DNA from: an uncultured delta proteobacterium
Lineage (GTDB): Bacteria > Desulfobacterota > WTBG01 > CAIYCZ01 > CAIRTM01
NCBI GenBank assembly: GCA_903881505.1
Contig: CAIRTM010000047.1
Span: 16,248 to 80,247 of the forward strand
Direction of reading: 5' to 3'
Length of the DNA stretch: 64,000 nucleotides
Shown: one piece after another, positions 1 to 64,000 of the stretch
How positions within the stretch are numbered: the first letter of the stretch is position 1
Layout: every line of letters begins with the position of its first letter
Program-made: the position numbers and the translations under genes
The notes under the pieces: generated by a model
The model's database searches: none
What the model was told of the DNA's origin: nothing
Seen by the model: only the letters and a program-made list of their open reading frames with translations

Positions 1-810
1 ATGCGCAGGACCGCCTGCATCAAAGCGGCTTTCAGGTGAGCGCTGCCTCTGACGCGGGCCCTCCGGTGGACGCGGAGGACCGCCCGGACGGCGCAGGCCG
101 GGAGGAGGCGGTTTGCGTGCCCGGTCCGGCCCCGGCTGAGCATCCGCCGGTTCCTGAACCCGTACGCGCTCACGGGGCCGCACATCCTGCGGCGCAGGCT
201 TCCGGACCTGCGCCCGGGAAGGCATATCCGCCGGAACGGCGGCCGGAACATGTTTTGTACCTCTGCCCATCACCAACGCCAGCGTTACAAAAACGAGCAC
301 TGCCAGCACGGCTATGCTCCACAGCATGGCGCTTCCCGATTGTCCTGAAGCATGCTTTCCCATACCGTCCATCCCTGTCCCATGAGGATGCGGATTGTTA
401 TGTCTGCCTGACCGGTCCGAAGAAACTGCCTGCTGGATTTTTTTAATCCACATACAGGCTCCGTTGCGTGCCGATATTCTATCCCGTATAGGTACCGTTT
501 TTGTGCGTTGGATGTCAATCGATTTTCTCCAGCGGCCGCACACGGCCGTTACGGCGAAGCAACGTGCTGCTGCTCCGGCTAAGCTGCCGGCGCGTTCAGC
601 CCGCCAGCCTGCCCCTGTTCGCCGCGCTCCCGGGGGCGCTGCCGGCACTGGTGTTCTTTTCAAAGCTCCACAGCGGCCGGATACAGACAATCGTTAACCG
701 CCGGCAGGCTGATTTCATTTGACAACCCCGGAGGAATAGTTTGAAATAAGACGTACCTGACGGAGTCCGGGCGCCCTGCTGCAGACACACCCAGCGAAAG
801 GCAACACATC

Positions 811-1290
811 ATGAGGAATCTCAGAAACGCTGCAATCATCATGCTGCTTGCAGCACTGTGCGGATGCATCACCTATCAGGCCCAGCCGGTCATGTGCCCG
901 ATGCTGTGCCGCACGCCGGCCAGCCAAGCCGACATCGCGGCTCTGTTTGACCGCTGGAACGCGTCACTGCAGACGGGTGACCCCGACAGGGTAGTCGCCA
1001 ACTATGCCGAGCGCTCAATCCTGCTGCCCACCGTGTCCAACACACCGCGCCTGACCCCGGCCGAGAAGGCGGACTACTTCCATCACTTCCTTGAAAAACA
1101 GCCTTCCGGCCGGATCGACCTCAGGCACATTGACATAAGCGGCGATATGGCGGTTGACTCAGGCCTCTACACATTCACGTTCGCGAAGACCGGCGAACAG
1201 GTGCACGGGCGCTATAGCTTTGTGTACAAATGGGACGGCAAACAGTGGCTGATCATCAGCCACCACTCATCCATGATGCCGGAACCGTAA
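811..1290 (+). CDS. SnoaL-like/DUF4440 (NTF2-fold) domain protein with N-terminal signal/lipoprotein-like peptide
   Basis: ORF track 159 aa. N-terminus MRNLRNAAIIMLLAALCGC is a hydrophobic signal peptide with Cys. The rest resembles NTF2-like DUF4440/CaMKII-association domain proteins. Confidence 0.5.
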   Translation: MRNLRNAAIIMLLAALCGCITYQAQPVMCPMLCRTPASQADIAALFDRWNASLQTGDPDRVVANYAERSILLPTVSNTPRLTPAEKADYFHHFLEKQPSGRIDLRHIDISGDMAVDSGLYTFTFAKTGEQVHGRYSFVYKWDGKQWLIISHHSSMMPEP

Positions 1291-1369
1291 CGATACCGCC
1301 GCAGCAGCAGACCATAACGTTTTTTCGGCTGCCGCGCGCGGGTGCGCACGCCCCTTGAGATAATTTTTA

Positions 1370-1399
1370 TTGACGCACCACCGGCGCACGGCTATACTT
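1370..1399 (+). promoter_or_regulatory. sigma-70-like promoter candidate (TTGACG-18 bp-TATACT) upstream of the first GT-C membrane protein gene
   Basis: ttgacg at 1370-1375 and tatact at 1394-1399 with an 18-bp spacer, in the intergenic region before the 1605 start. Confidence 0.3.
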
Positions 1400-1604
1400 T
1401 TTTAAAATAAAGCGTTCCAGCCATACGTGCCCACAACACATTCCCGGGGCAGCATGAAAAGTCCGCACAGCGCCGGCATTGCATCCCGGAAGGCTGATCT
1501 GGCGCCGTTCAAGGATACACGACAATTATGATGCGAACCGGCAGGCCGCCCTCTGCCCTGCGCCCTCAACACACATAACCGCCCACTATACACAGTTCTC
1601 TGCC

Positions 1605-3176
1605 ATGTCATCCTGCAGCACATGGTTCCATACAGCAAATGCACGCTCCCTGATTTTCTATGCGGCCGCGACGCTGATTATCACAGGGCCCCGCATCGCG
1701 CGCATGATCTACCCGGAACTGATGATTGAAGATGATTTTTATCTGCAAAGCGCTTTTCTCATATCCGCCGGTGAACAGCCGTATAACGATTTTACCCTGA
1801 ACCACTTCCCGCTCCTGGAATTCATGCTTGCCGGGCTGCTGCGGCTGTTTTCCAATCCGCTCATGGTCGCGGAAACGTTCACACAGGTATGCATTGCCAT
1901 TAATACACTGGTGGTGCTGTGCATCGGCACGCGGCTGGACAGCCGGCGCACAGGCCTGGCGGCTGCAGCCCTGTATGGCTGCAGCGCCCTCATTTTCAAG
2001 TATCATCTCTACGAACGGGAGGTTTTCGCAACCACGTTCATCGTGACGGGCCTCTACTGCTGGTTTTTTATGCGCGGGAGTTCTGCCAGAGCAGTTATTA
2101 CCGCCCTTCTCTTTTGTGCCGCCTCGCTGGTCAAGCTCACCTGCATTGTACCCTTTGCGGCACTCCTGCTCTGGGCCTGCCGGCACAGGCAGTATCGTCT
2201 CTGCTGCAGTATGCTGGCCACCTGCGCACTGTCGCTTGCCGCATGCAGTTGTGCCCTGTATGCGCTGTATGGACGGGAATTTATTTTTCAAGTCTACATA
2301 TTCCACTTCATGAAGGGCTGCCGCTCTTTGCCCGGACGAATTGAATGCTTCGTGAACAACACCGATATTACTGTTTTTCTGGGTGTTCTTGGTTTGCTTT
2401 TCTACCGCCCTCGCGACACGCACGGACACTGGGGCCTGATAAAGCTGCTGATGCTCGCCTACCCGGTGTTTTTCATCTTCATCAGCTCAACGGTATGGCC
2501 TCACAATCTGCTTGAAATGCTGATTTCAGCCGCGCTTGTCGGCGGCGCCTTCATATCGCGCATGCTGCAGGGCATACCAAAGGCGGCACGGTCCGGAGCG
2601 CTGATGAAAATTATTGCACCGCGCCCGCTGCTCATCAGCGCAGCTGCTGCTGTCTCGTTTTTTTTGATACAGCCCTGGGAGATTGAAGGCGCGCGCGACA
2701 GGCTCAACCACTCTTACGGCTTTGGCGCTATCCCGCGCAGCGAAATACGCGAGGCCTCCGGCTACATACAAGAGCATACGCGGCCCGATGACTACATCTG
2801 CAGCCCCGTCCCGCTCGTTGCCTTCGCGAGCTCACGGAAGACAGTGCTGAACTACTGGGAAAGCACCGGGGTCGAGGCCTGGCTTCGTGAACGCATCGCA
2901 CACCAGGGCCTGTGGAGGACATTTCTTGAAACCCGAAAAGTCCGTTTTGTTGATCTCATAGCCGAAACATCCCTGCGCCAGACACAAACAGCTTTCCGCC
3001 GGCAGGCGCTGCTGAAGAAGCCCGTGCTTGTCGTGAAGCCGGATTTTCCGGGTGAAGAGCCTTTCGGGGCCAGACTGGCGCTGGGGATCATCGATGAATA
3101 TGCCGGAAACGTGCTGTTCCGAAACCGTTTTTTCATAATCTCCGAATGCAGAATGCGGGCACCTGATGGAAATTGA
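1605..3176 (+). CDS. polytopic membrane protein, GT-C-type glycosyltransferase-like (PMT_2/ArnT-like)
   Basis: ORF track 1479..3176. The protein has many hydrophobic segments of TM length. The N-terminal stretch YPELMIEDDFYLQSAFLISAGEQPYNDF after the first TM helix resembles the GT39/83 (ArnT/PMT) loop. Start at 1605 (MSSCSTW...) was chosen so that the first TM follows the start; alternative starts are 1479 and 1704. Confidence 0.45.
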   Translation: MSSCSTWFHTANARSLIFYAAATLIITGPRIARMIYPELMIEDDFYLQSAFLISAGEQPYNDFTLNHFPLLEFMLAGLLRLFSNPLMVAETFTQVCIAINTLVVLCIGTRLDSRRTGLAAAALYGCSALIFKYHLYEREVFATTFIVTGLYCWFFMRGSSARAVITALLFCAASLVKLTCIVPFAALLLWACRHRQYRLCCSMLATCALSLAACSCALYALYGREFIFQVYIFHFMKGCRSLPGRIECFVNNTDITVFLGVLGLLFYRPRDTHGHWGLIKLLMLAYPVFFIFISSTVWPHNLLEMLISAALVGGAFISRMLQGIPKAARSGALMKIIAPRPLLISAAAAVSFFLIQPWEIEGARDRLNHSYGFGAIPRSEIREASGYIQEHTRPDDYICSPVPLVAFASSRKTVLNYWESTGVEAWLRERIAHQGLWRTFLETRKVRFVDLIAETSLRQTQTAFRRQALLKKPVLVVKPDFPGEEPFGARLALGIIDEYAGNVLFRNRFFIISECRMRAPDGN

Positions 3177-4974
3177 TCCGAAAACCCCACGGAATCGGGA
3201 CAGGACGCCGGTACGATATGCATGCCTGTTTTTTATTACAGGGCTGGTCCTGTGTGTCCTGTATGCAACCGCCGGCACGCGCCTTCTCACCGTCTCATTC
3301 ACATACTACCTGCACAGCTACAGCTTTCAGCTGAGAAACGTCCTGTTCCTCCTGCCGGCGCTTGTTTGCTTTGCATGTGCCCTGTCCCCCGTATTCGTGC
3401 CGGTGTACAGCACGCTGCGGTCTTGTATCATGAAGCCCAGCCCCTGGATATTTTTATCCGTAACGTGCGTCGCTTTCATGACTGCCGCCGCCGGGGTATG
3501 CCTTGCGGTCCTTGGAGGAATCCCGCACATACAGGACTCTATTGTCCAGCTTTTCCAGGCGCGTATTTTCGCCTCCGGCTCTATCGCCCTGCCCTCGCCC
3601 GCACACGCGCATTTTTTTGACATGCAGTATGTAATTGATAACGGCACGATCCGCTATGGAAAATACTTCTTCGGACAGAGCATATTCCCGCTGATCGGCG
3701 TATTGATCGGGGCTCCGTGGATCATCAACCCGATTGTCGGCGCAATGACCATAATCGTTACATACATGCTGGTTAAAGATATCTGCGACGAAACAACCGC
3801 CCGCGTCACAACGCTTCTGCTGCTGGTTTCGCCTTTTTATCTGTTTATGCATGCCTCATTTATGTCGCACGGACCCCATCTGCTGCTCATGACCTCCTGT
3901 CTTTTTTCGATCATCAGGGCGTGTACCACCGGCCGTGCCCGGCACTGCCTTGCCGCCGGGCTGCTTTTCGGTATTGCCATCACGATCAAGCCGTATGACT
4001 CTTTGCTTTTTCTTCTCCCGTTTTTTTTATACGCCTGTACCGTGTGTATGCGCATGCCGGGCTTTGCCGCCAAGGTCCTCCTGTTTGCGCTGCCTGTCGG
4101 CATATGCGCGGCAGGCATGCTGTTGTACAACAAACTTCTGTTCGGCGGTTATTTAACGACCGGGTATACTCAGTACTCGCCGCACTTCAAGCTGGGCTTC
4201 GGTTCGCAAATCGGAGAAGTGTGCCTGGGGGGCGGCACCCTGCCGGGGCATACGCCGCTGGAGGGGATCAAAAGCTGCGCCAAGCTTCTGCAGGCGCTGT
4301 GTGACGACCTGTTCGGCTGGCCCGGCCTTTCGCTCGTCTTTGCATGCATGCTGTTTCTATGCTGCAGGACAACCCGCTGGGAGCGGCTGATGGCCCTGTC
4401 ATTCGCCTGTATCGTTACAGGCTATTTTTTCCTTTTCGCCACGCGCTACTCGATCTGCTACGGCCCCCGCTACTACTTTGTCAGCCTGCCGGCACTTGCA
4501 CTGTTTACCGCCAGGGGAATACTCCAATGTCCGCGACTGCTTGCGGCCGGTTTCCTGCACCGCTGGACGGGCGGCCCGGGCAGCCGAAAAGCCGCGGCAG
4601 CACTGTGCGTGATTTTTCTTATTGTCCTTTCCGGCTCACTGTACATGCCCCGGATGATAAAAACCTACGGGGATTCCTACTGGAACGTTGACAAAAAACT
4701 GGTCAACCTCGTGCGCGAACAGGGCCTGAACAACGCGCTTATTTTCGTGGAGTCCGGATACTACCGTAAGCCCCATGCTGCGCCGGACTATTACAATTCG
4801 GTATTCAATTACAATGCGCTTGATCTGGACGGCCCTGTTGTCTATGCCCGCGATTTCGGCCCGGATGAAAACCGGATACTCATGGAACACTACCCGGGCC
4901 GGGACTATTACCTGTACAGGAACACCGGCGAAGCCGGGCGCGCGCTGATCAAAATCACCGCCCCCGGCACATGA
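3166..4974 (+). CDS. polytopic membrane protein, GT-C-type glycosyltransferase-like
   Basis: ORF track 602 aa. About 12 hydrophobic helices with a hydrophilic C-terminal domain (~130 aa). Overlaps the upstream gene by 11 nt, suggesting translational coupling. Confidence 0.45.
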   Translation: MEIDPKTPRNRDRTPVRYACLFFITGLVLCVLYATAGTRLLTVSFTYYLHSYSFQLRNVLFLLPALVCFACALSPVFVPVYSTLRSCIMKPSPWIFLSVTCVAFMTAAAGVCLAVLGGIPHIQDSIVQLFQARIFASGSIALPSPAHAHFFDMQYVIDNGTIRYGKYFFGQSIFPLIGVLIGAPWIINPIVGAMTIIVTYMLVKDICDETTARVTTLLLLVSPFYLFMHASFMSHGPHLLLMTSCLFSIIRACTTGRARHCLAAGLLFGIAITIKPYDSLLFLLPFFLYACTVCMRMPGFAAKVLLFALPVGICAAGMLLYNKLLFGGYLTTGYTQYSPHFKLGFGSQIGEVCLGGGTLPGHTPLEGIKSCAKLLQALCDDLFGWPGLSLVFACMLFLCCRTTRWERLMALSFACIVTGYFFLFATRYSICYGPRYYFVSLPALALFTARGILQCPRLLAAGFLHRWTGGPGSRKAAAALCVIFLIVLSGSLYMPRMIKTYGDSYWNVDKKLVNLVREQGLNNALIFVESGYYRKPHAAPDYYNSVFNYNALDLDGPVVYARDFGPDENRILMEHYPGRDYYLYRNTGEAGRALIKITAPGT

Positions 4975-6346
4975 CCATCCCCCTGCCGCGGGCCAGCGCC
5001 GCATGAATCAGAGCCCCGAGCAGAACGGAGGTGAGCGTCGCGACAGGGAAGGAATAGCGATACATAACCGCAACGAGCAGGTACGGGAATGCATACCCGA
5101 GGATGTATGCATACATGCATCCGCATTGACGATTGAAGCACCTCCGTCCGATCAGCGCAAAAACCACGAGCGTTACGCCCGGAACGGCATAGCCGATATA
5201 CCGCAGGGCCATCCAGAACGATATGCCCGGCAGTTCCGCGTGATATCTGAAAACAAAGAAAAAGTACATGAGTCTCCTGGCGGTTGTGCGTGCAAAACGG
5301 CCGGGATCGAAGTCCCGCTTAAAGAGCTCCCGTTTCGACAGGATATATGCGCCCTCGCCAAGCCGGCTGTAGAGGAGGAACTCCTGCCCGTTAACGGCAG
5401 GATGCTGGCGTGCGAACACGGCATCATCAAGGTAGCCGTCGGATTCCGGTGAATTGCCGTTGTACAGCTCGAAAGCTCCGTTTGATTTGATAAAGCTGAG
5501 TGTGCCGGTTCTGTTTTTTTGATACAGAACATACGGCCCGATAACACAGCCCATGACAATAACCGCCGCGCACACATGCGCGGCGGCGCGAGCCGGATGT
5601 GCCCTGTGACAGGCCGTATGGGCGGCCAGCACGGCCGCGATGGCGAACGCAAGGACGGGAACGAACAAAAGCGCGACACCGGCGCACAACGAAACCGCCA
5701 GCAGCCGCACGAATGTGGTGCGTGCGAAGTACCGCATGCACAGGTAGAACACCAGCACAAAAAAGAAAGAATGAAGGTTAAAATCCTGCTGGTATCCCTG
5801 GAAGTACAGCTCAACATCCTGCAGTGAGAGCGCGAATGCCGCTGCGCCTGCAATCGCCGCGCCGGCGCTTGAAAACATGAGCAGGCCCAGGCGGTACACC
5901 ATCACGATGATTGCCGCGGACAGTACCAGTGAAATACCGAAGAGAAAAAAAAGGGCCCCGGGTGAAAAGCACCCGAACAGCTTGAAGGCGAGGCAATAGA
6001 CCATCACCGATCCCGGAGCGACCCATGCGGTAGGGCCGGTGCTGCCTCCGAAAGGGCTTGCAAACCCCTGCTGTGCGCAGACGATTGCATGCGCTATGTT
6101 GCCGATCTCAAAGCCGAAATCACTGACCCAGGGGAGCTCCGGTGCCGCCATACCGGGCTTCAGCGGACATGCGGCCGTTTGAAACAGCGCCGGATGGCGC
6201 TGCACGTTCATATACAGCAGGCCGATGCGCAGCAGCAGGGCGATGGCAATAATACACGGAAGGATTGTTCTGGTATGTCTCATGGCGATCTGCACGTCAG
6301 CGTTCCGCGCTCTCATGCACGGCCCACGCACCTGACGCCTTTTCAA
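4955..6346 (-). CDS. polytopic integral membrane protein (uncharacterized, possible GT-C-like)
   Basis: ORF track 463 aa, highly hydrophobic. An alternative start at 6283 (MRHTRTIL...) is possible. Its 3' end overlaps the convergent gene 3166..4974 by 20 nt. Confidence 0.4.
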   Translation of the reverse strand: MKRRQVRGPCMRARNADVQIAMRHTRTILPCIIAIALLLRIGLLYMNVQRHPALFQTAACPLKPGMAAPELPWVSDFGFEIGNIAHAIVCAQQGFASPFGGSTGPTAWVAPGSVMVYCLAFKLFGCFSPGALFFLFGISLVLSAAIIVMVYRLGLLMFSSAGAAIAGAAAFALSLQDVELYFQGYQQDFNLHSFFFVLVFYLCMRYFARTTFVRLLAVSLCAGVALLFVPVLAFAIAAVLAAHTACHRAHPARAAAHVCAAVIVMGCVIGPYVLYQKNRTGTLSFIKSNGAFELYNGNSPESDGYLDDAVFARQHPAVNGQEFLLYSRLGEGAYILSKRELFKRDFDPGRFARTTARRLMYFFFVFRYHAELPGISFWMALRYIGYAVPGVTLVVFALIGRRCFNRQCGCMYAYILGYAFPYLLVAVMYRYSFPVATLTSVLLGALIHAALARGRGMVMCRGR

Positions 6347-6354
6347 TACATGCT

Positions 6355-7935
6355 TTACCGCAGGGGCTTTGTTCGATCCGTATTCGCATACAGCCGCCAG
6401 GGGCCGCTTTGTTTGACAATGCTGAAGTGCCGTAATTTCTCCCGGGCCTGCGCGGGGATATCGCCGCGCACCAGCAGGTAATCAAGGCCGCCGTACCGGC
6501 CGTCATATTCGCACGCCCCCTTACCCACCCAGCCGATATACCTGGGCAGCACATCCGTACCCACCCGGCGGCGGATGGCAAACGAGCGCTCGTCGGTAAG
6601 CCGCGTTGTGCTGATGCCCCGCCGCCAGACCATGCAGTAGTCCGGAAAGTTGTCATACATGGAAACATTACGGAAGCGGTAGTCATAGATCAAGCCGCCG
6701 ACAACGGCATCGGCGGCGCAGCCGGCGAACAGCTCCTCATTAAAACCGGCGTTGGCGGAGTCAAAAGCTCGGAAACACTGCAGCCACAGGGCAGCGTGCA
6801 CAGCGACGGCAGCGCATATGCATATTTTCATCCACGCAGGCAAAACGCGCGGAGCCGCAAGGCTGCCGGCTATAATGACGCCCAGGAAAACCAGGACCGA
6901 AAACCGCTGGTATAAAAAACTGTAGCCGGGCAGCGCCACCGGCATAAAAAGCGCACATGCCACGCTGCATCCCAGAAAAATACATATGCAGTAAAACCCG
7001 GCCGGGCGCGCGGTTCTGCCCTTGTGTCGTTTTTGCAGAAACGGGAATGCAGCAAAAAACAAGGTGGCCAGCGAAAATGCAGCGGCCGCCGCATATCCGG
7101 ACAGCGTGCCTGACAGCCGGAAATTATCATGGATCATGACAGCTCCGCGCTGCCAGAAAGAGCCCGCAAATGAATGCCGGTAATAGTGCAGCAGCGCCTG
7201 CATCATGGAGGATCCGCCGTACTCGCGGGAATCGATTGTATACCAGGCAGCGAAAAGCACCATGCCCGGGATGCAGATCCCCAGATGCACGGGGAAACGG
7301 CGCCATGCGCCGTGGCGGCACATGTCAAACAGCACGCAGGCGGCATACACCATGACGGCATACAGGAACGCCATGGCGTGCATGAAAAAAATACCGGGCA
7401 GCAGCACGGCAATCCACAGTGCCGCCGGCGCGCTTCGATGTTCGATATAATCGATTACAGCGTACAGCAGGAAGAGCAGGGCCGGTACTGCGATGGTAAA
7501 GCCCGTAAACCCGTAGCAGACGTTGATGTTGTAAAGAAACAGGAACGCCAGCAGGCCATACCATGGATTGCCTGTGCAGCGGCCGATCAGCAGCGCTGCT
7601 CCCGCAACGAACAGCACTGCATACATGACGTAAAAAAACCTGTTGGCCGCTTCGACACCCGGAAACAGCTTAGAACCGCAGAGCACCGTATGAACCACAT
7701 TCGGCCGCGGAAACATATTCAGCGAAAAAATTTTTTCAAACTGATTATCCGGATTGCCATAGGATTTATATATTTCAGCAAGCGCCAGATGGTTGGGCAT
7801 GTCCAGAAAGGGGTACAGCCTCTGAAAGCCGAAATTATAACTGTGGACGCTTAAAAGGACGATAAACGCAAGCCAGAAGAACTTGTCCCTGAACCCAGGG
7901 CTGCGCGCAGGCTCCTCGCTTTTCACGGCTATCAT
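6355..7935 (-). CDS. polytopic integral membrane protein (uncharacterized)
   Basis: ORF track 526 aa with more than 10 hydrophobic helices. ATGA start/stop overlap with the upstream gene 7932..9500. Confidence 0.4.
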   Translation of the reverse strand: MIAVKSEEPARSPGFRDKFFWLAFIVLLSVHSYNFGFQRLYPFLDMPNHLALAEIYKSYGNPDNQFEKIFSLNMFPRPNVVHTVLCGSKLFPGVEAANRFFYVMYAVLFVAGAALLIGRCTGNPWYGLLAFLFLYNINVCYGFTGFTIAVPALLFLLYAVIDYIEHRSAPAALWIAVLLPGIFFMHAMAFLYAVMVYAACVLFDMCRHGAWRRFPVHLGICIPGMVLFAAWYTIDSREYGGSSMMQALLHYYRHSFAGSFWQRGAVMIHDNFRLSGTLSGYAAAAAFSLATLFFAAFPFLQKRHKGRTARPAGFYCICIFLGCSVACALFMPVALPGYSFLYQRFSVLVFLGVIIAGSLAAPRVLPAWMKICICAAVAVHAALWLQCFRAFDSANAGFNEELFAGCAADAVVGGLIYDYRFRNVSMYDNFPDYCMVWRRGISTTRLTDERSFAIRRRVGTDVLPRYIGWVGKGACEYDGRYGGLDYLLVRGDIPAQAREKLRHFSIVKQSGPWRLYANTDRTKPLR

Positions 7936-9500
7936 TGCACACCACCCTCGTCTGCCTTCTGCAGGCGGAATAAAACGCTCCCCGCCTGACGTGCCCAGTG
8001 AAAGCCCGTCCGGTGTTGCTCAGCGATAAAATTCAGCGCCGGCGCAACAACGAAAACGGGGCGTTCAGACAGCAGCTTCTCCAGGGCTGCGGGATTCCCG
8101 CCATAGCGGCCTGCCATAGCAGTGTGATTCTCCAGCGCAACGCCCCCGGCACCGGGCGCTGTCATCCGGGTCAGCAGCAATGGGTAGTACGAAGTGCTGT
8201 CACACACGATCATGCCGTCAGGGGCGGCTTCGCTCAATGCTGCCGAGGCAAAGCGCTCGGCTGATCGCTCGGTATGCTTCCAGGGCACAATCCAGTAGCG
8301 CATTTCATCCCGGAACGGCAGAACGCGGTCGCGTTTGACGCTGATATGCAGCCTGTTCATGGCGGCGGGCAGCACGGCATACGTCAGCGGCATCAGGACA
8401 ATTGAAGTCAGGCAGGCGGCGATAACCGCATTCCTCCGCGCGGCCGTTCGGCGTGCGAGGGCATCAATGCCCACCGCCATGCCCAGGCTGAACAGCACCA
8501 GTGACGGCAGAATAAAGGTAAACTGATCAGGCACTGAGTAACGCAGGAAAAAAACACCGTGCAGGCCCAGCAGGGCGAACAGCGGCCAGGCGGTCTGTCT
8601 GCCGGCTGTTGTACGCATCTGTATCCAGCCAACGATGCCGAGGAACAGACCGGCATGTACAAAATTCAGGCTGCTTAAGGCGGCATTGACGCCCATCAGG
8701 CCCCAGCCCGCGCGTACATTAAAGACCTGCCCGGCATACCCGCTGAACAGCATTGATGCAGCGGCCGCCTGTATGTCACCGGTTTGCATGGCCGTACGCA
8801 TCACCAGCCAGGCAAGCGGAGCCGCCCCGCACACACATGCAGCCGCGGCGGCCGGTACGGCTGCGAATTCAAGACGGCGGCCTTTTATGAAAACCAGCAT
8901 GCACGCGGCATAAACCGGCACGCTCAGCAGCGCCAGATTATGGATCCCGATATTCAAACCGAGAAGCAAAAAAAGGCCGGAAAACCCCTGTATCGAAGGG
9001 CGGCGAAGACAGGAAAAAAGCGCGATCAGCTCACCGCTGAAAAACGCCGCGTTCCATGTGTACACTTCAGTAATGGTCGACAGCCACCACGGCGTATGCA
9101 TCACCGCCAGCATGCCGGCTGTCAGCAGGCCTGTCCAGCTCCTGCCGGTTAGCATCCAGCCGAGGATCGCAACGTTGGCCAGTGTAACGGCCATGCCTGC
9201 TCCGCTGCACAGGCTCAGGCGCAGCCATTCAGCTCCGAAGGGCAGCAGCAGAAAAAGCCGTGCTATGATTATATAGAGCGGATGTGCAAGCGCAAGGCCA
9301 AGACTGCCTGTATAGTCACCCGTCAGCGCCCTGAACTGCAGCATGCCGCTGTCCTGCCAGCCGACACCCGGCTGCGCTGTCAAAGCGTACAGAACAAATC
9401 CGGCAGATGCGACACCGAACCAAAGGGCGCTGCGTGCGAGCGGACTCCCGGGAAAGCGCGATATCGGCTGCTGCATGGCCATGGATACCCCCCTACACAC
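7932..9500 (-). CDS. DUF2723/TMEM260-like polytopic membrane protein (GT-C-like)
   Basis: ORF track 522 aa. The N-terminal region (GVGWQDSGMLQFRALTGDYTGSLGLALAHPLYIIIARLFLLLPFG) resembles the DUF2723 family (TMEM260-like) and has many TM segments. Overlaps the PHP gene by 8 nt. Confidence 0.45.
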   Translation of the reverse strand: MCRGVSMAMQQPISRFPGSPLARSALWFGVASAGFVLYALTAQPGVGWQDSGMLQFRALTGDYTGSLGLALAHPLYIIIARLFLLLPFGAEWLRLSLCSGAGMAVTLANVAILGWMLTGRSWTGLLTAGMLAVMHTPWWLSTITEVYTWNAAFFSGELIALFSCLRRPSIQGFSGLFLLLGLNIGIHNLALLSVPVYAACMLVFIKGRRLEFAAVPAAAAACVCGAAPLAWLVMRTAMQTGDIQAAAASMLFSGYAGQVFNVRAGWGLMGVNAALSSLNFVHAGLFLGIVGWIQMRTTAGRQTAWPLFALLGLHGVFFLRYSVPDQFTFILPSLVLFSLGMAVGIDALARRTAARRNAVIAACLTSIVLMPLTYAVLPAAMNRLHISVKRDRVLPFRDEMRYWIVPWKHTERSAERFASAALSEAAPDGMIVCDSTSYYPLLLTRMTAPGAGGVALENHTAMAGRYGGNPAALEKLLSERPVFVVAPALNFIAEQHRTGFHWARQAGSVLFRLQKADEGGVQ

Positions 9501-10359
9501 CCCGCACGATGCCCGCGGAAGCCGAGCGGCGTTCTCTCACAGCCTGCAGCACGTCATCCGGCACATAGAGCGATCCCCGGCCGGTGCCGATTTCAATGCC
9601 GTTTACGTTTGTGCCGTGAAAATCGCTGCCGCCGGTTTCAACCAGGCCAAACCGGCGTGCAAGGCTTTTATACAGCTGCTGCTGGGCGCTTGAGTGCTCG
9701 GGATAATACACCTCGATTCCCTGCAGGCCATAGCCTGTAAGCTCAGCCACCAGTTCCTGCAGCACGGCGCTGCTGTGCGGCCCGATAATGGCCGGGTGCG
9801 CCAGCACGGCAACACCGCCGGCATCACGGATACAGGCGATGGCCGCATCGGCCGGAAACCGGTATTTATCAATATAGGCGCAGGCCCCCTTTTTCAAATA
9901 ACGGTCAAAGGCCTCGCGCACCGAGCGGACAAATCCCTGCTGAACCATGACCTTGGCGAAATGAGGACGGCCGACCTGTCCGGTTTCAGCCTCGCGCTCG
10001 ACCTGTTCAAGGGTTATGGCAACCCCCAGCTCGCGCAGTCGCGCGATAATGCGGGGATTGCGCTCATTGCGCGCCTGCTGCAGCACATCGATGCGCCCGC
10101 GCAGACGCTGATCATCATGGTGAATATAGTAGCCCAGCACATGCAGGGTTCCCAGATGATGCTCAGCGCTTATCTCAATTCCCGGCACCACCTCGATGCC
10201 CGCATCAATGCCGGCTGCAAGGGCCTCGGCAACACCCTCAACCGTGTCGTGATCGGTAACGGCAAGCGCGCTCAGTCCCCGCCGGCAGGCATGGCGAACG
10301 GTCTCGGCCGGGCTCAGCGTGCCGTCGGAGGCGTTGGTGTGCACGTGCAGATCAATCAT
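9493..10359 (-). CDS. trpH: PHP-domain metal-dependent phosphoesterase (TrpH/YciV family)
   Basis: MIDLHVHTNASDGT... is the classic PHP N-terminal His motif and the C-terminus carries a GGSDFHG motif. 288 aa. Confidence 0.8.
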   Translation of the reverse strand: MIDLHVHTNASDGTLSPAETVRHACRRGLSALAVTDHDTVEGVAEALAAGIDAGIEVVPGIEISAEHHLGTLHVLGYYIHHDDQRLRGRIDVLQQARNERNPRIIARLRELGVAITLEQVEREAETGQVGRPHFAKVMVQQGFVRSVREAFDRYLKKGACAYIDKYRFPADAAIACIRDAGGVAVLAHPAIIGPHSSAVLQELVAELTGYGLQGIEVYYPEHSSAQQQLYKSLARRFGLVETGGSDFHGTNVNGIEIGTGRGSLYVPDDVLQAVRERRSASAGIVRGV

Positions 10360-10508
10360 GAGCAGTCCGGGGGCAGCACGGTGCTGCGGCGTCAGGGGTT
10401 ATGGGTCGAACGTCCAGGCACCGGGCCGGGCCGGCGCTCATTTTTCACATCACACTGCGTGCCAATTGTAACGGGGCCCCGGCGGACGGCTGAGGCTCCC
10501 GGTACAGC

Positions 10509-11120
10509 CTACGCGCAGGACACCGCCAGACGCTCGCCGATTGAAAATGCCTGCGCGAGATCGGCCGCTTTTTCAAGAACCTGGGCGCGCTGCAGATTGC
10601 CGGTGCTGAGCATTTCGCCTATTTTCTGGAGATGAAAATCCCGCATGTTCGCATCCATCACCATAAGCACAAGCGCTGATGACGAGGGTGAGAAGTCCCC
10701 CTGGCTGACAATGCTGACCGCTTTTTTACCTTCGATAAGGGGCCGGGCCTCGGCATGAACGATCGCACCCTGGGCATCATATTCAACGTGCATTTTTAAA
10801 AGCGGCATCATGCGCGCAAACAGATTGGTCAGTGCCGCTGAGATGGTCCGGCCGTGATTGGGACTGGCAAAAATAAAGGCATCCGCCTGCTGCATGCGCT
10901 CAAGAATCGGGCCCATGTCGTCGCGAAGTGGGCAGTCCCTGCTCCCCTGAAAAACAGTATGCGCACCGCAGGCATTACAATATTTAATATCAAGATCATA
11001 GAGGTAAAGCTTTTCGGCCTCGACCGGCGCCCTGCTGACGGCACCGGCGATCACCCGGTCAACCAGAATATCGGTGTTTGAGCCCTTGCGGGGGCTGCCG
11101 ACAAACGCCATGAGTTTCAT
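10509..11120 (-). CDS. flavodoxin-fold NAD(P)H-dependent FMN reductase / iron-sulfur flavoprotein-like
   Basis: MKLMAFVGSPRKGSNTDIL is the FMN_red/Isf-type N-terminus. A compact Cys cluster CNACGAHTV...CP is typical of iron-sulfur flavoproteins. 203 aa. Confidence 0.55.
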   Translation of the reverse strand: MKLMAFVGSPRKGSNTDILVDRVIAGAVSRAPVEAEKLYLYDLDIKYCNACGAHTVFQGSRDCPLRDDMGPILERMQQADAFIFASPNHGRTISAALTNLFARMMPLLKMHVEYDAQGAIVHAEARPLIEGKKAVSIVSQGDFSPSSSALVLMVMDANMRDFHLQKIGEMLSTGNLQRAQVLEKAADLAQAFSIGERLAVSCA

Positions 11121-11358
11121 ACGGTATCCTCCGTGTCAGAGCAGCGCACGTCCGGCCGGCTGCCGGCGCTGCATAATCTTACCCTCCAGGCCGTCATTGT
11201 ACAAGGATTTGTCTGCGCTGGCAACTTAAAGCAACAGCGTGTCCGCTCATCCGCAGGCTGCGCGCCCCGGCAGGCTGAACAAAACTGCGGCGGAATATTC
11301 AGGCTGGCTAGAAAAAAGTTTGCGGGCTCAAAAAAGCCGGCAGACTCATCAGGGCGGG

Positions 11359-11433
<75 letters not shown>

Positions 11434-11441
11434 AAAAAAAA

Positions 11442-11518
11442 TGGAGCGGGAAACGGGATTTGAACCCGCGACTCCGACCTTGGCAAGGTCGTACTCTACC
11501 ACTGAGTTATTCCCGCTC
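11442..11518 (-). tRNA. tRNA-Gly (GCC)
   Basis: The reverse complement is GAGCGGGAATAACTCAGTGGTAGAGTACGACCTTGCCAAGGTCGGAGTCGCGGGTTCAAATCCCGTTTCCCGCTCCA. The anticodon loop is TTGCCAA, so the anticodon is GCC. It has a GGTTCAAATCC T-arm. Confidence 0.8.
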
Positions 11519-11659
11519 AGCAACCTTGAAATTATAGCCGACCTGTCGTCTTTGTCAACAAATAAATACAAAAACGGCTGAACGAGGCCCCTGCACGGGC
11601 ATACTTCATATGTGCAGCCCGCCCTGACCTGTCAGAACCCGCAGGGTTCGCCGCTGCCC

Positions 11660-12364
11660 TCATGTGGCGTCTCCAGGTTGATTCTCTGCGTGGGGCGGCT
11701 GCCGTACCGGGACGGTTTCGTTCATGAGCTGCACGACAGGATAGTCGTCAAAATAGTCAATAATATTCAAACAGGCGTACGTCTGTTCGAGGCGCACTGC
11801 GCTGTTCAGGTCAAGTCCGAGGGCATCGCACAGCACCACCCTGTTCAAGCCCCCGTGGCCGACCAGAAGGACTGTGCCGCCGGCATGTTCGCGAAGCAGC
11901 CTCTTCAGGCGCGGCAGGGCCCGTTCGCGCACATCCGCAAAGCTCTCGCCTCCCGCAACGCGAAACGAGCCGATGCTGCGGGCGCGTTCGCTGAATTCCT
12001 CCTGGAAGCGCTCCAGGATTTCGGCAAGCGTCATGCCCTCCCAGCGGCCGATATTGATTTCGCGGAATTCAGGACACGCAACCGGCGCAATGCCGCGTGC
12101 GCCGGCGAGCAGACGCGCCGATTCAACCGTGCGCACAAGGTCGCTGCAATAGATTGCGTCGATCGGCACGCCTGCCAGACGGCCCTCAAGCAAGCGTATC
12201 TGCGCGCGGCCCTCGTCGCTGAGTGCAACATCCCGGTGGCCGACATAGCGCCATTGGCGCGAGGTCACCAGTGCCCCATGGCGCGCCAGGTACAGCCGTG
12301 TGCGCGCAGCATCTCCTGCAGCCTTGCCAAGGGCAGCCGGTATATATCCTGATTCAGCTGCCAT
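11660..12364 (-). CDS. histidine phosphatase family protein (phosphoglycerate mutase-like / CobC-like)
   Basis: The catalytic RHG motif (LARHGA) lies near the N-terminus. 234 aa with a PGM-like fold pattern. Confidence 0.6.
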   Translation of the reverse strand: MAAESGYIPAALGKAAGDAARTRLYLARHGALVTSRQWRYVGHRDVALSDEGRAQIRLLEGRLAGVPIDAIYCSDLVRTVESARLLAGARGIAPVACPEFREINIGRWEGMTLAEILERFQEEFSERARSIGSFRVAGGESFADVRERALPRLKRLLREHAGGTVLLVGHGGLNRVVLCDALGLDLNSAVRLEQTYACLNIIDYFDDYPVVQLMNETVPVRQPPHAENQPGDAT

Positions 12365-12566
12365 AGAGCCCCGGCGCGCAAAAAGTTCGATGGAGCAGGT
12401 TGGTGAAAAAAGTCTTTTTATGCATGCTCTTTAAAAAAGATCCGGCGCAGGGCATCACGAGGAATGAGGCGTACTTCTTCGTACGCCCTGCGGAGCGCAC
12501 CGCCGCAGATGGACCCGCCCTCAGCAGGAGAACTGCGCCGCAGGATACACTTTTTTCGACAGCCCG

Positions 12567-13394
12567 CTAGAGGTTGTACATGTCGTGCAGAAGCCTGACC
12601 AGGGCGATGTTGTCGGAATGCCCGGTCATATTCGCCGTGATTTTCGCCCTGAGGGGACGGCCGAGCAGATAGAGATCGCCCACCATATCCATAATCTTGT
12701 GCCGCACGAACTCGTCCGGGAATCGCAGGTCCGTGTTCACGATTTTTTCATCATCAATCAGGATAAAATTATTGAGCCGGCCCCCGCTTGCCAGGCCGCG
12801 CTCATTGAGCGCCTCGATATCCTTCAGGAACCCGAACGTGCGTGCCGGGGCGATCTCGCGTTTGAAATCCTCGGCATCCGCCATGACGAACCTGTATTCC
12901 TGCCGGCCGACCGGCCGGGGATAGTTCAGGGTATAGTGAACCGAAAATACATCGGCAGGCTCAACCGTCAGGAATTTCTTCGTACGATCGGCCTCGCCCA
13001 GGCTGTGGCGCCTGTCGACAATGATTTCATCCAGGGGTTCTTCCTGCTCTTCAATCCCGGCGTCCTCGACCATCTGGCAGAAATCAAGGGCCGATCCGTC
13101 CATGATGGGAACCTCGTTATTGATCTTGACCATCAGGTTCGAAATCCGGTAGGCATGCAGAACCGCCAGGAGATGCTCGATGGTGCGGGCCGCCGCCCCG
13201 TCAGCCTGCAGGCTGGTTGCATAGTCGGTCGACACGACATGGTGTATATTGGCCCGTACCGTTTCACCGCTTGATATATTGCCGAACAGTATCCCGCTGC
13301 CCGGGGGCAGCGGCGTCAGGATAAGCCCGGTCTTGTCGCCGGAGTGCAGCCCGCGGCCGCTCAGCACCATGCTGCGCTTGAGCGTGCGCTGCAT
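12567..13394 (-). CDS. lpxC: UDP-3-O-acyl-N-acetylglucosamine deacetylase LpxC
   Basis: MQRTLKRSMVLSGRGLHSGDKTGLILTPLPPGSGILF matches the LpxC N-terminus; HKIMDMVGDLYLLG and other conserved blocks are present. ATG at 13394. There is no stop codon between it and the upstream regulator ORF (see findings). Confidence 0.8.
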   Translation of the reverse strand: MQRTLKRSMVLSGRGLHSGDKTGLILTPLPPGSGILFGNISSGETVRANIHHVVSTDYATSLQADGAAARTIEHLLAVLHAYRISNLMVKINNEVPIMDGSALDFCQMVEDAGIEEQEEPLDEIIVDRRHSLGEADRTKKFLTVEPADVFSVHYTLNYPRPVGRQEYRFVMADAEDFKREIAPARTFGFLKDIEALNERGLASGGRLNNFILIDDEKIVNTDLRFPDEFVRHKIMDMVGDLYLLGRPLRAKITANMTGHSDNIALVRLLHDMYNL

Positions 13395-14735
13395 GCGGTG
13401 CTGCGTCCGGTTCTCCCGCGTCAGGATGATGTTGTATTCGCCGACATACTTCTTGAGCTGCTTTTCACTGACGCCGATCCGTGCGGCCGTTCGCTTGATA
13501 TCACGGTCATTGCGGCGCAGGTGGTACAGCAGGAAATTCTTGCGCCAGGCATCCTCGGCCTCCTTCATGGTGGCGTAGCGCTCGTGGGAACGCGAAACGT
13601 TGTACTGCATGTCGTCGCGCACGGAAAGAGGAATATCAAGCGCTGAAACGGTCCTGGAATGCAGCGACACTACGATCTTCTCAACCAGGTTCTTCAGTTC
13701 CTTGACATTGGCGGGCCAGTCGTAGTTCATGAGCATTTCAAGCGCCTCGTCATCGAAGCTCTTTTCCCGCACGCCGTACTCGCTGCAGGACAGGGTCATG
13801 AAATGCTTGAGCAGCAGCGGGATATCGCCGCGGCGCTTGCGCAGCGGCGGCAGGCTGATGCGCTCAGGGAAAGAATCTGCAAACGCGGCCGAGAGTTTGC
13901 CGGCCGCGCGCGCCTCATCGGCCTCAAGGACCGATGAGGTTACGACGCGCAGCTGCGGGTCCGCCTGGCGCTTGCGCAGAAATTCCGCGATGCGGTCCTG
14001 CAAAGCGATATCAAGCGCCTCCGCCGAGGCAAGGTACACGACCGCCCGGCCCGGCTGCGTCAGCAGCCCTGCCTTGCCGGAACTGTCGCCGAACAGTTCC
14101 AGGGAAGCCTCGTCGCAATCGTAAAGGGGACAGTTGAGCCTGTGGAACGAAGCGAAACGTCCGCTTTTCTCGCCGCCAATCAGCATCCGGGCCGCGATCT
14201 CCTTGCCGGTACCGACCTCGCCGCTCAAAAACACATGTGCTTTTGTCGCGGCAATTTTATCAATACGCCTGCGGATGTCGATAATCTCCGGCGCCTCACC
14301 GGTCAGCCTGCTGCGTTCGCGCGCAGCGGCGGACCCATCGACTGCCGCGGCGGCCTGCGCGGCGGCCTGCCATTTCTCGGTAATGCGCCTGACGGTATTG
14401 AGCACCACGTCGAGCGAAAAAGGCTTCTCGAGGAAATCAAACGCCCCCTGTTTCACCGCCTACACGGCCGTGTTGACCGTGCCGTGGCCGGTCATCATGA
14501 CCACCTCGATCGCGGAGTTGAAATCCTTGACGGCTTTCAGGGTTTCCATGCCGTCCATGCCGGGCAGCCATATATCCAGAAACACGATATCGACCGGCTG
14601 CGACTTGATAATGCGCATGGCCTGCGCCCCGTCGGATGCGCTCAGCAGCGTGTAGCCTTCGTCTTCAAGGCTGCCGGCAAGCGATGTGATGATGTTCTGC
14701 TCATCGTCTACCAGGAGGATGACCGGTGTTTTCAT
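13395..14735 (-). pseudogene. ntrX: NtrC/NtrX-family sigma-54-dependent response regulator, interrupted by an in-frame TAG and lacking its own stop codon
   Basis: Receiver domain (ORF 14460..14735, LLVDDEQNI...DIWLPGMDG), then TAG at 14460-14462. The frame continues as AVKQGAFDFLEKPF..., with Walker A GEVGTGKE, a sigma-54 AAA+ domain and a Fis-type HTH (AARIGVSEKQLKKYVGEY). It reads straight into lpxC after an 11-aa linker. Confidence 0.6.
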
Positions 14736-16990
14736 GCCGAAGATACCTTTCCAATGCTGACGGGCTGATTCACGGGCAGTTCGATCACAAAGCAGGTCCC
14801 GCGGGGATGATTGTCACGGACCCTGATATAGCCGCCGTGGTCGGCGATGATCGTGCTGACGATCGCCAGGCCCAGCCCGGTGCTGTCTTTTTTCGTGGAG
14901 AAATAGGGGTCGAATATTTTAGGCTTCAGTTCGGGGGGAACACCGCAGCCGTTATCGGCAACCTCGACCGTCACCATCTTCAGCCGGGAGTTGTAGCCCG
15001 TGCGCAGCACGATCCGGCCGTCATTTTCCAATGAGCCGACCGCGTTGTCAAGCAGATTAATCAGCACGCGCTTGATCTGGGCGCGGTCAAGGCTGAGCCG
15101 GCCGACGCTGCGGCCGGGCTCGAACACAAAGCTGATGTCCTTGCGGGCCTCGCGGTACAGCGTCAGCGTTTCCTCGATGATTTCATGGATGTCGTTGGCC
15201 CGCGGCTGCGTGGCCGGCATTTTCGCGAAGCTCGAAAATTCATTGACCAGCTTCTTGAGGTCGTCAACCTGCGCGACAATCGTGCCGAGGCAGTCAGCAA
15301 AAACGCCCTGCTCACGGCTGATCTGGGGCGCAAATTTCTTCAGCACGCGCTGGGCGTTCAGCTTGATCGGCGTGAGGGGATTTTTAATCTCGTGCGCGAT
15401 GCGGCGGGCGACCTCGCGCCAGGCGTAGGCGCGCTGGGCCTGCTGGATCTGGGTCAGGTCCTCGCCGACGAGCACAATCCCCATGTAGGTGCCGTCATCG
15501 TCGAACAGCATATTGGAACGCACATACACGTAGGCGGTCCGCTGCGCGAAGGTGAGCGTCACCTGGCGCTCCACCGCGCCGAGGTTGAAGCGCGTCATCT
15601 CGTCGATCAGCAGCTTCAGCGGACGCAGTTCATCGGAGGCGAACACCTCGGCGTAGGGATGCCTGAGGGCCTCATCCAGCGCCAGTCCGAACATGGCCTG
15701 GGCCGAAATGTTGAAATTTGTGATGACGCCGTCACGGTCGATGGATACGACCACGGCCGCGACATTCTCCAGCAGCGTTTCCATGTATATCCGGCGGTGG
15801 TCGAGCTCGGTGACCATGTCGCGCAGGTGGCGCGTGGTCTGCTCGACCTGCTCATGGCTCACGCGCAGGTCGCAGGTCATCTTGTTGAACGAATCGACCA
15901 GGACGCCGATTTCATCGTCGGCGGCCGGCTCGATCTGTACGTCGAGGTTGCCCTGGGCAATCTGCTCGGTGGCGCTGGCAAGCGAGCTGATCGGCACCGC
16001 GATGACTTTTGACAGATGAAATCCGAACCAGGTCGCCGAGAAGATGATCAGCAGCGTCACGACCGAGAGCAGGATCACATACAGGTACTTGATCGGATTT
16101 TTATAGAGCTTGAGCTTCTTATAGTCCTGGAACGCCCGGGCGATGCTGTCCATCTTCGACACGAGGCTGCGGGGCACGTAATAATTTACCACCATCACGC
16201 CCACCACATCCTTGCGCGACCAGCTCGAATACACCGGCACCACCCCCCGTATGATGTCGCTTTCGCCGGCGGGCTGAATGCGGATGATCTCCCTGCCGTC
16301 AAGCGCCTGCTGCACCAGGGACGACTCGGCGCTGATAAAGTTCGAGTCGGGCACCTGCGGATTCATGGCCCTCACCAGCTCCTCCTTCTGGGAGGAGTAG
16401 ACCTCGACCACGCCGAGATTGTACTCGGACTGCTTTTCGTTAATAAAATCGCGCAGGATGTCCAGATTCATCTGGGAGAGCAGCTTATTGTCGGTTATGT
16501 GGCGGGAGAGCTGCTTGGCGTAATAAAGGGCGTTGGATGAGGCGTTGTTGTAGTAGGCCTCGGTGACGCTGAAGGCCTCTTCAAGGGTGGTTTCAACCTT
16601 GAAACTGAACCAGTTCTCGATCGTGTTGGTGATGAATCCGATCGAAACCCAGAACAAAAGCAGTGTCGGCACCAGCGACAGCCCGACAAACGCGATGACC
16701 AGCTTGGCCCGCAGCTTTGATCCCAGGATGCCGCGCCTGCGCTCAAAGACCAGCTTTACCACGTTGCGCACGACCAGGTAGATCAAAAGCAGCAGCAGGA
16801 TGGCGTTTACGTTGATCAGCAGAAACACCGTCAGGTTCTGCGGCACCAGGGCCTCGCCGCGGCTGCCCGTGACGTACAGCAGCAGCGATGTCAGGGAAAC
16901 AACCAGCAGAATGATAAGGACAATAGCGGCCCGCTCGCGCCGGCGGCGCTGTTTTTCCTGCTTCGGGAGATCGGGGGCTTTCGCTTCCAT
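14732..16990 (-). CDS. ntrY: NtrY-like sensor histidine kinase (TM-HAMP-PAS-HisKA-HATPase_c)
   Basis: 752 aa with N-terminal TM helices, an H-box HEIKNPLTPIKLNAQ, a G-box GLGLAIV and N/G1 motifs. ATGA overlap with the downstream regulator. Confidence 0.65.
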   Translation of the reverse strand: MEAKAPDLPKQEKQRRRRERAAIVLIILLVVSLTSLLLYVTGSRGEALVPQNLTVFLLINVNAILLLLLIYLVVRNVVKLVFERRRGILGSKLRAKLVIAFVGLSLVPTLLLFWVSIGFITNTIENWFSFKVETTLEEAFSVTEAYYNNASSNALYYAKQLSRHITDNKLLSQMNLDILRDFINEKQSEYNLGVVEVYSSQKEELVRAMNPQVPDSNFISAESSLVQQALDGREIIRIQPAGESDIIRGVVPVYSSWSRKDVVGVMVVNYYVPRSLVSKMDSIARAFQDYKKLKLYKNPIKYLYVILLSVVTLLIIFSATWFGFHLSKVIAVPISSLASATEQIAQGNLDVQIEPAADDEIGVLVDSFNKMTCDLRVSHEQVEQTTRHLRDMVTELDHRRIYMETLLENVAAVVVSIDRDGVITNFNISAQAMFGLALDEALRHPYAEVFASDELRPLKLLIDEMTRFNLGAVERQVTLTFAQRTAYVYVRSNMLFDDDGTYMGIVLVGEDLTQIQQAQRAYAWREVARRIAHEIKNPLTPIKLNAQRVLKKFAPQISREQGVFADCLGTIVAQVDDLKKLVNEFSSFAKMPATQPRANDIHEIIEETLTLYREARKDISFVFEPGRSVGRLSLDRAQIKRVLINLLDNAVGSLENDGRIVLRTGYNSRLKMVTVEVADNGCGVPPELKPKIFDPYFSTKKDSTGLGLAIVSTIIADHGGYIRVRDNHPRGTCFVIELPVNQPVSIGKVSSA

Positions 16991-17067
16991 GCGCTCGCGT
17001 CAGATCTGAAATCGAGTCCTGCGTTTTCCGGCTTCGGCGCAGGTACGCTGAAGGCATTGTACTATGA

Positions 17068-18645
<1,578 letters not shown>

Positions 18646-18652
18646 GCCCCGC

Positions 18653-20203
18653 ATGCAGCCCGCCCATGAGAAGATCATCGTCCTGGACTTCGGCTCGCAG
18701 TACACGCAGCTGATCGCCCGCCGCATCCGCGAAAGCCGTGTCTATTCCGAGATCCACCCGTTCAGCATACCGCTTGAAGAACTGCGCGCGCTCAATCCCC
18801 GGGGCATTATTCTCTCCGGCGGCCCGGACAGCGTCTATGATCAGGACGCACCCCTGGTCTCAACCGAACTCTTTGACCTGGGCGTGCCGGTGCTCGGCAT
18901 CTGCTACGGCATGCAGCTCACCAGCCACCTGCTGCAGGGCCGGGTCGCGGCGCATACAAAGCGCGAATACGGCCGGGCAGACCTGATCATCGGCAACAAC
19001 GAAGACCTGTTCGCCGGTTTCTCCGCGGATGAAAAGATACCGGTATGGATGAGCCACGGGGACCGCGTGGAGGAAATGCCGGCCGGGTTCGAAATTATAG
19101 CCCGCAGCGCAAATGCGCACTGCGCGGCCATCCGCCACCGCGGGCGGCGCATCTTCGGCGTGCAGTTCCACCCCGAGGTCGTGCACACTCCGCAGGGCAC
19201 GAGGATACTTGAAAACTTCATCTTCACGATCTGCGCGTGCAAACCCAGCTGGACCATGCGCTCGTTCATCGACTACTCAATCGAGCGCATCCGCGCGGCC
19301 GTCGGCTCAAAAAAGGTGCTCTGCGGATGCAGCGGCGGCGTCGACTCGACCGTTGCGGCTGTTTTGATCGACCGGGCCGTCGGAAGCCAGCTTACCTGCA
19401 TTTTCGTCGACAACGGCCTGCTGCGCAAAAATGAATTCACCTCCGTAACGCGCCTGCTGCGCGACACGTTCAGCATCAACCTCATCCCGGTTGACGCATC
19501 GCAGCGTTTCCTGAGCCGCCTGGCGGACGTCGGCGATCCTGAAAAAAAGCGCAAGATCATCGGCCATGAATTCATCGCCGTGTTCGAGCAGGAAGCCGCC
19601 AAGCTCGGGGCAATCGACTTCTTGGCGCAGGGAACGCTGTACCCGGACGTGATCGAGAGCGTATCGGTCAAGGGCCCCGCGGTAACCATTAAAAGCCATC
19701 ACAATGTCGGCGGCCTGCCCGAGCGCATGCAGATGCGGCTGCTGGAGCCGTTCCGTGAACTGTTCAAGGACGAGGTGCGCGAGATCGGCCGCGAGCTGGG
19801 CATACCCGAGGAGGCCATCATTCGCCAGCCCTTTCCCGGCCCGGGCCTTGCCGTGCGAATTGTCGGTCCCGTCAACAGCGAGGACCTGGAGCTGCTGCGC
19901 GAAAGCGACGCGATCATACTCGAGGAATTCAAGCGCAGCGGATGGTACACCCGTGTCTGGCAGTCGTTCGCCGTGCTGCTGCCGCTCAAAACCGTCGGCG
20001 TCATGGGCGACAAACGCACCTACGAAAAAGTCATCGCCCTGCGGGCGGTCGAAAGCCGCGACGCCATGACCGCCGACTGGGCCGAACTGCCCCGCGACCT
20101 GCTCAGCACCATCTCCAACCGCATCATCAACGAGGTCAAGGGCATCAACCGCGTTGTCTACGACATTTCCTCCAAGCCGCCCAGCACGATCGAGTGGGAA
20201 TAA
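18653..20203 (+). CDS. guaA: GMP synthase (glutamine-hydrolysing)
   Basis: GATase domain (GICYGMQL), an ATP-PPase SGGVDS motif, and the C-terminal dimerisation domain ending IEWE. Confidence 0.9.
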
Positions 20204-20242
20204 ACAATTTTAGGGCATTTTCGATTTTAGCATAACCGGTTT

Positions 20243-20422
20243 GTATGGATTATCCTCATGCATCCATCGGCTGAGCTTGAATCAAGGCCTGTCATTTCGA
20301 CCGCGGGGAGAAATCCTGGTTTTAAGATTTCTCAGCCGCTTTTCCATCCTCCGCAGCAGGCTGCTGCGGAGGACGGGCGCTCCTTCGAAATGACAGTATG
20401 GCTGCGATACTTTGAAAAATGC
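20243..20422. repeat. composite intergenic repeat, copy A (conserved left and right arms flanking a ~112-bp insert with an internal inverted repeat and GC hairpin)
   Basis: Left arm tgtatggattatcctcatgcatccatcggctgagc and right arm aaatgacagtatggctgcgatactttgaaaaatgc. Both match copy B at 58484-58573; the right arm differs at 1 of 36 positions. Confidence 0.45.
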
Positions 20423-20436
20423 TCTAAACGCACCCA

Positions 20437-21186
20437 TCAATCTTCAAATATACTGAGCACACCATCACCGCCCCCGTTTTCACGTATCGAAAGCTCCGCA
20501 TCGGCAACTTTTTTAAACAGGCCCGAGAGTGCCTGGTCTGCGACATACCGGCCCAGTTGCTCCTGCGTTACTGCCTGCACAGCCTCGGCCTGCTGCTGAG
20601 CGGTTTCGATCTGCTGCTGAACATCCGCCGCCGCCGCAATTGCCTGGTCCGCCGTTTCCCTGGCTTCCTGCAGCCTGCCATACAGCTCGACGGCCCCGTT
20701 GAGATGGAGCTCTTCGGTTATCGCAGGCACCAGGGCCTCCCGCACGACTGCGCCGCCCTTTTCTTTCAAATAATCGGTGGCGGCGGTATTGCCGGCATCC
20801 AGCAGATTCTCAAGGGTGGGCGCATCCATATTCGTCACGATATTTTTCAGGGCAGGCCCGGCCGCCGGAATAGTATGTTCAGCCGCCTGGTTTATCAGGG
20901 TTTCCAGCAGCGCTGCCTGCGGATTTTTCTGCACATCCCTGGCGATACCGATGGCCAGCCCCAGGGGCGGAGGCAGCAGGATGCGCACCAGCGGGTCATC
21001 GAGAAACCCGCCCTTCGCCGCCAGCTGACCGACCACCGAATCAATACCGTTTGTCAGCCGCTGGCCGAATTGATCGGCTAAGAACTGCTGGACCTTGACG
21101 TGTGCGGTCTGCTGGACGCTGTCGACAAAAGAGGCACAGGAAGACACAAACATTGCTGCCAGCATAAGTATTGCACTGCGACGCAT
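20437..21186 (-). CDS. DUF4197-like secreted/lipoprotein
   Basis: Signal peptide MRRSAILMLAAMFVSSCASF. The mature part is rich in Q/A/L and resembles DUF4197. Start placed at 21186; ORF track extends to 21261. Confidence 0.5.
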   Translation of the reverse strand: MRRSAILMLAAMFVSSCASFVDSVQQTAHVKVQQFLADQFGQRLTNGIDSVVGQLAAKGGFLDDPLVRILLPPPLGLAIGIARDVQKNPQAALLETLINQAAEHTIPAAGPALKNIVTNMDAPTLENLLDAGNTAATDYLKEKGGAVVREALVPAITEELHLNGAVELYGRLQEARETADQAIAAAADVQQQIETAQQQAEAVQAVTQEQLGRYVADQALSGLFKKVADAELSIRENGGGDGVLSIFED

Positions 21187-21493
21187 AACGATCCCCAAAA
21201 AGTATCCATTTATAACAACACGAAAATCAGCGACACTATACTGATTTTGTATTTTTATCAATCGGAATTAACATGGTGTCCCCAGATTTGCCCCAACCCT
21301 CCCGCTTTTTTGCTAAAAAAGTCGGATTTTACGAAGTTCGTATAACATGAGAATAGCCATGTTATGCGAAATTACGACATCAAATTCATTGACTTTCACA
21401 TGCTTTAAATATATCGTCCGGCCATCATAACCAGCCAAAATCCACCAAACCGGAAGTTCGCATATTAATTGTTAGACAAACGAAAAATAAATT

Positions 21494-22129
21494 ATGACAT
21501 ACCACGACCCACTCACTCAGCTCCTCATTTCGCTTGTAACAACTCTTGCTCTATCTGTTTTAGTTTTGTTGTGTTACAGAAACTCAACCGCCAATCAAGA
21601 CCAAAAATATTTAACCTTTTGGCCAAGGTTCTTTTCCCCCTTGGTTGATGGCCTTTTTCTGTGGCCACTAACCGAATTAATACCTTATATCTTAAGTTTT
21701 GAGCTTCCTACATTCATCGCACTCATACTTTGGTTCACACAAAGTATTGGTTGGTATGTGTATCAGGTTTATATGCATGGCAAATACGGCCAGACATTTG
21801 GCAAGTGGGCTTGTAAAGTGAAGGTAGTAACTTTCAGAGATGAAAAAAATATTAATTTTAGAATAGCATTGCTTCGCGATAGCATTCCAATCGTACTTTT
21901 TGTGTTGGTTCTTATCGTTTACTTTTATCTCATAGTTGCAGGCAGGCTCACAGTTTCTGAACTATATCGCCCAACCCCTGAGAGCATTCAAACACATTTA
22001 TATCTTTTACTCATACCAATGCTTTGGTTTTTTGCAGAGTTAATAACTATGCTCACTAACAAAAAAAGAAGAGCGCTACATGATTTCATTGCTGGAACAG
22101 TAGTAGTTAGAACGAACATAACAGATTGA
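21494..22129 (+). CDS. RDD family membrane protein
   Basis: 211 aa with TM helices. Conserved R...D...D pattern (GQTFGKWACKVKVV...RRALHDFIAGTVVV) typical of RDD. Confidence 0.55.
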   Translation: MTYHDPLTQLLISLVTTLALSVLVLLCYRNSTANQDQKYLTFWPRFFSPLVDGLFLWPLTELIPYILSFELPTFIALILWFTQSIGWYVYQVYMHGKYGQTFGKWACKVKVVTFRDEKNINFRIALLRDSIPIVLFVLVLIVYFYLIVAGRLTVSELYRPTPESIQTHLYLLLIPMLWFFAELITMLTNKKRRALHDFIAGTVVVRTNITD

Positions 22130-22203
22130 TCTTAAAACAGACATAGGGGAGGTGCTATAAAGATACTATAGCCATCGATTAAATCATTTGGACAATATTA
22201 CAC

Positions 22204-23043
22204 ATGCCGACAGAAAAAACCTTCAACGCTAATGCTGTCGAACTAAATTATTTTGACGCCGGGGTTACTTCGGCAGATCCGCTCATTATGCTCCATGGGG
22301 GCGCGTGGTGCTGGCAGGAATATCTTTCTCTTATCCCCAGCCTGGCAAAAAGATGGCACATCTATGCGCTGGACCTCAGAGGGAATGGCCGGTCAGCCTG
22401 GGTTCCCGAAACGTATCGCTTGCAGGATTTCGTTGAAGACAACGCGCAATTCCTCAAGCGATTGGATAGGCCGGCAATCCTCATGGGACATTCGATAGGC
22501 GGCGTCATTGCACTCATGCTGGCCGGACAATATCCTGATATGGTGAAGGCACTCATCCTTGAGGATATAGTCCTGACTTTGGACAACTACCGTGGGGTCA
22601 TTGATTCGTGCAGGGATATGTTTGCTCTTTGGCTGAACCTTAAACAATCCGCCAAATCCGAGCAGGAACTCGCCCTGGCACTGGCTGAGGCCTACAGGGA
22701 TTACCCGGGGGTAACCAGCACATGGATACTGTTTTTTGCTAAATGTCTAAGGCAGCTCGACCCCACATTTTTCAATGCGCTGCTCCACAATTTCGAGGGC
22801 TTTGCCGCAGGATATGATTACAAACATATAATGAAAACGATCAACTGCCCCCGGCTGTTTCTGCGAGGTGAACCCAAGTTGGGAGCGGTAATGACGGATG
22901 AAGAAATCTCATGGCTCCAAAAACATTGCAGCAACGCGAAATGTGCTTTGATTGACGGAGTCGGCCATTTGCTCCATCTTGATCCACACGGCCAGACGCC
23001 GGTGCTGACTGAAATAGTAGAATTCCTGGACAAAAGCAAGTAA
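22204..23043 (+). CDS. alpha/beta-fold hydrolase
   Basis: HGG oxyanion motif (IMLHGGAWCW), nucleophile elbow GHSIGG, and a C-terminal His (DGVGHLLHLD). Confidence 0.65.
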   Translation: MPTEKTFNANAVELNYFDAGVTSADPLIMLHGGAWCWQEYLSLIPSLAKRWHIYALDLRGNGRSAWVPETYRLQDFVEDNAQFLKRLDRPAILMGHSIGGVIALMLAGQYPDMVKALILEDIVLTLDNYRGVIDSCRDMFALWLNLKQSAKSEQELALALAEAYRDYPGVTSTWILFFAKCLRQLDPTFFNALLHNFEGFAAGYDYKHIMKTINCPRLFLRGEPKLGAVMTDEEISWLQKHCSNAKCALIDGVGHLLHLDPHGQTPVLTEIVEFLDKSK

Positions 23044-23170
23044 CAGCCAATAATATAAGAACTCCCAACACGTCAATGCTGCGGACAGCCGTTGGCCGCC
23101 GCTGATATTTACGTTAGTTTTTAAAATATCATGGGTCAAGACCCAACTGAAATGTCAGTGGGGGTTACTA

Positions 23171-23731
23171 ATGGTAAAAAATTCCGAGGAATATAATCTA
23201 CACATTCAGAACATGGAGATGTACGCACATGGTGCAAAAGATAAAAATATATCTGTTTTTCAGTTTCTTTATGAAAATGTCGGTCTGGAAACTGACCTTG
23301 CCAATGAATTGATTAGCAACTGGACTCCTCCCGAAAATCACACATCGCCCGCAACACTGGAATCAAACACGGCTCAAACAGGAAATATAACTTTACAATT
23401 AGATAATAATACGGATGCATGGGATAAGATTGGATATTTTATAAGCGCTTTGATTTGGAATATCGCAATCGTTTCTGCTGCGTGCTTTCTTGCAGCCTGG
23501 GGACTCGATATATTCGGATCTCTTATTGAAAGTGAAATAATTCGCGGTGTTGCATATGTGTTTGCATTATTAGCTACTATGTCAATGTTTTGGTTTGGCT
23601 TACTCGCGGGAATACTTTCCGTATCTATTACATGCAAAAAATGTGGTTCTCGCATTATGACATTGAACCCTCCATTTTTCGTCTCTTTAATAAAATGCAC
23701 GTGCGTTAATTGTGAAAACAAGAATGCCTAA
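23171..23731 (+). CDS. hypothetical membrane protein with C-terminal Cys-rich tail
   Basis: 186 aa in the low-GC island. Two or three hydrophobic helices, then CKKCGSR...CTCVNCENK. No recognisable family. Confidence 0.35.
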   Translation: MVKNSEEYNLHIQNMEMYAHGAKDKNISVFQFLYENVGLETDLANELISNWTPPENHTSPATLESNTAQTGNITLQLDNNTDAWDKIGYFISALIWNIAIVSAACFLAAWGLDIFGSLIESEIIRGVAYVFALLATMSMFWFGLLAGILSVSITCKKCGSRIMTLNPPFFVSLIKCTCVNCENKNA

Positions 23732-24014
23732 CAAATCGCTCGAGAATCGACGCGCTTAAATTCACGCGCGCCTCAGCTCAATCGTTACAGTATCTCGCAG
23801 CGTTTCCATCTCCTCCAGCCTGCGCAGCCCAGCGCGCACCGGCAGCACGACCACGCACGCGCTCATAATCAGGGCGAACGAGGCCGCGATTTTGATCCAG
23901 CCAAACCCGTCCAGTTCGCGGCCCTGAAACGCCGCCGTCACCGGCAGAAGAGCGGTATCGGGACAGGCGCATTACGACCTGAAAACAGTGCGCGCGACGC
24001 AGAAAGCGGGTCCG

Positions 24015-24042
24015 CCCTTCGCAGCAGGCCTGCTGCGAAGGG
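24015..24042 (-). terminator. GC-rich perfect palindrome (13-bp arms) downstream of the 24064..26313 gene
   Basis: cccttcgcagcagg/cctgctgcgaaggg, immediately 3' of the minus-strand gene end. No clean U-tract. Confidence 0.3.
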
Positions 24043-24063
24043 TGTGCATGTGGGGGCGGACAG

Positions 24064-26313
24064 TTATCGCATGGAAAGCTGGCGGGTGATAAAAGCCCGG
24101 ATGGATTCGTTCAGATGGCGCGCTTCAAGCTCCGCCAGAAACCCATCCCATACCAGGGCATGGCGTTCAGCGGGCATCTGCTCCATCAGGCTGATGCAGC
24201 GCTGCCATTCAATCTCGAGTCCGCGCGCGTACATATCGCAGCTGAGCATGTCCGGCGGCAGGAGCCTGCGCCAGTAACGGCACAGCGTTTCAGCAAAGCC
24301 GCTTCCCACGCCGCGGTAAAAATCATCCTGCAGCGCGGCATCGAGTTTCCCGCCGACCGAGCTGTCGAGCGGATAATTGAGCGCATGCAGGGGATCAAAA
24401 AGCATCTCCGCGCCGACAAGCCTGCCGATACCCTGCACCGCACGCCCCCGGTATGCCGCCGGCACGGCATCAATATCGCGCATGAACAGGCCCTCGACCG
24501 TGCGGTCGTCATAGGCGCTCACGCGGTCGGTAAACTGCGGGCTGTATTCATTGACACTGCCGTTTCTGAAGCGTTCCAGGAACGCCCTGAAGAAAAACCG
24601 CTCTGAGGCCGGCATATTGCCGAGCAGCGCCGGGCGGTTCAGCAGAAAACCGTAATAGCGGTAGCCGAGCACCTGGGCGCCCCAGTTCGTATAAAAAATA
24701 TCGGGATAGCGCCCGGCGAGCGCCTGCACCCATGGCGCCTGCGCCTGCTCCGGCATGGCGTGCAGCACACGCAGCAGCCCGTATACAAGCGCGCCGCGCC
24801 ACGCCGCGGGGGTTTTTTCAATATAGCCGGCAATGCTCTCCGCCGGATCGGGCGTATCAAGCGCGCCAGAAGCAAGCCGGGCCGCCAGGGCGCGGAAGGC
24901 CTCCTCGCGGTTGTCATCCGGATAGCCTGCCGCAAGGGCTTCCGCGCTGCTGAACCCGGATGACCAGCGTGACGGGATCATCAGGCGGCTGGCATACTGG
25001 TCAAAGTTATACCCCTGGTACAGGAAAATTCTGCGCTCGTCCCCGCGCGAGAGCAGCCCTGCCGTACGCGCCAGATTGAACGCCGCGACCAAAACCACGA
25101 CAGACCATGCACAGGTTTTAAGGATCCCCGAGCGCGAAGCGGACAGCAGTGCCAGGCCGATGCCCGCGCACGCGAAATAAAAAGGGAAAAGAATGGTCAC
25201 CCACCGGCAGCGGATCACGTCGGCAGGCGCGAAGCTGGCGAATACGCCGATCGTGGGCCAGTATTCGAGCGGGTTGACCTGCATGGGGGAAAGAGCAAGG
25301 CACACAAGGAAAAAAACCGGGAACAGGGCGACAAACAGGCACAGCCGCTGCGGCACTGCGGACCGACGATTCCCTCCCCCGGGCAGGGCATTAACCGCGG
25401 CGGGAGCGCGCACGGACGCGGCTACGACAGCAATGCACGCTGCCAGCAGCAGAAGCGCGACGGCAGCTCCGGCCCAGCCGATCTCGCGTGAAGGGTAGCC
25501 GTAGCCCAGCGTATAGGGCACGGTATGGAAAAACGTCTGCGCAAACGATGCGGGCGACAGTGAAATGTTTTTAAAAAGTCCTGCCAGGAAGCTCCCGCCG
25601 CCGGCCGAGTAAAAGGCGGTGCGCCACAGCCAGGGCGCAAAACCGGCAAGGCCTCCCGCGCACAGGGCGCAGATAGCGCGCAAAGAAATCATCCGCGGCC
25701 TGCAGACAAGCACGAACAGCATGCAGAACGCGTTGAAAATGATATAGCTGTAGAACGCGTATGTGCCCAGCCCCGCGCACAGGCCGAAAAGACACCACAG
25801 CAGGAGCGGGACCTGTTTCGCATCTTTTTCGAGCATGCGGCAAAGGCATATCAGCTGCACGATCAGAATCTGGTTGATCATGTAATGCGAGCTGAACGTG
25901 CCGACCAGGCTGAGCCGGGCGAACATGGGCGGCGGCAGGGCGAACAGGGCCGCGCACACAAGCGCGGCCGTCCTGCCGCAATAGCGGTTGAGCAGATACA
26001 CCCAGCCGAGCATGCACGCGAGCGTGCTCAACAGCGCGCACAGCTTGACCGTGAACACCGAATGCCCGAACAGGGCTGCCAGCGGATACATGAGCAGGGC
26101 CTCGATCATCATGTCGCCCGAGCGCTGCTCATACTGATAGGCCATGACAGGCGCGCGCAGGGTGCCGTGCAGCAGGTCAAACGTCAGTGTGCCGGATACG
26201 GGCTCATCGAAACAGGGGTGGGATATGTGCGAGAAGCCGTAGAACATCACGGCAAAACGCGATGCGCCATACAGCGCTACCAGCACTATCAGAACAAGAT
26301 AAAAACGCTTCAT
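24064..26313 (-). CDS. GT-C-like polytopic membrane protein (PMT_2/ArnT-like N-terminal half) with ~370-aa C-terminal soluble domain
   Basis: 749 aa. The N-terminal ~380 aa are hydrophobic with more than 10 helices; the C-terminal half is hydrophilic and of unknown family. Confidence 0.45.
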   Translation of the reverse strand: MKRFYLVLIVLVALYGASRFAVMFYGFSHISHPCFDEPVSGTLTFDLLHGTLRAPVMAYQYEQRSGDMMIEALLMYPLAALFGHSVFTVKLCALLSTLACMLGWVYLLNRYCGRTAALVCAALFALPPPMFARLSLVGTFSSHYMINQILIVQLICLCRMLEKDAKQVPLLLWCLFGLCAGLGTYAFYSYIIFNAFCMLFVLVCRPRMISLRAICALCAGGLAGFAPWLWRTAFYSAGGGSFLAGLFKNISLSPASFAQTFFHTVPYTLGYGYPSREIGWAGAAVALLLLAACIAVVAASVRAPAAVNALPGGGNRRSAVPQRLCLFVALFPVFFLVCLALSPMQVNPLEYWPTIGVFASFAPADVIRCRWVTILFPFYFACAGIGLALLSASRSGILKTCAWSVVVLVAAFNLARTAGLLSRGDERRIFLYQGYNFDQYASRLMIPSRWSSGFSSAEALAAGYPDDNREEAFRALAARLASGALDTPDPAESIAGYIEKTPAAWRGALVYGLLRVLHAMPEQAQAPWVQALAGRYPDIFYTNWGAQVLGYRYYGFLLNRPALLGNMPASERFFFRAFLERFRNGSVNEYSPQFTDRVSAYDDRTVEGLFMRDIDAVPAAYRGRAVQGIGRLVGAEMLFDPLHALNYPLDSSVGGKLDAALQDDFYRGVGSGFAETLCRYWRRLLPPDMLSCDMYARGLEIEWQRCISLMEQMPAERHALVWDGFLAELEARHLNESIRAFITRQLSMR

Positions 26314-26375
26314 AGGTCAGCCCTGAACAAGAACGCTCCCCGGCTGCATGCAGTACCGCAGGCATGCCGGCCGTA

Positions 26376-27704
26376 TCACAGGCTCCCGCGCAACGAGACC
26401 ATCTCCCGCGCCGCCTCTGCCGCGCGCATGCCGTCCAGCACGGCATCCTCCATGGCCGAATACACCCAGCGTCCGTAGCGGCCGGCGAGCGCAACGCCGC
26501 TGTCCCGGCACCAGTCCGCAACCATCTTCATGTCGTCGGGATACTCGCGGTGAAAAATGACATAGCCGTTTTCGATCAGGCGATAATCCATGAACAGGAT
26601 ATCATCGGGGCTTTTGAAAAGCCCCATCGTCAGCAGCAGCTCCACGCTTGCGCGTTTGAAGGCGGCTTCATCGGCGAGCGCGCCCTGGTGCGTGTGCTCG
26701 ATATAGGCCGCCGAGCGGCCCGGCGGGGCCATGGGCGCATGCGCGCTGCTGTAGAAGCCGACCCGGTAGGGCATGAAACGCTCTTCGGGAATATAGAACC
26801 AGTGGCCCGGATGCGCCGGCGGCGCTGTAAAGGCCGCGTTGCAGTAGCTGACCGAGGCGATTTTCATGCGGTCGGCAGCCGCATGCAGCCGGTCGGATTC
26901 ACCGCAGCGCACCAGACGCAGCAGATCGCGCAGGGGGATGGTGCTGACCAGCGCGCCGAAGCCGATCTCGTCGCCGCTCGCCAGGCGCGCCACTCTGCGC
27001 CGCATGTCGATGGCGACGGGACGGGCATCGAACATGAAGCGCTCCCGCGGGCACAGGCGGAAAAGAGCGGCCGGCAGCGCCCCGATGCCGCCGCGGGCCG
27101 GGTAGCTGAAGGTCGCGTTATAGCCCGCGCTGTCATGCCCGGGATCGGTGAGCGCGCCGTCGACGACCTGCTCGATGGTCGGCACCGGTATGTAGGTGTC
27201 GCACCAGTGGCAGGCGAATTCGCGCGGATGCACGGTATAGAGCTTTGAATTGTAGGGGATCATGAAATGCCGGGAAATGCCCTCGCCGAGGCTGGCCATG
27301 CACCACTCATAAAAATTCTCCGGCGGCCGCGGGCGGCCGCTTTCATAGCGCGCGCGGATAAAGCCCAGCAGGCATTCCCTGATCACCCGCGGCGGCAGGC
27401 CGAAGGTGTGCGACTGGAACGGATAGCAGGTGACGGTGCCGTGCGAAAAAACATGCGACCTGCGCTCAATCGTGACCCAGTCCACGCCCGGCAGCGAAGC
27501 GGCAAGCCGCCGCATCCGCTCATCGCGCATGTGCAGCCAGTGCCCTGTGCGGTCGAAGACAAAGCCCTGCTTTTCCTCGCTTGTGCACAGGCCCCCGGGT
27601 GCGCTGTTTTTTTCAACCACCAGGTACTCGTCCCCGGCCAGGTGAAAGGCCGCGGACAGCCCTGAAAGGCCGGCCCCGAGGATGAGCGTCCGTGTCGTTT
27701 TCAT
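26376..27704 (-). CDS. FAD-dependent oxidoreductase, amine-oxidase/protoporphyrinogen-oxidase-like (Glf-like not excluded)
   Basis: N-terminal dinucleotide-binding motif ILGAGLSGLSAAFHL...VVEK. Central block ENFYEWCMASLGEGISRHFMIPY. C-terminal LAGRYGRWVYSAMEDAVLDGMRAAE, which is the amine-oxidase family C-terminus. ORF track 26376..27725. Confidence 0.55.
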   Translation of the reverse strand: MKTTRTLILGAGLSGLSAAFHLAGDEYLVVEKNSAPGGLCTSEEKQGFVFDRTGHWLHMRDERMRRLAASLPGVDWVTIERRSHVFSHGTVTCYPFQSHTFGLPPRVIRECLLGFIRARYESGRPRPPENFYEWCMASLGEGISRHFMIPYNSKLYTVHPREFACHWCDTYIPVPTIEQVVDGALTDPGHDSAGYNATFSYPARGGIGALPAALFRLCPRERFMFDARPVAIDMRRRVARLASGDEIGFGALVSTIPLRDLLRLVRCGESDRLHAAADRMKIASVSYCNAAFTAPPAHPGHWFYIPEERFMPYRVGFYSSAHAPMAPPGRSAAYIEHTHQGALADEAAFKRASVELLLTMGLFKSPDDILFMDYRLIENGYVIFHREYPDDMKMVADWCRDSGVALAGRYGRWVYSAMEDAVLDGMRAAEAAREMVSLRGSL

Positions 27705-27883
27705 CGCATGCGCCTTCCTGCGCAAACGGCAGCCTCCGGCATGCCTTGCGCACGCCGGTTCCGAACCCGCTCTGACAGTATTAGTAGATATGCGCCTGTG
27801 TTTTCAAGGAAAAAAAGCACGGGATGCAAAAAAAGAACGGCCCGCCCGAGGGCTGCGGGCGGACCTGATGGCGGCGGCGCGTT

Positions 27884-28870
27884 CTACGGCTCGATGATCG
27901 ACAGCGCGATATCGGCCATCGTGTCGCCCAGGAACTTGTTGAGCGATCCCACGCCCGGATCGTTTTCCTTGTACACGGCCCGGACCTGGCGGCGGCGCTC
28001 GTTGATGAGCCTCATTTCAGGCGACTGCGGGTCGCGGGGCTGCGCCGCCCGGTAGATAGCCAGCCAGGCCTTGAAATAGTCCACCGCGCACTTGTAAATA
28101 CCGGCGACGTTTTCAGGCGTTTTTTCAACCGTGCCGGTGATGATATAGGGCGAGTGCAGCGCCCGCACCCAGTGGAACACGCTTGAGCGCATGCCCGGAA
28201 TGAGCGCGAACTCCTGGTAGCAGTCCTCAAGCTGCTCATAATAATAGTTCTGCAGCATCTGCTGGTTGCGGCCCAGATCGTCGCCGGGCATGAGGTCGCA
28301 GATGAAGAAAATATGCTCATCGGACTCATCCCAGTCCATGACATAATAGGGAATGTCATAGTCGGGAGCCGGCGTCACGATCACGACGTCGGCCACCATG
28401 GTGCTGTAAAAATTCATCCGCGACAGGCCGATCTTCTCGAGCTTGGGCGCCCTGTAGGCGCGGTAGAAGCAGCTGTGGCCTTCGAGGTCGAAGTCATGCA
28501 GGCTGCGTATGTCGGTTCCGGAATGCTCGAGGATCTGCTTCGGAGAAAGTTCCTGCATGATCATGTCGGTCAGATGCTGCAGGATGGGGGTGAATTTTTC
28601 AGCGCCCCGTGCAGCAGGCGCTGCCTCGGCGGTTCGGGGGGCTTCAGCACCGGTTTTGGATGAAACCTTCACGCCGGGTATCGTGATGGCGTCCTGGGGG
28701 CACTCGCGGATGCAGGTCCCGCACTCCAGGCATTTCGTCGGCTCGGTCATGATGCAGAGCCCGTCCTCAAGAGCGAGAATTTTCAGGGGACAGGCATCCA
28801 CGCAGATGCCGCATCCGATACAGCGTTCGGGGTCGACCGTAAAAGCCGTTTTTTTGTTGTCACGCGCCAT
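27884..28870 (-). CDS. 2x[4Fe-4S] ferredoxin domain fused to an FDBR-like (ferredoxin-dependent bilin reductase-like) domain
   Basis: N-terminal CIGCGICVDACP and CLECGTCIRECP motifs. The C-terminal ~230 aa carry PAPDYDIPYYVMDWD (compare PcyA PRPEYDLPMFGCDL) and DPGVGSLNKFLG (compare the FDBR C-terminal DP...FG.DW block). It is paralogous to 34836..35531. Confidence 0.45.
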   Translation of the reverse strand: MARDNKKTAFTVDPERCIGCGICVDACPLKILALEDGLCIMTEPTKCLECGTCIRECPQDAITIPGVKVSSKTGAEAPRTAEAAPAARGAEKFTPILQHLTDMIMQELSPKQILEHSGTDIRSLHDFDLEGHSCFYRAYRAPKLEKIGLSRMNFYSTMVADVVIVTPAPDYDIPYYVMDWDESDEHIFFICDLMPGDDLGRNQQMLQNYYYEQLEDCYQEFALIPGMRSSVFHWVRALHSPYIITGTVEKTPENVAGIYKCAVDYFKAWLAIYRAAQPRDPQSPEMRLINERRRQVRAVYKENDPGVGSLNKFLGDTMADIALSIIEP

Positions 28871-29062
28871 GAGTGGTAGTCCTCCCTGCGTCTATCCCTG
28901 TTTTCCCCGGACTGCATGCACGCAGCCGGCGTTCCAGATACCCGTCCAATACGATTCAGGCCTTTAGTTGGATTTCCAACTATAATGAATATACCATATG
29001 CTCCCGGGCCCCGCAACCAAATATTTGAAAAAATCCGCCGGCGGACAACAGCCGTTTTCCGC

Positions 29063-29077
29063 CGGCACGGCACTTGC
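29063..29077 (+). promoter_or_regulatory. sigma-54 (-24/-12) promoter candidate: cGGCACGgcacTTGCt
   Basis: GG and GC elements at consensus spacing (TGGCAC-N5-TTGC). ~90 nt upstream of the small ORF at 29164. Confidence 0.25.
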
Positions 29078-29163
29078 TGCCGCACGCATGAAGTTTTTTT
29101 GGCACCGGATGCTGTTATCTGGTATACTGAGGCTGTCGGGCAAACACATCATGAGGCGCGCGC

Positions 29164-29329
29164 GATGAGTGAATCTGAAAAAGACGACGAGCTTGAAGAG
29201 CTGTTTGCAGCCTTTGACAGACAGTTCGCCGATTGCGAGCAAAAATTCAGCGCGATCGAGGAAAACCTGAAGGTATTTCGTTCCCAGCAGGACGCATCCG
29301 AAGAAACCCCGCCTGAAACGCATGAATAA
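29164..29329 (+). CDS. small acidic hypothetical protein (54 aa)
   Basis: MSESEKDDELEELFAAFDRQF... preceded by a GAGG RBS. ORF track 28916..29329 is probably over-extended at the 5' end. Confidence 0.3.
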
Positions 29330-29709
29330 ATCCGGCGCATGCGCAGAGCCTGCCATAGCGCTGCCATGTAGTACACAGCCGTTCTCCATACTCCCATACC
29401 CGGCATACCAGATACTGCAGTGTCGCACGCTGGTGCCAGCCGCGTAAAAAGCACTGCAGTCCGTGTTTCCGCTGTATTGCACTCGGGCCCGGCAAACAAA
29501 AATCCAAATATTTATTTTTTATTGACAAACAATGCACTATTTCATATATATTAATGATATTTTTGATGTATTGAAGTAGTGCCGGCGTTGACCATGGCCT
29601 GAGAATCCGGCATGAACACCAAGGGATGACACCGACCGGGAAATAATTGCCGCCGGATGGCCCTGTATCGGCACTGCCGGCAGGCATGCCGGGAAATAAA
29701 GGAGAGACG

Positions 29710-29892
29710 ATGCCCGAAATCATGACCCCCAAGGAAGTAGCCCAGTACCTGAAAATGTCCGTGCTGACCGTGTACAAACATGCCAAGCAGGGCACTATTC
29801 CGGGATTCCGCGTCGGCAATTCATGGCGCTTTGATAAAAAGAAAATTGATGAGGTTCTGCTGCGATCATCCGGCCTGAACCCCAGGGCCTGA
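29710..29892 (+). CDS. helix-turn-helix DNA-binding protein, excisionase/MerR-like (HTH_17) family
   Basis: MTPKEVAQYLKMSVLTVYKHAKQGTIPGFRVGNSWRF is a classic excisionase-family HTH. Strong AAGGAGAG RBS. An AT-rich promoter-like tract lies at 29500-29600. Confidence 0.55.
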   Translation: MPEIMTPKEVAQYLKMSVLTVYKHAKQGTIPGFRVGNSWRFDKKKIDEVLLRSSGLNPRA

Positions 29893-30017
29893 TACGGCGA
29901 TCCGCTGCAGGGATGCCCGGCATATAAGCCTGGCGGAAAAAAACGCCGCACGCCCGGCGAAGCAGACGTACACCGTTCGCGGACGTTCATTCCGCACAGT
30001 CAGGGAGACCGCCGCCC

Positions 30018-30677
30018 ATGGAAAAGAAAATATCGCCCTCGGTCCTTTCAGCCGATTTTTCACGGCTGGGCGAGGAAATCCGCGCGCTTGAGGCCGCAGG
30101 GGCCGACTATATCCACCTTGACGTCATGGACGGGCAGTTTGTTCCCAACATAACCATCGGTCCGCTGGTGGTCGAGGCTGCCCGCAGGGTCACCACCCTG
30201 CCCCTGGACGTGCACCTGATGATTGAAAATGCCGACCGCTACATCGACGCCTTTGCCGACGCCGGCAGCTCGCTTGTTTCCGTGCACCCCGAGGCCTGCC
30301 CGCATTTGCAGCGCACCCTGCAGGCCATACGCGGCCGGGGAGCGCTGGCCGCGGCTGCGCTCAACCCGGCAACGCCCCTGTGCGTGCTCGATCATGTGCT
30401 GGATGATCTTGACATGATCCTGATCATGACGGTCAATCCGGGATTCGGCGGACAGAAGTTCATTCCCGCCATGCTGGACAAACTGCGCCGCCTGAAGGCC
30501 CTGCTGGCCTCAGCCGGAAAAAATATCCCCGTCGAGGTCGACGGCGGGATCGTCGTGGACAATATCCGCACGGTGAGCGATGCGGGCGCGGACGTGTTCG
30601 TCTCCGGCTCCGGCATTCTGTGCACGCCCGACTACGCAGCGACCATCACCGGAATGCGCAAACGCCTCGCGGCCTGA
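30018..30677 (+). CDS. rpe: ribulose-phosphate 3-epimerase
   Basis: PSVLSADFSRLGEE...HLDVMDGQFVPNITIG...VNPGFGGQKFI are canonical Rpe motifs. Confidence 0.85.
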   Translation: MEKKISPSVLSADFSRLGEEIRALEAAGADYIHLDVMDGQFVPNITIGPLVVEAARRVTTLPLDVHLMIENADRYIDAFADAGSSLVSVHPEACPHLQRTLQAIRGRGALAAAALNPATPLCVLDHVLDDLDMILIMTVNPGFGGQKFIPAMLDKLRRLKALLASAGKNIPVEVDGGIVVDNIRTVSDAGADVFVSGSGILCTPDYAATITGMRKRLAA

Positions 30678-30720
30678 AAATTCAAAACACCCCTACCGTA
30701 TGTTGGCTGCCTTTCCCAAT

Positions 30721-30746
30721 GCCGGGCACACGCCCGGCATTTCTTT
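30721..30746 (+). terminator. rho-independent terminator downstream of rpe
   Basis: gccgggc-acac-gcccggc perfect 7-bp stem followed by atttcttttcc. Confidence 0.5.
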
Positions 30747-30986
30747 TCCGTGCGGTCAACCGGCTGGACAGGCACAACAATGTGCTGTCAGGCTGTTGAG
30801 GAATGTGCCGGGCTGCGGTGCGCGAGTTTGAGGAATACGGCTTCGCACGCCGCATGACAGGTTGCTGGCGGACACGCTTCGCGGGCCCAGCCTTTGCCTT
30901 TTTCAAAAAAAACGGTTCCGATGGCGATACCGCTTTTTCGAATCTTGCGCCGAAAGGCTGCCACAGGGGCTGCCCCGTCTGCTGAC

Positions 30987-31514
30987 CTATTTTACATTAT
31001 CCAAAAATGTGCGAATGGAAAAGCGCAGGTAGGTTCCCAGCAGTATGGTGCGGTTCTGCTGCGGCAGGCGGGCGTACATATTGACCGTGCTGGGAGCGCT
31101 GGCGCCGACCAGCAGGGCCGCGGGCTCGCCCCCAGCGTTCGTCTGCACCTGCAGTGTGAAGGCGGGCGGGCTCAGGCCGTACTGAGAATCGTCTGCGCCC
31201 GGCTCGATCTCATCGATAACAACCGCTCCGGCGATCGCGTTCACAAGGCTCTCGATAATGTCGGGTGCGACCCGGGCTCCGGCGGGTTCAACGACGCTCA
31301 TTTCGCTGCCCGTGCGGGCGAGCCGCACGGTTTTTTCACCGTCGCTGACGAGTACGCCGGTTATGGCGGATGCTTCCATCGGAAAAACACGCGCATACGT
31401 TTCAGCAGGCATGCCAGTCACGGGTTGCTGCTGTTCGGTCCTTTCAAACAGCAGCACATAGACACACAGTCCGCACGCCAGCACGGTCCAGAATGCCAGG
31501 CGCTTCCAGTTCAT
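30987..31514 (-). CDS. DUF4340-like protein (GldG-associated periplasmic protein)
   Basis: N-terminal TM (MNWKRLAFWTVLACGLCVYVLLF). ATGA overlap with the upstream GldG-like gene. Positional partner of GldG-type ABC loci. Confidence 0.45.
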   Translation of the reverse strand: MNWKRLAFWTVLACGLCVYVLLFERTEQQQPVTGMPAETYARVFPMEASAITGVLVSDGEKTVRLARTGSEMSVVEPAGARVAPDIIESLVNAIAGAVVIDEIEPGADDSQYGLSPPAFTLQVQTNAGGEPAALLVGASAPSTVNMYARLPQQNRTILLGTYLRFSIRTFLDNVK

Positions 31515-32893
31515 ACGCGCCGCCTCCGCCACCAGACAACAGCGACGCCGCACAGCAGCACGAGCGCCGGCTGGACTGCAACGCACAGCCAGTAGACAAG
31601 CCGTCCCTGCTGCGCGGTCATGAAATACATCTCGGGCGCCGCCGGCGAAGCCCCCCGTGAGCCCAGCATATCATGCTGTTCGGCGAGCCAGCTGACCATG
31701 TTTAAAAAGAAATCCCTGTTGCCGACAATATTGATGTAGTGATCGGAGGCGAAATTCGAGTTGCCCGCGACAAGCAGGCAGCCGCCGGGCGCATCAGATG
31801 CTGCCGGGGCCGCCTCGACGATCACGGCCACCGGCACCGGGCCGGCCATGTCCTCGGCCGGATCGAAGCGCACGGCGCCGTCGCGCACGCTGTACGCATT
31901 GCGCTCGGCCCAGCTGTCGGGCCCTGAAGAGGCCAGCACCGTATGGGTCATATCCGCCCCCGGTTCAGCGCTCAGTACCGAGCGGCAGTACGGGAAGACG
32001 ACACTCTTATTCATGAAGGCGGCAATCGGGTGGCGATCATCCGGCGAGATGATCGGGGTGAGCATGTCAAATCCCGTCAGGGTGCTGCGCGTATCAATGA
32101 TGTAATCGCGCGGCATGTCAATGGCGAAGCGTTCGCGCAGGAACTGTTCCACGCGCGGCAGCGGGAATGAGTCGATCAGCATAAGAACCCGGCCGCCCCG
32201 GCGGATGTAGCGCTCTATCAGTTCGAGTTCATGGGCGAGATAGTCCTCCTGCGGCCCGGCAATGACCAGAATCAGCGTATCGGCCGGAACTTCGGATGCC
32301 TGCATCAGTGCCAGCGGCTCCACCCGGTAGTTTTCGAGGCCGAGCGCCTGCCGTGCCTGGCTGAAGCATTGTACCGGCTCGGGCGCATCGAAGCTTTTTT
32401 CGCCGTGCCCGGTAACGAAGCGAACGATTTTTTCATTTTTCTCGGTCAGCCGGATCAGGGCCGTCACCAGATTTTCCTCGTTGAAATACTTCACGCGCTC
32501 GCGTCTGCCCCCGTACTCGATGATGGCAGCGCCGTAGTGGGATATGTCAAAGCTGGCCGCGCGCGCCGGGTTCTTGTCCAGATCGATGAACTGGAAGGCA
32601 AGCATGCCGGATGCGCGCCTGAGCAGGTCAATCAGGTCCTGGAACTCCTGCTTCTCATCGCGTTTGTGAAAGATGGTGACCTGCAGGGGCTCGCTCAGGC
32701 CCGCAAGCACGCGCAGGGTCAGGGCAGAGAGCGTAAAGGACTTCTGCGGCGTCAGATCAAAGCGCACCCGGTGCCGGCAGGCGATATAGTTGACGAGCGC
32801 GAGGCTGCCGGTCATAAGGCTCACCAGCAAGAGCAGCTCTATGATGCACATGTATCTGCGTGTGGCGCGCGCGGCTTTCATTTGAGCCCCCAC
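31511..32893 (-). CDS. GldG-like ABC-transporter auxiliary component
   Basis: 460 aa with N- and C-terminal TM anchors and a large periplasmic domain. Adjacent to an ABC-2 permease and ATPase. Confidence 0.55.
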   Translation of the reverse strand: MGAQMKAARATRRYMCIIELLLLVSLMTGSLALVNYIACRHRVRFDLTPQKSFTLSALTLRVLAGLSEPLQVTIFHKRDEKQEFQDLIDLLRRASGMLAFQFIDLDKNPARAASFDISHYGAAIIEYGGRRERVKYFNEENLVTALIRLTEKNEKIVRFVTGHGEKSFDAPEPVQCFSQARQALGLENYRVEPLALMQASEVPADTLILVIAGPQEDYLAHELELIERYIRRGGRVLMLIDSFPLPRVEQFLRERFAIDMPRDYIIDTRSTLTGFDMLTPIISPDDRHPIAAFMNKSVVFPYCRSVLSAEPGADMTHTVLASSGPDSWAERNAYSVRDGAVRFDPAEDMAGPVPVAVIVEAAPAASDAPGGCLLVAGNSNFASDHYINIVGNRDFFLNMVSWLAEQHDMLGSRGASPAAPEMYFMTAQQGRLVYWLCVAVQPALVLLCGVAVVWWRRRRV

Positions 32894-33615
32894 GTGCGCG
32901 TCGCCAGCGAGCAGCGCGTGAGAAAGAGAAAGAAAAACACCAGGCTCAGATAATACACAACGGAATCGGTATCGATCACGCCCTTGATGAAGTTCAGAAA
33001 GTGCTCGGACAGCGATATCTGGTGCAGGACGGCTACGGCCTGCCGGCCCGCAACGCCTTCGTTCCAGTCAAGGTTCCACAGGGTCAGCAGCACGGCAACG
33101 GTGACGATCGAGGCCACGATCTGGTTTTCGGTCAGCGATGAAACAAACGTGCCGCAGGCGATACAGGCCGCGCCCAGCAGCAGCAGCCCGAGATAGCAGG
33201 CCAGCAGCGGGCCCGGCTCGACGCTGAAATACAGGGCGATCAGGGCCGGGTACAGCAGGGTCAGGGCCAGCATCAGCCCGTACACCAGCAAACAGGCGCA
33301 GTATTTGCCCAGGATGATATCAAGATCGCGCACGGGCGCGGTGAACAAAAGCTCGATCGTGCCCATCTTCTTTTCCTCGGCGAAAAGACGCATGGTCAGG
33401 AGCGGAATCAGGGTGAGCGGCGCAAAGCGCAGGTAGTGAAACGTGTACTGCCACAGCCCGACCTTCAGGTCGGCTCCCACGAACGTGAGAAACATCACGA
33501 GATAGGTATAGAAGGAATAGCCGGCCACGATCAAAAACATGGCGATTACCACGTAGGCGATCAGGGATGAAAAGTAGGAGCGCAGCTCTTTTGAGAGGAT
33601 GGTCAGCATAGTCAT
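32878..33615 (-). CDS. ABC-2 type transporter permease (GldF-like)
   Basis: 245 aa, six hydrophobic helices. Starts MTMLTILSKELRSYFSS. Confidence 0.6.
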   Translation of the reverse strand: MTMLTILSKELRSYFSSLIAYVVIAMFLIVAGYSFYTYLVMFLTFVGADLKVGLWQYTFHYLRFAPLTLIPLLTMRLFAEEKKMGTIELLFTAPVRDLDIILGKYCACLLVYGLMLALTLLYPALIALYFSVEPGPLLACYLGLLLLGAACIACGTFVSSLTENQIVASIVTVAVLLTLWNLDWNEGVAGRQAVAVLHQISLSEHFLNFIKGVIDTDSVVYYLSLVFFFLFLTRCSLATRTWGLK

Positions 33616-34565
33616 GCGCGGCCCTCCTGTTCGTCGATGAGCCGGATGAAAATTTCTTCCAGCGTCATGGACGCCGGCCCGAGGCTGCGCAGTGTCCAGC
33701 CCTGTTCACAGACGCAGCGCGCAACATCGTTCGTAACTGCGGCCCCGGGCTCGGTTTCAAGGATACAGGCCGCCGATGAGCCGCTTTGGCCGGGGGCCGG
33801 ATCGACCGCGCGCACACCGTCAACGCGAATCAGAGCCGCGGCAAGGCCGTCGGCCGGAGCGTCGGCCTCGATGTACAGGCGCGGCAGGGCCTGAATGCGC
33901 TGCACCAGATTTGCCGGGGTGTCCACGGCCAGCAGGCGGCCTTCGTACATGATGATGACGCGGTCGCAGGTCATGCTGACTTCGGGCAGTATGTGCGTGC
34001 TCAGGATAACGGTCCGGCTGCCGCCGAGACTTTTGATCAAATCCCTGATCTCGGCAATCTGGCGGGGATCGAGACCGACGGTCGGCTCGTCCAGGATCAG
34101 GACCTCCGGGCTGCCCAGCATGGCCTGGGCGATGCCGACACGCTGGCGAAAGCCCTTGGAGAGCATGCCGATCATGCGGCGCGCATGGCGCTCAAGCCCG
34201 CAGCGCTCCATGACCTCCGCGGCCGCCGCGGCGCGGGCGCGGCGGGGGATGCCCTTGATGCCGGCAAAAAAACCGAGATAATCCGCCACCGTCATGTCGC
34301 GGTACAGGGGCACGCTCTCAGGCAGATAGCCGACCGAGCGGCGCACGGAGAACGGATCCTCGAGGATATCATGGCCGCAGATGCGCGCGCTTCCGCCGGT
34401 GGGCGGAAAAAAGCAGGTCAGGATACGCATGGTCGTGGTCTTGCCGGATCCGTTAGGGCCCAGAAAACCCATGATCTCGCCCCGCTCGATGCTGAAGGAG
34501 ATGTCCTGAATGCCGCGCGCGGAGCCGTATGTTTTTGTAAGGTGTTCAACTTCGATGGCAGGCAT
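33612..34565 (-). CDS. ABC transporter ATP-binding protein (GldA-like)
   Basis: Walker A GPNGSGKTT, signature LSKGFRQRVGIAQA and Walker B LILDEPTVGLD. Start placed at 34565; ORF track extends to 34655. Confidence 0.75.
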   Translation of the reverse strand: MPAIEVEHLTKTYGSARGIQDISFSIERGEIMGFLGPNGSGKTTTMRILTCFFPPTGGSARICGHDILEDPFSVRRSVGYLPESVPLYRDMTVADYLGFFAGIKGIPRRARAAAAAEVMERCGLERHARRMIGMLSKGFRQRVGIAQAMLGSPEVLILDEPTVGLDPRQIAEIRDLIKSLGGSRTVILSTHILPEVSMTCDRVIIMYEGRLLAVDTPANLVQRIQALPRLYIEADAPADGLAAALIRVDGVRAVDPAPGQSGSSAACILETEPGAAVTNDVARCVCEQGWTLRSLGPASMTLEEIFIRLIDEQEGRA

Positions 34566-34835
34566 GGAAAAACCGTGCTGGTATGGTGAACTATTCAACG
34601 CTGGCTGCCCTTGTCGAGGGCACACGCCGTCTTGTACACGCATGGCGGCCTGCAAGCCCGTATCGTAAGGGTAAAATTTGTAGCATGTCTGCAGGGGTAT
34701 GTCAATCCGCGGGAGGCTGCGGCGTGCGTCGCTATCGAAATCGCTATCGGTATCGGCATCGAAAATTTCAAAAATCGATCCCGATAGCGTTTTTTCACGG
34801 GGCCGGATATGAGGGCGGCCGGCCGGTCGCCCCTG

Positions 34836-35531
34836 CTACAGGCCGAAGTGCATGTCAAAGGAGCGCTCGATGCCCCCCTTTTTGCCGAAAAGCACCTGCC
34901 ATATTTTCACGCCGGGATCGTGGTTGACCAGCGTTTTCAGATACTGCTGAAAAACCGCCTGAGTGCTGCGCAATGCATCCCCTGTCTTTATCCCGGCCTG
35001 GTCAACGAGATCGCAGAACAGGTTCAGGTAGTCAAGGTAGATGGCTGTGGCCTGTTCGTCCAGCTCGGGCGGGATAACCACCTGGCAGGCTGCCGGTGAA
35101 AACACATCCTGCACCTGTCCTTTCTGCTTTTTTTCATAGTCCAGCAGGTCAGGGTAGCGGTTGCGGACGGCAAGCATGCGGTAGAACAGGTCATTGTCGT
35201 CATGATGGGTTTTGCCGGTGCGGTGAATGTCGACGATCAGCATTTTTTTCTTTCCGGTGCGCATGACCTCGCCCGCAAACACCGGCAGGTCGTATTCAAC
35301 CCGGGGACGTATGAAATTTGAACAAACGGCAAAGTAGAACGGCAGCTGCGGCCGGATGAACACCACGCGCAACAGGCGCTCCGTGCTGAACACTTCGCCG
35401 TCGATGTTCATCAGGCCGAGCGAGCGCAGCGGCCGCTCGGGGAACGGGTGCTTCAGGGCGACCGGATTGAGCGCGTAGCGTTTGCGCAGTTCGGCCTGGA
35501 CAAGGCCGTGAATGTTCATTAAATCCGCCAT
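34836..35531 (-). CDS. FDBR-like (ferredoxin-dependent bilin reductase-like) hypothetical protein
   Basis: 231 aa. RPRVEYDLPVFAGEVM (compare PcyA FPRPEYDLPMFGCDLVGG) and C-terminal DPGVKIWQVLFG (compare PebA DPAHGLFTSHFG). Paralogous to the C-terminal domain of 27884..28870. Confidence 0.4.
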   Translation of the reverse strand: MADLMNIHGLVQAELRKRYALNPVALKHPFPERPLRSLGLMNIDGEVFSTERLLRVVFIRPQLPFYFAVCSNFIRPRVEYDLPVFAGEVMRTGKKKMLIVDIHRTGKTHHDDNDLFYRMLAVRNRYPDLLDYEKKQKGQVQDVFSPAACQVVIPPELDEQATAIYLDYLNLFCDLVDQAGIKTGDALRSTQAVFQQYLKTLVNHDPGVKIWQVLFGKKGGIERSFDMHFGL

Positions 35532-35566
35532 ACACTATATCCTTTCCTGCACGGGAGTCTGGTTTT

Positions 35567-36352
35567 TCAGGACGCATCCGGCCGCGCAAGGCGCGCGCAT
35601 GCGGCCCGCATGACGGCGAGCGCATCCGGGCACAGTTCCCAGGCGGCCAGGCGCTGCCGGTCGGCCCGCATGAAGTTGTCGTCAAACGGCAGCTGTGCCA
35701 GCACATCAAGCCCGTCTGCATGCGCGGTGATAAAATCCGCATCCGCGGCGGTGCGTATCTTGTTGGCAATCAGGCACACGCGCTCAAGGCGCAGGTCGCG
35801 TGCCAGTGTGCGTATGGCGTGCGCGGTTTCAATGCTGCGCATGCCCGGTTCCACGACAACGATCAGGCAGTGTACGGCCTGTGCGGTCGCGCGGCCCAGG
35901 TGCTCGATGCCGGCTTCCATGTCCATAATCACGGCTTCGTTGCGGTACAGTACCAGGTGCTGCATCATGGCCTTGACAACCGCGCTTGCCGGGCAGATGC
36001 ACCCGCTGCCGCCCTGCTTGACCGTCCCCATTTTCAGCAGGCGGATTCCGCCCTGCTCCCGCCAGAGCTTTTCCGGCAGGTCGGCCACGTGCGGATTGAT
36101 TTTGAAAAACGCGCCGACAGCTCCGGCGGCCGCTCCGGTGCGTTCCTCTATGAGGTCCCGCATTGAGGCCAGGGCAGCAATGCCTTCGTCTTCCGGCATG
36201 CCGATTGCAGCGGCAAGGTTTGCGTCCGGGTCGGCATCAAGGGCGATAACGCGTCGGCCTCTTTCCACAAGCGCTCGGCACAGCAGGGCCGCAACCGTTG
36301 TTTTGCCGACGCCCCCCTTGCCGCTTACGGCGATTTTCAGGGCTGTATCCAT
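35567..36352 (-). CDS. CooC-like P-loop NTPase (MinD/ParA superfamily, metallocentre-maturation type)
   Basis: Deviant Walker A IAVSGKGGVGKTT and a CxC motif GGSGCICPA as in CooC/AcsF nickel-insertion ATPases. Start placed at 36352. Confidence 0.6.
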   Translation of the reverse strand: MDTALKIAVSGKGGVGKTTVAALLCRALVERGRRVIALDADPDANLAAAIGMPEDEGIAALASMRDLIEERTGAAAGAVGAFFKINPHVADLPEKLWREQGGIRLLKMGTVKQGGSGCICPASAVVKAMMQHLVLYRNEAVIMDMEAGIEHLGRATAQAVHCLIVVVEPGMRSIETAHAIRTLARDLRLERVCLIANKIRTAADADFITAHADGLDVLAQLPFDDNFMRADRQRLAAWELCPDALAVMRAACARLARPDAS

Positions 36353-36618
36353 GCCGGGCCTGTTCCTTTTGAGGCGCTGCGCCGCTGTACACCTGGAACT
36401 GATCATTTCAAGGCATTTGATGCATTGTTATTTCTAACACACACGACGCTGAACAGCAAGCCCGCACGCAGGTTTGCCGGCAGCGGCCTTCGCCGGCGCC
36501 CCTGCAAAATATTTTCATGCGGGATCATTAAAAAGATTGCAAAAAACAGCCGGTTGAAATACAGTTCAAAAAAAATCACGACAGCCGGGCATACGGTCAC
36601 CGCTGAATACGGACGCAT

Positions 36619-37530
36619 ATGAAAAAAGACGTCTCCATTCTGATTGTCGACGATGAACAGGACCCGCGGGACACACTGGCGGAACTCCTCGCCGAGGAAG
36701 GCTACGAGGTGCATGGAGTTGATTCCGGTTCCGCAGCTTTGGACATGCTTAAATCGGGCGCATATGACCTTGTGATAACCGATCTGATCATGCCGCGCGT
36801 CGACGGCATTGCCCTTACCAAAAATATCCGGTGCCTGGAAATTGACGTGCCCATCATTGTCGTGACGGGTTTCGCGACCATTGAATACGCGGTCGAATCG
36901 ATGAAGGCGGGGGCATTTGATTTTATCACCAAGCCGTTTAATTTCGATCAGATCAAGCTGACGATCTCAAAAGCGCTTGAAACCAAGCGGCTGCGGCAGC
37001 TTGCCAGCGAGAGCGAGTTTTACCGCCAGCTTTCCCACAGCGACGAGCTGACGCAGCTTGCGAATTACCGGGGCTTTTATGAAACGTTCCAGCGCGAAAT
37101 CGAGCGCGCGCTGCGCTACAGCCATCCCCTTGCCCTGCTGATGATCGACATTGACGACTTTAAAAAATGCAATGACACCTACGGCCATCTGGCGGGCGAC
37201 TCGGTGCTGAAGCAGATTGCCGATCTTATAAAAAAGAACACCCGCGGGTCTGACTTCGTTGCCCGCTACGGCGGCGAGGAGTTTTTCGCTGTTCTGCCCG
37301 AAACGGAAGAACCCGAGGCACTGGCGGTCGCCGAGCGTATCCGCTCAGAAATCGAGCACCATGTGTTTGTCGATGAAAACCAGAACGAAATCGCGCATCT
37401 GAGCGTCACGATCGGTATTTCCTCCCTGCCGCTGCGGGCCACGAACAAGCGCGACCTGATCCGCACGGCTGATTTCGCCCTGTACCGGGGCAAGGCTGCC
37501 GGCAAGAACCGCGTTGTGCTGTTCGGGTAG
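36619..37530 (+). CDS. response regulator receiver-GGDEF diguanylate cyclase
   Basis: Receiver domain (ILIVDDEQD...DLIMPRVDG) followed by GGDEF with RYGGEEF active-site motif. Confidence 0.8.
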   Translation: MKKDVSILIVDDEQDPRDTLAELLAEEGYEVHGVDSGSAALDMLKSGAYDLVITDLIMPRVDGIALTKNIRCLEIDVPIIVVTGFATIEYAVESMKAGAFDFITKPFNFDQIKLTISKALETKRLRQLASESEFYRQLSHSDELTQLANYRGFYETFQREIERALRYSHPLALLMIDIDDFKKCNDTYGHLAGDSVLKQIADLIKKNTRGSDFVARYGGEEFFAVLPETEEPEALAVAERIRSEIEHHVFVDENQNEIAHLSVTIGISSLPLRATNKRDLIRTADFALYRGKAAGKNRVVLFG

Positions 37531-37577
37531 CCCCGCCGCCCGGCTTCTTGTAAACAGCCCGCGTCTTCCGGCACTGT

Positions 37578-38702
37578 TTACGCCCCTGTTAACGCAGCGC
37601 CTTTCGCATTAATCGTCTCCAGCAGATCAAGGTAGGACTTTTCAAACGCGGCCACCCCCTCGGCAAGAAGCCCGTCATAGACCTGCTGCAGATTGACGCC
37701 CAGCGCTGCCATGGCGCCCAGCCTCTGCGGGGCTTCGTCAAGGCCGCTCTGTATGCTGCCCGTTTGGCCATGGTCCTTGAAGGCGGCAATCGTCTGGGGC
37801 GGCAGGGTGTTAATGGTGCCTGGGGCGATCAGGCCTTCGACATACTTGACGTCGCTGTAGGCGGGATCTTTGGTCCCGGTGCTCGCCCACAGCAGGCGCT
37901 GCGGCCGCGCTCCGGCGGCGGAGAGCTTTTTAAAACGGCCGGACTCAAAAAGCTCCCGGTAAATTGCGTACGTAACCCGGGCGATGCTCTCGGCCGCTCG
38001 TCCGCGCAGGGACCGGGCCTTCAGCGCCTGCTCGCCGCCGCGGCTGATGAGATCGTCGAGCCGGCGGTCGACCTGCGTATCAAGGCGGCTGATAAAAAAG
38101 CTTGCCACCGAGTGCACATCCCCGATGGACTGCGAGCGCCCGATCCGGCTTTCCAGTGCAGCGATATAGGCCTGGGCTACGCGGCGGTAGCATTCCGGGT
38201 CAAACAGCAGGGTTATGTTGACATTGATGCCCTGTTCAAGCAGGCTGTGCGCAACGCGGATGCCCTCGGCCGTGCCGGGTACCTTGACCATGATATTGGG
38301 CATGGCGATCAGGTTCATCAGATGCCGGGCCTCATCAATGCTTTCGGCGACCCGGAAGGCGTTGCGCGGATTGAGTTCGATGGACACGAACCCGTCGGCG
38401 TGGCCGCCGGCTTCAAATACCGGCAGCATCAGCGCCGCGGCCTGCCGGATGTCGTCCACGGTAATAGCTTCGTAGATTTCGGCTGTGCTTTTGCCCCGGC
38501 TGCGCAGCCGGCTGATCTGGGCGTCGTAGTCGCTGCTTTTTGAAACCGCGTTCATGAAAATGGTGGGATTTGACGTGATGCCGCTGATGCCGTCTTCGTC
38601 GATCATGCGCTGCAGGGTGCCGTCTGCAAGTTCCCGGCGCTGAATATTGTCAAGCCACAGGCTCTGGCCTGCCTGCGTAATGAGAGCGGTTCTGGATGCC
38701 AT
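37578..38702 (-). CDS. tal: transaldolase (long, type-2 form)
   Basis: 374 aa. SLWLDNIQR... and the TSNPTIF motif. Confidence 0.8.
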   Translation of the reverse strand: MASRTALITQAGQSLWLDNIQRRELADGTLQRMIDEDGISGITSNPTIFMNAVSKSSDYDAQISRLRSRGKSTAEIYEAITVDDIRQAAALMLPVFEAGGHADGFVSIELNPRNAFRVAESIDEARHLMNLIAMPNIMVKVPGTAEGIRVAHSLLEQGINVNITLLFDPECYRRVAQAYIAALESRIGRSQSIGDVHSVASFFISRLDTQVDRRLDDLISRGGEQALKARSLRGRAAESIARVTYAIYRELFESGRFKKLSAAGARPQRLLWASTGTKDPAYSDVKYVEGLIAPGTINTLPPQTIAAFKDHGQTGSIQSGLDEAPQRLGAMAALGVNLQQVYDGLLAEGVAAFEKSYLDLLETINAKGAALTGA

Positions 38703-38745
38703 AACAAAATCCTTTCACAAAAAAGCGTTGAAATGGTTGGCCGGT

Positions 38746-40698
38746 CTATTCCCGGGGGAGTTTTACTCTGAAAACAGTCCAGTTGGACTGGGGCAGGCTT
38801 TCAAACTCGACAATGCCGTTGTGCATGACGGTAAACAGCTTGACGATGGTAAGTCCCTGGCCGCCGGTCTCCGGGCCGGTCCGCAGGGGCGCTGAACGCT
38901 CTTTGAAAATCTGCTCGCGGACCCCGTCCGGTATGGTGCCGGTGTTGCCGATCGCGATAACAATGAAGCCGTTTTCGGCATACACATCTATCTGCAGGCG
39001 GCCCTGCCTGATTTCCTCGAGCTTTTTATGGGCATTGTCAAGCAGGTTGCCGATAATGCGGCCTGCTTTCTTGCGGTCGGCCGTGATGGTGCTGTCGTGC
39101 AGCTTGATGTTCTGCACGATTTCAACCTGCGGGGGGAAGTAATACCCCTCAAGCCGTTCGGCGATGAGTTCGATGATGTCAAACTGCTCCTTGTATGCAA
39201 ACGGCACCCGGTCGGTGATGATATCATTGACGGTCAGCATGCTGCGGTAGAGCTTTTTGTACAGCATTGAGAGTTCTTCAGCGGTTGTGTCGGGCGAGGC
39301 CAGGCGCTTGGCATAGACTTTGGCGATCGCGCCGAAGGAAAGCATCTGATTGAAGAAATCGTGGCGCTCCTGCGAGCGGATCGACACCTGGATGCACAGC
39401 TCGATATCACGGGCCAGCGCGTTGCAGAAGAAAAGGTCATCATTGGTAAGCGGATGGGTTTCATCGGCATCAAGCACGATGATGTTGGTAACCGTGCTGT
39501 TTTCGTCCTTGATCGGCACGAAATACACGTTCTGGATCTGATGATGGATGTAGAGACCGAGGCTTGCGCGCATGCGCGTATCATTGCGCGCATCGGTTAT
39601 CAGTACCGGCGCTGCCAGGCGGCAGACCTCATCGAAGGCCGGGTGCTGGTCAAACGACAGGGTTACGCCGTAGCGGTGCTCGAACGCATCCAGCGGATAG
39701 CCCGCGATCAGAACCGCCACGGGCTCCTCGCCGGGCGTCCGCTCAATGCTGAACAGCGAGCAGCGCTTTACGTTGATAGCCTCGGCAATGCGCGCGATCA
39801 GAAAGCTGAGCACCTGGTCGAGCGACTCGGTGCGCTTTAAAACCGAAATAAGCGCCTGGCGGCTTTCCTGCAGCACGAGCGCGCGCTTCTGCAGCTCGAG
39901 TTTGCGCTGCTGCGAGAGCACGTAGTTGAAACGGCTGACGATGCTGTTCAAAAGCTTGATCTGCTCAGGGTAAAAGGTCTTGTTTTTTTCCCTGAAGTAC
40001 AGCTGCAGGGTCCCGACCAGCACGTCGATTTTCCGTGCCCCGTCGTAATCAGTCAGGCGGACCGGCAGGGCCAGCATGGAGTTGAGCCCGCGCGCGATGA
40101 TTTTCTCCTTGTCACGGTAAAGCGGCTCGGCGCTTATGTCCGGGACGCAGTAGTGCTCGTTCTGCTTGATGGCCAGGCCGGCCAGGGAATCTTCATACGG
40201 GATTTCGCCGGCGCGCTCGTCATCCCAGTTGTACTGGCCGGCGGCAATCATGCTGTTGCGCAGGGGATCGTAGGTGCGGCAGGTGGCGCTGTGGGCCTGG
40301 CATATCAGGGCCGTGTCGCGGCACAGAACCTGCAGCAGCTCATTCTGGGAGATATCGGGGGAAATGTTGACGATGCTGTCGGCAATGCGGATTATGCGCT
40401 CAAGGTCGAGCCAGGGGTTGTGCACCAGGAAGCCGATGCGGGCAATGCCCTGCTCTCCCATGGTATCGATAAATGTCTGCATCTGCGGATCACACAGCAG
40501 ATCCAGCACGGCAGGGTGTTTCTGCAAAAAAACAGCTGCTTCCCTGCGGCGGGCCGCGTTGCTGTGATCGTTATCGAGCGCATCCATGGCTGTCATGCTA
40601 ATACAAATCGCACGCAATGTAAAAACAAATTCTCTTTGCAAAAACACCAGGCCCGCATAAAAAAATTGCTTCCTGGCTGCGCTCGATGTAGTATGCAT
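38746..40698 (-). CDS. GAF-domain sensor histidine kinase
   Basis: 650 aa with GAF region(s), a HisKA-like region, and C-terminal HATPase_c (GGQGLTIVKLF). True start may be internal. Confidence 0.6.
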   Translation of the reverse strand: MHTTSSAARKQFFYAGLVFLQREFVFTLRAICISMTAMDALDNDHSNAARRREAAVFLQKHPAVLDLLCDPQMQTFIDTMGEQGIARIGFLVHNPWLDLERIIRIADSIVNISPDISQNELLQVLCRDTALICQAHSATCRTYDPLRNSMIAAGQYNWDDERAGEIPYEDSLAGLAIKQNEHYCVPDISAEPLYRDKEKIIARGLNSMLALPVRLTDYDGARKIDVLVGTLQLYFREKNKTFYPEQIKLLNSIVSRFNYVLSQQRKLELQKRALVLQESRQALISVLKRTESLDQVLSFLIARIAEAINVKRCSLFSIERTPGEEPVAVLIAGYPLDAFEHRYGVTLSFDQHPAFDEVCRLAAPVLITDARNDTRMRASLGLYIHHQIQNVYFVPIKDENSTVTNIIVLDADETHPLTNDDLFFCNALARDIELCIQVSIRSQERHDFFNQMLSFGAIAKVYAKRLASPDTTAEELSMLYKKLYRSMLTVNDIITDRVPFAYKEQFDIIELIAERLEGYYFPPQVEIVQNIKLHDSTITADRKKAGRIIGNLLDNAHKKLEEIRQGRLQIDVYAENGFIVIAIGNTGTIPDGVREQIFKERSAPLRTGPETGGQGLTIVKLFTVMHNGIVEFESLPQSNWTVFRVKLPRE

Positions 40699-40813
40699 AC
40701 CTGCTCCGCCTGCACGGGCGCATAGACCATGCAGCTGCAGGAAACGCGTGCCCGGCCCGCATACGGGGCGTCAGGCATGGATGTGTTCATACGGCGCAGC
40801 CAAGGAGTGCGAC

Positions 40814-42958
40814 ATGCTGGAAACCTTTGTTACCCGGGGCGGTATACGCGTTGAGCGCCTGCAGGAAACGGTTCCCGTGGAGACGGCCCTGGATGAGGTA
40901 TACGCTGCCATCGACCGGGCCCGGGGCTGTATCCTGGCCAGCGACTATGAGTATCCGGGCCGTTATTCGCGCTGGGACATCGGCTTTATCGATCCGCCGC
41001 TTGAGCTGGTGAGCCGCGGCCGAGATTTCAGCCTGCGCGCGCTGAACCGGCGCGGCAGCGTGCTGCTGGAAATGCTCGGCGCCTGCGTGACCGGCTGCGC
41101 GGACGTTGAGCGGTGCGAGGCATCCGATGCGGTTATCAGCGGACGGGTGCGGCCGATGCCGCAGGGATTCGCCGAGGAAGAGCGCAGCCGCCTGCCAAGC
41201 ATTTTTTCCGTGCTGCGGGCCCTGTGCGACGCGCTTGCCTGCGACGATGAATATTTCAGCATGTTCGGCGCATTCGGCTATGACCTGGTGTTTCAGTTCG
41301 AGCCGGTCATATTCCGGCATGACCGCGCAGCCGCTGGCCCGGACTGCCACCTGTTTCTGGCCGACCGCATCGCCGCGATCGACCGCCAGAGAAAAACAGC
41401 CTTCAGGCTTTCCTATGAGTTCGGCACGCCCGGAGGGCTGACCACCGCCGGCATTCCGCCGGCAGGCGAGCGCATCGACTTGCCCCGTCCGGCCGCTGCG
41501 TCCGGCGTGGGCTGCGATCATGAACCGGGCGAGTATGCCCGCAAGGTCGAGCGCATCCGGCAGGGATGCCTGCAGGGCGATTTTTTTGAAGTGGTGCTCT
41601 CGCAGGAGTTCAGCACGACCTGCGCGCATGCGCCCTCAGAGCTGTTCCGCCGCCTGCGCTCCTCAAATCCCAGCCCGTATGATTTTATTATCAATCTGGG
41701 AACCGAGCAGCTCATCGGCGCATCGCCCGAAATGTTCGTGCGGGTCAACGGACGGGAGGTCGAAACCTGCCCGATCAGCGGAACGGTCAAGCGCGGCGCC
41801 GGGCCCATGCAGGACGCCGAACAGATCAGGATCCTTCTGACCAGCCGCAAGGATGAATCCGAGCTGACCATGTGTACGGATGTCGACCGCAATGACAAGT
41901 CGCGGGTGTGCGTGCCCGGCTCGGTCGAACTGGTCGGCCGGCGCATGGTCGAGAGCTATTCGCGGCTGTTTCACACGGTTGACCATGTCAAGGGAACCCT
42001 TTTGCCCGGGCGCGACATGTTCGATGCGTTTCTCTCCCACATGTGGGCCTGCACCCTGACGGGCGCGCCCAAGCCTATCGCCATGCAGACCATTGAAGAC
42101 CTTGAAAACAGCTCCCGGCGCTGGTACGGCGGATGCGTGGGCCTGTTTACCTTTAACGGGCAGCTCAATACCGGCATCACGATCCGCACCATTCATGTGC
42201 AGGACGGCACGGCCCGGGTGCGCTCAGGAGCAACGCTGCTCTATGATTCGGTCCCTGAGGACGAAGAGCAGGAAACGCGCATCAAGGCCTCGGCGTTCTT
42301 AAGCGCTGTCACCCAGCCGGCCGGAGGGCACAGTCCGCCTGAAAGCCGCCGCACGTGCGTGAAGCGTCCCGGCGTCAGGGTGCTGTTTGTCGACAACCAG
42401 GACAGTTTCGTGCACACGCTGGCCAACTACGTGCGCCAGACCGGCGTTGAGGTCATCACCCTGCGCGGAGGGTTTGCCGAAGAGCGCCTTGATGAGCTGC
42501 GCCCGGACGCGCTGCTCATCTCGCCGGGCCCCTGCACGCCCGAGAAGATGGGCGTAGTAAAGCTTGTGGGCCAGGCTGCGGCACGCGGCCTGCCCATGTT
42601 CGGCGTGTGTCTGGGCCACCAGGGCATTGCGCAGTACTTCGGCGCCGGGCTTGGCCTGCTCCCCAGGCCCATGCACGGCAGGCAAACAGCTGTCGCCCAC
42701 CAGGGAACCGGTATTTTCAAAAACCTGCCCAGTCCCCTGCAGGCCGGGCGCTATCACAGCCTGTATGTTAAAAAGGAGCGGCTGCCCGCCTGCCTTGAAA
42801 TAACCGCCGAATCAGAAGACGGAATTATCATGGCCCTGCAGCACCGTGACCTGCCCGTGTGCTCGGTTCAGTTTCATCCCGAATCGATTCTGACGCTGCA
42901 GGATGATGCCGGGCTGAAGCTGATCGCCAACGTGATTGAGCTGTTGACACACTCGTAA
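40814..42958 (+). CDS. trpE: fused anthranilate synthase TrpE(G) (component I + glutamine amidotransferase component II)
   Basis: N-terminal chorismate-binding/TrpE region. The C-terminal GATase class I domain has the catalytic Cys in MFGVCLGHQ. AAGGAG RBS before the 40814 ATG. A PabAB-type ADC synthase cannot be excluded. Confidence 0.7.
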   Translation: MLETFVTRGGIRVERLQETVPVETALDEVYAAIDRARGCILASDYEYPGRYSRWDIGFIDPPLELVSRGRDFSLRALNRRGSVLLEMLGACVTGCADVERCEASDAVISGRVRPMPQGFAEEERSRLPSIFSVLRALCDALACDDEYFSMFGAFGYDLVFQFEPVIFRHDRAAAGPDCHLFLADRIAAIDRQRKTAFRLSYEFGTPGGLTTAGIPPAGERIDLPRPAAASGVGCDHEPGEYARKVERIRQGCLQGDFFEVVLSQEFSTTCAHAPSELFRRLRSSNPSPYDFIINLGTEQLIGASPEMFVRVNGREVETCPISGTVKRGAGPMQDAEQIRILLTSRKDESELTMCTDVDRNDKSRVCVPGSVELVGRRMVESYSRLFHTVDHVKGTLLPGRDMFDAFLSHMWACTLTGAPKPIAMQTIEDLENSSRRWYGGCVGLFTFNGQLNTGITIRTIHVQDGTARVRSGATLLYDSVPEDEEQETRIKASAFLSAVTQPAGGHSPPESRRTCVKRPGVRVLFVDNQDSFVHTLANYVRQTGVEVITLRGGFAEERLDELRPDALLISPGPCTPEKMGVVKLVGQAAARGLPMFGVCLGHQGIAQYFGAGLGLLPRPMHGRQTAVAHQGTGIFKNLPSPLQAGRYHSLYVKKERLPACLEITAESEDGIIMALQHRDLPVCSVQFHPESILTLQDDAGLKLIANVIELLTHS

Positions 42959-43381
42959 AACGTCCGGATGCTGCGTTGCGCTTCATCCTTAGTCCTTGCG
43001 GCCTACTACGGCACGCACAGCTCATCCCTCCGGGTTTGCGCGCCCTGCCCTGCGGCCTTTGTACGGGCGCGCCCTGCGAACAGGCCCCGGGGACTTTTTA
43101 CGACGCCATCAACCATTGACCGCAAGAGTATGAAAATTCAGGCAGATGCACGCCGCCATACCGTGGAAACAGGGGGAAAACGCACACCTGTTTTTTATCC
43201 TGTTGAAATCGCATGTCATTTTACGCATAGTTCAGGTCGGTTAATTATTTGAACTCCGTTTTTTCTTGTAACTAATTGTAATTCCTTCGCTTGCATTATT
43301 GTGGTCAAAAATGAAGCACTCTGCTCAAAAAGGCCTTTTTACGCGGTTTCGAAAGCTTTCCAACAGGCTTTTCCACAGCTT

Positions 43382-45826
<2,445 letters not shown>

Positions 45827-46053
45827 CGGGTGTTCCTCCTGTGCGCCCGGCCGTGGGCGCCGTGTTTGACCCGCCCGGCTCAGGGCTGTGGTGAAACAAT
45901 AACCATTCGTGCGCTTAAAATCAAGCCGCCCGCAGGCCTGCGTATCCGGGCAGCAGACAATCTTAAGCCGGTCTTAACAGTTTGTTTATCGAGTGTTAAT
46001 ACGGAGCGGCTACATTCAATACGGGAGAAAAAACTTTTCAAAGGAGTCCGTCT

Positions 46054-46191
46054 ATGAAGTTTCTGCTCATGCCCCTCGAACTGCTGCTGATGGTTGTTTT
46101 TGTAGCCCGCTACTCAATGAACATCATCCGGGATGACGAGTATGAAACGGAAGCCGCGCTGCCGATCGTCGGCCATGATGCCTGCGCCTGA
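46054..46191 (+). CDS. small hydrophobic hypothetical protein (45 aa)
   Basis: MKFLLMPLELLLMVVFVARYSMNIIRDDEYE... preceded by an AAGGAG RBS 7 nt upstream. Below the ORF-track length cutoff. Confidence 0.3.
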   Translation: MKFLLMPLELLLMVVFVARYSMNIIRDDEYETEAALPIVGHDACA

Positions 46192-46319
46192 CTGCAGGCT
46201 CGCAGGCAGCGGCGCGCGCCCGGTACCATGATTGAGCGGCGTTTGCCGTGACACCCCGCCTGCCGTGATTGCCTGTCTGATCTGTCACTGCATGTGCGAA
46301 TGCAACGCTGAATCCCGCA

Positions 46320-46694
46320 TTATAAAGCCGCTGTGCATTCTATCTCCACCAGGGCTCCCCCGGGAAGATTTGAGACCTCCACGGTCGAGCGTGCCGGCCG
46401 GTGGCGGCCGAAAAAATCCCCGTAGATCGTATTGACGGCGCTGAAATCCTCCATCCTCTTGAGGAAAATGGTGGTTTTGACGACCGCGCCGGGAGAGAAA
46501 CCGGCGCATTCAAGCACGGCTTTCAGGTTGGCAAGGGCCTGGCGTGTCTGGTTTTCAACGCCTTCGGCAAGACCGCCCGTTGAGGGATCGATGCCGATCT
46601 GGCCGGAGCAAAACACAAACGGCGCGGCAATGATCGCCTGCGAATAAGGGCCAGCGGCTTCAGGCGCATGGGGTGTATGAACAGCTTGTATCAT
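46320..46694 (-). CDS. ridA: RidA/YjgF family reactive-intermediate deaminase
   Basis: 124 aa. PYSQAI...GQIGIDP...RSTVEV motifs. Confidence 0.75.
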   Translation of the reverse strand: MIQAVHTPHAPEAAGPYSQAIIAAPFVFCSGQIGIDPSTGGLAEGVENQTRQALANLKAVLECAGFSPGAVVKTTIFLKRMEDFSAVNTIYGDFFGRHRPARSTVEVSNLPGGALVEIECTAAL

Positions 46695-46775
46695 TGCGGT
46701 CCTCCGAAATCATTGTGCGTCCGGGCAGCCTCCCCCGGATTTTTCAGCGCCTGCCGTTTGATCCCGGCGGCGGGT

Positions 46776-48506
46776 TTATTCGGGAATGGTTATGGTAAAG
46801 GCGGTGCCCGCGCCGGGCGTGCTCTCAACCGCAATGGCGCCCTTGTGCAGCAGCACGATGTGCTTCACGATCGAAAGGCCCAGCCCCGTGCCGCCGACCC
46901 GGCGCGAGCGCGACTTGTCGACCACGTAGAAGCGCTCAAAGAGCTTGGGCAGATGCATGGGCGCAATGCCGATGCCGGTGTCGGCCACGCGTATGACCAG
47001 GCCGTCCTGCGTTCGCTCCATCCGCACGGTAATGCCGCCGGTTTCGGTGTATTTGAGGGCATTGTCGATCAGGTTGATGAATACCTGCTCGATCTTGAAC
47101 GGATCAACGCGGGCGCTCAGGCGGCCGTTTTCAGCTTCAATGTTCAAGAAGAGGTTTTTCTCCCTGAGGCGGTCGATATATATTTTTTTCACCTGCTCGG
47201 CGATACCCTTTACATTGACCTCCTCCAGCTCAAGTTCCTGCTCGTGATCCAGGCTTGACAGCACCATGATATCCCTGACGATATTGATCAAACGGTCGGT
47301 ATGGCGGCTGATAATGGCGAGGTAGCGCTGCTGCTCCTGCGTCGCGCTCTCTTCCTGCAGGGTCTCCACGAATCCCTTGATCGCGGTCAGCGGGGTGCGC
47401 AGCTCATGCGAAACATTGACCACGAAATCGCGCTTCATGCGCTCGGTGTTTTTCACCTCCGTAATGTCCAGGAATGTCATGACCAGCGCGCTGAGTTCGG
47501 CGATCTGCGCGGTATTCACCAGGCAGGTCCTGCCGCCAAGGCGCACCTCCTGCAGCGTGCCGCCGCCGGTGGCCCGGGCCGCGGTCACGATTTCCTCCAG
47601 CTGCACCGCGCGCAGCAGCTCCCAGTAGCTTTTGCCCGGAGCCTCCGCTGCCCTGAAGCCCGCCATGCGCGCCAGGCTTTCATTGCACATCAGCACGCGG
47701 TCGGCCTGGTCGAGCACCAGCAGGCCTTCATGCAGCGAGGTGATGATGCTGGTGAGCTCGCCCTGCTTGAGCGAGACCTGATCGAAGAGCTCGCGGATCC
47801 GTCCGGTCATGTGGTTGAAGCTTTCCGCGAATTCCTGAACCTCGTCTCGGCTGTCAACGGCAACCCGCACGTTGAAATCTCCGGCCGCAACCGCGCGTGC
47901 GGCCCGGCCGAGCCGTGCGATGGGAGCGGCCAGTTTTCTGGCCACGAAAAGCGCGCACCCGACCGCCAGGATGATGACCAGCAGGGCTATCTGGCAGATT
48001 TCATTGCGAAGCCGGCCGAGCCATTGCTCGATGTCGCTCACCTGGCAGCTCACCCGCACGGCGCCGTCAACAGCGCCGGAGCGGACGAGCGGAACGGCGA
48101 CATAGAGCATCGCCTGGCCGAGCGTCGCGCTGTCGCGCTGTGCAACGCCGGTCGTGCCCGCGAGGGCGGAACGGATTTCGCTGCGATCGCCGTGGTTTTC
48201 CATGGCGGCCGGGTCTCTTTCCGAGTCCGCCAGCACGGTTCCATCGGTGTCGACAAGCGTTATCCGGGCTTTGGTCTCGCTCCCAAGCCCCTCCACCAGC
48301 GCGGCAAGCGCCGCGCGGTCGCGCCGGTCATGCAGCCGCTGCATGCTGAAGCAGGCAACCCGTGCCAGCGTTGCAAGGTTGGCGGTGCGTGTTTCGATAT
48401 GCTGATGTTTGATGATGCGGTAAGACAGCAGCGAAACGCCTGCGGTCATCAGGGCGATGATCAGCACGTAGCCCGTAAAAATTTTTATAAAAATCGTTTT
48501 TCTCAT
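46776..48506 (-). CDS. phoR: phosphate regulon sensor histidine kinase PhoR-like (TM-HAMP-PAS-HisKA-HATPase_c)
   Basis: H-box VSHELRTPLTAIKG and G-box GGTGLGLSIVKH. Immediately downstream of phoB, with a 4-nt overlap. Confidence 0.7.
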   Translation of the reverse strand: MRKTIFIKIFTGYVLIIALMTAGVSLLSYRIIKHQHIETRTANLATLARVACFSMQRLHDRRDRAALAALVEGLGSETKARITLVDTDGTVLADSERDPAAMENHGDRSEIRSALAGTTGVAQRDSATLGQAMLYVAVPLVRSGAVDGAVRVSCQVSDIEQWLGRLRNEICQIALLVIILAVGCALFVARKLAAPIARLGRAARAVAAGDFNVRVAVDSRDEVQEFAESFNHMTGRIRELFDQVSLKQGELTSIITSLHEGLLVLDQADRVLMCNESLARMAGFRAAEAPGKSYWELLRAVQLEEIVTAARATGGGTLQEVRLGGRTCLVNTAQIAELSALVMTFLDITEVKNTERMKRDFVVNVSHELRTPLTAIKGFVETLQEESATQEQQRYLAIISRHTDRLINIVRDIMVLSSLDHEQELELEEVNVKGIAEQVKKIYIDRLREKNLFLNIEAENGRLSARVDPFKIEQVFINLIDNALKYTETGGITVRMERTQDGLVIRVADTGIGIAPMHLPKLFERFYVVDKSRSRRVGGTGLGLSIVKHIVLLHKGAIAVESTPGAGTAFTITIPE

Positions 48507-49183
48507 TCTTCGAGCCTGTACCCCACGCCCCGCAGGTTTTTAACGCAGCCGGAGGCCGGGCCCAGTTTTTCGCGCAGATGCCTGATATGCACGTCAACAG
48601 TTCGGTCGATCACGGCTTTTTCATCACCCCAGAGATAATCGAGAATTTTCTCCCGGCTGAACACCCAGCCTTTCTTGGAAGCCAGCAGCTCAAGAATTTT
48701 AAATTCAGTCGGCGTGAGATCGATCCTCTCGTTCTTCAGCGTTACCGTGTATTTTTCAAGATCGATCACGAGGCCGCCCTTGATCTCAATTGTGCGCGTC
48801 GCCTGCCGCGGGGCATGCCTGCGCAGCACCGCTTTGACCCTGGCCACCAGCTCCTTGGGGGAAAACGGCTTGGTGACATAGTCGTCGGCCCCGAGCTCAA
48901 GTCCCAGGATTTTATCGACTTCCTCGCTTTTTGCGGTCAGCATGATAATGGCAACCTCGGCGGTGCTGTTGAGCGCGCGCACCTGCTTGCAGATCTCAAG
49001 CCCGTCGATATCGGGCAGCATCAGGTCGAGGATCAGCACGTCCGGCGTGTTCTTTTTCAGATAGTCGAGGAAGCTTTTGCCGCTGGTGAAGCTTTTAACC
49101 TGAAAGCCCCCCCTGCTGAGATGGATTTCAAGCAGTTCGACGATATCGGGTTCGTCTTCAACAAGCGCAATGGTCTTTTTCAT
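48503..49183 (-). CDS. phoB: phosphate regulon response regulator PhoB (OmpR family)
   Basis: Receiver domain plus winged-helix trans_reg_C domain (GYRLEE C-terminus). Sits in the pst-phoU context. Confidence 0.75.
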   Translation of the reverse strand: MKKTIALVEDEPDIVELLEIHLSRGGFQVKSFTSGKSFLDYLKKNTPDVLILDLMLPDIDGLEICKQVRALNSTAEVAIIMLTAKSEEVDKILGLELGADDYVTKPFSPKELVARVKAVLRRHAPRQATRTIEIKGGLVIDLEKYTVTLKNERIDLTPTEFKILELLASKKGWVFSREKILDYLWGDEKAVIDRTVDVHIRHLREKLGPASGCVKNLRGVGYRLEE

Positions 49184-49287
49184 GCAGAGTACCTTCCGGT
49201 GATGATGGGCAGCCGCGCGGCTGGATATCCCGTGCGCAGCCTCCTGCCGCCGTTTTTTTCAGGCCTGCCGGGCATGCCCGGCGCGCT

Positions 49288-49959
49288 TCATGCCCAGTTC
49301 CTGCGGGTGTGGCGCACGATTTTGCCTTCCATGGTGTAAATGATGTCTTCGGCGATATTTTTGGCATGATCGCCGATGCGCTCAAGATAGCGCGAAATGC
49401 TTATGAAGTAGAGATAAAACCCGATATCCCGGTCGCGGTTGTTGTTGATCGACTCTTCGACCAGCAGATAGTTGCGCCGGTGCAGCTCATTGACGGACCG
49501 GTCCATGGCCAGTACTTCATAGGCCCGGGCCGTATTGGATTGAATCAGCGCCTGCTGCACGTTTTCGACCATCTGGTTGACGCTGGCGCACATCTGGCGC
49601 ACGTCAAAGGGATCGGCGTACCCGCGGTCCTTGTCGATCAGGATAAGGGCGACCTCGGCGATACTGACGGCCAGGTCGCCGATGCGCTCAAGATCACTGT
49701 TCAGCTTGATCACCGCCACGACGTAGCGCAGGTCGACGGCAACCGGCTGGTAGAGCGCAAGGGCCTTCAGGCACTCCTCCTCGATGTCGATTTCGAGCCG
49801 GTCGATCACGTCGTCGTTGGCGATGACCTGCAGGGCAAGATCGCGGTCGCGCTGGAGCAGGGCTTCAATCGCCTCCTCAAGGTCGTGGCTCACCATATGG
49901 GTCAGTTTGTTGGTCATGGTTTTGAGCCGCTCAAGCTCGGACATTAAATGCATTCCCAT
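49288..49959 (-). CDS. phoU: phosphate signalling complex protein PhoU
   Basis: Two PhoU repeats (ERIGDHAKNIAE and ERIGDLAVSIAE). Start placed at 49959; ORF track extends to 50010. Confidence 0.75.
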   Translation of the reverse strand: MGMHLMSELERLKTMTNKLTHMVSHDLEEAIEALLQRDRDLALQVIANDDVIDRLEIDIEEECLKALALYQPVAVDLRYVVAVIKLNSDLERIGDLAVSIAEVALILIDKDRGYADPFDVRQMCASVNQMVENVQQALIQSNTARAYEVLAMDRSVNELHRRNYLLVEESINNNRDRDIGFYLYFISISRYLERIGDHAKNIAEDIIYTMEGKIVRHTRRNWA

Positions 49960-50056
49960 GCAGAGCCTCCCTGCACCCGGCGACTGTTCGCACGCGGCGT
50001 CTGTGATCAATCGATATGGTCATAGTACAATTATTTGCGGCATCCGTACAGCCGTT

Positions 50057-50941
50057 TTATCCGAAGCGCCCGGTGATATAGTCCTCGGTCTGTTTGTTCG
50101 CCGGGTTTGTGAACAGCTTTGTCGTGTTGCCGTACTCAATCAGCAGGCCCTCGTACATGAAGGCGGTAAAGTCGGACACACGGGCCGCCTGCTGCATGTT
50201 GTGCGTTACGATGATGATGGTGTAGTCCCCGCGCAGCTGCCCGATCAGGGCCTCGATGCTGGCGGTTGAGCGCGGATCAAGCGCGGAGGTGGGCTCGTCC
50301 ATGAGCAGAATCTCAGGATTGACCGCCAGGGCCCGGGCCAGGCACATGCGCTGCTGCGGCCCGCCGGACAGGCCCAGGGCGTTATCGTGCAGCCGGTCCT
50401 TGACCTCGTCCCACAGCACGGCCCCGCGCAGGCTGCGCTCGACGATATCGGCCAGCCGTCCGCGGTTGCGCTCGCCCTGCAGGCGCGGTCCGTAGGCAAC
50501 GTTGTCGAATATCGACTTCGGGAACGGGTTTGGTTTCTGGAACACCATGCCGATGCGCTGGCGCAGCTGCACCACGTCAACCATGGGGTCATACACGTTT
50601 TCTTCGTCGAACATCAGTTCGCCGTTTGTATGGCAGCGCGGTATCAGGTCGTTCATGCGGTTGACCGCCCGCAAAAAGGTGCTTTTGCCGCACCCGCTGG
50701 GGCCGATGATAGCGGTGACCCGGGAGCGCGGGATGTCCATCGAGAGCGAGCGCACGGCCTCATTGTCGCCGTAGAAGATCGAGAAATTGCGGGCCTGCAC
50801 ATGCGCCTCCAGGGTTTCAAGCCCGGTATGGTCGTCGCGGCCGGCAAAGGATTTCATGCGGTGCATGGTGATGCCGGAATCGCCCGGTTGCTGCGTCGAT
50901 TCGTCCGGATGTGTCAGTGCGGCGTCAACTGCGGTGCTCAT
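50057..50941 (-). CDS. pstB: phosphate ABC transporter ATP-binding protein PstB
   Basis: Walker [10 protein letters not shown], signature [14 protein letters not shown] and Walker [12 protein letters not shown]. Start at 50941 is preceded by a GAGG RBS. Confidence 0.85.
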
Positions 50942-50992
50942 ATAAAACCTCGTGTCTTCATGTGCGTATGGAGTTGCCTGTTCGGTCTGCAT

Positions 50993-52543
50993 CTATCCTC
51001 TCAGTTTTCGCGATATGCGCGCCCTGAGCGCTATGGCGATGATATTGAGCGCAAGCACCAGCGCAACGAGGGTGAAAACCATGCCGAACTGCACATGGCG
51101 GATTTCATCGACGGCTTCATGCTCGGTGCACAGGTTGTAGATGTTCCAGGGAAGGGCGGGCGTGGGGCTGTCCAGGGCCTGCAGCGGGCTGATCGCCAGG
51201 CCCACGCTGACCGCTGCCGTAAAGATAATCGGGGCCGTCTCACCGGCCGCGCGTCCCATGCTGATGACGATGCCGGTCAGAATGCCCGGCAGCGCGGCCG
51301 GCAGGATAACGGTCAGCACCGTTCTCCAGCGCCCGGCGCCCAGGCCCAGCGCGGCTTCCTTATAGGTGAACGGAACCGCGAGAATTGCCTCTTCCGAGGC
51401 CCGGATCACGGTCGGCAGGATCATCAGGGCCAGGGTGAGGCTGCCCGCCAGAACGCTTTTCGAGTCCGACACGCCGACGGTGTTCAGGAAGAAGGCCAGG
51501 CCGAACAGGCCGAACACGATGCTGGGAACGCCTGCCAGCGTGCTCATGCAGCTGCGCAGCAAACTGACGGTCTTTGTCGGCCGGGCATACTCGCACAGGT
51601 AGATTGCGGCGATGACGCCCATGGGGATTGCAAACAGCATGGCGCCGATGGTCAGGTAAAAGGTGCCGAGCACTTCCGGCCAGATGCCGCCGAAGAAATG
51701 GGCGTCGCGCGAATCGGTCGTCAGAAAGCGCCAGTAGAACGTGAGGCGCGGCTGCATCATGGCTTCAATATTGTCGCGCACATAGCCAAATGCCGGCTCA
51801 AGGTCCGTGCCCCTGAATTCGTCCGCGCGCGGCGTGCGGGTTTTAACGCCGGTGTTTTCCGCATTGGTATAGTCCCAGTCATACCGGTACAGGAATTTGT
51901 CCAGATAGTGCAGGCTCCGGTCCCAGCGGGTCTGCCCGTAATGGCTGCGCAGCAGCTCCGGCCTGCGGTCGCCCGGCAGGGGACCCAGAAGGTCGCGCAG
52001 GGCATGCTTCATGTCAGAGAGTTTCCCGGCCGCCTGCTCAACGCGCTGCTTGCGCTCGGTGATCACGCCGATCACGCCAATGAAGCGCTCGTGGTCATAC
52101 TGGCCCTTTAAGCTCTCGCGTATGTCCGAAAGCACCGCCAGGCATTCTTCGAGGGAGGCATCAGCGTGCGCCCGCTTCAGCCTGCGCTCAAGCGAGCGCT
52201 GCAAAAATCCGCCTTCCGCGGCGGCAAGCGCGCGAACCTGGTCAAAGGCCTCCTGCAGTTCCGCCTTCAAATCTTTTTCGTGTGCGGCTATCATGTCGAA
52301 AACCGGCTGGCGCACCGCGGCGATTTCAGCGGCTTCGCGCTCGATCTCCTGGCGTGAGCCGGCCTGGAACTCTTCAAACTGCACCCGCCGGTGCTCGCAG
52401 GTGGCCCGGAATATATAGGCGCCGAGTCCCCGGCTGATGATCGGATAAAGAATCAGTATCAGGGCGCAGGCCATCATAACGATGGCGAAAAAGCCCGCAG
52501 CGGTGAACGAGCGGTCAAGCAGTTTGCGGGTATGCAGGTTCAT
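50993..52543 (-). CDS. pstA: phosphate ABC transporter permease PstA (long form with ~230-aa N-terminal extension)
   Basis: C-terminal ~280 aa is a typical PstA permease. The N-terminal region has one TM plus a long charged, probably coiled-coil segment. Confidence 0.7.
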   Translation of the reverse strand: MNLHTRKLLDRSFTAAGFFAIVMMACALILILYPIISRGLGAYIFRATCEHRRVQFEEFQAGSRQEIEREAAEIAAVRQPVFDMIAAHEKDLKAELQEAFDQVRALAAAEGGFLQRSLERRLKRAHADASLEECLAVLSDIRESLKGQYDHERFIGVIGVITERKQRVEQAAGKLSDMKHALRDLLGPLPGDRRPELLRSHYGQTRWDRSLHYLDKFLYRYDWDYTNAENTGVKTRTPRADEFRGTDLEPAFGYVRDNIEAMMQPRLTFYWRFLTTDSRDAHFFGGIWPEVLGTFYLTIGAMLFAIPMGVIAAIYLCEYARPTKTVSLLRSCMSTLAGVPSIVFGLFGLAFFLNTVGVSDSKSVLAGSLTLALMILPTVIRASEEAILAVPFTYKEAALGLGAGRWRTVLTVILPAALPGILTGIVISMGRAAGETAPIIFTAAVSVGLAISPLQALDSPTPALPWNIYNLCTEHEAVDEIRHVQFGMVFTLVALVLALNIIAIALRARISRKLRG

Positions 52544-52549
52544 GGGATT

Positions 52550-53725
52550 TTACTTCCCCAGTTTTTTGCGCGACCGGCGCACGATGGCCTCGCTGACAAG
52601 GTTCATGATAAACGAAAAGGCCAGCAGCGCGAGCGCCAGCGCAAACAGCACATGGTAGCGGCTGCTGCCGGTCACGTGGTCGGCCTCGCCCATGTCGCCG
52701 GCTATCGTTGCGGTCAGGGTGCGCACCGGTTCCATGAAGTTATAGAAAGGCGAGGGAATCTGCGCGGCATTGCCCGAGGCCATCCAGACCACCATGGTCT
52801 CGCCGATGGCCCGCATCACGCCCAGGATAACGGCGGCCAGAATCCCGCTGATGGCGGCCGGCATCACGGTTTTTATAATCGTTTCCGCCCGGGTCGCGCC
52901 CAGGGCGTAGCTGCCTTCGCGCAGCTCGCGCCCCACCGCCTGAAGGGCGTCTTCCGAGACGCTCACCACGGTCGGCAGGGCCATGATCCCCAGTATGATC
53001 GAGACGTTAAAGGCGTTGGCGCCGCTGCTGATGGACATGCCGGAGAGCTCCCGCCCGATCAGCCACAGCAGGGCCAGGCTCGCACCCCCAAGGCAGGCTG
53101 TCGCCGTCAGGGCCGCGGCCCTGCGCCTGGTTTCAGAAAACCGGGCGCCGACGGTTTCTCCCGCGAGCATGCATGCAATGCCCATCACGGGCAAAGCCAC
53201 CAGCCAGAATCCGAACGCAAGCACGCTGCCGCCTGAATTCTGCAGCAGCGGCGCGAACACGACCAGGGCGAAAAAACCGTAGGCGACCGACGGGATCGCG
53301 GCCAGGATTTCAATAACCGGCTTCACGATCTGGCGCAGGCTGAAAGGCAGCACATCGCTCAGGCACACTGCCGCAGATATGCCCAGAGGAACCGCCACCA
53401 GGACGGCTCCGAGCGTTACCATGGCGCTGCCGTAAAAAAGGCTCAGCGCGCCGAACTGGCCGGGCCGGGCCGACGGGTACCAGGCGGTCTCAGTAAAAAA
53501 CTGCCGGATATTCGACCAGTTAAAACTGCCGGCGTCGGGCATGAAAAAAGGGATGGCATCGCGGGTAATAAAGACAAAAATGAACAAAACCGCGATCGCT
53601 GAAAGCGAGGTAATGCTGAAAAGGAACGCCTGGCCGAGCATCTGCCCCAGGCGCTGCATGCGGTTGGCCCGGCGGCTCATCATCAATGATTGTTTCACGG
53701 AGGTGGATACGGTCACGGTGTTCAT
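52550..53725 (-). CDS. pstC: phosphate ABC transporter permease PstC
   Basis: Permease with EAA-like loop. Start placed at 53725 (MNTVTV...), downstream of the intercistronic hairpin. ORF track extends to 53887. Confidence 0.7.
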   Translation of the reverse strand: MNTVTVSTSVKQSLMMSRRANRMQRLGQMLGQAFLFSITSLSAIAVLFIFVFITRDAIPFFMPDAGSFNWSNIRQFFTETAWYPSARPGQFGALSLFYGSAMVTLGAVLVAVPLGISAAVCLSDVLPFSLRQIVKPVIEILAAIPSVAYGFFALVVFAPLLQNSGGSVLAFGFWLVALPVMGIACMLAGETVGARFSETRRRAAALTATACLGGASLALLWLIGRELSGMSISSGANAFNVSIILGIMALPTVVSVSEDALQAVGRELREGSYALGATRAETIIKTVMPAAISGILAAVILGVMRAIGETMVVWMASGNAAQIPSPFYNFMEPVRTLTATIAGDMGEADHVTGSSRYHVLFALALALLAFSFIMNLVSEAIVRRSRKKLGK

Positions 53726-53885
53726 GCGTATGCGTGTGCGCTTGTGTGTTCCGTCTGCGGTTGTGTGCCTCGGCCAGTTGTTCTGCCTGCGGATATTTCT
53801 CAGCAGCCTGCACGGGACTGGCTGTATATACTGTGTGCTGCCTGTATTCGGCGGCGGTGTATGTAAAACAGGTACGCTGCGCGGC

Positions 53886-53923
53886 ATGACGCGGCGTACC
53901 TGTTCTCGCTTGGAAGATGCCTG
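53886..53923 (-). promoter_or_regulatory. intercistronic stem-loop between pstS and pstC
   Basis: aacaggtacgc...gcgtacctgtt 11-bp inverted repeat with a 16-nt loop. Confidence 0.3.
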
Positions 53924-53962
53924 CGGGACCGCCGTCGTCCTGCAGGCATGAAGGAGTTTCTA

Positions 53963-54802
53963 TTAATAATCGGTTGTCGCGATAAAACCGGTTTCCTTGA
54001 TCAGGCTGTTGCCTTCTTCGGTCAGGCACAACGTGACAAGGCGCTGCAGATGGCTGCCGAGTTTGGGGTAGCCGTCCGTGAACATGAACAGGGGGCGCGC
54101 GATCGGGTAGGAGCCGTCGCGCACGTTCGCTGCCGTGGGCGCTATGCCGTTGATGGTGAGGGCCTTGACCGTGTCATCCACAAAGGCGAGGCCGGCATAG
54201 CCGATGGCCGCCGGGGTGCTCTGCACGCGCTGGCGGATGGCGCCGTTGCTGCCCACGTATTCGGCGCGGTCGCTGATTTTCTCTTTGTTCATGACCAGCT
54301 CGTTGAAGCATTCATAGGTGCCGCTGTTGGTGTCGCGGCTGACGCAGACAATGCCCAGGTCGGGGCCGCCGACCTGCTTCCAGTTGGTGATCTGGCCCGT
54401 GAATATCTGGCGCACCTGGGCGACCGTCAGGTTCCTGACCGGGTTGGAGGGGTGCACCAGGATGGGCAGGCCGTCCAGGGCCACGACATGGGCAACCGGC
54501 ATAACGCCCGCGTCGGCTGCGGCCTTGAACTCGGTGTCCTTCATGAAACGGGACATATTGGCCACCTGGCAGGTCTTGTTGATGATGCTTTTGGCGCCGT
54601 TGCCGCTGCCGGACTCGGCGACCGTGATGTTCACGCCGGGGTTCTGGCGCATGTAGAATTCGGCGAATGCCTTGGCAAGCGGGCCGACCGTGGTTGAACC
54701 GTCCATGACAATGGTTTCTCCGGCATACACCGTTCCGACCATTACCGTCGCGGCTATGGCCGCAGCCGTGCAATTGGCGATTTTTTTAAACATTCTTTTC
54801 AT
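53963..54802 (-). CDS. pstS: phosphate ABC transporter substrate-binding protein PstS
   Basis: Signal peptide, PBP-like fold, strong AAGGAAGGGAG RBS. First gene of the pstSCAB-phoU cluster. Confidence 0.8.
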   Translation of the reverse strand: MKRMFKKIANCTAAAIAATVMVGTVYAGETIVMDGSTTVGPLAKAFAEFYMRQNPGVNITVAESGSGNGAKSIINKTCQVANMSRFMKDTEFKAAADAGVMPVAHVVALDGLPILVHPSNPVRNLTVAQVRQIFTGQITNWKQVGGPDLGIVCVSRDTNSGTYECFNELVMNKEKISDRAEYVGSNGAIRQRVQSTPAAIGYAGLAFVDDTVKALTINGIAPTAANVRDGSYPIARPLFMFTDGYPKLGSHLQRLVTLCLTEEGNSLIKETGFIATTDY

Positions 54803-54935
54803 GGCTCCCTTCCTTTCTCTCTTTTTGTTAATATTCGGTTATTTCTGCGCATATTTCCCGCGTAAGCATGCACAGTTGCGCCTGCGTCACGCCCGGCGTG
54901 CTGGTGTTTTCCTGCCGGAAGGATACTTTTTCAAT

Positions 54936-54976
54936 GTTAATTTCGAAAAACAGTCGTGTTAATTTATGGTTAATTT
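54936..54976 (-). promoter_or_regulatory. Pho-box-like direct repeats (3x GTTAATTT at 22- and 11-bp spacing) upstream of pstS
   Basis: gttaattt at 54936, 54958 and 54969, 130-170 nt upstream of the pstS start. Helical-phase spacing is typical of PhoB-binding direct repeats. Confidence 0.3.
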
Positions 54977-55303
54977 TTTTTGCTTCATGCAAACCCGAGA
55001 AATTCTTCAGAATCTTAAGCCCTCGACCTGTAGGCGAAGGCATTCATTGCGTACTGCCTGCTTTATCGAAAACGACCGACGGCCGGCCAGCGGATGTCCG
55101 CAATCCGGCGGCTTTCCGTTGCGAATGTCAGCCGCGCTCACGCAGGCAGCTATCTGCAGGCCCGCAAAGAGCATACCGGCAGGAGGCCGCTAACATTGGG
55201 CTTGCGGTCGCATCGGAGGCGTGTTAAAGATACAACCGGCACGCACGCGGGCATCGATTGCTCAGAAGCATATCCCGGCCTGCGTTTTAAGGGAGCCGAC
55301 AGC

Positions 55304-56158
55304 ATGCAGAACATCGGCCTTATCGTTAAGCAGAACCGCCCGCAGGCGCTGGAGCAGGTTGCGGCCGTCGTACCGCTCCTGCAGCGCGAAGGCAAGACCG
55401 TTCTGATTGAAGATACCGTCGCGCCGTTCGGAGCCGGCGTGCGCATGTGCGCGCGCGCCGAGGTGATCGCCGCCTCTGATGTGCTGCTGGTGTTCGGCGG
55501 CGACGGGACCCTGCTGAGCGTTGCCCGCGAAGACGGCGCTGAATCCGTGCCGATCCTGGCGATCAATCTGGGGGGGCTGGGTTTTCTGACGGAAACCCGG
55601 GCGCAGGAACTGCAGGCCATGCTGAGCCGCGTCATCGCCGGCGACTATACGATTGAACGCCGCATGATGCTCGACGTGCGTCTTGTGCGCGCCGGCGGTC
55701 AAAAAAAGAATTTCAGGGTTCTCAATGACGCCGTTATCAACAAGAGCGCGCTGGCCCGCATCATCGACATAGAAACCCTGGTGAACGGCAGCTACCTGAC
55801 GACGTATAAAAGCGACGGACTGATCGTGTGCACGCCGACGGGCTCAACCGGCTATTTTCTCTCGGCCGGCGGCCCGGTCATCTATCCCGATCTCGGGCTG
55901 ATTTCGCTTGCGCCGATCTGCCCGCACACCCTTTCGCAGCGCCCGATCATCCTCAACGACGCCAGCGTGATCACGCTGGTTTTAAAAACCCCGGAAGAGG
56001 ATGTGCACCTGACCATGGACGGCCAGGTGGGCGAGCGGCTGCATGCCGGCGACGCGGTCGAAGTGCGCAAAAGCGCCGCCGCGCTGCAGCTGATCACCTC
56101 CCCGTTCAGGAATTATTTTGAAGTGCTGCGGGAAAAATTCCGCTGGGGTGAGCGTTGA
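55304..56158 (+). CDS. nadK: NAD kinase
   Basis: GGDGT motif (VFGGDGTLLS), NGSYLTTYKSDGLIV and the PTGSTGY region. AAGGGAG RBS. ORF track start 55094 is over-extended. Confidence 0.8.
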   Translation: MQNIGLIVKQNRPQALEQVAAVVPLLQREGKTVLIEDTVAPFGAGVRMCARAEVIAASDVLLVFGGDGTLLSVAREDGAESVPILAINLGGLGFLTETRAQELQAMLSRVIAGDYTIERRMMLDVRLVRAGGQKKNFRVLNDAVINKSALARIIDIETLVNGSYLTTYKSDGLIVCTPTGSTGYFLSAGGPVIYPDLGLISLAPICPHTLSQRPIILNDASVITLVLKTPEEDVHLTMDGQVGERLHAGDAVEVRKSAAALQLITSPFRNYFEVLREKFRWGER

Positions 56159-56215
56159 TCCAAGCCGTGTTTCAGTGTACCCGTTGCTTGTGAACGGGTG
56201 AGGGAATCCGCCAGC

Positions 56216-57931
56216 ATGCTGCAGGAACTGCGCATTCGCAACTTTGCCATTATCCAGACGCTTGACGTCAGCTTTGAGGGGGGGCTCACAATCCTTTCCG
56301 GCGAGACCGGCGCGGGGAAATCAATCCTGGTCGGCGCGCTGGGCCTTCTGCTGGGGGGGCGCGCAAGCGCCGACATGATCCGCACCGGCGCGGACGAGGC
56401 GACGGTCGAGGCGGTGTTTGATAGTGCCGGGAACATCGAGCTTGCCGCGGATGCTTCCGGATGCGGACTGTCCGTTTCCGGTGACAGCCTGATCCTGCGC
56501 CGCATCATCTCGCGCTCGGGCCGCAATAAAATCTATATCGGCGACAGCGCGGCCTCGCTGCAGCAGCTTGCGCTCATCGGCGGCCGCCTGCTGGACATTT
56601 CCGGGCAGTATTCGCAGCAGGTCCTGCTGCAGGCTGAAAACCACGGCGCCATCCTGGACGCCTTTGCCGCCAGCAGCGGCCTGCTGCGCGGCTATGAACA
56701 GGACTATGACGCCTTTCTGCAGGCCCGGCAGGAACTGCTTGACCTGCGGGCCGGGGAGGCGCGCTCGCGCGAGCAGCAGGAGCTGCTGCAGTTCCAGCAT
56801 GCTGAAATAGAGCAGGCGCGTGTGCAGAGCGGAGAAGACCAGGCCCTGGAGCAGGAGCGCACCGTGCTGCAGAATGCCCGCGGGCTGTATGAGCGCACCT
56901 GGGGGGCCTATCAGCAGCTCTATGAAGACGAGCAGTCCTGCCTCGGGGCTGTGCAGCGCGTGGCGCGCGATGTCGCCCAGGCCGCTGCGATCGATCCGCA
57001 GCTGAAAAATTCCTGCGGCCAGCTCCAGCAGGCCGCCGCCGTGATGGAAGACGCCGCTTTTGAACTGCGAGATTATGCCGAGCGCATCGTGGTTGACCCG
57101 CAGCGGCTGGAGGAGGTCGAAAACCGCCTGGAACTGCTGAAGCGGCTCAAGCGCAAATACGGCGGCTCGCTGGAAAGCGTGCTGCAGCGCTTTGCCGAGT
57201 GCTCCCGGGCGCTTGCGAACATCACCGGGGGCAGCGCGCGCATTGAGGAACTGCAGGCCTGCCTCGTCCGGCAGTGTGATGCATTATGGAAACAGGCCGC
57301 TGAAATTTCACAACGCAGACACGCCGCGGCCGAGACCCTGCAGAAAAAAATTGCCCTGGAACTCAAATCGATCGGCATGCAGAAGGCTGTTTTTATCTGC
57401 GGGATAACCACTGCCGGCCCGCCGGCGGACGGCTCTCCGGAAGACCGGGCCGCGGGCCTGGGCCGCAGCGGATGCGATCAAATCGAGTTCTCGATCGTCA
57501 CCAATCAGGGCGAGGCCCCTAAGCCGCTTTCCAAAATAGCCTCCGGCGGTGAATTGTCGCGCATCGTGCTGGCTCTGAAAAAAATTCTGGCGCGCAACTA
57601 CCGCGTGCCCACCCTGCTTTTTGACGAAGTCGACGCCGGCATCGGCGGGGCAATCGCCCACGCGGTCGGCCTGAAGCTGAAGGAGATCGCGCGCGATCAT
57701 CAGGTGCTGTGCATCACCCACCTGCCTCAGATCGCCTGCTTCGCCGATCATCATTTCAGCGTCAGCAAGACATCGCGCGAGGGGCGCACGGTTACGCAGG
57801 TGGCGCTTCTCGATGAGCGGGAGCGCCTGCAGGAGATCGCGCGCATGCTGGGAGGCAAAACCATTACGGAGGCAACCACGGCACATGCCCGTGATATGCT
57901 CGCCCAGGCCGGACGGCAGCCGGGCGTATAA
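56216..57931 (+). CDS. recN: DNA repair protein RecN
   Basis: MLQELRIRNFAIIQ N-terminus, Walker A GETGAGKS, long coiled coil, and C-terminal SGGELSRIVLAL signature. Confidence 0.85.
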   Translation: MLQELRIRNFAIIQTLDVSFEGGLTILSGETGAGKSILVGALGLLLGGRASADMIRTGADEATVEAVFDSAGNIELAADASGCGLSVSGDSLILRRIISRSGRNKIYIGDSAASLQQLALIGGRLLDISGQYSQQVLLQAENHGAILDAFAASSGLLRGYEQDYDAFLQARQELLDLRAGEARSREQQELLQFQHAEIEQARVQSGEDQALEQERTVLQNARGLYERTWGAYQQLYEDEQSCLGAVQRVARDVAQAAAIDPQLKNSCGQLQQAAAVMEDAAFELRDYAERIVVDPQRLEEVENRLELLKRLKRKYGGSLESVLQRFAECSRALANITGGSARIEELQACLVRQCDALWKQAAEISQRRHAAAETLQKKIALELKSIGMQKAVFICGITTAGPPADGSPEDRAAGLGRSGCDQIEFSIVTNQGEAPKPLSKIASGGELSRIVLALKKILARNYRVPTLLFDEVDAGIGGAIAHAVGLKLKEIARDHQVLCITHLPQIACFADHHFSVSKTSREGRTVTQVALLDERERLQEIARMLGGKTITEATTAHARDMLAQAGRQPGV

Positions 57932-57959
57932 CAATACACACGGACGGAAACGGATGCAC

Positions 57960-58430
57960 ATGGCACAGACATACACTATCCGCAAAGCGACAATCATGGA
58001 TGTCAGGCATATCTATACCCTGCTGCGCGATTATGCCGACCGGGGCGTGCTGCTTGGCCGCTCGCTGAGCGACCTGTATGACCAGATCCGCGACTTTTCA
58101 GTCGCGGTCGATGGGGCAAGCGGCAGGATGCTGGGAATCTGCGGCCTGCACATCTGCTGGGAGGAGTTTGCCGAGATCCGCTCCCTTGCCGTGACAGCCG
58201 AAGCCAAAGGCAGGGGCATCGGCCGCGCGCTGGTCGAAGCCTGCCAGGTCGAGGCCGTCGCGCTCGGCATCACGCGGCTGTTTGTGCTGACCTATGTGCC
58301 GGAATTTTTTAAAAAGCTCGGCTTTGATCCGGTCGACAAGGCCATTTTGCCCCATAAGGTATGGCGCGACTGCATTACCTGCGTCAAGTTCCCCGACTGC
58401 GATGAGGAATCGCTGATCAAGGCATTATAG
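57960..58430 (+). CDS. GNAT family N-acetyltransferase, short N-acetylglutamate synthase (ArgA)-like
   Basis: The pattern IRKATIMDVRHIYTLLRDYADRGVLLGRS...LFVLT...GFDPVD...LP parallels the GNAT domain of ArgA. Confidence 0.55.
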   Translation: MAQTYTIRKATIMDVRHIYTLLRDYADRGVLLGRSLSDLYDQIRDFSVAVDGASGRMLGICGLHICWEEFAEIRSLAVTAEAKGRGIGRALVEACQVEAVALGITRLFVLTYVPEFFKKLGFDPVDKAILPHKVWRDCITCVKFPDCDEESLIKAL

Positions 58431-58483
58431 GCGCGCCGCGGCCTTCCTGCGGACCACATCATGTGCAGTGCCAGTATAGTCCA

Positions 58484-58573
58484 TGTATGGGGATTATCAT
58501 CTCACATCCATCGGCTGCGCGTAGCGCAGAGTCTGCCAAATGACAGTATGGCTGCGATAATTTGAAAAATGCC
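58484..58573. repeat. composite intergenic repeat, copy B (arms only, short core)
   Basis: Left arm tgtatggggattatcatctcacatccatcggctgcgc and right arm aaatgacagtatggctgcgataatttgaaaaatgc. Lies 15 nt upstream of the ATG at 58588. Confidence 0.45.
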
Positions 58574-58587
58574 ACGGGATCGCCCGC

Positions 58588-59091
58588 ATGATCGTTGCGC
58601 CGGTTGATCAACTTCAAAACCACGCCCATCTGCACCCCGGGCTTGTACGGGCAGCCCGTTTCCTCGCGCGCGCGGACCTTTGCGGACTTGCCGAGGGACG
58701 CCATGGAATCGACGGCGACGCCGTATTCGCACTTATAAGCGCATGCAGCGGCAAAGGCCGGCACGGTGCACGTCTCGAGGCGCATCGGCGCTATATCGAC
58801 GTGCAGTACTGCCTTTCAGGCGCTGACCTGATCGGCTACCGTCCGCTTGCGCAGTGCGCGCTCGTTGCCGAAGCCTATGACACGGCAAAGGATGTCGCCT
58901 TTTTTGAGGATCCCGCGCTTGAGTGGATCACAATCGCCGGCGGCACCTGCGCGGTTTTTTTTCCCAACGATGCCCACGCCCCGCTCGGCGGCGAAGGTGA
59001 CTGCAGGAAGGTCGTGGTGAAGATCAGGATAGAGGATGTTCCGGAGGGAGGCAGCCGGGGGAAGGCACAGTGCCTGGGTTCAGCGGGATGA
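58588..59091 (+). CDS. YhcH/YjgK/YiaL (DUF386) family protein
   Basis: 167 aa with conserved His/Asp-rich cupin-like pattern (LQNHAHLHPG...FFPNDAHAP). Confidence 0.55.
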   Translation: MIVAPVDQLQNHAHLHPGLVRAARFLARADLCGLAEGRHGIDGDAVFALISACSGKGRHGARLEAHRRYIDVQYCLSGADLIGYRPLAQCALVAEAYDTAKDVAFFEDPALEWITIAGGTCAVFFPNDAHAPLGGEGDCRKVVVKIRIEDVPEGGSRGKAQCLGSAG

Positions 59092-60687
59092 CGGCGCGAA
59101 ATTGAACACCACCTGGTCCTTGCCGTTGTGCTTGGCCTGGTAAAGGGCCTCGTCGGCAGTCTGGATCAGCCGGGAAAAGTCTTCGTCAGCAGGCACCTGG
59201 CCGGCGCAGCCGATGCTCACGGTCACGCGGCCGTTGTGCGGGGAGCCGGCGTGCTCGATATTGAGGTTGCGCACCGCTTCGAGCAGCTTGTTGGCCGTGA
59301 CATTGGCCCCGTTGTCGTTGGTCTCGGTAAGGATGACGGAGAACTCGTCGCCCCCGTAGCGGGCCACGGTGTCGGTGTTGACCCTCACATGGCCGAACAG
59401 CACCCCGGCAACCCTGCGCAGCACATCATCGCCCTGCAGATGGCCGTAGGTGTCGTTATAGGCCTTGAAACTATCGATATCCACCAGCATCACGTAGATA
59501 TGTTTGCGCAGCTGCCGGTAGGCGCGCCAGTGCAGCTCCAGCTTGGTGTCGAAATGGCGGCGGTTGGCGATCGATGTGAGGCCGTCCTCATGGGCGCGCG
59601 CCATCAGCGTCTGGTTCAGCTCGCGCAGGTAGTTTTCCTGCAGCTCCACGTACTCCACCAGGCTGTTGCTTTCCTTCTGCAGATGCCCGATCTCATCGCC
59701 GCGTGAGCTGTCCACCCGCAGCCCGTAATTGGCCGTTTCCCGGATGGTGCGCAGGTGGCGGCTGAGTTCCTCGATCGGATTGACGACCACGGCCCGCAGC
59801 ACAATGCGCAGCAGCACTGTGGTCAGCACGAGCAGCACGCATACCCACACGGTAACGCCGTCGATCAGCCGGCTGCTGTACAGGGGCGCCTTGAGCTGCA
59901 CTTGCATTAAATACGCCGGTTCACCTTCTGCATCGCGCAGCCAGCGGTAGCCCGCATCCTGCCTGCGCACACCTCTATCATCGTCCCCGGCCGGACGCCC
60001 GGCCGCCAGGCCCGTCAGCCGGGCGTCCGCCGCAACTTCAGCTTTTGTATACAGATGAAAAACAATCTTGGTAAAATGCTGCATATCATCAATCAGGCCC
60101 TGGTTCAGACGGCGTATCATGACCAGGGTGCCTCCGAAATCCTGATCAGGCACTGAACGCGTGATCGAAACGGCGGCATAGACAAGCGGTTCAAGTTTGC
60201 CGTCGATTATGCCAGAGGACACTATCGGCTGCTGCGCGCGGCGGTACTGCTCTGCGGACTGTACAAACGGACCGCCGGCCAGCGCGCCGTCGGGAAGAAA
60301 GCGGCCGGCCTCAACCAGTATTCCTTCATCCTCGTCGTAGCCGCTCGACCAGACCAGCTTGCCGGCTGCATTGTAGATCAGGATGGCAGACAGAGCGTTG
60401 TTTTCAAAGGTGCCGATGGGATAATTGCTAGTAATGTAGTCGTTGTTCGGTGCCAGGGTATAATTAAAGGAATCGTCCCAGCAGCCATAATCATCGGCCC
60501 ACCGTCCCACGTCGCGCACCTGCTGCTCAATCGCTTTCGCTGCCAGCTCGACCTCGCTCCAGTCGGCCTGCTGCTGCAGCTGGCGCATCTCCGGCAGGGT
60601 GAACAGCGCACGCTGGCCGATGAGTATCGCAAGTATGCAGACGCTGCACAGCGCCAGGGTCAGTGAAATTTTATCCTGAAGCTTCAT
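59080..60687 (-). CDS. sensor-domain diguanylate cyclase (TM-periplasmic sensor-TM-GGDEF)
   Basis: N-terminal TM, ~270-aa periplasmic region, second TM, and C-terminal GGDEF with RYGGDEF. Confidence 0.7.
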   Translation of the reverse strand: MKLQDKISLTLALCSVCILAILIGQRALFTLPEMRQLQQQADWSEVELAAKAIEQQVRDVGRWADDYGCWDDSFNYTLAPNNDYITSNYPIGTFENNALSAILIYNAAGKLVWSSGYDEDEGILVEAGRFLPDGALAGGPFVQSAEQYRRAQQPIVSSGIIDGKLEPLVYAAVSITRSVPDQDFGGTLVMIRRLNQGLIDDMQHFTKIVFHLYTKAEVAADARLTGLAAGRPAGDDDRGVRRQDAGYRWLRDAEGEPAYLMQVQLKAPLYSSRLIDGVTVWVCVLLVLTTVLLRIVLRAVVVNPIEELSRHLRTIRETANYGLRVDSSRGDEIGHLQKESNSLVEYVELQENYLRELNQTLMARAHEDGLTSIANRRHFDTKLELHWRAYRQLRKHIYVMLVDIDSFKAYNDTYGHLQGDDVLRRVAGVLFGHVRVNTDTVARYGGDEFSVILTETNDNGANVTANKLLEAVRNLNIEHAGSPHNGRVTVSIGCAGQVPADEDFSRLIQTADEALYQAKHNGKDQVVFNFAPSSR

Positions 60688-61081
60688 GGGAAAGCAGGTT
60701 GCTTTTTATGGTCTGCCGACTCGTGCTGCGCAGCTGCCGCAAGCCTCGAACCGTGTTGCAGGTCTGTTGAATATATTTTCGATAATAGATTTATATTTTT
60801 GAGACATTTTAACTAATATAGGTCTTTATGTCAAGAATAACATCTACCAGCAGAAAAAATTAAAGTATAAAAAACCGTATATTCAATGAATCTTAATTGG
60901 CCTGATGTCCTTGCGAAACGGCGTGCATGTTGACAGCCCGATATGGACTGTCTATACTCTGACTAACGGGTACAGCTATAGTTTAACAAAATTATTGCGC
61001 ACAGCTCTTTCGGCTGCTCCAGCAGAAAAGCGGCCTGTTCGCGCGCTGCGATACAAAACGGGCCGGCCCGGGGAGGACGCA

Positions 61082-61288
61082 ATGAAACTCTTCAGAACAA
61101 AGGTCTGGCCGTGGTTCGATATTGCCCTGCTGAAATGGAGCTGCATCCTTGCCGGCATGATCGCAGGCGCGTACTGTGCGAATTTTACGAAACGCCATCT
61201 CCTGTTCATCGCCGCCGCAGCGCTGCTGATGGCAATCAGGCCTGCTGTATCGTATTTTCGCAACGGCCCCTCAGGCCGGGGGCATTGA
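61082..61288 (+). CDS. small hypothetical membrane protein (68 aa)
   Basis: MKLFRTKVWPWFDIALLKWSCILAGMIAGAY... with two hydrophobic helices. No clear RBS. Confidence 0.2.
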   Translation: MKLFRTKVWPWFDIALLKWSCILAGMIAGAYCANFTKRHLLFIAAAALLMAIRPAVSYFRNGPSGRGH

Positions 61289-61346
61289 CCGTGCTGATAT
61301 GCTATAGTTATAAAAAATCAGACATCCGATCAGCGGGAGAAACTGC

Positions 61347-61688
61347 ATGGACACGATGATTGCATACTGCGGACTGGACTGTTCGCAATGCCCGGCGTTC
61401 ATCGCCCGGCAGGACGGCAACGATGATCTGCGCAGGACAACGGCACTGGAGTGGTCGGAGCAGTTTCATATCGACATCACCCCCGCAGCCATCGACTGTT
61501 CAGGCTGCCGCGCGCCGGGAGTGCACAATCCTTTCTGCGGAACATGCGCAATCAGGGCATGCGGCATGGAACGGGGCGTTGCCAACTGCGCCCACTGCCC
61601 GGACTACGGCTGCGAAAAACTGCTGAAAATATTTGCGGCCGACGGGCACTGCAAAAACCGCCTTGATGAAATCCGCAGGTGGATGTAA
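61347..61688 (+). CDS. DUF3795-like cysteine-rich protein
   Basis: 113 aa. CGLDCSQCPAF...CSGCRA...CGTCAIRAC...CAHCPDYGC pattern matches DUF3795. Confidence 0.5.
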   Translation: MDTMIAYCGLDCSQCPAFIARQDGNDDLRRTTALEWSEQFHIDITPAAIDCSGCRAPGVHNPFCGTCAIRACGMERGVANCAHCPDYGCEKLLKIFAADGHCKNRLDEIRRWM

Positions 61689-61757
61689 TTTTATCTGCCG
61701 GGGGCATGCAGCGGTCCGCGCATAGCGCGGTGTGCATACATCAAAGGACTGAATGCC

Positions 61758-63680
61758 TCAGGCAATATCGAAACCGCGCCGGCGCAGGTCGCCGGCCACG
61801 TCATCAAGGCCCAGCATTTCAAGCGTTGCCCGTGCCGGTATGCCCGTTTCAGCATTCCAGCCGCGCGCGCGGTAATACTGCGCGAGCATGCCCTGCCATT
61901 GATCCGGATCAATCGTCCTGCCGTCATAGGGGCCGCCTTTGACGGCGTCTTTCACCCATTTGCCCTGCAGCACGTCATCAGCCGGGGTGATTCCTTCGCG
62001 CACGATATAGGCCCGTTCCAGCGTGAACACCCGCTGGGCCGTGCGGCGCATGTCCTCAATGCCGAGGCACAGTCCGGTCACCGCATGCAGCATGGCGGCC
62101 ATATCGTCCATGGTGATGCCGAAACTGTTGTGGGCGGTGATGAATTTGCAGACCTCGAGGCAGTCGGCGATTGTGTACATGTCCTGGTTGTACACGGCGG
62201 CGGCGGCCTTGTTGTAGGAGCCCGGATCGAGCACGTCGGTCGTGCCGTATTTTTCAAGCGCTTCCTCGGGCGGCAGCGCCGGCCGGCCGCCGGGGCCCGG
62301 CAGCTCGATCAGGATTCCTCCCCGCAAATGGTCGCCGCCGCGGGTAGCGGTCGCATAGCACAGGGCGCTGCCCCGGATGACGCGCGGATCGACCCCGCCG
62401 AACACCATGCCCTTGCAGGAGCTGACCAGTTCGCGCGCGCCGGGGCCGAGATGCGCGGCCGCCTTGACCGCGCCGTCGGCCAGCACCGCGCCGAATCCGC
62501 GGCGGAAGGCGATGCGTTCCATCATGGCTGCCATTGACTCGTGGTTGCCCCAGGTAAGGGGGATGCCTTCGGTATGCGTGTCATTGATAATCCCGTGCTC
62601 GTACCAGTCCATGGCGGTTGCCATCAAAAGGCCGAAGTCGAGGATATCGAGCCCGTAGGCGTTGGCCATGTTGTTGAGCTTGAAAAGCGAGCCCGGATCG
62701 GCGTTGCCGCAGCTGGGCCCGCAGGAGGAATTGCAGCCTTCCGGCATTTTCGTCCCGCGCGTGCCGGCATAGGCGCCTTCAGTCACCTCAAAACTCTGGA
62801 TGCAGTGCACGGGGCAGGCATGGCAGGCGTGCGAGCGCGTAAAAAATTTTCGCAGATGCCCGGCGCTCACCAGTTCCACGCCCTTGAATCCGCCGGCCTG
62901 TGAAAAATTTTTGACCGCCAGCAGGCCTGAGGCGTCCTCCTTGTCAAGCGGCCCGGCGGAACCGTACGTGCCGAAATACTTGGTAAAGGGGTTTTCACGG
63001 GTTTTTTGCAGCCATGTCTTGCGCTCACGAGCGAAAGCTTCCGGGTGCGCCACGGCGATTGTGCCGCTGCCAGAAACGCACACGGCCTTGAGGTTTTTGG
63101 AACCCATGACCGCGCCCATGCCGGTGCGGCCGGCAACATTGTAGCGATGCGCCACGCAGGCCGTGTAGACCATGTTTTCGCCGGCCGGGCCGATCAATGC
63201 AATCTGGGCGTGCGGATCGGCAAGATCGGCCTTGAGCCGGGCCTCGGCCTCGGGGATGGTCAGGCCCCACAGGTGCGCGGCGTCGCGGATTTCGACTGAC
63301 CCGGCGGTTATGTGCAGGTACACGGGCGCGGACGCGCGGCCAGTGATGATGAGATGGTCACATCCGGCCTTTTTCATCGCCGGCGCGAAAAAACCCCCGA
63401 AATTCGCATCCCCGAGAATGCCGGTCAGCGGCGACTTGGCCGTCACGGTACAGCGCGGGCATGACGGCGCCAGCGTGCCCGCCAGCGGACCGCTGCCGAA
63501 GATGACGACGTTGTCCGGCTCAAGCGCCCCGGTCTGCGGGCCGGTACAATCGTAGAGCAGTTTCGAGTTGACGCCGCGTCCTCCCAGGAATAGCCGGCGC
63601 AGCGTTTCATCCGTTTCTTCGCGGCGGATCCGTCCGCTTGACAGATCAACCCGCAGCAGTGTTCCCGTCCATCCGTACAT
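61758..63680 (-). CDS. aor: aldehyde:ferredoxin oxidoreductase (tungsten-containing AOR family)
   Basis: 640 aa. YGWTGTLLRVDLS N-terminus, AOR_N and AOR_C architecture, Cys ligands for the [4Fe-4S] cluster. Confidence 0.85.
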   Translation of the reverse strand: MYGWTGTLLRVDLSSGRIRREETDETLRRLFLGGRGVNSKLLYDCTGPQTGALEPDNVVIFGSGPLAGTLAPSCPRCTVTAKSPLTGILGDANFGGFFAPAMKKAGCDHLIITGRASAPVYLHITAGSVEIRDAAHLWGLTIPEAEARLKADLADPHAQIALIGPAGENMVYTACVAHRYNVAGRTGMGAVMGSKNLKAVCVSGSGTIAVAHPEAFARERKTWLQKTRENPFTKYFGTYGSAGPLDKEDASGLLAVKNFSQAGGFKGVELVSAGHLRKFFTRSHACHACPVHCIQSFEVTEGAYAGTRGTKMPEGCNSSCGPSCGNADPGSLFKLNNMANAYGLDILDFGLLMATAMDWYEHGIINDTHTEGIPLTWGNHESMAAMMERIAFRRGFGAVLADGAVKAAAHLGPGARELVSSCKGMVFGGVDPRVIRGSALCYATATRGGDHLRGGILIELPGPGGRPALPPEEALEKYGTTDVLDPGSYNKAAAAVYNQDMYTIADCLEVCKFITAHNSFGITMDDMAAMLHAVTGLCLGIEDMRRTAQRVFTLERAYIVREGITPADDVLQGKWVKDAVKGGPYDGRTIDPDQWQGMLAQYYRARGWNAETGIPARATLEMLGLDDVAGDLRRRGFDIA

Positions 63681-63715
63681 TAAAGGCTTCCTTTTTCGTT
63701 TGCGCGCTCCGCGGT

Positions 63716-64000
63716 TCAGGTCCCGGCAACGGCGGCCATGGTTTTGCCGCCCATGTGCGCGATGCGGATCTGCATGATGCGCAGCCCGTCGGGCTTTGCA
63801 AGCGCCTGCTCATAAAAGCGCATTCTTCTTTCGAGATATCCGCCCGCCGGATTAAAGCCCATCTTGAGCATGTTGGCCTGCACGACAGGCCTGATCAGCT
63901 CAAGGTCTGTTACCTCGGCGATCTCGCCTTCAACGACAACCGATGACCACCGGTTTCCCCCGGCGTTCCAGGCGAAGGCCGAAAAACAGACGCGGGGATT
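63716..64000 (-). CDS. partial CDS (C-terminal 94 aa; N-terminus beyond window), unknown function
   Basis: Open minus-strand frame running off the right edge (...VVVEGEIAEVTDLELIRPVVQANMLKMGFNPAGGYLERRM...). Located upstream of aor. Confidence 0.25.
   Translation of the reverse strand, partial: NPRVCFSAFAWNAGGNRWSSVVVEGEIAEVTDLELIRPVVQANMLKMGFNPAGGYLERRMRFYEQALAKPDGLRIMQIRIAHMGGKTMAAVAGT

Follow-up and report, generated by a model that had tools for sequence, protein, structure and literature searches.

A variable locus of putative GT-C glycosyltransferases in an uncultured delta-proteobacterium

Several described systems are close to the locus considered here, in which five consecutive genes (gA to gE) encode putative GT-C glycosyltransferases. 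ArnT, the undecaprenyl-phosphate L-Ara4N:lipid A transferase (PMT_2, CAZy GT83), is one enzyme, whereas five different ones are found here; structure-based identity to it is only 11-14%, and arnA-F are not nearby. When the window, i.e. the whole 64-kb stretch of a Gram-negative, uncultured delta-proteobacterial MAG that was analysed, was searched for the arn operon, the matches listed included no formyltransferase/decarboxylase, no aminotransferase, no ArnC-type GT2 and no SMR flippase. The mycobacterial arabinan and mannan enzymes (EmbA/B/C, AftA-D, PimE; GT87), which go with the UbiA-DprE1-DprE2 donor pathway, are similar to the present set in that several distinct GT-Cs are clustered, each presumably making one linkage from a polyprenyl-phosphate sugar. 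Unlike the mycobacterial system, the window has no DPA-pathway genes, and its host is a Gram-negative delta-proteobacterial MAG. In the GtrA/GtrB/GtrC and GT136 pentofuranose systems, a lipid-phosphate-sugar synthase, a flippase and a GT-C decorate an exported glycan, and more elaborate loci with several GT-Cs were reported by Kelly et al. 2024 (PMC11127046). In contrast to these three-component systems, none of the matches listed for the window (25 of 36 families) is a donor synthase, a flippase or a Leloir glycosyltransferase, and a UbiA-type polyprenyl-phosphoribose synthase with a flippase beside the GT-Cs was likewise not seen among them.

A preliminary description had named five membrane-protein ORFs together with those of a PHP-domain protein, a SnoaL-like lipoprotein and a sixth membrane protein, and all of them are present. 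The features are as follows.

SnoaL/CaMKII_AD-like putative lipoprotein: 811-1290, plus strand; conserved flanking gene
Accessory segment gA+gB+gC, ~5.1 kb: 1293-6372, no strand; missing from the closest relative in which both flanks are present
gA: 1605-3176, plus strand, 523 aa; putative PMT_2/PIG-M-like GT-C glycosyltransferase; accessory
gB: 3166-4974, plus strand, 602 aa; putative PMT_2-family GT-C glycosyltransferase with 3 extra N-terminal TM helices; accessory
gC, maximal ORF: 4955-6346 (TTG 6346), minus strand, 463 aa; putative divergent PMT_2/ArnT-like GT-C glycosyltransferase; accessory
gC, probable call: 4955-6316, minus strand; start ATG 6316
gD: 6355-7935, minus strand, 526 aa; putative GT-C-fold membrane protein; conserved core gene
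gE, maximal ORF: 7932-9500 (GTG 9500), minus strand, 522 aa; putative TMEM260-like (DUF2723) GT-C glycosyltransferase; core
gE, probable call: 7932-9482, minus strand; start ATG 9482
PHP-domain phosphoesterase (TrpH/RNase AM or pAp-phosphatase-like): 9493-10359, minus strand, 288 aa
gG, putative sixth GT-C (PMT_2/GT39-like): 24064-26313, minus strand, 749 aa; large C-terminal domain
PRK07208-like FAD oxidoreductase: 26376-27725, minus strand; recurrent gG neighbour

These are real genes rather than chance ORFs, because full-length homologues exist for all. They form two tightly packed, converging units, in agreement with the two convergent operons proposed earlier. As read from the sequence, the overlap is 11 nt between gA and gB, 20 nt between the 3′ ends of the convergent gB and gC, and 4 nt (ATGA) between gE and gD. 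The gC start is most likely ATG 6316, which is favoured because an identical database protein (P0001) has 453 aa. For gE the start is most likely ATG 9482, preceded by the ribosome-binding site GGGGGG; the protein collection lacks the version of 522 aa, and relatives have 513-519 aa. With the shorter starts, PHP/gE and gD/gC are separated by gaps of 10 nt and 38 nt, so that the overlaps of 4-20 nt claimed previously stand for gA/gB, gB/gC and gE/gD and not for these two junctions.

GT-C assignment and family relations

The earlier assignment to the GT-C superfamily was confirmed for all five proteins, using Pfam, family profiles, PDB matches, structural comparison and an acidic residue in the first loop. 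A hydropathy scan showed that every protein is polytopic, with 6-9 strong TM segments each. In their AF2 models, gC and gD have at least 11 long helices, consistent with the GT-C_A-type core of ~7-13 TM helices, and the predicted cores of both resemble solved GT-C enzymes in three dimensions. An invariant or near-invariant acid occurs in the first extracytoplasmic loop after TM1 (gA E42/D43, gB D124, gC E80, gD D45, gE D50); it is kept in every family alignment and directly follows an N-in TM helix. We infer that these acids face the periplasm, given the helix order of the models and the fact that the N-termini are rich in K/R (positive-inside rule). Pairwise BLAST among the five detected no similarity, and they are not recent paralogues. 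Judged by sequence comparison, they belong to at least three unrelated families, namely PMT_2-like (gA, gB and gC), TMEM260-like (gE) and one without a model (gD).

Against Pfam PMT_2 (PF13231), which has a gathering cut-off of 26.1 bits, gB scored 40.5 bits and gA 25.5 bits, 0.6 bit under the cut-off (E 1.7e-5, profile positions 2-154 of 160). The gC family profile also matches gB at E 1.8e-9, and D124 of gB is invariant in the motif P-x3-D-x-I-x-QLFQA-x-IF. In addition, gA shows a weak Pfam PIG-M match, its family profile matches the PDB GPI mannosyltransferase I at E 1.8e-5, and its family aligned with the gC family in hhalign with a probability of 96.6% (E 6.9e-10); E42-D43 is the near-invariant pair after TM1. 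An exhaustive search recovered 291 representative relatives of gA, and no counterpart was found among the related loci fetched. gC itself has no Pfam match, PMT_2 included, and PMT_2 is matched by 16 of the 24 members of its family (best E 1.1e-14). No PMT_2 match was obtained for gD or gE.

To our knowledge, no member of the bacterial TMEM260-like family has a demonstrated function. Three of the four members of the gE family match Pfam TMEM260-like/DUF2723 (PF11028; best E 8.3e-9), and the PDB structure of TMEM260 (9rql) is matched by the gE protein (E 4.7e-5) and by the family profile (E 2.5e-5). The similarity is with the N-terminal GT-C module of TMEM260, a protein O-mannosyltransferase, and Asp50 of gE, in the invariant motif WQDSG, aligns with the predicted catalytic Asp52, whose role the D52A variant was made to probe, according to PMC10214176. 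Unlike TMEM260, the C-terminal region of which contains TPR (PMC10214176), gE scored 18.9 bits, under the PF11028 cut-off of 24.2 bits, and its C-terminal part is a different conserved domain; none of the five proteins, gE included, gave a Pfam match to TPR or MIR.

Neither Pfam nor NCBIfam includes a model of the gD family, whose members were found in MAGs only. The protein has a C-terminal alpha/beta domain of ~130 aa, profile comparison found its family unrelated to those of gA, gC and gE, and tblastn against phage and plasmid collections gave no match. In the structural comparison of the gD model, AftA, AftD and AftB were among the top matches, at a sequence identity of 9-11%. The likeness to the mycobacterial arabinan/mannan enzymes includes the surroundings of homologues, since in three Cytophagales MAGs (L020, L023 and L024) the gD homologue lies between UbiA, an FAD_binding_4 oxidase, an SDR and a HAD phosphatase, and this UbiA/DprE1-like/DprE2-like/phosphatase layout fits the published pentofuranose pathway (PMC11127046). 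The UbiA there is 48% identical to an annotated decaprenyl-phosphate phosphoribosyltransferase, and the UbiA/flippase adjacency that is a feature of GT136 systems was seen for these three homologues only. Weak EpsG matches occur in 2 of the 39 members of the gD family; the GT136 founder is predicted to be EpsG-like by CDD (PMC11127046). In Zixibacteria, gD homologues are flanked by Wzy_C, a FemAB-like GNAT, a DegT aminotransferase and a polysaccharide deacetylase.

Core, accessory and neighbouring genes

Conservation of the five-gene block in related genomes had been named as a check, and the block is not conserved as a unit. The closest relatives with comparable flanks (L118, L119, L120 and L007) have PHP-gE-gD only, which in the nearest relatives directly adjoins the next conserved flanking gene. 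According to blastn, L118 is collinear with window positions 18366-6373 and then jumps to 1292-712, with 1293-6372 (gA, gB and gC) missing between gD and the SnoaL gene, and L120 jumps from 6380 to 452. Neither flanking repeats nor mobile-element traces were found around 1293-6372. The gE-gD pair is the conserved core. The gB/gC pair is shared with L001 (66% nucleotide identity) and, in tandem order, with L005, and other lineages reshuffle gB, gC, gD and gE: gD adjoins gE in a reshuffled order in L009 and gC in L029 and L039, and homologues of gC, gE, gD and gG are on one contig in L003/L010. The identity of the GT-Cs to those of relatives is 35-69%. The premise that GT-C genes occur singly is contradicted by runs of 4-7 in L001, L005 and a Chondrinema plasmid.

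The PHP gene and the SnoaL-like gene had also been counted as parts of the system. PHP is probably co-transcribed with gE-gD and is most likely a housekeeping neighbour: it is 82-87% identical in relatives, far above the range of the GT-Cs, and it lies among the housekeeping genes MobA and FMN reductase (MobA precedes it in L001, L119 and L120). No role for it in glycosylation is shown, because it adjoins GT-Cs within one closely related clade only. It scored 48.5 bits with Pfam PHP (PF02811; cut-off 26.4), 210 bits with the NCBIfam nucleoside-bisphosphate phosphatase model NF041577 (cut-off 400) and 186 bits with RNase RNM (NF047791; cut-off 375). The SnoaL gene, which matches Pfam CaMKII_AD (61.6 bits), DUF4440 and SnoaL_2, proved to be a conserved flank only; its homologue directly follows gD in L118, and in L001, L119 and L120 it is not beside the GT-Cs.

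Proposed function and alternatives

On balance, the locus is probably a variable island of inner-membrane GT-Cs for periplasmic cell-envelope glycosylation from polyprenyl-phosphate sugars. In the cytoplasm, sugars would be loaded onto undecaprenyl phosphate by enzymes encoded elsewhere, which may be GT2 polyprenyl-phosphate-hexose synthases, a UbiA-DprE1-DprE2-type polyprenyl-phosphate-pentofuranose pathway, or both. The lipid-linked sugar would then be flipped to the periplasmic face, where each GT-C would form a single linkage by adding a single sugar to an acceptor of the cell envelope, most probably a glycan (the LPS core, the O-chain or a different polysaccharide with a lipid anchor). 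gC-gB and gA would be accessory modules gained and lost at the same site, so that strains would differ in the number of decoration or elongation steps.

A polyprenyl-phosphate-linked donor is suggested by genomic association in other lineages. Homologues of gC and gG adjoin membrane GT2s in L003 and L042, and the best NCBIfam matches of these GT2s (AglJ, Dol-P-hexose transferase, PpgS and ArnC) put them in the GtrB/ArnC class, as in the three-component systems. Such links may not transfer to the present locus, because the homologues in other lineages are only ~31-32% (gD) and ~41-43% (gC) identical. A more far-reaching proposal, which we regard as doubtful, is that the gD family represents new CAZy-level polyprenyl-phospho-pentofuranose (arabinofuranose-type) transferases that, with gE and the accessory PMT_2-like enzymes, make a periplasmic lipoglycan by GT-Cs. 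If this were true, Gram-negative Thermodesulfobacteriota and several candidate phyla would build or extend a periplasmic lipoglycan entirely by GT-C enzymes, in an arabinan- or mannan-like assembly line known until now from Mycobacteriales only.

The same enzymes might instead be protein O-glycosyltransferases that act as PMT and TMEM260 do, with polyprenyl-phosphate donors supplying mannose or a different sugar and proteins of the periplasm, outer membrane or S-layer receiving it. We consider this unlikely, as PMT_2 includes ArnT and many glycan and lipid transferases too, the five proteins show neither TPR nor MIR in Pfam and gE ends in a different domain, and the neighbourhoods of homologues are of the polysaccharide type (Wzy_C, DegT, deacetylase, DPA pathway).

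Clustering could also mean that the site is a hot spot of recombination, where GT-C genes that are unrelated and have separate targets have collected outside any common pathway. Since the accessory genes are missing from the nearest relatives, joint action of all five is not required; the number of GT-Cs is 2 in L118, L119, L120 and L007, 7 in L001 and 5 here, gA lacks a counterpart in any related locus, and GC3 is 0.65-0.69 in these genes versus ~0.81 in GuaA, GuaB and NtrY. Nevertheless, distant lineages (L003, L005, L009, L029 and L039) again bring members of these families together, in arrangements that are unrelated, indicating functional coupling at least of gD with gE or gC and of gB with gC, and the short overlaps indicate co-expression. 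A locus without any shared pathway therefore seems improbable.

Rather less credit is given to a role of gE-gD in ArnT-like modification of lipid A or the LPS inner core, tied to an envelope regulon (NtrY, an NtrX-LpxC fusion, phosphatases). The whole clade keeps NtrY, NtrX::LpxC, His_Phos_1, FMN reductase, (MobA), PHP, gE and gD on one strand, and ArnT is among the best structural matches of the models. However, nucleotide identity across these collinear genomes is 66-87%, so the shared order is due to descent and not to selection acting independently. In genomes outside the clade, lpxC does not lie close to gD or gE, the arnA-F genes are absent here, and between LpxC and the PHP operon there are two tRNA genes and gaps of 150-540 nt. 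That the five are not enzymes but transporters or some other kind of polytopic membrane protein, the outcome that would have overturned the GT-C assignment, is very improbable, since none resolved as a transporter when this was tested, and the high TM content and the missing Pfam matches of gC and gD themselves are all that speaks for it.

The sixth GT-C protein

gG lies 14 kb away from the five-gene block. The preliminary description called it a related protein, and it is indeed a putative GT-C, as judged from a 73%-identical homologue with PMT_2, related to the five at the superfamily level only; no profile-level relation to gE was detected. gG itself has no Pfam match, its homologues (70-73% identical) carry PF13231, and the NCBI name of the 73% one is glycosyltransferase family 39 protein. 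D36-E37 forms an invariant motif. In L003, the gG homologue occurs together with two gC-family genes and the membrane GT2. The oxidoreductase next to gG matches Pfam Amino_oxidase and NAD_binding_8 and NCBIfam PRK07208 subfamilies, and the oxidoreductase of the L003 cluster shares 29% identity with it (E 1e-47).

GT-C identity of the membrane proteins

The ORF map placed the five adjacent membrane protein genes (gA to gE) at exactly the coordinates of the preliminary description. They are listed here with a sixth gene further along the window (gG), the phosphoesterase gene beside gE (PHP) and the SnoaL gene flanking the gA side.

Membrane protein genes and flanking genes, from the ORF map
811-1290, plus strand, SnoaL/CaMKII_AD-like putative lipoprotein gene
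1605-3176, plus strand, gA
3166-4974, plus strand, gB
4955-6346, minus strand, gC, maximal ORF (likely start ATG 6316)
6355-7935, minus strand, gD
7932-9500, minus strand, gE, maximal ORF (likely start ATG 9482)
9493-10359, minus strand, PHP gene
24064-26313, minus strand, gG, large membrane protein

Overlaps of 4-20 nt between genes had been described. Reading of the junctions gave an overlap of 11 nt for gA and gB, of 20 nt for the 3′ ends of the convergent gB and gC, and of ATGA for gE and gD, but PHP/gE and gD/gC become short gaps when the likely starts are used. For gC the most likely start is ATG 6316, short of its maximal ORF, because the identical database protein (P0001) has 453 aa. 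For gE, too, a start inside the maximal ORF is most likely, at ATG 9482, which is preceded by a GGGGGG ribosome-binding site; its relatives have 513-519 aa, and a 522-aa form is absent from the protein collection. All six proteins are polytopic and full-length homologues were found, and therefore the genes are real. Promoter and terminator scans gave no useful excess over shuffled expectation, and the Rfam scan returned two tRNAs only.

In every family the first loop that follows an N-in helix holds a conserved acidic residue (E42/D43 in gA, D124 in gB, E80 in gC, D45 in gD and D50 in gE), at the site of the catalytic base of solved GT-C enzymes. The five thus have intact catalytic-loop residues, and the GT-C identity proposed earlier is upheld; we are highly confident that all five are GT-C glycosyltransferases, at the superfamily level only, with gB passing PMT_2 and gA (PMT_2) and gE (TMEM260-like) borderline. 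A reading of the proteins as transporters is excluded.

The Pfam model PMT_2 scored 40.5 bits on gB (cut-off 26.1), and on gA it fell 0.6 bit short (E 1.7e-5) with nearly the whole model aligned. The gA family, which reached 291 representatives in an exhaustive search, carries the near-invariant E42-D43 pair after TM1, and its profile matched GPI mannosyltransferase I in the PDB (E 1.8e-5) and aligned with the gC family at 96.6% probability. No Pfam match was found for gC itself, whose AlphaFold model has a pLDDT of 90.2, and yet 16 of the 24 members of its family matched PMT_2. PDB sequence searches with gB, gC and gD, and with the gC and gD profiles, returned FliQ noise only. At the profile level, gA, gB and gC form one PMT_2-like assemblage. 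Recent paralogy was rejected, because all-against-all BLASTP among gA to gE gave no significant match.

On gE the TMEM260-like model (DUF2723) scored 18.9 bits, below the cut-off of 24.2, and it matched three of the four family members (best E 8.3e-9). The sole real PDB match of gE is the solved TMEM260 structure, with Asp50, within an invariant WQDSG motif, aligned to TMEM260 Asp52. For that residue, the TMEM260 report predicts a catalytic role and describes a D52A variant made to test it (PMC10214176). The sixth protein had been described as related. Its homologues at 70-73% identity contain PMT_2, one of them bearing the name of a GT39 protein, and D36-E37 is invariant, so that gG too is a GT-C enzyme; a specific kinship to gE, suggested by a weak BLAST match (E 0.008), found no support at the profile level.

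By sequence, the protein gD matched nothing in Pfam, NCBIfam or the PDB, also when searched as a profile, and its sequence is unrelated to the gA, gC and gE families by profile comparison. Among the 39 family members searched, PTPS_related was touched by five and EpsG by two. The gD model has a pLDDT of 88.5 and a pTM of 0.90, and the family is recognisable as GT-C by structure only. A search of 5.8 billion proteins found 45 of its members (representatives of 90%-identity clusters), its genome matches are confined to MAGs (Thermodesulfobacteriota, Krumholzibacteriota, Zixibacteria, Cytophagales and Chloroflexia), and no family model exists for it. We regard it as a candidate new GT-C family.

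A conserved pair and accessory modules

The closest relatives are collinear with the window at 66-87% nucleotide identity, and in them gE and gD are the conserved pair. One relative, L118, matches window 18366-6373, which holds GuaB, NtrY, NtrX-LpxC, histidine phosphatase, FMN reductase, PHP, gE and gD, and then leaps to 1292-712 with the SnoaL gene. Another, L120, leaps from 6380 to 452, and L119 and L007 have PHP-gE-gD only. These leaps past gA, gB and gC define window 1293-6372 as an accessory segment of ~5.1 kb, around which no flanking repeats or mobile-element scars were found. The SnoaL-like gene, earlier counted as a member of the locus, is merely a conserved flank. In L001, a more distant locus of the clade, PHP and gE are accompanied by a membrane protein of 526 aa that is unrelated, by two paralogues of gD, and by a convergent gC/gB pair, which the window shares at a nucleotide identity of 66%. 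No counterpart of gA was present in any locus fetched; further relatives of the window are Thermodesulfobacteriota MAGs.

Outside the clade the same families recur in other orders. A gB-like gene precedes gD and gE in L009; gD adjoins two gC-family genes in L029 and is divergent from two in L039; GT87, 514-aa membrane protein, gB-like, gC-like and gC-paralogue genes lie together in L005; and one contig (L003/L010) carries gD, gE, gC, a gC paralogue and gG. The proposed five-gene block is therefore not a conserved unit, and four to seven GT-C genes in a row are unexceptional, contrary to the premise that such enzymes usually occur singly. A hot spot collecting genes that share no pathway would also show such variable content, but these reshuffled orders support a functional coupling between the families, and we consider the hot spot unlikely.

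Distant gC-like genes (25-30% identity) also lie directly upstream of COX2-cytochrome c fusions in three soil and peat metagenome contigs (L074, L083, L115).

Proposed sugar donors and envelope-glycan pathway

Among the matches listed (25 of 36 families), no GT2, UbiA, DprE or flippase gene was present in the 64-kb window, and therefore leads were taken from homologues elsewhere. In three Cytophagales MAGs (L020, L023, L024), a gD homologue lies second in an overlapping series of UbiA, gD homologue, FAD_binding_4 oxidase, SDR and HAD phosphatase, where UbiA shares 48% identity with annotated decaprenyl-phosphate phosphoribosyltransferase proteins. The UbiA, oxidase, SDR and phosphatase genes correspond to the enzymes for making polyprenyl-P-arabinofuranose, and the position of gD inside such a DprE1/DprE2-type operon offers a concrete donor hypothesis. 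The set matches the three-component pentofuranose logic (Kelly et al. 2024, PMC11127046). Membrane GT2s, with best NCBIfam matches to AglJ, Dol-P-hexose transferase, PpgS and ArnC, adjoin gC and gG homologues in L003 and L042, and the gD homologues of Zixibacteria are flanked by Wzy_C, FemAB-like GNAT, DegT aminotransferase and polysaccharide deacetylase genes. These neighbourhoods, reached through homologues of only ~31-43% identity, point to putative polyprenyl-phosphate sugar donors and envelope-glycan acceptors.

We therefore favour, with somewhat better than even confidence in the scheme as a whole, a pathway in which enzymes encoded elsewhere would load sugars on undecaprenyl phosphate, the lipid-linked sugar would be flipped across the membrane, each GT-C would transfer one sugar in one linkage onto a periplasmic envelope acceptor, and gain or loss of accessory enzymes would vary the product among strains. 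The locus was likened to periplasmic glycosylation of the ArnT, Gtr and GT136 types, and to the mycobacterial Emb, Aft and PimE enzymes in its multiplicity of GT-Cs. Protein O-glycosylation would employ the same enzymes on protein acceptors, beside homologue neighbourhoods that point to envelope glycans, and is judged improbable. An ArnT-like modification of lipid A or core, tied to the LpxC neighbourhood, is more doubtful still. Among the matches listed, the signatures of arn and of three-component systems are absent from the window.

Antigenicity, susceptibility to phages and antibiotics, and the properties of the cell surface are governed by envelope glycans, which GT-C enzymes make or decorate. 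The gain and loss of GT-C genes at a fixed site, as shown by this locus, is as expected for surface-glycan diversification. To our knowledge, substrates have been established for very few of the bacterial GT-C families. The locus is useful to glycobiologists cataloguing glycosyltransferase families, although it overturns no concept and is not conceptually surprising.

A Chondrinema litorale plasmid (NZ_CP111066.1, 9715-26581) carries the same donor genes as the Cytophagales operon, with decaprenyl-phosphate phosphoribosyltransferase, FAD-binding oxidoreductase and SDR annotations, flanked by DUF2723, two GT39, two ~520-aa hypothetical proteins and acyltransferases. It has the appearance of a Bacteroidota locus of arabinan-like type with several GT-Cs.

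Neighbouring genes

The PHP gene had been described as leading the minus-strand operon. Its co-transcription with gE and gD is probable, but there is nothing to link it with glycosylation. In relatives, identity is 82-87% for the PHP protein and 35-69% for the GT-Cs. The protein is similar to nucleoside-bisphosphate phosphatase or RNase AM, and its gene lies beside gE only within the collinear clade. In L001 this gene follows MobA (NCBIfam), which was considered as a possible sugar nucleotidyltransferase from its NTP_transf_3 match until so identified; in L119 and L120 the corresponding place is taken by an NTP_transf_3 gene. That the protein might serve glycosylation as a phosphatase, dephosphorylating polyprenyl-P-ribose-5-P for instance, was considered and not adopted, because it is highly conserved, nucleotide/RNA-phosphoesterase-like and MobA-adjacent, and because the adjacency to gE is confined to one clade.

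In a 722-725-aa gene at 12567-14735 (minus strand), the receiver, sigma-54 AAA+ and lid domains of an NtrX-type regulator are joined in frame with an entire LpxC; this is likewise a single gene in L118 (3630-5798) and L119 (3251-5428). In the window its receiver has TAG at 14460-14462, where L118 has CAG (Gln), so that the difference is due either to nonsense mutation or to an error in sequencing. We found no paper on this fusion.

A tRNA-Cys(GCA) and tRNA-Gly(GCC) pair (11359-11516, minus strand) lies between histidine phosphatase and FMN reductase and precedes the PHP-gE-gD operon by ~1 kb, with 88-92% nucleotide identity in relatives. GC3 is 0.63-0.69 for gA to gE, PHP, FMN reductase and histidine phosphatase (1605-12364), and 0.76-0.82 for GuaA, GuaB, NtrY, the NtrX-LpxC gene and FAD oxidoreductase.

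The gG gene adjoins a PRK07208-like FAD oxidoreductase (24064-27725, minus strand), and homologues of both occur in L003 (13969-20588) with an ArnC-like GT2, a sulfatase/EptA-like membrane protein and another PMT_2 gene, which suggests a separate conserved module. Just before gG, a low-GC stretch (20400-23800) with an RDD-family gene (GC 0.38) and an unannotated 186-aa ORF (0.37; window 0.59) is probably acquired DNA. Two ferredoxin-dependent bilin reductase-like genes lie at 27884-28870 and 34836-35531 (both minus strand), one with an N-terminal 2x[4Fe-4S] ferredoxin domain, in a delta-proteobacterial MAG that is presumably non-phototrophic.

Follow-up and report, generated by a model that had tools for sequence, protein, structure and literature searches.

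An NtrX-like response regulator and an LpxC domain share a single gene in the 64-kb window, by which we mean the whole stretch of 64,000 nucleotides analysed. We put at about 80% the probability of the joint reading that the fusion is real and translated as one polypeptide, that it has an NtrY/NtrX-sigma54 origin, and that the TAG codon inside it is private to this contig. Judging by its conservation among homologues, the fusion is a genuine and widespread architecture, one polypeptide present in many uncultured bacteria of the sulfate-reducer type.

One reading frame from receiver to LpxC

The fusion gene (12567–14735, minus strand) encodes a receiver domain (REC), a degenerate AAA+ domain, a lid, a helix-turn-helix (HTH) and LpxC in 722 codons plus a terminal TAG, and its sole interruption is a TAG at codon 92. 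The start codon (ATG at 14735, minus strand) is joined by an ATGA overlap to the end of an ntrY-like gene (14732–16990, minus strand), which encodes a sensor histidine kinase of 752 residues with the Pfam domains NtrY_N, HAMP, PAS, HisKA and HATPase_c; the upstream kinase and its coupling were thus as originally predicted. Directly downstream of the fusion gene lies a gene of the Pfam family His_Phos_1 (11660–12364, minus strand). It recurs downstream in L001, L003, L004, L005 and L008, and its synteny with the fusion gene is confined to the closer clade.

Residues 1–91 of the receiver (14463–14735, minus strand) match Response_reg (PF00072) with E=1.7e-22, cover model positions 1–85 of 111 and contain D10, D11, D54 and T82. 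After the TAG (14460–14462) the regulator frame goes on as AVKQGAFDFLEKPF, and residues 93–120, assigned to β5-α5 by alignment and AF2 secondary structure (14376–14459, minus strand), complete the receiver and include the invariant K104. The frame downstream of the stop is open for 629 codons on the minus strand, from a GTG at 14456 to the terminal TAG at 12567–12569, and its product matches Sigma54_activat (39 bits), AAA_lid_14 and LpxC (278 bits). Because the TAG cuts one single Pfam domain in two, a chance juxtaposition of open reading frames is excluded. At the second junction, there are zero stop codons between the end of the HTH (...YVGEYNIILTRENRTQHR) and the sequence MQRTLKRS (ATG at 13394–13392); the short linker here (residues 434–447; 13395–13436, minus strand) is variable and poorly conserved. 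Both features had been called in the original prediction, namely a receiver part ended by an in-frame TAG after which the frame resumes and a regulator that lacks its own stop codon and enters lpxC, and the sequence and its open reading frames bear them out.

The LpxC domain spans residues 448–722 (12570–13394, minus strand; Pfam LpxC E=1.3e-82), ends at the terminal TAG of the gene and exceeds both family thresholds (PF03331, 278 bits against a cutoff of 27; TIGR00325, 251 bits against 187). Its active-site residues were assigned by alignment to the P. aeruginosa, E. coli and Aquifex LpxC structures. The zinc ligands H521, H679 and D683 correspond to E. coli H79, H238 and D242, and the catalytic residues E520, H706, T633, K680 and D687 to E. 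coli E78, H265, T191, K239 and D246. All eight are invariant in 109/109 members, which shows a domain predicted to be catalytically complete, and the dN/dS of LpxC is 0.046. The receiver is equally well preserved in the residues that matter: D10, D11, the phospho-acceptor D54, T82 and K104 are invariant in the same 109 members, and dN/dS is 0.03–0.08. With its acidic pocket, phospho-acceptor Asp and conserved Thr and Lys all present in a domain split by the TAG in the window contig, and with a cognate histidine kinase encoded in the same operon, the receiver is shown by its residues to be of the phosphorylatable type.

More than 100 protein cluster representatives of 715–749 residues, with identities down to 45%, carry PF00072, PF00158, PF25601 and PF03331 together. 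Residue conservation was counted over 109 full-length representatives, so at least 109 carry the fusion. These clusters come from MAGs of Thermodesulfobacteriota/“Deltaproteobacteria”, and full-length matches occur in ten GTDB species-representative genomes. In the fetched fused loci, the open reading frame is intact in 11 of 13 (722–737 residues) and ntrY lies immediately upstream in all 13. These numbers contradict the view that a regulator–LpxC fusion would be unprecedented; by the ortholog test proposed with that view, an architecture shared with orthologs is a genuine and conserved one. We found no description of a REC-LpxC or NtrX-LpxC fusion in the searchable literature.

An assembly or sequencing artefact at the junction, such as a lost stop codon or a frameshift between separate ntrX and lpxC genes, would have prior expectation alone in its favour. 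Two facts speak against it. More than 100 clusters, independent of one another and derived from NCBI, JGI, ENA and Logan assemblies, have the same stop-less junction, as do the 13 fetched loci, among them L001 and L002 by DNA alignment; and the residue at the supposed LpxC start is usually not Met. This residue, 448, is Met in 13 of the 109 members and elsewhere Phe, Tyr or Cys; describing MQRTLKRS as a canonical LpxC start was therefore misleading. Since the Met is not conserved, the fusion is obligate and LpxC is not separately initiated. We regard the artefact as already refuted by these comparisons, with a negligible residual probability.

Nitrospirota abound in a shorter form, REC-LpxC, which also occurs in Bdellovibrionota MAGs (for example L021, 456 residues, and L015, 432 residues). 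Like the window protein it has an NtrX-like receiver N-terminal to a complete LpxC, and its LpxC is closer to that of the window (43–62% identity) than is the LpxC of unfused neighbours (36–40%). Unlike the window protein it lacks the AAA+ domain, lid and HTH, with only a linker of ~40–60 residues in their place, and its loci have no ntrY nearby.

The TAG at codon 92

Where the window contig has TAG, relatives have CAG (Gln); one base differs, C being replaced by T on the coding strand, which reads as A instead of G at 14462 on the plus strand. Every one of the 11 intact fused loci reads CAG at codon 92, as the DNA alignment to L001 and L002 also shows, and residue 92 is Gln in 94/109 family members; the comparison with orthologs proposed in the original prediction thus identifies a sense codon replaced by TAG. 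Compared at the protein level, P0121, from an independent assembly, has Gln92 and is identical to the conceptual product at the other 721 of 722 positions. Among about 15 billion proteins, the TAG allele with its 91-residue product is found on the window contig only, and the proteins flanking the fusion gene are identical on 5–9 contigs. The TAG is a private CAG-to-TAG change at Gln92 of the window contig.

Two options account for such a change, a consensus or sequencing error and a very recent or low-frequency nonsense allele, and we consider them roughly equally likely. The suggestion that one or both sites might be sequencing or assembly errors thus holds as an option for the TAG and fails for the junction, where the more than 100 fused clusters refute it. 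A recent nonsense allele, to which we give somewhat less than even odds, would yield a stub of 91 residues and a re-initiated, receiver-less product of 629 residues (degenerate AAA+, HTH and LpxC) uncoupled from NtrY. LpxC could then come from re-initiation at the GTG at 14454–14456 (minus strand), the mechanical start of the 629-residue frame and, should the stop be real, the one plausible place for re-initiation, or from near-cognate Gln read-through of the TAG. The position of this GTG, 3 nt past the stop, favours the allele, as does the apparent rarity of random consensus errors. A scan of the 64 kb for every stop between two same-frame open stretches of at least 80 codons returned cases of which those examined (between pstC/pstA/pstB, and after a bilin-reductase-like gene) lie between separate genes, and there are no split genes elsewhere among the Pfam-scanned genes of the window, which argues against a generally error-prone assembly. 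Nor is the motif systematically miscalled: GTGCAG occurs 71 times in the window and GTGTAG 8 times, and a motif-linked error as the source of the TAG has no support. Against the allele, it is a singleton at the database scale given above, two other contigs of the same near-clonal population have CAG, the sequence upstream of the GTG contains no good Shine-Dalgarno motif, and residues 1–91 of the receiver are under unrelaxed constraint (dN/dS 0.05–0.10).

Two more disruptions in the family were considered and set aside. In L013, one inserted nucleotide immediately precedes codon 92 (Gln). The siblings of L013, L010–L012, read ATC-CAG-GCC there, which contains CCAGG, presumably a Dcm-type site; to judge from the contig naming, the insertion is probably a long-read miscall at a methylated site, and this explains the coincidence at codon 92. 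Recurrent loss of the receiver was suggested by two short family members, P0026 (619 residues, from L003) and P0028 (661 residues). The break in P0026 comes from one nucleotide inserted into an A-run near codon 103, on a contig where ntrY, dnaJ, tatC and U32 are all fragmented, and for P0026 this reading was rejected.

An established, decaying ntrX-lpxC pseudogene whose work is done by another lpxC would fit an in-frame stop inside a conserved domain, and the original prediction had offered a pseudogenised ntrX as one reading. We judge this improbable. The gene has this one lesion only, an intact allele agrees with its product at 721 of 722 residues, dN/dS is 0.03–0.12 in every module, and the catalytic residues are all intact. 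Neither the 64-kb window nor the sequence within ±6 kb of the fused loci contains a second lpxC, and no other LPS genes were found among the Pfam-scanned genes of the window.

A TAG decoded as sense, by pyrrolysine, a suppressor tRNA or programmed read-through, would give the full-length protein by design. When UAG is read through by a near-cognate tRNA, the residue inserted is usually Gln, here the ancestral one. Opposing this, no ortholog has TAG at this position, as the codon and residue counts above document, and TAG is a normal stop in this DNA: it terminates the fusion gene itself, at the normal C-terminus of the family, and several other long open reading frames of the window, including guaB. 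The window tRNAs are tRNA-Cys and tRNA-Gly only, and no pyl genes occur among its Pfam-scanned open reading frames. Sense decoding is accordingly given only a very slight chance, below that of a pseudogene. The TAG is therefore neither recoding nor an old pseudogene, and it matters as an annotation issue only, in that the deposited record splits the gene into products of 91 and 629 residues.

The regulatory half and its unfused relatives

The region between receiver and LpxC retains the domain order of an NtrC-family regulator. The AAA+ core (residues ~146–295; 13851–14300, minus strand), delimited by its Sigma54_activat match of 39 bits and by alignment to NtrC4 (3dzd), keeps the Walker A motif GEVGTGKE (14199–14222, minus strand), of which Gly and Lys are invariant across the 109 members. 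It has lost the Walker-B Asp-Glu in the same alignment; throughout the family Ser, Ala or Gly takes the place of the Walker-B Glu, which never occurs. The GAFTGA loop, which contacts sigma54 in enhancer-binding proteins, is replaced by a variable, shortened loop (ELFGDSSGKAGLL) and is absent in 109/109 members. All 109 also lack the sensor-I Asn and the arginine fingers, and the arginine-finger region is variable. The lid (residues 296–375; 13611–13850, minus strand; AAA_lid_14 E=4e-21) has a well-conserved PPLRxRRxDI motif, with R301 and D304 invariant in the family. A putative three-helix Fis-type HTH region follows (residues ~390–433; 13437–13568, minus strand), indicated by the NCBIfam NtrX model, which aligns through position 443 of 452, and by AF2 helices at 390–408, 413–420 and 424–433; Pfam HTH_8 gives no match. 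T416, A417 and L427 are nearly or fully invariant, and the HTH may still bind DNA. The dN/dS of the middle module is 0.12.

These motifs show an enhancer-binding machinery that, as far as the alignment tells, is gone (GAFTGA, Walker-B Glu, sensor I and arginine fingers) with the P-loop kept, and the AAA+ module is predicted from this loss to be ATPase-dead. In the AF2 model of the full-length fusion the domains are confident, the linker falls below a pLDDT of 50 at residues 441–443, and there is no confident inter-domain arrangement (pTM 0.47). Because this geometry is of low confidence, we claim no inter-domain interface or interface-based mechanism.

NtrX is nevertheless the best regulator model (NF051870), with 77 + 143 bits, far below the equivalog cutoff of 600. 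Residues 6–428 match the Brucella structure 5m7n (deposited as ‘Nitrogen assimilation regulatory protein’) with E=1e-48; we take 5m7n, 5m7o and 5m7p to be Brucella NtrX structures. As in the NtrY/NtrX systems of alpha- and betaproteobacteria, the NtrY-type kinase is encoded immediately upstream with overlapping stop and start codons. Unlike NtrX, the window regulator scores well under the cutoff and carries a complete LpxC at its C-terminus, and no DUF4390 gene precedes its ntrY as it does in unfused loci. The description of the protein as an ntrX-like sigma-54 response regulator was thus half right: the NtrX likeness stands, whereas every sigma54-activating motif of the AAA+ domain has been lost.

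Unfused genes are arranged as lpxC, DUF4390, ntrY, ntrX in Desulfacinum and in one MAG each from NC10 and Syntrophobacterales. The closest unfused relatives are 30–36% identical over residues 6–447. They share the REC-AAA+-lid-HTH order and, unlike the window protein, are intact enhancer-binding proteins: Walker B (FLDE), sensor I and arginine fingers are kept in 15/15 NtrX neighbours examined, GAFTGA is canonical in most and variant in a few, and Sigma54_activat scores ~249 bits, compared to 39 bits in the window protein. Each of the five loci with the order lpxC, DUF4390, ntrY, ntrX has a sole match to the sigma54-type (-24/-12) promoter TGGYAY-N5-YTGCH in ~13 kb, located 67–87 nt upstream of the separate lpxC. 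At other ntrYX loci this motif occurs at chance level (6 found versus 6.1 expected), and neither the 64-kb window nor 151 kb of fused loci contains a match. Compared to the unfused systems, the fusion has thus lost both the motifs and the promoter, and the enzyme is joined to the regulator. Because lpxC lies upstream of ntrY in unfused loci and downstream of ntrX in fused ones, the fusion needed a rearrangement and not merely the loss of a stop codon.

The regulatory half could in principle still work as a sigma54 enhancer-binding protein to which LpxC is merely tethered; Pfam does detect Sigma54_activat weakly, and the Walker A motif, lid and HTH are conserved. The absence of GAFTGA and of every catalytic AAA+ motif except Walker A in all 109 members, together with the missing promoter at fused loci, makes this very unlikely.

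A proposed shift from transcriptional to covalent control of LpxC

Genetic data connect such regulators to lpxC in other bacteria. Target mapping of the sigma54 response regulator DVU2934 of D. vulgaris gave lpxC (DVU2917) and no other target, and the orthologous response-regulator operon of S. fumaroxidans lies next to lpxC (PMC3333781). In R. sphaeroides, loss of NtrYX raises lpxC mRNA 8.8-fold and increases LPS, a cell-envelope link at the level of lpxC and LPS that NtrYX shares with the present system (PMC7240162). The DVU2934 system, like the unfused loci described above, pairs an NtrC-family response regulator with lpxC (PMC3333781), and from the synteny remark in the same paper we infer that DVU2934 is orthologous to these NtrX-type regulators. 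The DVU2931-2933-2934 layout was not reproduced in L030 from Halodesulfovibrio, the one Desulfovibrionaceae locus examined, where the order is DUF4390, ntrY, epimerase, ntrX with no HD-GYP regulator.

We propose that in the ancestral state NtrY/NtrX would have activated lpxC transcription through sigma54, and that covalent fusion may then have taken over from this transcriptional control. NtrY-dependent phosphorylation of Asp54 would now act directly on the LpxC enzyme and could alter its activity, its oligomeric state (via the dead AAA+ scaffold) or its stability. For the long-form lineage, we see close to an even chance, and slightly less, that the fusion replaced the sigma54/NtrX circuit at the lpxC promoter, left the enhancer-binding ATPase as a nucleotide-binding, hydrolysis-dead scaffold and created a mode of LPS homeostasis distinct from enterobacterial proteolysis by FtsH/LapB/YejM.

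Receivers attached to enzymes are familiar from CheB, PleD/WspR, RpfG and PorX, where, as here, activity is expected to be set by phosphorylation; the NCBIfam matches of the window receiver include PleD, PorX and NosR-type models. The present fusion differs from these in that its output enzyme does housekeeping work in LPS biosynthesis and in that a relic AAA+/HTH lies between receiver and enzyme. Another natural LpxC fusion, the bifunctional LpxC-FabZ (PRK13188), matches the LpxC part of the window protein with 204 bits, compared to a cutoff of 465; its partner is a C-terminal fatty-acid dehydratase, whereas the partner here is an N-terminal signalling module. The control of E. coli LpxC by FtsH, LapB (YciM) and YejM is a different mechanism, regulated degradation that acts via the C-terminal tail of LpxC. 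E. coli LpxC has 305 residues; in the fused protein only 8 residues follow the one that aligns to E. coli residue 273, so that this tail is missing.

LpxC controls the flux through LPS synthesis and is a major target for antibiotics, and to our knowledge its regulation outside Gammaproteobacteria is largely unknown. The fusion family provides a “Rosetta-stone” link that backs the connection of NtrYX to lpxC seen genetically in D. vulgaris and R. sphaeroides. A transcription factor appears to have become an appendage, allosteric or scaffolding, of the enzyme that was once under its control. The pairing of a receiver-fused LpxC with an NtrY-type envelope kinase in every fetched fused locus makes phospho-control of lipid A flux testable and, if true, these bacteria would have a mode of LPS homeostasis distinct from the enterobacterial proteolytic route.

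Regulator and LpxC in a single reading frame

On the minus strand, the receiver domain opens at ATG 14735, overlapping the stop codon of ntrY by ATGA, and is interrupted by an in-frame TAG at 14460-14462. Past this codon the same frame reads AVKQGAFDFLEKPF and remains open over 629 codons, from GTG 14456 to a TAG at 12567-12569, running through ...EYNIILTRENRTQHR to MQRTLKRS (ATG 13394) without a stop codon in between. Minus-strand reading and ORF listing bear out all that the original prediction said of the sequence. In Pfam, the 91-residue fragment matches positions 1-85 of the 111 in the Response_reg model. The TAG thus cuts one domain in two and is not a chance ORF boundary. The 629-residue ORF contains Sigma54_activat (weak, 39 bits), AAA_lid_14 and LpxC (278 bits). 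It exceeds the cutoff of the NCBIfam lpxC equivalog (251 vs 187 bits), and the top NCBIfam regulator model for the fusion protein is NtrX, with a score far under its cutoff.

The fusion of the regulator to LpxC is real and conserved, and is the interesting part of the two anomalies in the original prediction, which had called it unprecedented while reasoning that the same fusion in orthologs would mark a genuine architecture. A cluster search of 5.8 billion proteins with the 629-residue ORF, with matches reaching down to 45% identity, gave over 100 cluster representatives, ~715-749 residues long, in which REC, Sigma54_activat, AAA_lid and LpxC form a single chain. These clusters come from NCBI, JGI, ENA and Logan assemblies, and the named carriers are Thermodesulfobacteriota, Desulfobacterota or Deltaproteobacteria MAGs. 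Among GTDB species representatives, ten genomes have full-length matches. In the 13 fused loci that we fetched, ntrY always lies directly upstream of the fusion gene, 11 have intact ORFs of 722-737 residues, and the regulator–LpxC junction is also stop-free in the two closest relatives. Among 109 aligned full-length members, the supposed initiator residue of LpxC is Met in only 13 (Phe in 30, Tyr in 24, Cys in 12 and others in the rest). LpxC therefore lacks separate initiation and the fusion is obligate; MQRTLKRS is not the canonical LpxC start that it had been taken for. The names of these proteins in public databases are automated, either “UDP-3-O-acyl-N-acetylglucosamine deacetylase” or “NtrX”, and full-text literature searches found no published description of a REC/NtrX–LpxC fusion. 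It belongs with known kinds of system: response regulators whose output is an enzyme, NtrYX systems, and control of LpxC after its translation.

The internal TAG at codon 92

At codon 92, a single C-to-T change (CAG to TAG) in the DNA alignment sets the window apart from both close relatives. The codon is CAG in 11/11 intact fused loci, and Gln occupies the position in 94 of the 109 family members. An intact 722-residue allele (P0121) from an independent NCBI/ENA assembly falls in the same cluster as the 629-residue ORF; it has Gln92 and is identical to the conceptual product of the window at all 721 other positions. The truncated 91-residue product occurs on a single contig of 95,978 bp, shared with the other proteins of the window. 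Identical copies of the flanking proteins are encoded on 5-9 contigs across several samples, indicating a near-clonal population that has been assembled many times, and in this population codon 92 is CAG on two contigs and TAG on one. The “broken gene” of the original prediction comes down to one private base change and carries little biological weight.

Recoding of TAG as a sense codon is very unlikely, as TAG serves here as a regular stop codon: the fusion gene ends with it at the usual C-terminus of the family, and so do several further long ORFs of the window, guaB among them. The suggested check for a suppressor tRNA, run within the window, found none, the only tRNAs there being tRNA-Cys(GCA) and tRNA-Gly(GCC) in tandem at 11359-11516 (minus strand), between the His_Phos_1 and FMN_red genes. 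Nor is the fusion gene likely to be an established pseudogene, since it has only one lesion and dN/dS is low. Compared with its two closest relatives, the values are 0.03-0.08 in REC, 0.12 in the middle module and 0.046 in LpxC. Every module of the fusion is under purifying selection. Judging from these comparisons, the TAG is either an error of sequencing or of the consensus, or a nonsense allele that would be very recent or of low frequency. The window is otherwise clean: none of its other Pfam-scanned genes looks split, and nothing points to miscalling linked to a motif. Should the stop be real, re-initiation might occur at the GTG 3 nt downstream and would give a receiver-less protein, and near-cognate read-through would restore Gln.

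Two similar disruptions elsewhere were set aside. The 619-residue protein P0026 was rejected as a truncated architecture, as what breaks it is a single nucleotide inserted in a run of A, on a contig (L003) with many fragmented genes. On L003, ntrY, dnaJ, tatC and the genes for a U32 peptidase and a histone-deacetylase-like protein are split by indels, and proteins from this assembly are unfit as evidence for truncated architectures. The other case is L013, an independent and distant fused locus (47% identity), with a 1-nt insertion just before the same Gln92 codon (L013:5140-5160, GCC ATC g CAG GCC). In the siblings L010-L012 the sequence is ATCCAGGCC, where the Gln92 codon falls within a CCAGG Dcm-type site, and we take the insertion to be a probable long-read miscall and not biology. 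The coincidence of disruptions at Gln92 in L013 and in the window was accordingly rejected as meaningful, since the CCAGG site at the L013 codon explains it.

Conserved modules, short forms and neighboring genes

Receiver residues D10, D11, D54, T82 and K104 are invariant in the 109-member alignment, and the receiver is predicted to be phosphorylatable. Within the AAA+ module, Gly and Lys of Walker A never vary, and the lid shows good conservation. No member has Glu at the Walker-B Glu position (Ser in 63, Ala in 40, Gly in 4), a short variable stretch replaces the GAFTGA loop, and neither the sensor-I Asn nor the region of the arginine fingers is conserved; by sequence, the module has its P-loop but not the residues for hydrolysis. 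An HTH-like end is retained: residues 390-433, at the C-terminal end of the regulator half, form three helices in the AF2 model, although Pfam detects no HTH_8 in the fusion protein. LpxC residues E520/H521, T633, H679/K680/D683/D687 and H706 are invariant in 109/109 members and align with E. coli E78/H79, T191, H238/K239/D242/D246 and H265, and the LpxC domain is predicted to be catalytically complete. It ends 8 residues beyond the position aligned to residue 273 of the 305 in E. coli LpxC, and thus is without the C-terminal tail required in E. coli for FtsH-dependent turnover (Fuhrer et al. 2006, as cited in PMC3333781). In the AF2 model, from a 74-sequence alignment, the domains are confident (mean pLDDT 83.6). 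The pTM is 0.47, and confidence is low in the linkers at residues 129-140 and 441-443. The model suggests domains that act as beads on a string, with no fixed interface predicted.

A second, shorter architecture consists of REC, a linker of ~40-60 residues and LpxC (~430-456 residues in all), without the AAA+ and HTH modules and with no ntrY nearby. It is found at L021:5950-7320 and L015:5968-7266, and also in L014, L016, L018, L019, L026-28, L033, L034, L036, L037, L039, L041, L043, L067 and L077. The hosts are Nitrospirota, Bdellovibrionota and one Thermodesulfobacteriota MAG. REC and LpxC occur together in 120/120 of the top clusters listed, the short form being abundant in Nitrospirota MAGs; the literature searched held no description of it. 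The LpxC of the short forms is nearer to that of the window (43-62% identity) than is the LpxC of unfused neighbors (36-40%), which suggests that REC and LpxC are the functional core.

Directly downstream of the fusion gene lies a His_Phos_1 family gene (11660-12364, minus strand), also found there in L001, L003, L004, L005 and L008, i.e. only in the closer clade. The block at 1479-9500 may be a cell-envelope glycosylation cluster; it contains a PMT_2 (ArnT-like) glycosyltransferase (3166-4974) among four large ORFs of 463-565 residues, none of them matched by Pfam (1479-3176, 4955-6346, 6355-7935 and 7932-9500). In L001 and the ERZ1426xxx contigs, part of the block keeps its synteny with the fusion gene. 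Elsewhere in the window, on the minus strand, are two ferredoxin-dependent bilin-reductase-like ORFs (27884-28870 and 34836-35531), one with an N-terminal 4Fe-4S domain, and near them a GAF-domain histidine kinase (38746-40698) and a flavin amine-oxidase-like gene (26376-27725). Such a set would not be expected in a Thermodesulfobacteriota MAG that is presumably non-phototrophic, and it might point to bilin-based sensing. A 749-residue ORF (24064-26313, minus strand) has no Pfam match at E<=1e-6.

A proposed shift from transcriptional control to control of the enzyme

The closest unfused relatives of the regulatory half are NtrC-family regulators linked to ntrY. All 15 examined keep the Walker-B FLDE, AATN-type sensor-I and FRxDLyyRL arginine-finger motifs and most keep a canonical GAFTGA; their Sigma54_activat scores are ~249 bits. 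Three Desulfacinum genomes, one NC10 MAG and one Syntrophobacterales MAG have the gene order lpxC, DUF4390, ntrY, ntrX. We scanned either strand for the sigma54 -24/-12 pattern TGGYAY-N5-YTGCH. In 5/5 of these unfused loci, each of ~13 kb, the sole match sits 67-87 nt upstream of lpxC (L029:2043-2058, L024:2041, L038:2054, L025:2608 and L052:1935), with a chance of ~6e-4 per locus for a match within such a 100-nt stretch. Other ntrYX loci are at chance level (6 matches vs 6.1 expected), and there are no matches in the 64-kb window or in 151 kb from the 13 fused loci. The pattern implies that lpxC transcription would be sigma54/NtrX-dependent in Desulfacinum and the two MAGs. These results agree with earlier work in which lpxC is the only mapped target of the D. 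vulgaris sigma54 response regulator DVU2934 and adjoins the orthologous regulator operon in S. fumaroxidans (PMC3333781; PMC4641369), and in which loss of NtrYX in R. sphaeroides raised lpxC mRNA 8.8-fold and increased LPS (PMC7240162).

We infer that covalent fusion took the place of control by sigma54/NtrX over lpxC transcription, and that the enhancer-binding machinery then decayed. As lpxC lies upstream of ntrY when unfused and downstream of ntrX when fused, a rearrangement was needed. The NtrY-type kinase gene and the fusion gene are coupled in one operon, and we propose direct phospho-control of the LpxC enzyme, to which we give slightly less than even odds (about 0.45). NtrY would sense an envelope-related signal and phosphorylate D54, which would alter the dead AAA+ scaffold in its conformation or its oligomeric state; phosphorylation of the short forms would act on LpxC directly. 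The HTH may contribute autoregulation. The outcome would be to set LpxC activity, and hence the flux into lipid A.

Follow-up and report, generated by a model that had tools for sequence, protein, structure and literature searches.

The window analysed here, a stretch of 64,000 nucleotides from an uncultured delta proteobacterium, carries three consecutive minus-strand genes that raise a double question: does the first encode a ferredoxin-dependent bilin reductase (FDBR) that brings its own electron donor, and do the other two, for a flavoenzyme and a membrane protein, serve the same pathway? A preliminary description made from the sequence alone had proposed both. We found the three open reading frames and the motifs quoted for them exactly where it had placed them.

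Architecture and active site of gene 1

27884..28870, minus strand: ferredoxin-FDBR fusion gene, 328 aa, stop codon included (open reading frame list, Pfam Fer4 and Fe_bilin_red, 89 homologous clusters, AlphaFold, dN/dS)
28673..28870, minus strand: N-terminal 2x[4Fe-4S] ferredoxin domain, residues 1-66 (Cys motifs, Fer4 family matches, kinship to free-standing ferredoxins)
28589..28672, minus strand: flexible linker, residues 67-94 (low pLDDT; gapped, unconserved alignment columns)
27887..28588, minus strand: FDBR-fold reductase domain, residues 95-328, with invariant D179, D192 and D304 (PF05996, Foldseek, profile matches, hhalign onto PcyA)

The N-terminal domain contains two CxxCxxCxxxCP motifs within ~55 residues, CIGCGICVDACP and CLECGTCIRECP, whose eight cysteines (C17/C20/C23/C27 and C47/C50/C53/C57, with proline after C27 and C57) are all conserved in the family alignment. 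This motif pair and the two stretches matched by Pfam Fer4 (50 bits) are those of a clostridial-type 2x[4Fe-4S] ferredoxin. The assignment of the remaining sequence to the FDBRs was borne out by Pfam Fe_bilin_red (PF05996), which matched with 44.1 bits (E = 2.4e-11, profile positions 39-219 of 228) against a gathering threshold of 31 bits. The translation carries TPAPDYDIPYYVMDWDE as well as the C-terminal NDPGVGSLNKFLG, and the blocks cited in the preliminary description are invariant or nearly so in an alignment of 32 family members. The predicted structure agreed: the AlphaFold model is confident (pLDDT 88 overall), apart from residues 73-90 (<50), a disordered linker whose length and sequence vary across the family, and it displays the alpha/beta/alpha sandwich with central antiparallel sheet that characterises the FDBR superfamily. 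Its best 45 Foldseek matches in the PDB were all FDBR or RCCR structures (E down to 2.4e-11, target-normalised TM 0.62-0.78). By sequence and model, gene 1 does encode a bilin-reductase-fold enzyme joined to its own iron-sulfur ferredoxin.

When the family profile was compared with PDB sequences, it recovered HY2 (1.2e-11), PebB (1e-6), RCCR (1e-3) and PcyA (0.29), a ranking that argues against a placement basal to PcyA/PcyX. The PebB/HY2 lineage (tomato HY2, PDB 6KMD/6KME; Guillardia theta PEBB, 6QX6) provided the best profile and fold matches, sharing with the fusion the sandwich, a DLxP strand and a C-terminal (E/N)DPG motif with the distal catalytic Asp. Identity is only 16-18%, however, and a fused 2x[4Fe-4S] domain takes the place, as putative electron donor, of the free plant-type [2Fe-2S] ferredoxin; the hosts, moreover, are anaerobes that do not photosynthesise, and no heme oxygenase is linked to the gene. 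RCCR likewise has the FDBR fold and depends on ferredoxin, as predicted for the fusion; the Pfam RCC_reductase match was weak and below its cut-off (19 bits). RCCR occurs in plants, where its step follows that of an O2-dependent oxygenase. None of the NCBIfam equivalogs for PebA, PebB and PcyA was reached by the fusion, the best being PebB (NF009723, 26.4 bits against 327); the PebA and PebB models scored 26-35 bits against cut-offs of 263-327, and the PcyA model 14 bits against 206.

Of the catalytic aspartate and histidine of FDBRs, to which the preliminary description had drawn attention, the former has a counterpart and the latter does not. In an hhalign alignment onto a single PcyA sequence, weak when taken alone (E = 0.015), invariant D179 and D304 were paired with D105 and D220, respectively, V162 with H88 and S150 with E76; only the Asp105 counterpart of the PcyA Glu76-His88-Asp105 triad is kept, Glu76 and His88 being absent. 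The numbering of the PcyA sequence used here reproduces the known residues. D179 sits in MDWDE and matches the Asp105 position of PcyA and PebS by alignment only, whereas the ENDPG motif that contains D304 corresponds to EKDPG of HY2 and PebB when the family profile is compared with PDB sequences. Together, D179 and D304 align with a proton-donor pair of the PebS/PebA type and are candidates for that role. HY2 differs in this respect, with Asn at the position of the central-sheet Asp (D105) that the fusion retains; it uses instead an Asp at the His88 position.

Fusion family and gene neighbourhoods

Homologues of the fusion comprise 89 clusters with 44-85% identity, nearly all with a precomputed Fe_bilin_red match. 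Their hosts, in 26 GTDB species loci, are uncultured Thermodesulfobacteriota or 'delta proteobacterium' MAGs, together with one Spirochaetota SAG. The dN/dS of the gene against its relatives is 0.09-0.12, and purifying selection on the coding sequence is shown. This is a conserved family of uncultured anaerobic Desulfobacterota, apparently not previously described. A fission counterpart also exists, in which an equivalent ferredoxin is encoded by its own gene directly upstream of an unfused FDBR: in relatives with 52-56% identity, a separate gene for a 2x[4Fe-4S] ferredoxin of 75-79 aa lies 21-54 nt upstream, and these free-standing ferredoxins are 48-52% identical to the fused domain, with 8/8 Cys kept.

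The genes around the fusion are recurrent. An SDR adjoins it in 17 of the 26 species loci and a second FDBR also in 17/26, the usual order having the SDR immediately upstream and the second FDBR immediately downstream. A FAD_binding_4/CCG (GlcD/GlcF-like) pair is found nearby in 11/26 and AFOR in 6/26; PNPOx and TetR recur as well, thiolase and AKR are among the conserved partners, and the conserved cluster includes a 127-aa protein. In the window, the SDR and a second FDBR of the type found in locus L004 are absent within 10 kb of the fusion and, because of their absence nearby, the fusion may play a different role in this lineage from that in the full cluster. The window does hold another FDBR-like gene, 6 kb from the fusion, which the preliminary description overlooked:

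34836..35531, minus strand: standalone FDBR-like gene, 231 aa, belonging to another paralog group (Pfam Fe_bilin_red, homologues, HY2 PDB match)

This protein scored 48.4 bits with Fe_bilin_red and matched HY2 in the PDB at 7.7e-4. It shares 15% identity with the reductase domain of the fusion and 64% with the standalone FDBR of locus L001, and its homologues form >200 clusters, all labelled 'hypothetical'.

Two groups of known enzymes invite comparison with these neighbourhoods. PebA, PebB and PebS of cyanobacteria and cyanophages resemble the fusion in the invariant Asp at the PebS D105 and D206 positions, and the adjacency of pebA and pebB recalls the frequent second FDBR gene. Unlike in the PebA/PebB pair, however, the partner FDBR is a highly divergent paralog (~15-17% identity), and the gene context also differs. 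The pre-PcyA enzymes (pre-1, pre-2, pre-3) are, like the fusion, FDBR homologues from bacteria without photosynthesis and depart from PcyA in its catalytic triad. Their pre-1 and pre-3 clusters contain HO, an Fe-S protein, a V4R pair and a BBAG globin, and pre-2 a B12-binding protein and a globin (Rockwell et al. 2023, PMC10151467). In the fusion contexts these partner genes were not found, their place being taken by SDR, second FDBR, GlcD/F-like, PNPOx, TetR and AFOR genes. A fused ferredoxin is not reported for pre-PcyA, whose Fe-S protein is separate (PMC10151467, PMC13446030), and the taxa differ too: Myxococcota, beta/gamma-proteobacteria and Acidobacteria for pre-PcyA, Thermodesulfobacteriota for the fusion.

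Transcription and the predicted downstream sugar module

28966..29017, minus strand: promoter-like region of the fusion gene, TTGCGG, spacer, extended -10 TGGTATATT, then palindrome AGTTGGAAATCCAACT (from sequence; conserved block with a predicted function)
27829..27865, minus strand: intrinsic-terminator-like hairpin and T-run, the top terminator-like site in 23.7-29.7 kb
26376..27725, minus strand: UDP-galactopyranose-mutase (UGM)-like flavoenzyme, 449 aa as listed (PDB phmmer; Pfam Amino_oxidase and NAD_binding_8)
24064..26313, minus strand: candidate GT-C-fold membrane glycosyltransferase, 749 aa, with an all-helical C-terminal domain, one unit with the UGM-like gene

The preliminary description had joined the three genes in an operon for a 'redox plus membrane-transfer pathway', in which a tetrapyrrole or another conjugated molecule would undergo reduction before its transfer at the membrane. 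They are indeed co-directional, with gaps of ~160 nt between genes 1 and 2 and 62 nt between genes 2 and 3, and their order is kept in the closest relatives (loci L007, L015 and L016). In all three, however, an AFOR gene is interposed between the fusion and the UGM-like gene. In the window, a strong terminator-like hairpin separates genes 1 and 2, 19 nt 3' of the fusion stop codon, with a 10-bp stem (9 GC pairs) and a 7-nt loop; it folds at -23 kcal/mol, with a z-score of only -1.1 that is unremarkable in its GC-rich context. The T-run and the block upstream of the UGM-like gene can be aligned with the spacer between AFOR and UGM in L015, where this conserved block, the gene's own, stands downstream of AFOR. 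Moreover, the flavoenzyme and GT-C pair is not recurrent, occurring near the fusion in only 2/26 species loci, and UGM and GT-C genes (also with GT2) form a module in the distant genomes of L012-L014 without any FDBR nearby. The flavoenzyme, finally, is homologous to a sugar-nucleotide mutase and is no tetrapyrrole oxidase. Because of the terminator, the separate promoter block, the AFOR insertion and the module found without FDBR, we treat the fusion and genes 2-3 as separate units, and a single operon or pathway appears very improbable.

Gene 1 has regulatory signals of its own. The block containing its promoter and palindrome is conserved in L015, L016 and L007, and the perfect palindrome AGTTGGAAATCCAACT (28981..28966) occurs once in the window against 0.06 copies expected by chance; we infer that it is a candidate operator. 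The fusion gene, equipped with a promoter, an operator-like palindrome and a terminator of its own, is probably monocistronic in the lineage of the window, where the cluster would be reduced, while some read-through into the UGM-like gene may still occur.

The class of the flavoenzyme had been given as amine oxidase or protoporphyrinogen oxidase, with a Glf-like UGM as an alternative. The UGM reading is the one that stood, although in a form other than the bacterial one. In phmmer searches of the PDB, residues 9-424 of 449 matched the UGMs of A. fumigatus (3UTE, E = 2.8e-40) and T. cruzi (4DSG, 4e-39), and the next match was MAO at 5e-5; by homology the protein is a UGM-like enzyme of the long eukaryote type. 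The bacterial Glf equivalog TIGR00031 gave only 17.2 bits, its cut-off being 303.75. Protoporphyrinogen oxidase and amine oxidase were rejected, given UGM homology at E 3e-40 versus 5e-5 for MAO; TIGR00562, for the former, scored 19.2 bits against 97.85 and matched only the N-terminal FAD-binding stretch. The start is listed as TTG at 27725, but an ATG at 27704 preceded by an AGGAAGG ribosome-binding site is likelier.

For the 749-aa protein, the GT-C-like reading was upheld by a transmembrane fold of the GT-C type. It belongs to a small family (~20 clusters) with a unique helical C-terminal domain of 320 residues. A possible counterpart of the acidic motif that GT-C glycosyltransferases carry in the first extracytoplasmic loop is D36-E37, invariant just past TM1 in a loop modelled at pLDDT <50, and PMT_2 Pfam matches are found in 4 of 16 homologues and not in the protein of the window. 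We read genes 2-3 as an unrelated cell-envelope sugar module that is not part of the FDBR system. Presumably, the UGM-like enzyme and the GT-C protein would contribute to a furanose-containing envelope glycan via a polyprenyl-phosphate sugar donor. The resemblance to polyprenyl-phosphate-sugar GT-C systems with furanose supply (ArnC/ArnT, GtrB/Gtr, mycobacterial Glf with Aft/Emb), which covers genes 2-3 only, lies in the combination of a UGM-like flavoenzyme with a GT-C membrane enzyme, joined in relatives by a small GT2; the differences are a eukaryote-type UGM instead of bacterial Glf and a GT-C with a unique helical C-terminus.

Proposed chemistry and substrate of the fusion

The explanation that best fits the whole locus, to which we assign a probability of about 0.65, is that of a tethered ferredoxin-FDBR reductase encoded beside a separate sugar unit. 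The clostridial-type 2x[4Fe-4S] domain is joined through a flexible linker of ~25 residues to an FDBR-fold domain that is predicted to be cofactor-free. A low-potential donor would reduce the Fe-S domain, with AFOR and the GlcD/GlcF-like pair as candidates because they are recurrent neighbours of the fusion. Single electrons could then move within one polypeptide from the Fe-S domain to a substrate in the FDBR pocket, with protons provided by D179 (PcyA/PebS Asp105 position) and D304 (PebS Asp206/HY2 Asp263 position), in a radical two-electron C=C reduction such as those of PebA, PebB and HY2. In most genomes, this enzyme would act within a redox cluster made up of the second FDBR, SDR, 127-aa protein, FAD_binding_4 and CCG, PNPOx, TetR and AFOR.

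Most likely, the substrate is a linear-tetrapyrrole-like molecule that is not made locally by heme oxygenase. The preliminary description had seen no heme oxygenase in the window, and our Pfam scan of its ~40 large open reading frames likewise gave no match; none appeared in the annotated neighbourhoods of loci L001-L011 and L043-L046, and a weak tblastn control was also negative. Since the canonical source of substrate is missing, the substrate could be a non-bilin. Canonical heme oxygenase requires O2, and the carriers are anaerobic bacteria that possess AFOR and CCG-type Fe-S enzymes, which speaks against a classical bilin reductase that would convert biliverdin, from unlinked or non-canonical heme cleavage or from uptake, into a phytobilin for a sensor or globin-like protein, with the standalone FDBRs as second step as in PebA/PebB. 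Globin/BBAG, V4R and phytochrome genes were also not found in the examined contexts, and the partners (TetR, SDR, thiolase, GlcD/F-like, AKR, PNPOx, AFOR) seem catabolic or reductive and not chromophore-related. We regard this classical role as unlikely, even though the family conserves the PebA/PebB/PebS-type Asp pair, two FDBR genes are often adjacent like pebA and pebB, and the pre-PcyA enzymes of heterotrophs are active on biliverdin (PMC10151467, PMC13446030).

Alternatively, the FDBR fold might have been co-opted to act on something other than a tetrapyrrole, or to bind or regulate, in which case the cluster would carry out the ferredoxin-driven reduction of an unrelated conjugated compound. 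The abundance of generic reductases and dehydrogenases together with a TetR regulator would suit such a function, as would the distance from all named FDBR equivalogs (PebB, the best, at 26 bits against 327) and the lack of consistent linkage to tetrapyrrole-metabolism genes. This seems improbable to us, since all solved proteins with the FDBR fold bind a tetrapyrrole (FDBRs, RCCR and, distantly, coproporphyrinogen oxidase; PMC13193486) and the invariant proton-donor Asp pair argues for a known type of catalysis.

A more far-reaching proposal, which we advance as speculative and doubtful, is that the fusion and its partners (second FDBR, SDR, GlcD/GlcF-like, PNPOx-class, thiolase, AFOR and TetR) carry out the O2-independent reductive catabolism or respiration of linear tetrapyrroles in anaerobic Desulfobacterota, and that the family, whose Asp pair is PebA/PebB-like and whose nearest resemblance is to PebB/HY2, may be the 'pre-PebA / archae-FDBR' stock still to be found according to Frascogna et al. 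2026 (PMC13446030). If so, the tetrapyrroles could be, for example, bilins of phototroph detritus or products of anaerobic heme cleavage, and the fusion stock would predate the recruitment of FDBRs for photosynthetic pigments.

A ferredoxin-tethered protein of the bilin reductase fold

Gene 1 of the window encodes a conserved ferredoxin-tethered protein with the fold of ferredoxin-dependent bilin reductases (FDBRs), under selection and with an intact PebA/PebB-type Asp pair. It is the first of three co-directional minus-strand ORFs, for which our ORF listing agreed exactly with the preliminary description:

28870..27884, minus strand: gene 1, ferredoxin-FDBR fusion, 328 aa
27725..26376, minus strand: gene 2, flavoenzyme, 449 aa
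26313..24064, minus strand: gene 3, membrane protein, 749 aa

The translation of gene 1 contains two CxxCxxCxxxCP motifs and the blocks TPAPDYDIPYYVMDWDE and NDPGVGSLNKFLG, from which two [4Fe-4S] clusters and FDBR-like blocks had been proposed. Pfam bore out both, with Fer4 at 50 bits in two stretches and Fe_bilin_red at 44.1 bits (E 2.4e-11; gathering cut-off 31 bits) over most of the profile. The FDBR assignment also held at the level of predicted fold: an AlphaFold model computed from the family alignment (pLDDT 88) was disordered only at the N-terminus and in linker residues 73-90, and the first 45 PDB structures that Foldseek matched to it were exclusively FDBRs or RCCR (HY2, PebB, RCCR, PcyA, PebA and PebS; target-normalised TM 0.62-0.78). 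Searched against PDB sequences, the reductase-domain profile matched HY2 (1.2e-11), Guillardia PEBB (1e-6), RCCR (1e-3) and PcyA (0.29). None of the named NCBIfam equivalog models came close, the best being PebB with 26 bits against a cut-off of 327. The Pfam, fold and profile matches thus make the fusion a true member of the FDBR superfamily, yet the equivalog scores set it apart from all the named enzymes.

Among 5.8 billion proteins, we found 89 clusters with the same ~325-aa architecture (44-85% identity) and a few unfused relatives of ~240 aa. Many positions are invariant in the family alignment, D179, D192, D198 and D304 among them, and the dN/dS of the fusion gene in the lineage of the window (0.09-0.12) indicates purifying selection.

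Active-site residues were mapped by profile alignment of the family to what we take to be the Synechocystis PcyA sequence (it reproduces the positions of H74, E76, I86, H88, D105, R149, K221 and V225, and is 248 residues long). PcyA D105 and D220 correspond to the invariant D179 and D304, while H88 and E76 correspond to V162 and S150; the preliminary description had proposed to check the catalytic Asp/His, and here Asp is kept and His is not. HMMER alignments placed the CDLMP strand and ENDPG motif of the family on LDLNP and EKDPG of HY2 and PebB. As judged from these alignments, the fusion has the two-Asp arrangement of PebA, PebB and PebS and does not keep the PcyA triad.

Two unfused relatives of the fusion, P0084 and P0079 (52-56% identical), each have a gene for a 75-79-aa 2x[4Fe-4S] ferredoxin 21-54 nt upstream. 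These free-standing ferredoxins share 48-52% identity with the fused domain and keep all eight Cys. The occurrence of this ferredoxin both fused and split is strong evidence, at the level of the genomes, for the Fe-S module as the reductase's own electron donor, and electrons would pass within the molecule from the Fe-S domain to the reductase domain.

Predicted separate transcription units of the fusion and the adjacent probable sugar genes

The preliminary description had placed the fusion and genes 2 and 3 in one operon serving a single pathway, a tempting but wrong inference that we reject on terminator, gene context and AFOR interposition. A 10-bp hairpin with 9 GC pairs, followed by a T-run, lies 19 nt past the fusion stop codon; no other site in the scanned 6 kb looks more like a terminator. 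The flavoenzyme and GT-C-like genes adjoin the fusion solely in the nearest relatives of the window (the homologous loci L007/L008, L015 and L016), where an AFOR gene is interposed between the fusion and this pair. Distant homologs of the 749-aa protein are encoded beside a flavoenzyme resembling gene 2, a small GT2 and B12-radical-SAM genes, and none of them has an FDBR in its vicinity. In L015, the spacer between AFOR and flavoenzyme gene aligns with the T-run and the flavoenzyme-upstream block of the window; the unit boundary is therefore conserved, and the AFOR has simply been lost from the window. The fusion gene is best read, from its sequence context, as monocistronic.

The AFOR of the closest relatives, ~1.9 kb, is missing in the window (27726..27883 versus L015:10982-13112), whose sole AFOR, at 61758..63680, is just ~31% identical to the L015 type. 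In two loci of distant genomes (L012:8001-12611 and L013:4308-8852), a tandem pair of GT-C-like paralogs of ~750 aa, followed by a UGM-like gene and a GT2, stands opposite two B12-binding radical-SAM genes.

The fusion is preceded by a conserved block that resembles a promoter; it includes an extended -10 and a perfect palindrome, the latter a candidate operator for a regulator. A search of 27700-30100 gave no Rfam match at E<=1 for a riboswitch or leader. The region contains:

28966..28981: perfect 6-4-6 palindrome AGTTGGAAATCCAACT, just downstream of the fusion -10, conserved in L007, L015 and L016 (no more than one mismatch)
29166..29329, plus strand: small conserved ORF of ~54 aa (MSESEKDDELEELFAAF...), divergent from the fusion, with a sigma-70-like promoter at 29099-29128
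29647..29892, plus strand: 81-aa HTH_17 protein, following the ~54-aa ORF

Both of these ORFs are syntenic in L007, L015 and L016.

Gene 2 had been read as a protoporphyrinogen oxidase (PPO)/amine oxidase or, alternatively, as a UDP-galactopyranose mutase (UGM). The second reading prevailed: residues 9-424 match solved eukaryote-type UGMs with E 3e-40, the next match being monoamine oxidase at 5e-5, and the PPO and bacterial Glf equivalog models both score far below their cut-offs. On this UGM match and the PPO score we reject the PPO/amine-oxidase reading. Gene 3 had no sequence match in Pfam, NCBIfam or the PDB; PMT_2 was detected by Pfam in 4 of 16 of its homologs, and D36-E37 after TM1 is invariant. 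On the basis of the UGM-like gene 2, the PMT_2 matches, the invariant D36-E37 and the GT2 of relatives, genes 2 and 3 look like a periplasmic glycosylation module that would take its furanose from a polyprenyl-phosphate donor. The module has no connection with the FDBR.

A low-GC island at ~20200..24000 (GC 0.46-0.49 versus ~0.60) encodes DUF4197, RDD and alpha/beta-hydrolase proteins and a membrane ORF of 186 aa. In L007, L015 and L016, the GT-C gene is followed at this place by a GT2 gene and Ham1, so that the island probably arose by insertion or replacement. Farther away, 1479..9500 is a run of large ORFs (463-602 aa) with no Pfam match save one PMT_2 of GT-C type (3166..4974); it may be another envelope-glycan locus.

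Redox cluster and candidate substrate

Neighbour genes were counted with a tblastn panel over 26 species loci, plus annotated contigs. The fusion is usually embedded in a TetR-linked redox cluster. A second, very divergent FDBR of ~234 aa lies immediately downstream in 17/26 loci and an SDR adjoins the fusion in 17/26, with a FAD_binding_4 and Fer4_8/CCG pair nearby in 11/26 and an AFOR in 6/26. Also recurrent are a 127-aa protein, TetR, a geranylgeranyl (GG)-reductase-family flavoprotein, an AKR-Fer4 protein, PNPOx-class proteins, FMN_red and thiolase.

Around the fusion or its split form in L004:1662-11744, L024, L043:474-14146, L044 and most of L017-L040, the cluster comprises TetR, the GG-reductase-family flavoprotein, a 125-127-aa protein, SDR, the (ferredoxin-)FDBR, the second FDBR, and GlcD-like FAD_binding_4, GlcF/TfrB-like CCG, PNPOx-class, AKR-Fer4, FMN_red, thiolase and AFOR genes. 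Against NCBIfam, the matches of the partners were generic and all stayed below threshold (GG-reductase family, PPOX class, GlcD, TfrB/GlcF-like, SDR), pointing to no named pathway; the 127-aa protein matched nothing in NCBIfam or the PDB.

The 2x[4Fe-4S] domain would receive low-potential electrons, for which AFOR and the GlcD/GlcF-like pair are candidate sources, and reduce the bound substrate by single-electron steps, D179 and D304 being the putative proton donors. As all solved proteins with the FDBR fold are tetrapyrrole binders (PMC13193486; fold matches), a tetrapyrrole-like substrate is probable. Biliverdin made in situ is unlikely, since no heme oxygenase was found among the window ORFs, as the preliminary description had noted, or in any examined homolog context; tblastn with a heme oxygenase sequence over the window and 46 loci also found none, which is a weak negative. 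The main alternatives are that the fusion serves to break down, by reduction, exogenous bilins or the products of anaerobic heme cleavage, or that its substrate is an unrelated conjugated compound. The family points to tetrapyrrole (or related) reductive chemistry, currently unannotated, in anoxic sediments and lakes.

Distribution, novelty and further FDBR paralogs

The FDBRs that make the bilin pigments of phototrophs are known to stand alone and to draw their electrons from a separate ferredoxin; those later found in a few heterotrophs always adjoin, to our knowledge, a heme oxygenase. Their fold and chemistry are known already. In contrast, the fusion family has its hosts among uncultured Desulfobacterota that appear to be strict anaerobes; its 2x[4Fe-4S] donor is built in and has a clear split-gene counterpart, and it sits in a conserved redox cluster without heme oxygenase. 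Of these traits, the fused donor, the anaerobic hosts, the lack of a heme oxygenase and the redox cluster are new as far as we found. A natural self-sufficient FDBR would be useful for mechanism studies and for bilin production without ferredoxin matching, and the family offers candidate deep branches for the question of the origin of PebA/PebB/HY2 enzymes.

Scanning GTDB species with one genome each gave 26 loci, all from uncultured Thermodesulfobacteriota or 'delta proteobacterium' MAGs except one from a Spirochaetota single-cell genome, with 0/26 from cultured carriers. When 1.84 billion cluster representatives were searched exhaustively with a profile, only 191 proteins matched at E<=1e-3. 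Among these the fusion clade collapses to ~3 representatives; next come uncharacterised FDBR-like proteins (230-260 aa), which form a grade, and, only toward the weak end, recognisable PebA-/PebB-like proteins. Database names for the family are limited to 'ferredoxin', '4Fe-4S binding protein' and 'PreA subunit'.

Our literature search found no published description of a ferredoxin-fused FDBR or of FDBRs in Desulfobacterota, in agreement with the earlier remark that a self-carried donor is unseen in characterised FDBRs. The pre-PcyA papers describe heterotroph FDBRs in heme oxygenase, V4R and globin contexts, with no fused ferredoxin (PMC10151467, PMC13446030), and the family accession MCX5899338 and relevant taxon names are absent from the supplements of PMC13193486. 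The accessible text of a 2026 FDBR phylogeny mentions, with no description there, two newly seen, uncharacterised clades; the fusion family may be among them, and one query of that work, 'Unknown D6734_12105', may belong to it.

The window contains another FDBR, 6 kb from the fusion:

34836..35531, minus strand: standalone FDBR, 231 aa (Pfam Fe_bilin_red, 48.4 bits)

It shares ~15% identity with the fusion reductase domain, ~17% with the downstream partner of L004 type and 64% with a standalone FDBR near the fusion in L001. Its family comprises >200 clusters, all annotated 'hypothetical', in variable and uninformative contexts; it has Glu at the PcyA D105 position and keeps the DPG motif. With the fusion, the L004 type and the 34836 type, these Desulfobacterota carry at least three FDBR-like paralog groups. 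The standalone gene adjoins a CbiA/ParA/MinD-like ATPase gene (35567..36406), and a GAF-domain histidine kinase gene (38746..40698, minus strand) lies ~3 kb from it. Elsewhere in the window, in a 629-aa ORF (12567..14456, minus strand), a sigma-54-interaction AAA+ module (residues 52-283) precedes a complete LpxC domain (residues 356-623); the ORF is either an unusual fusion or an in-frame read-through of two genes.
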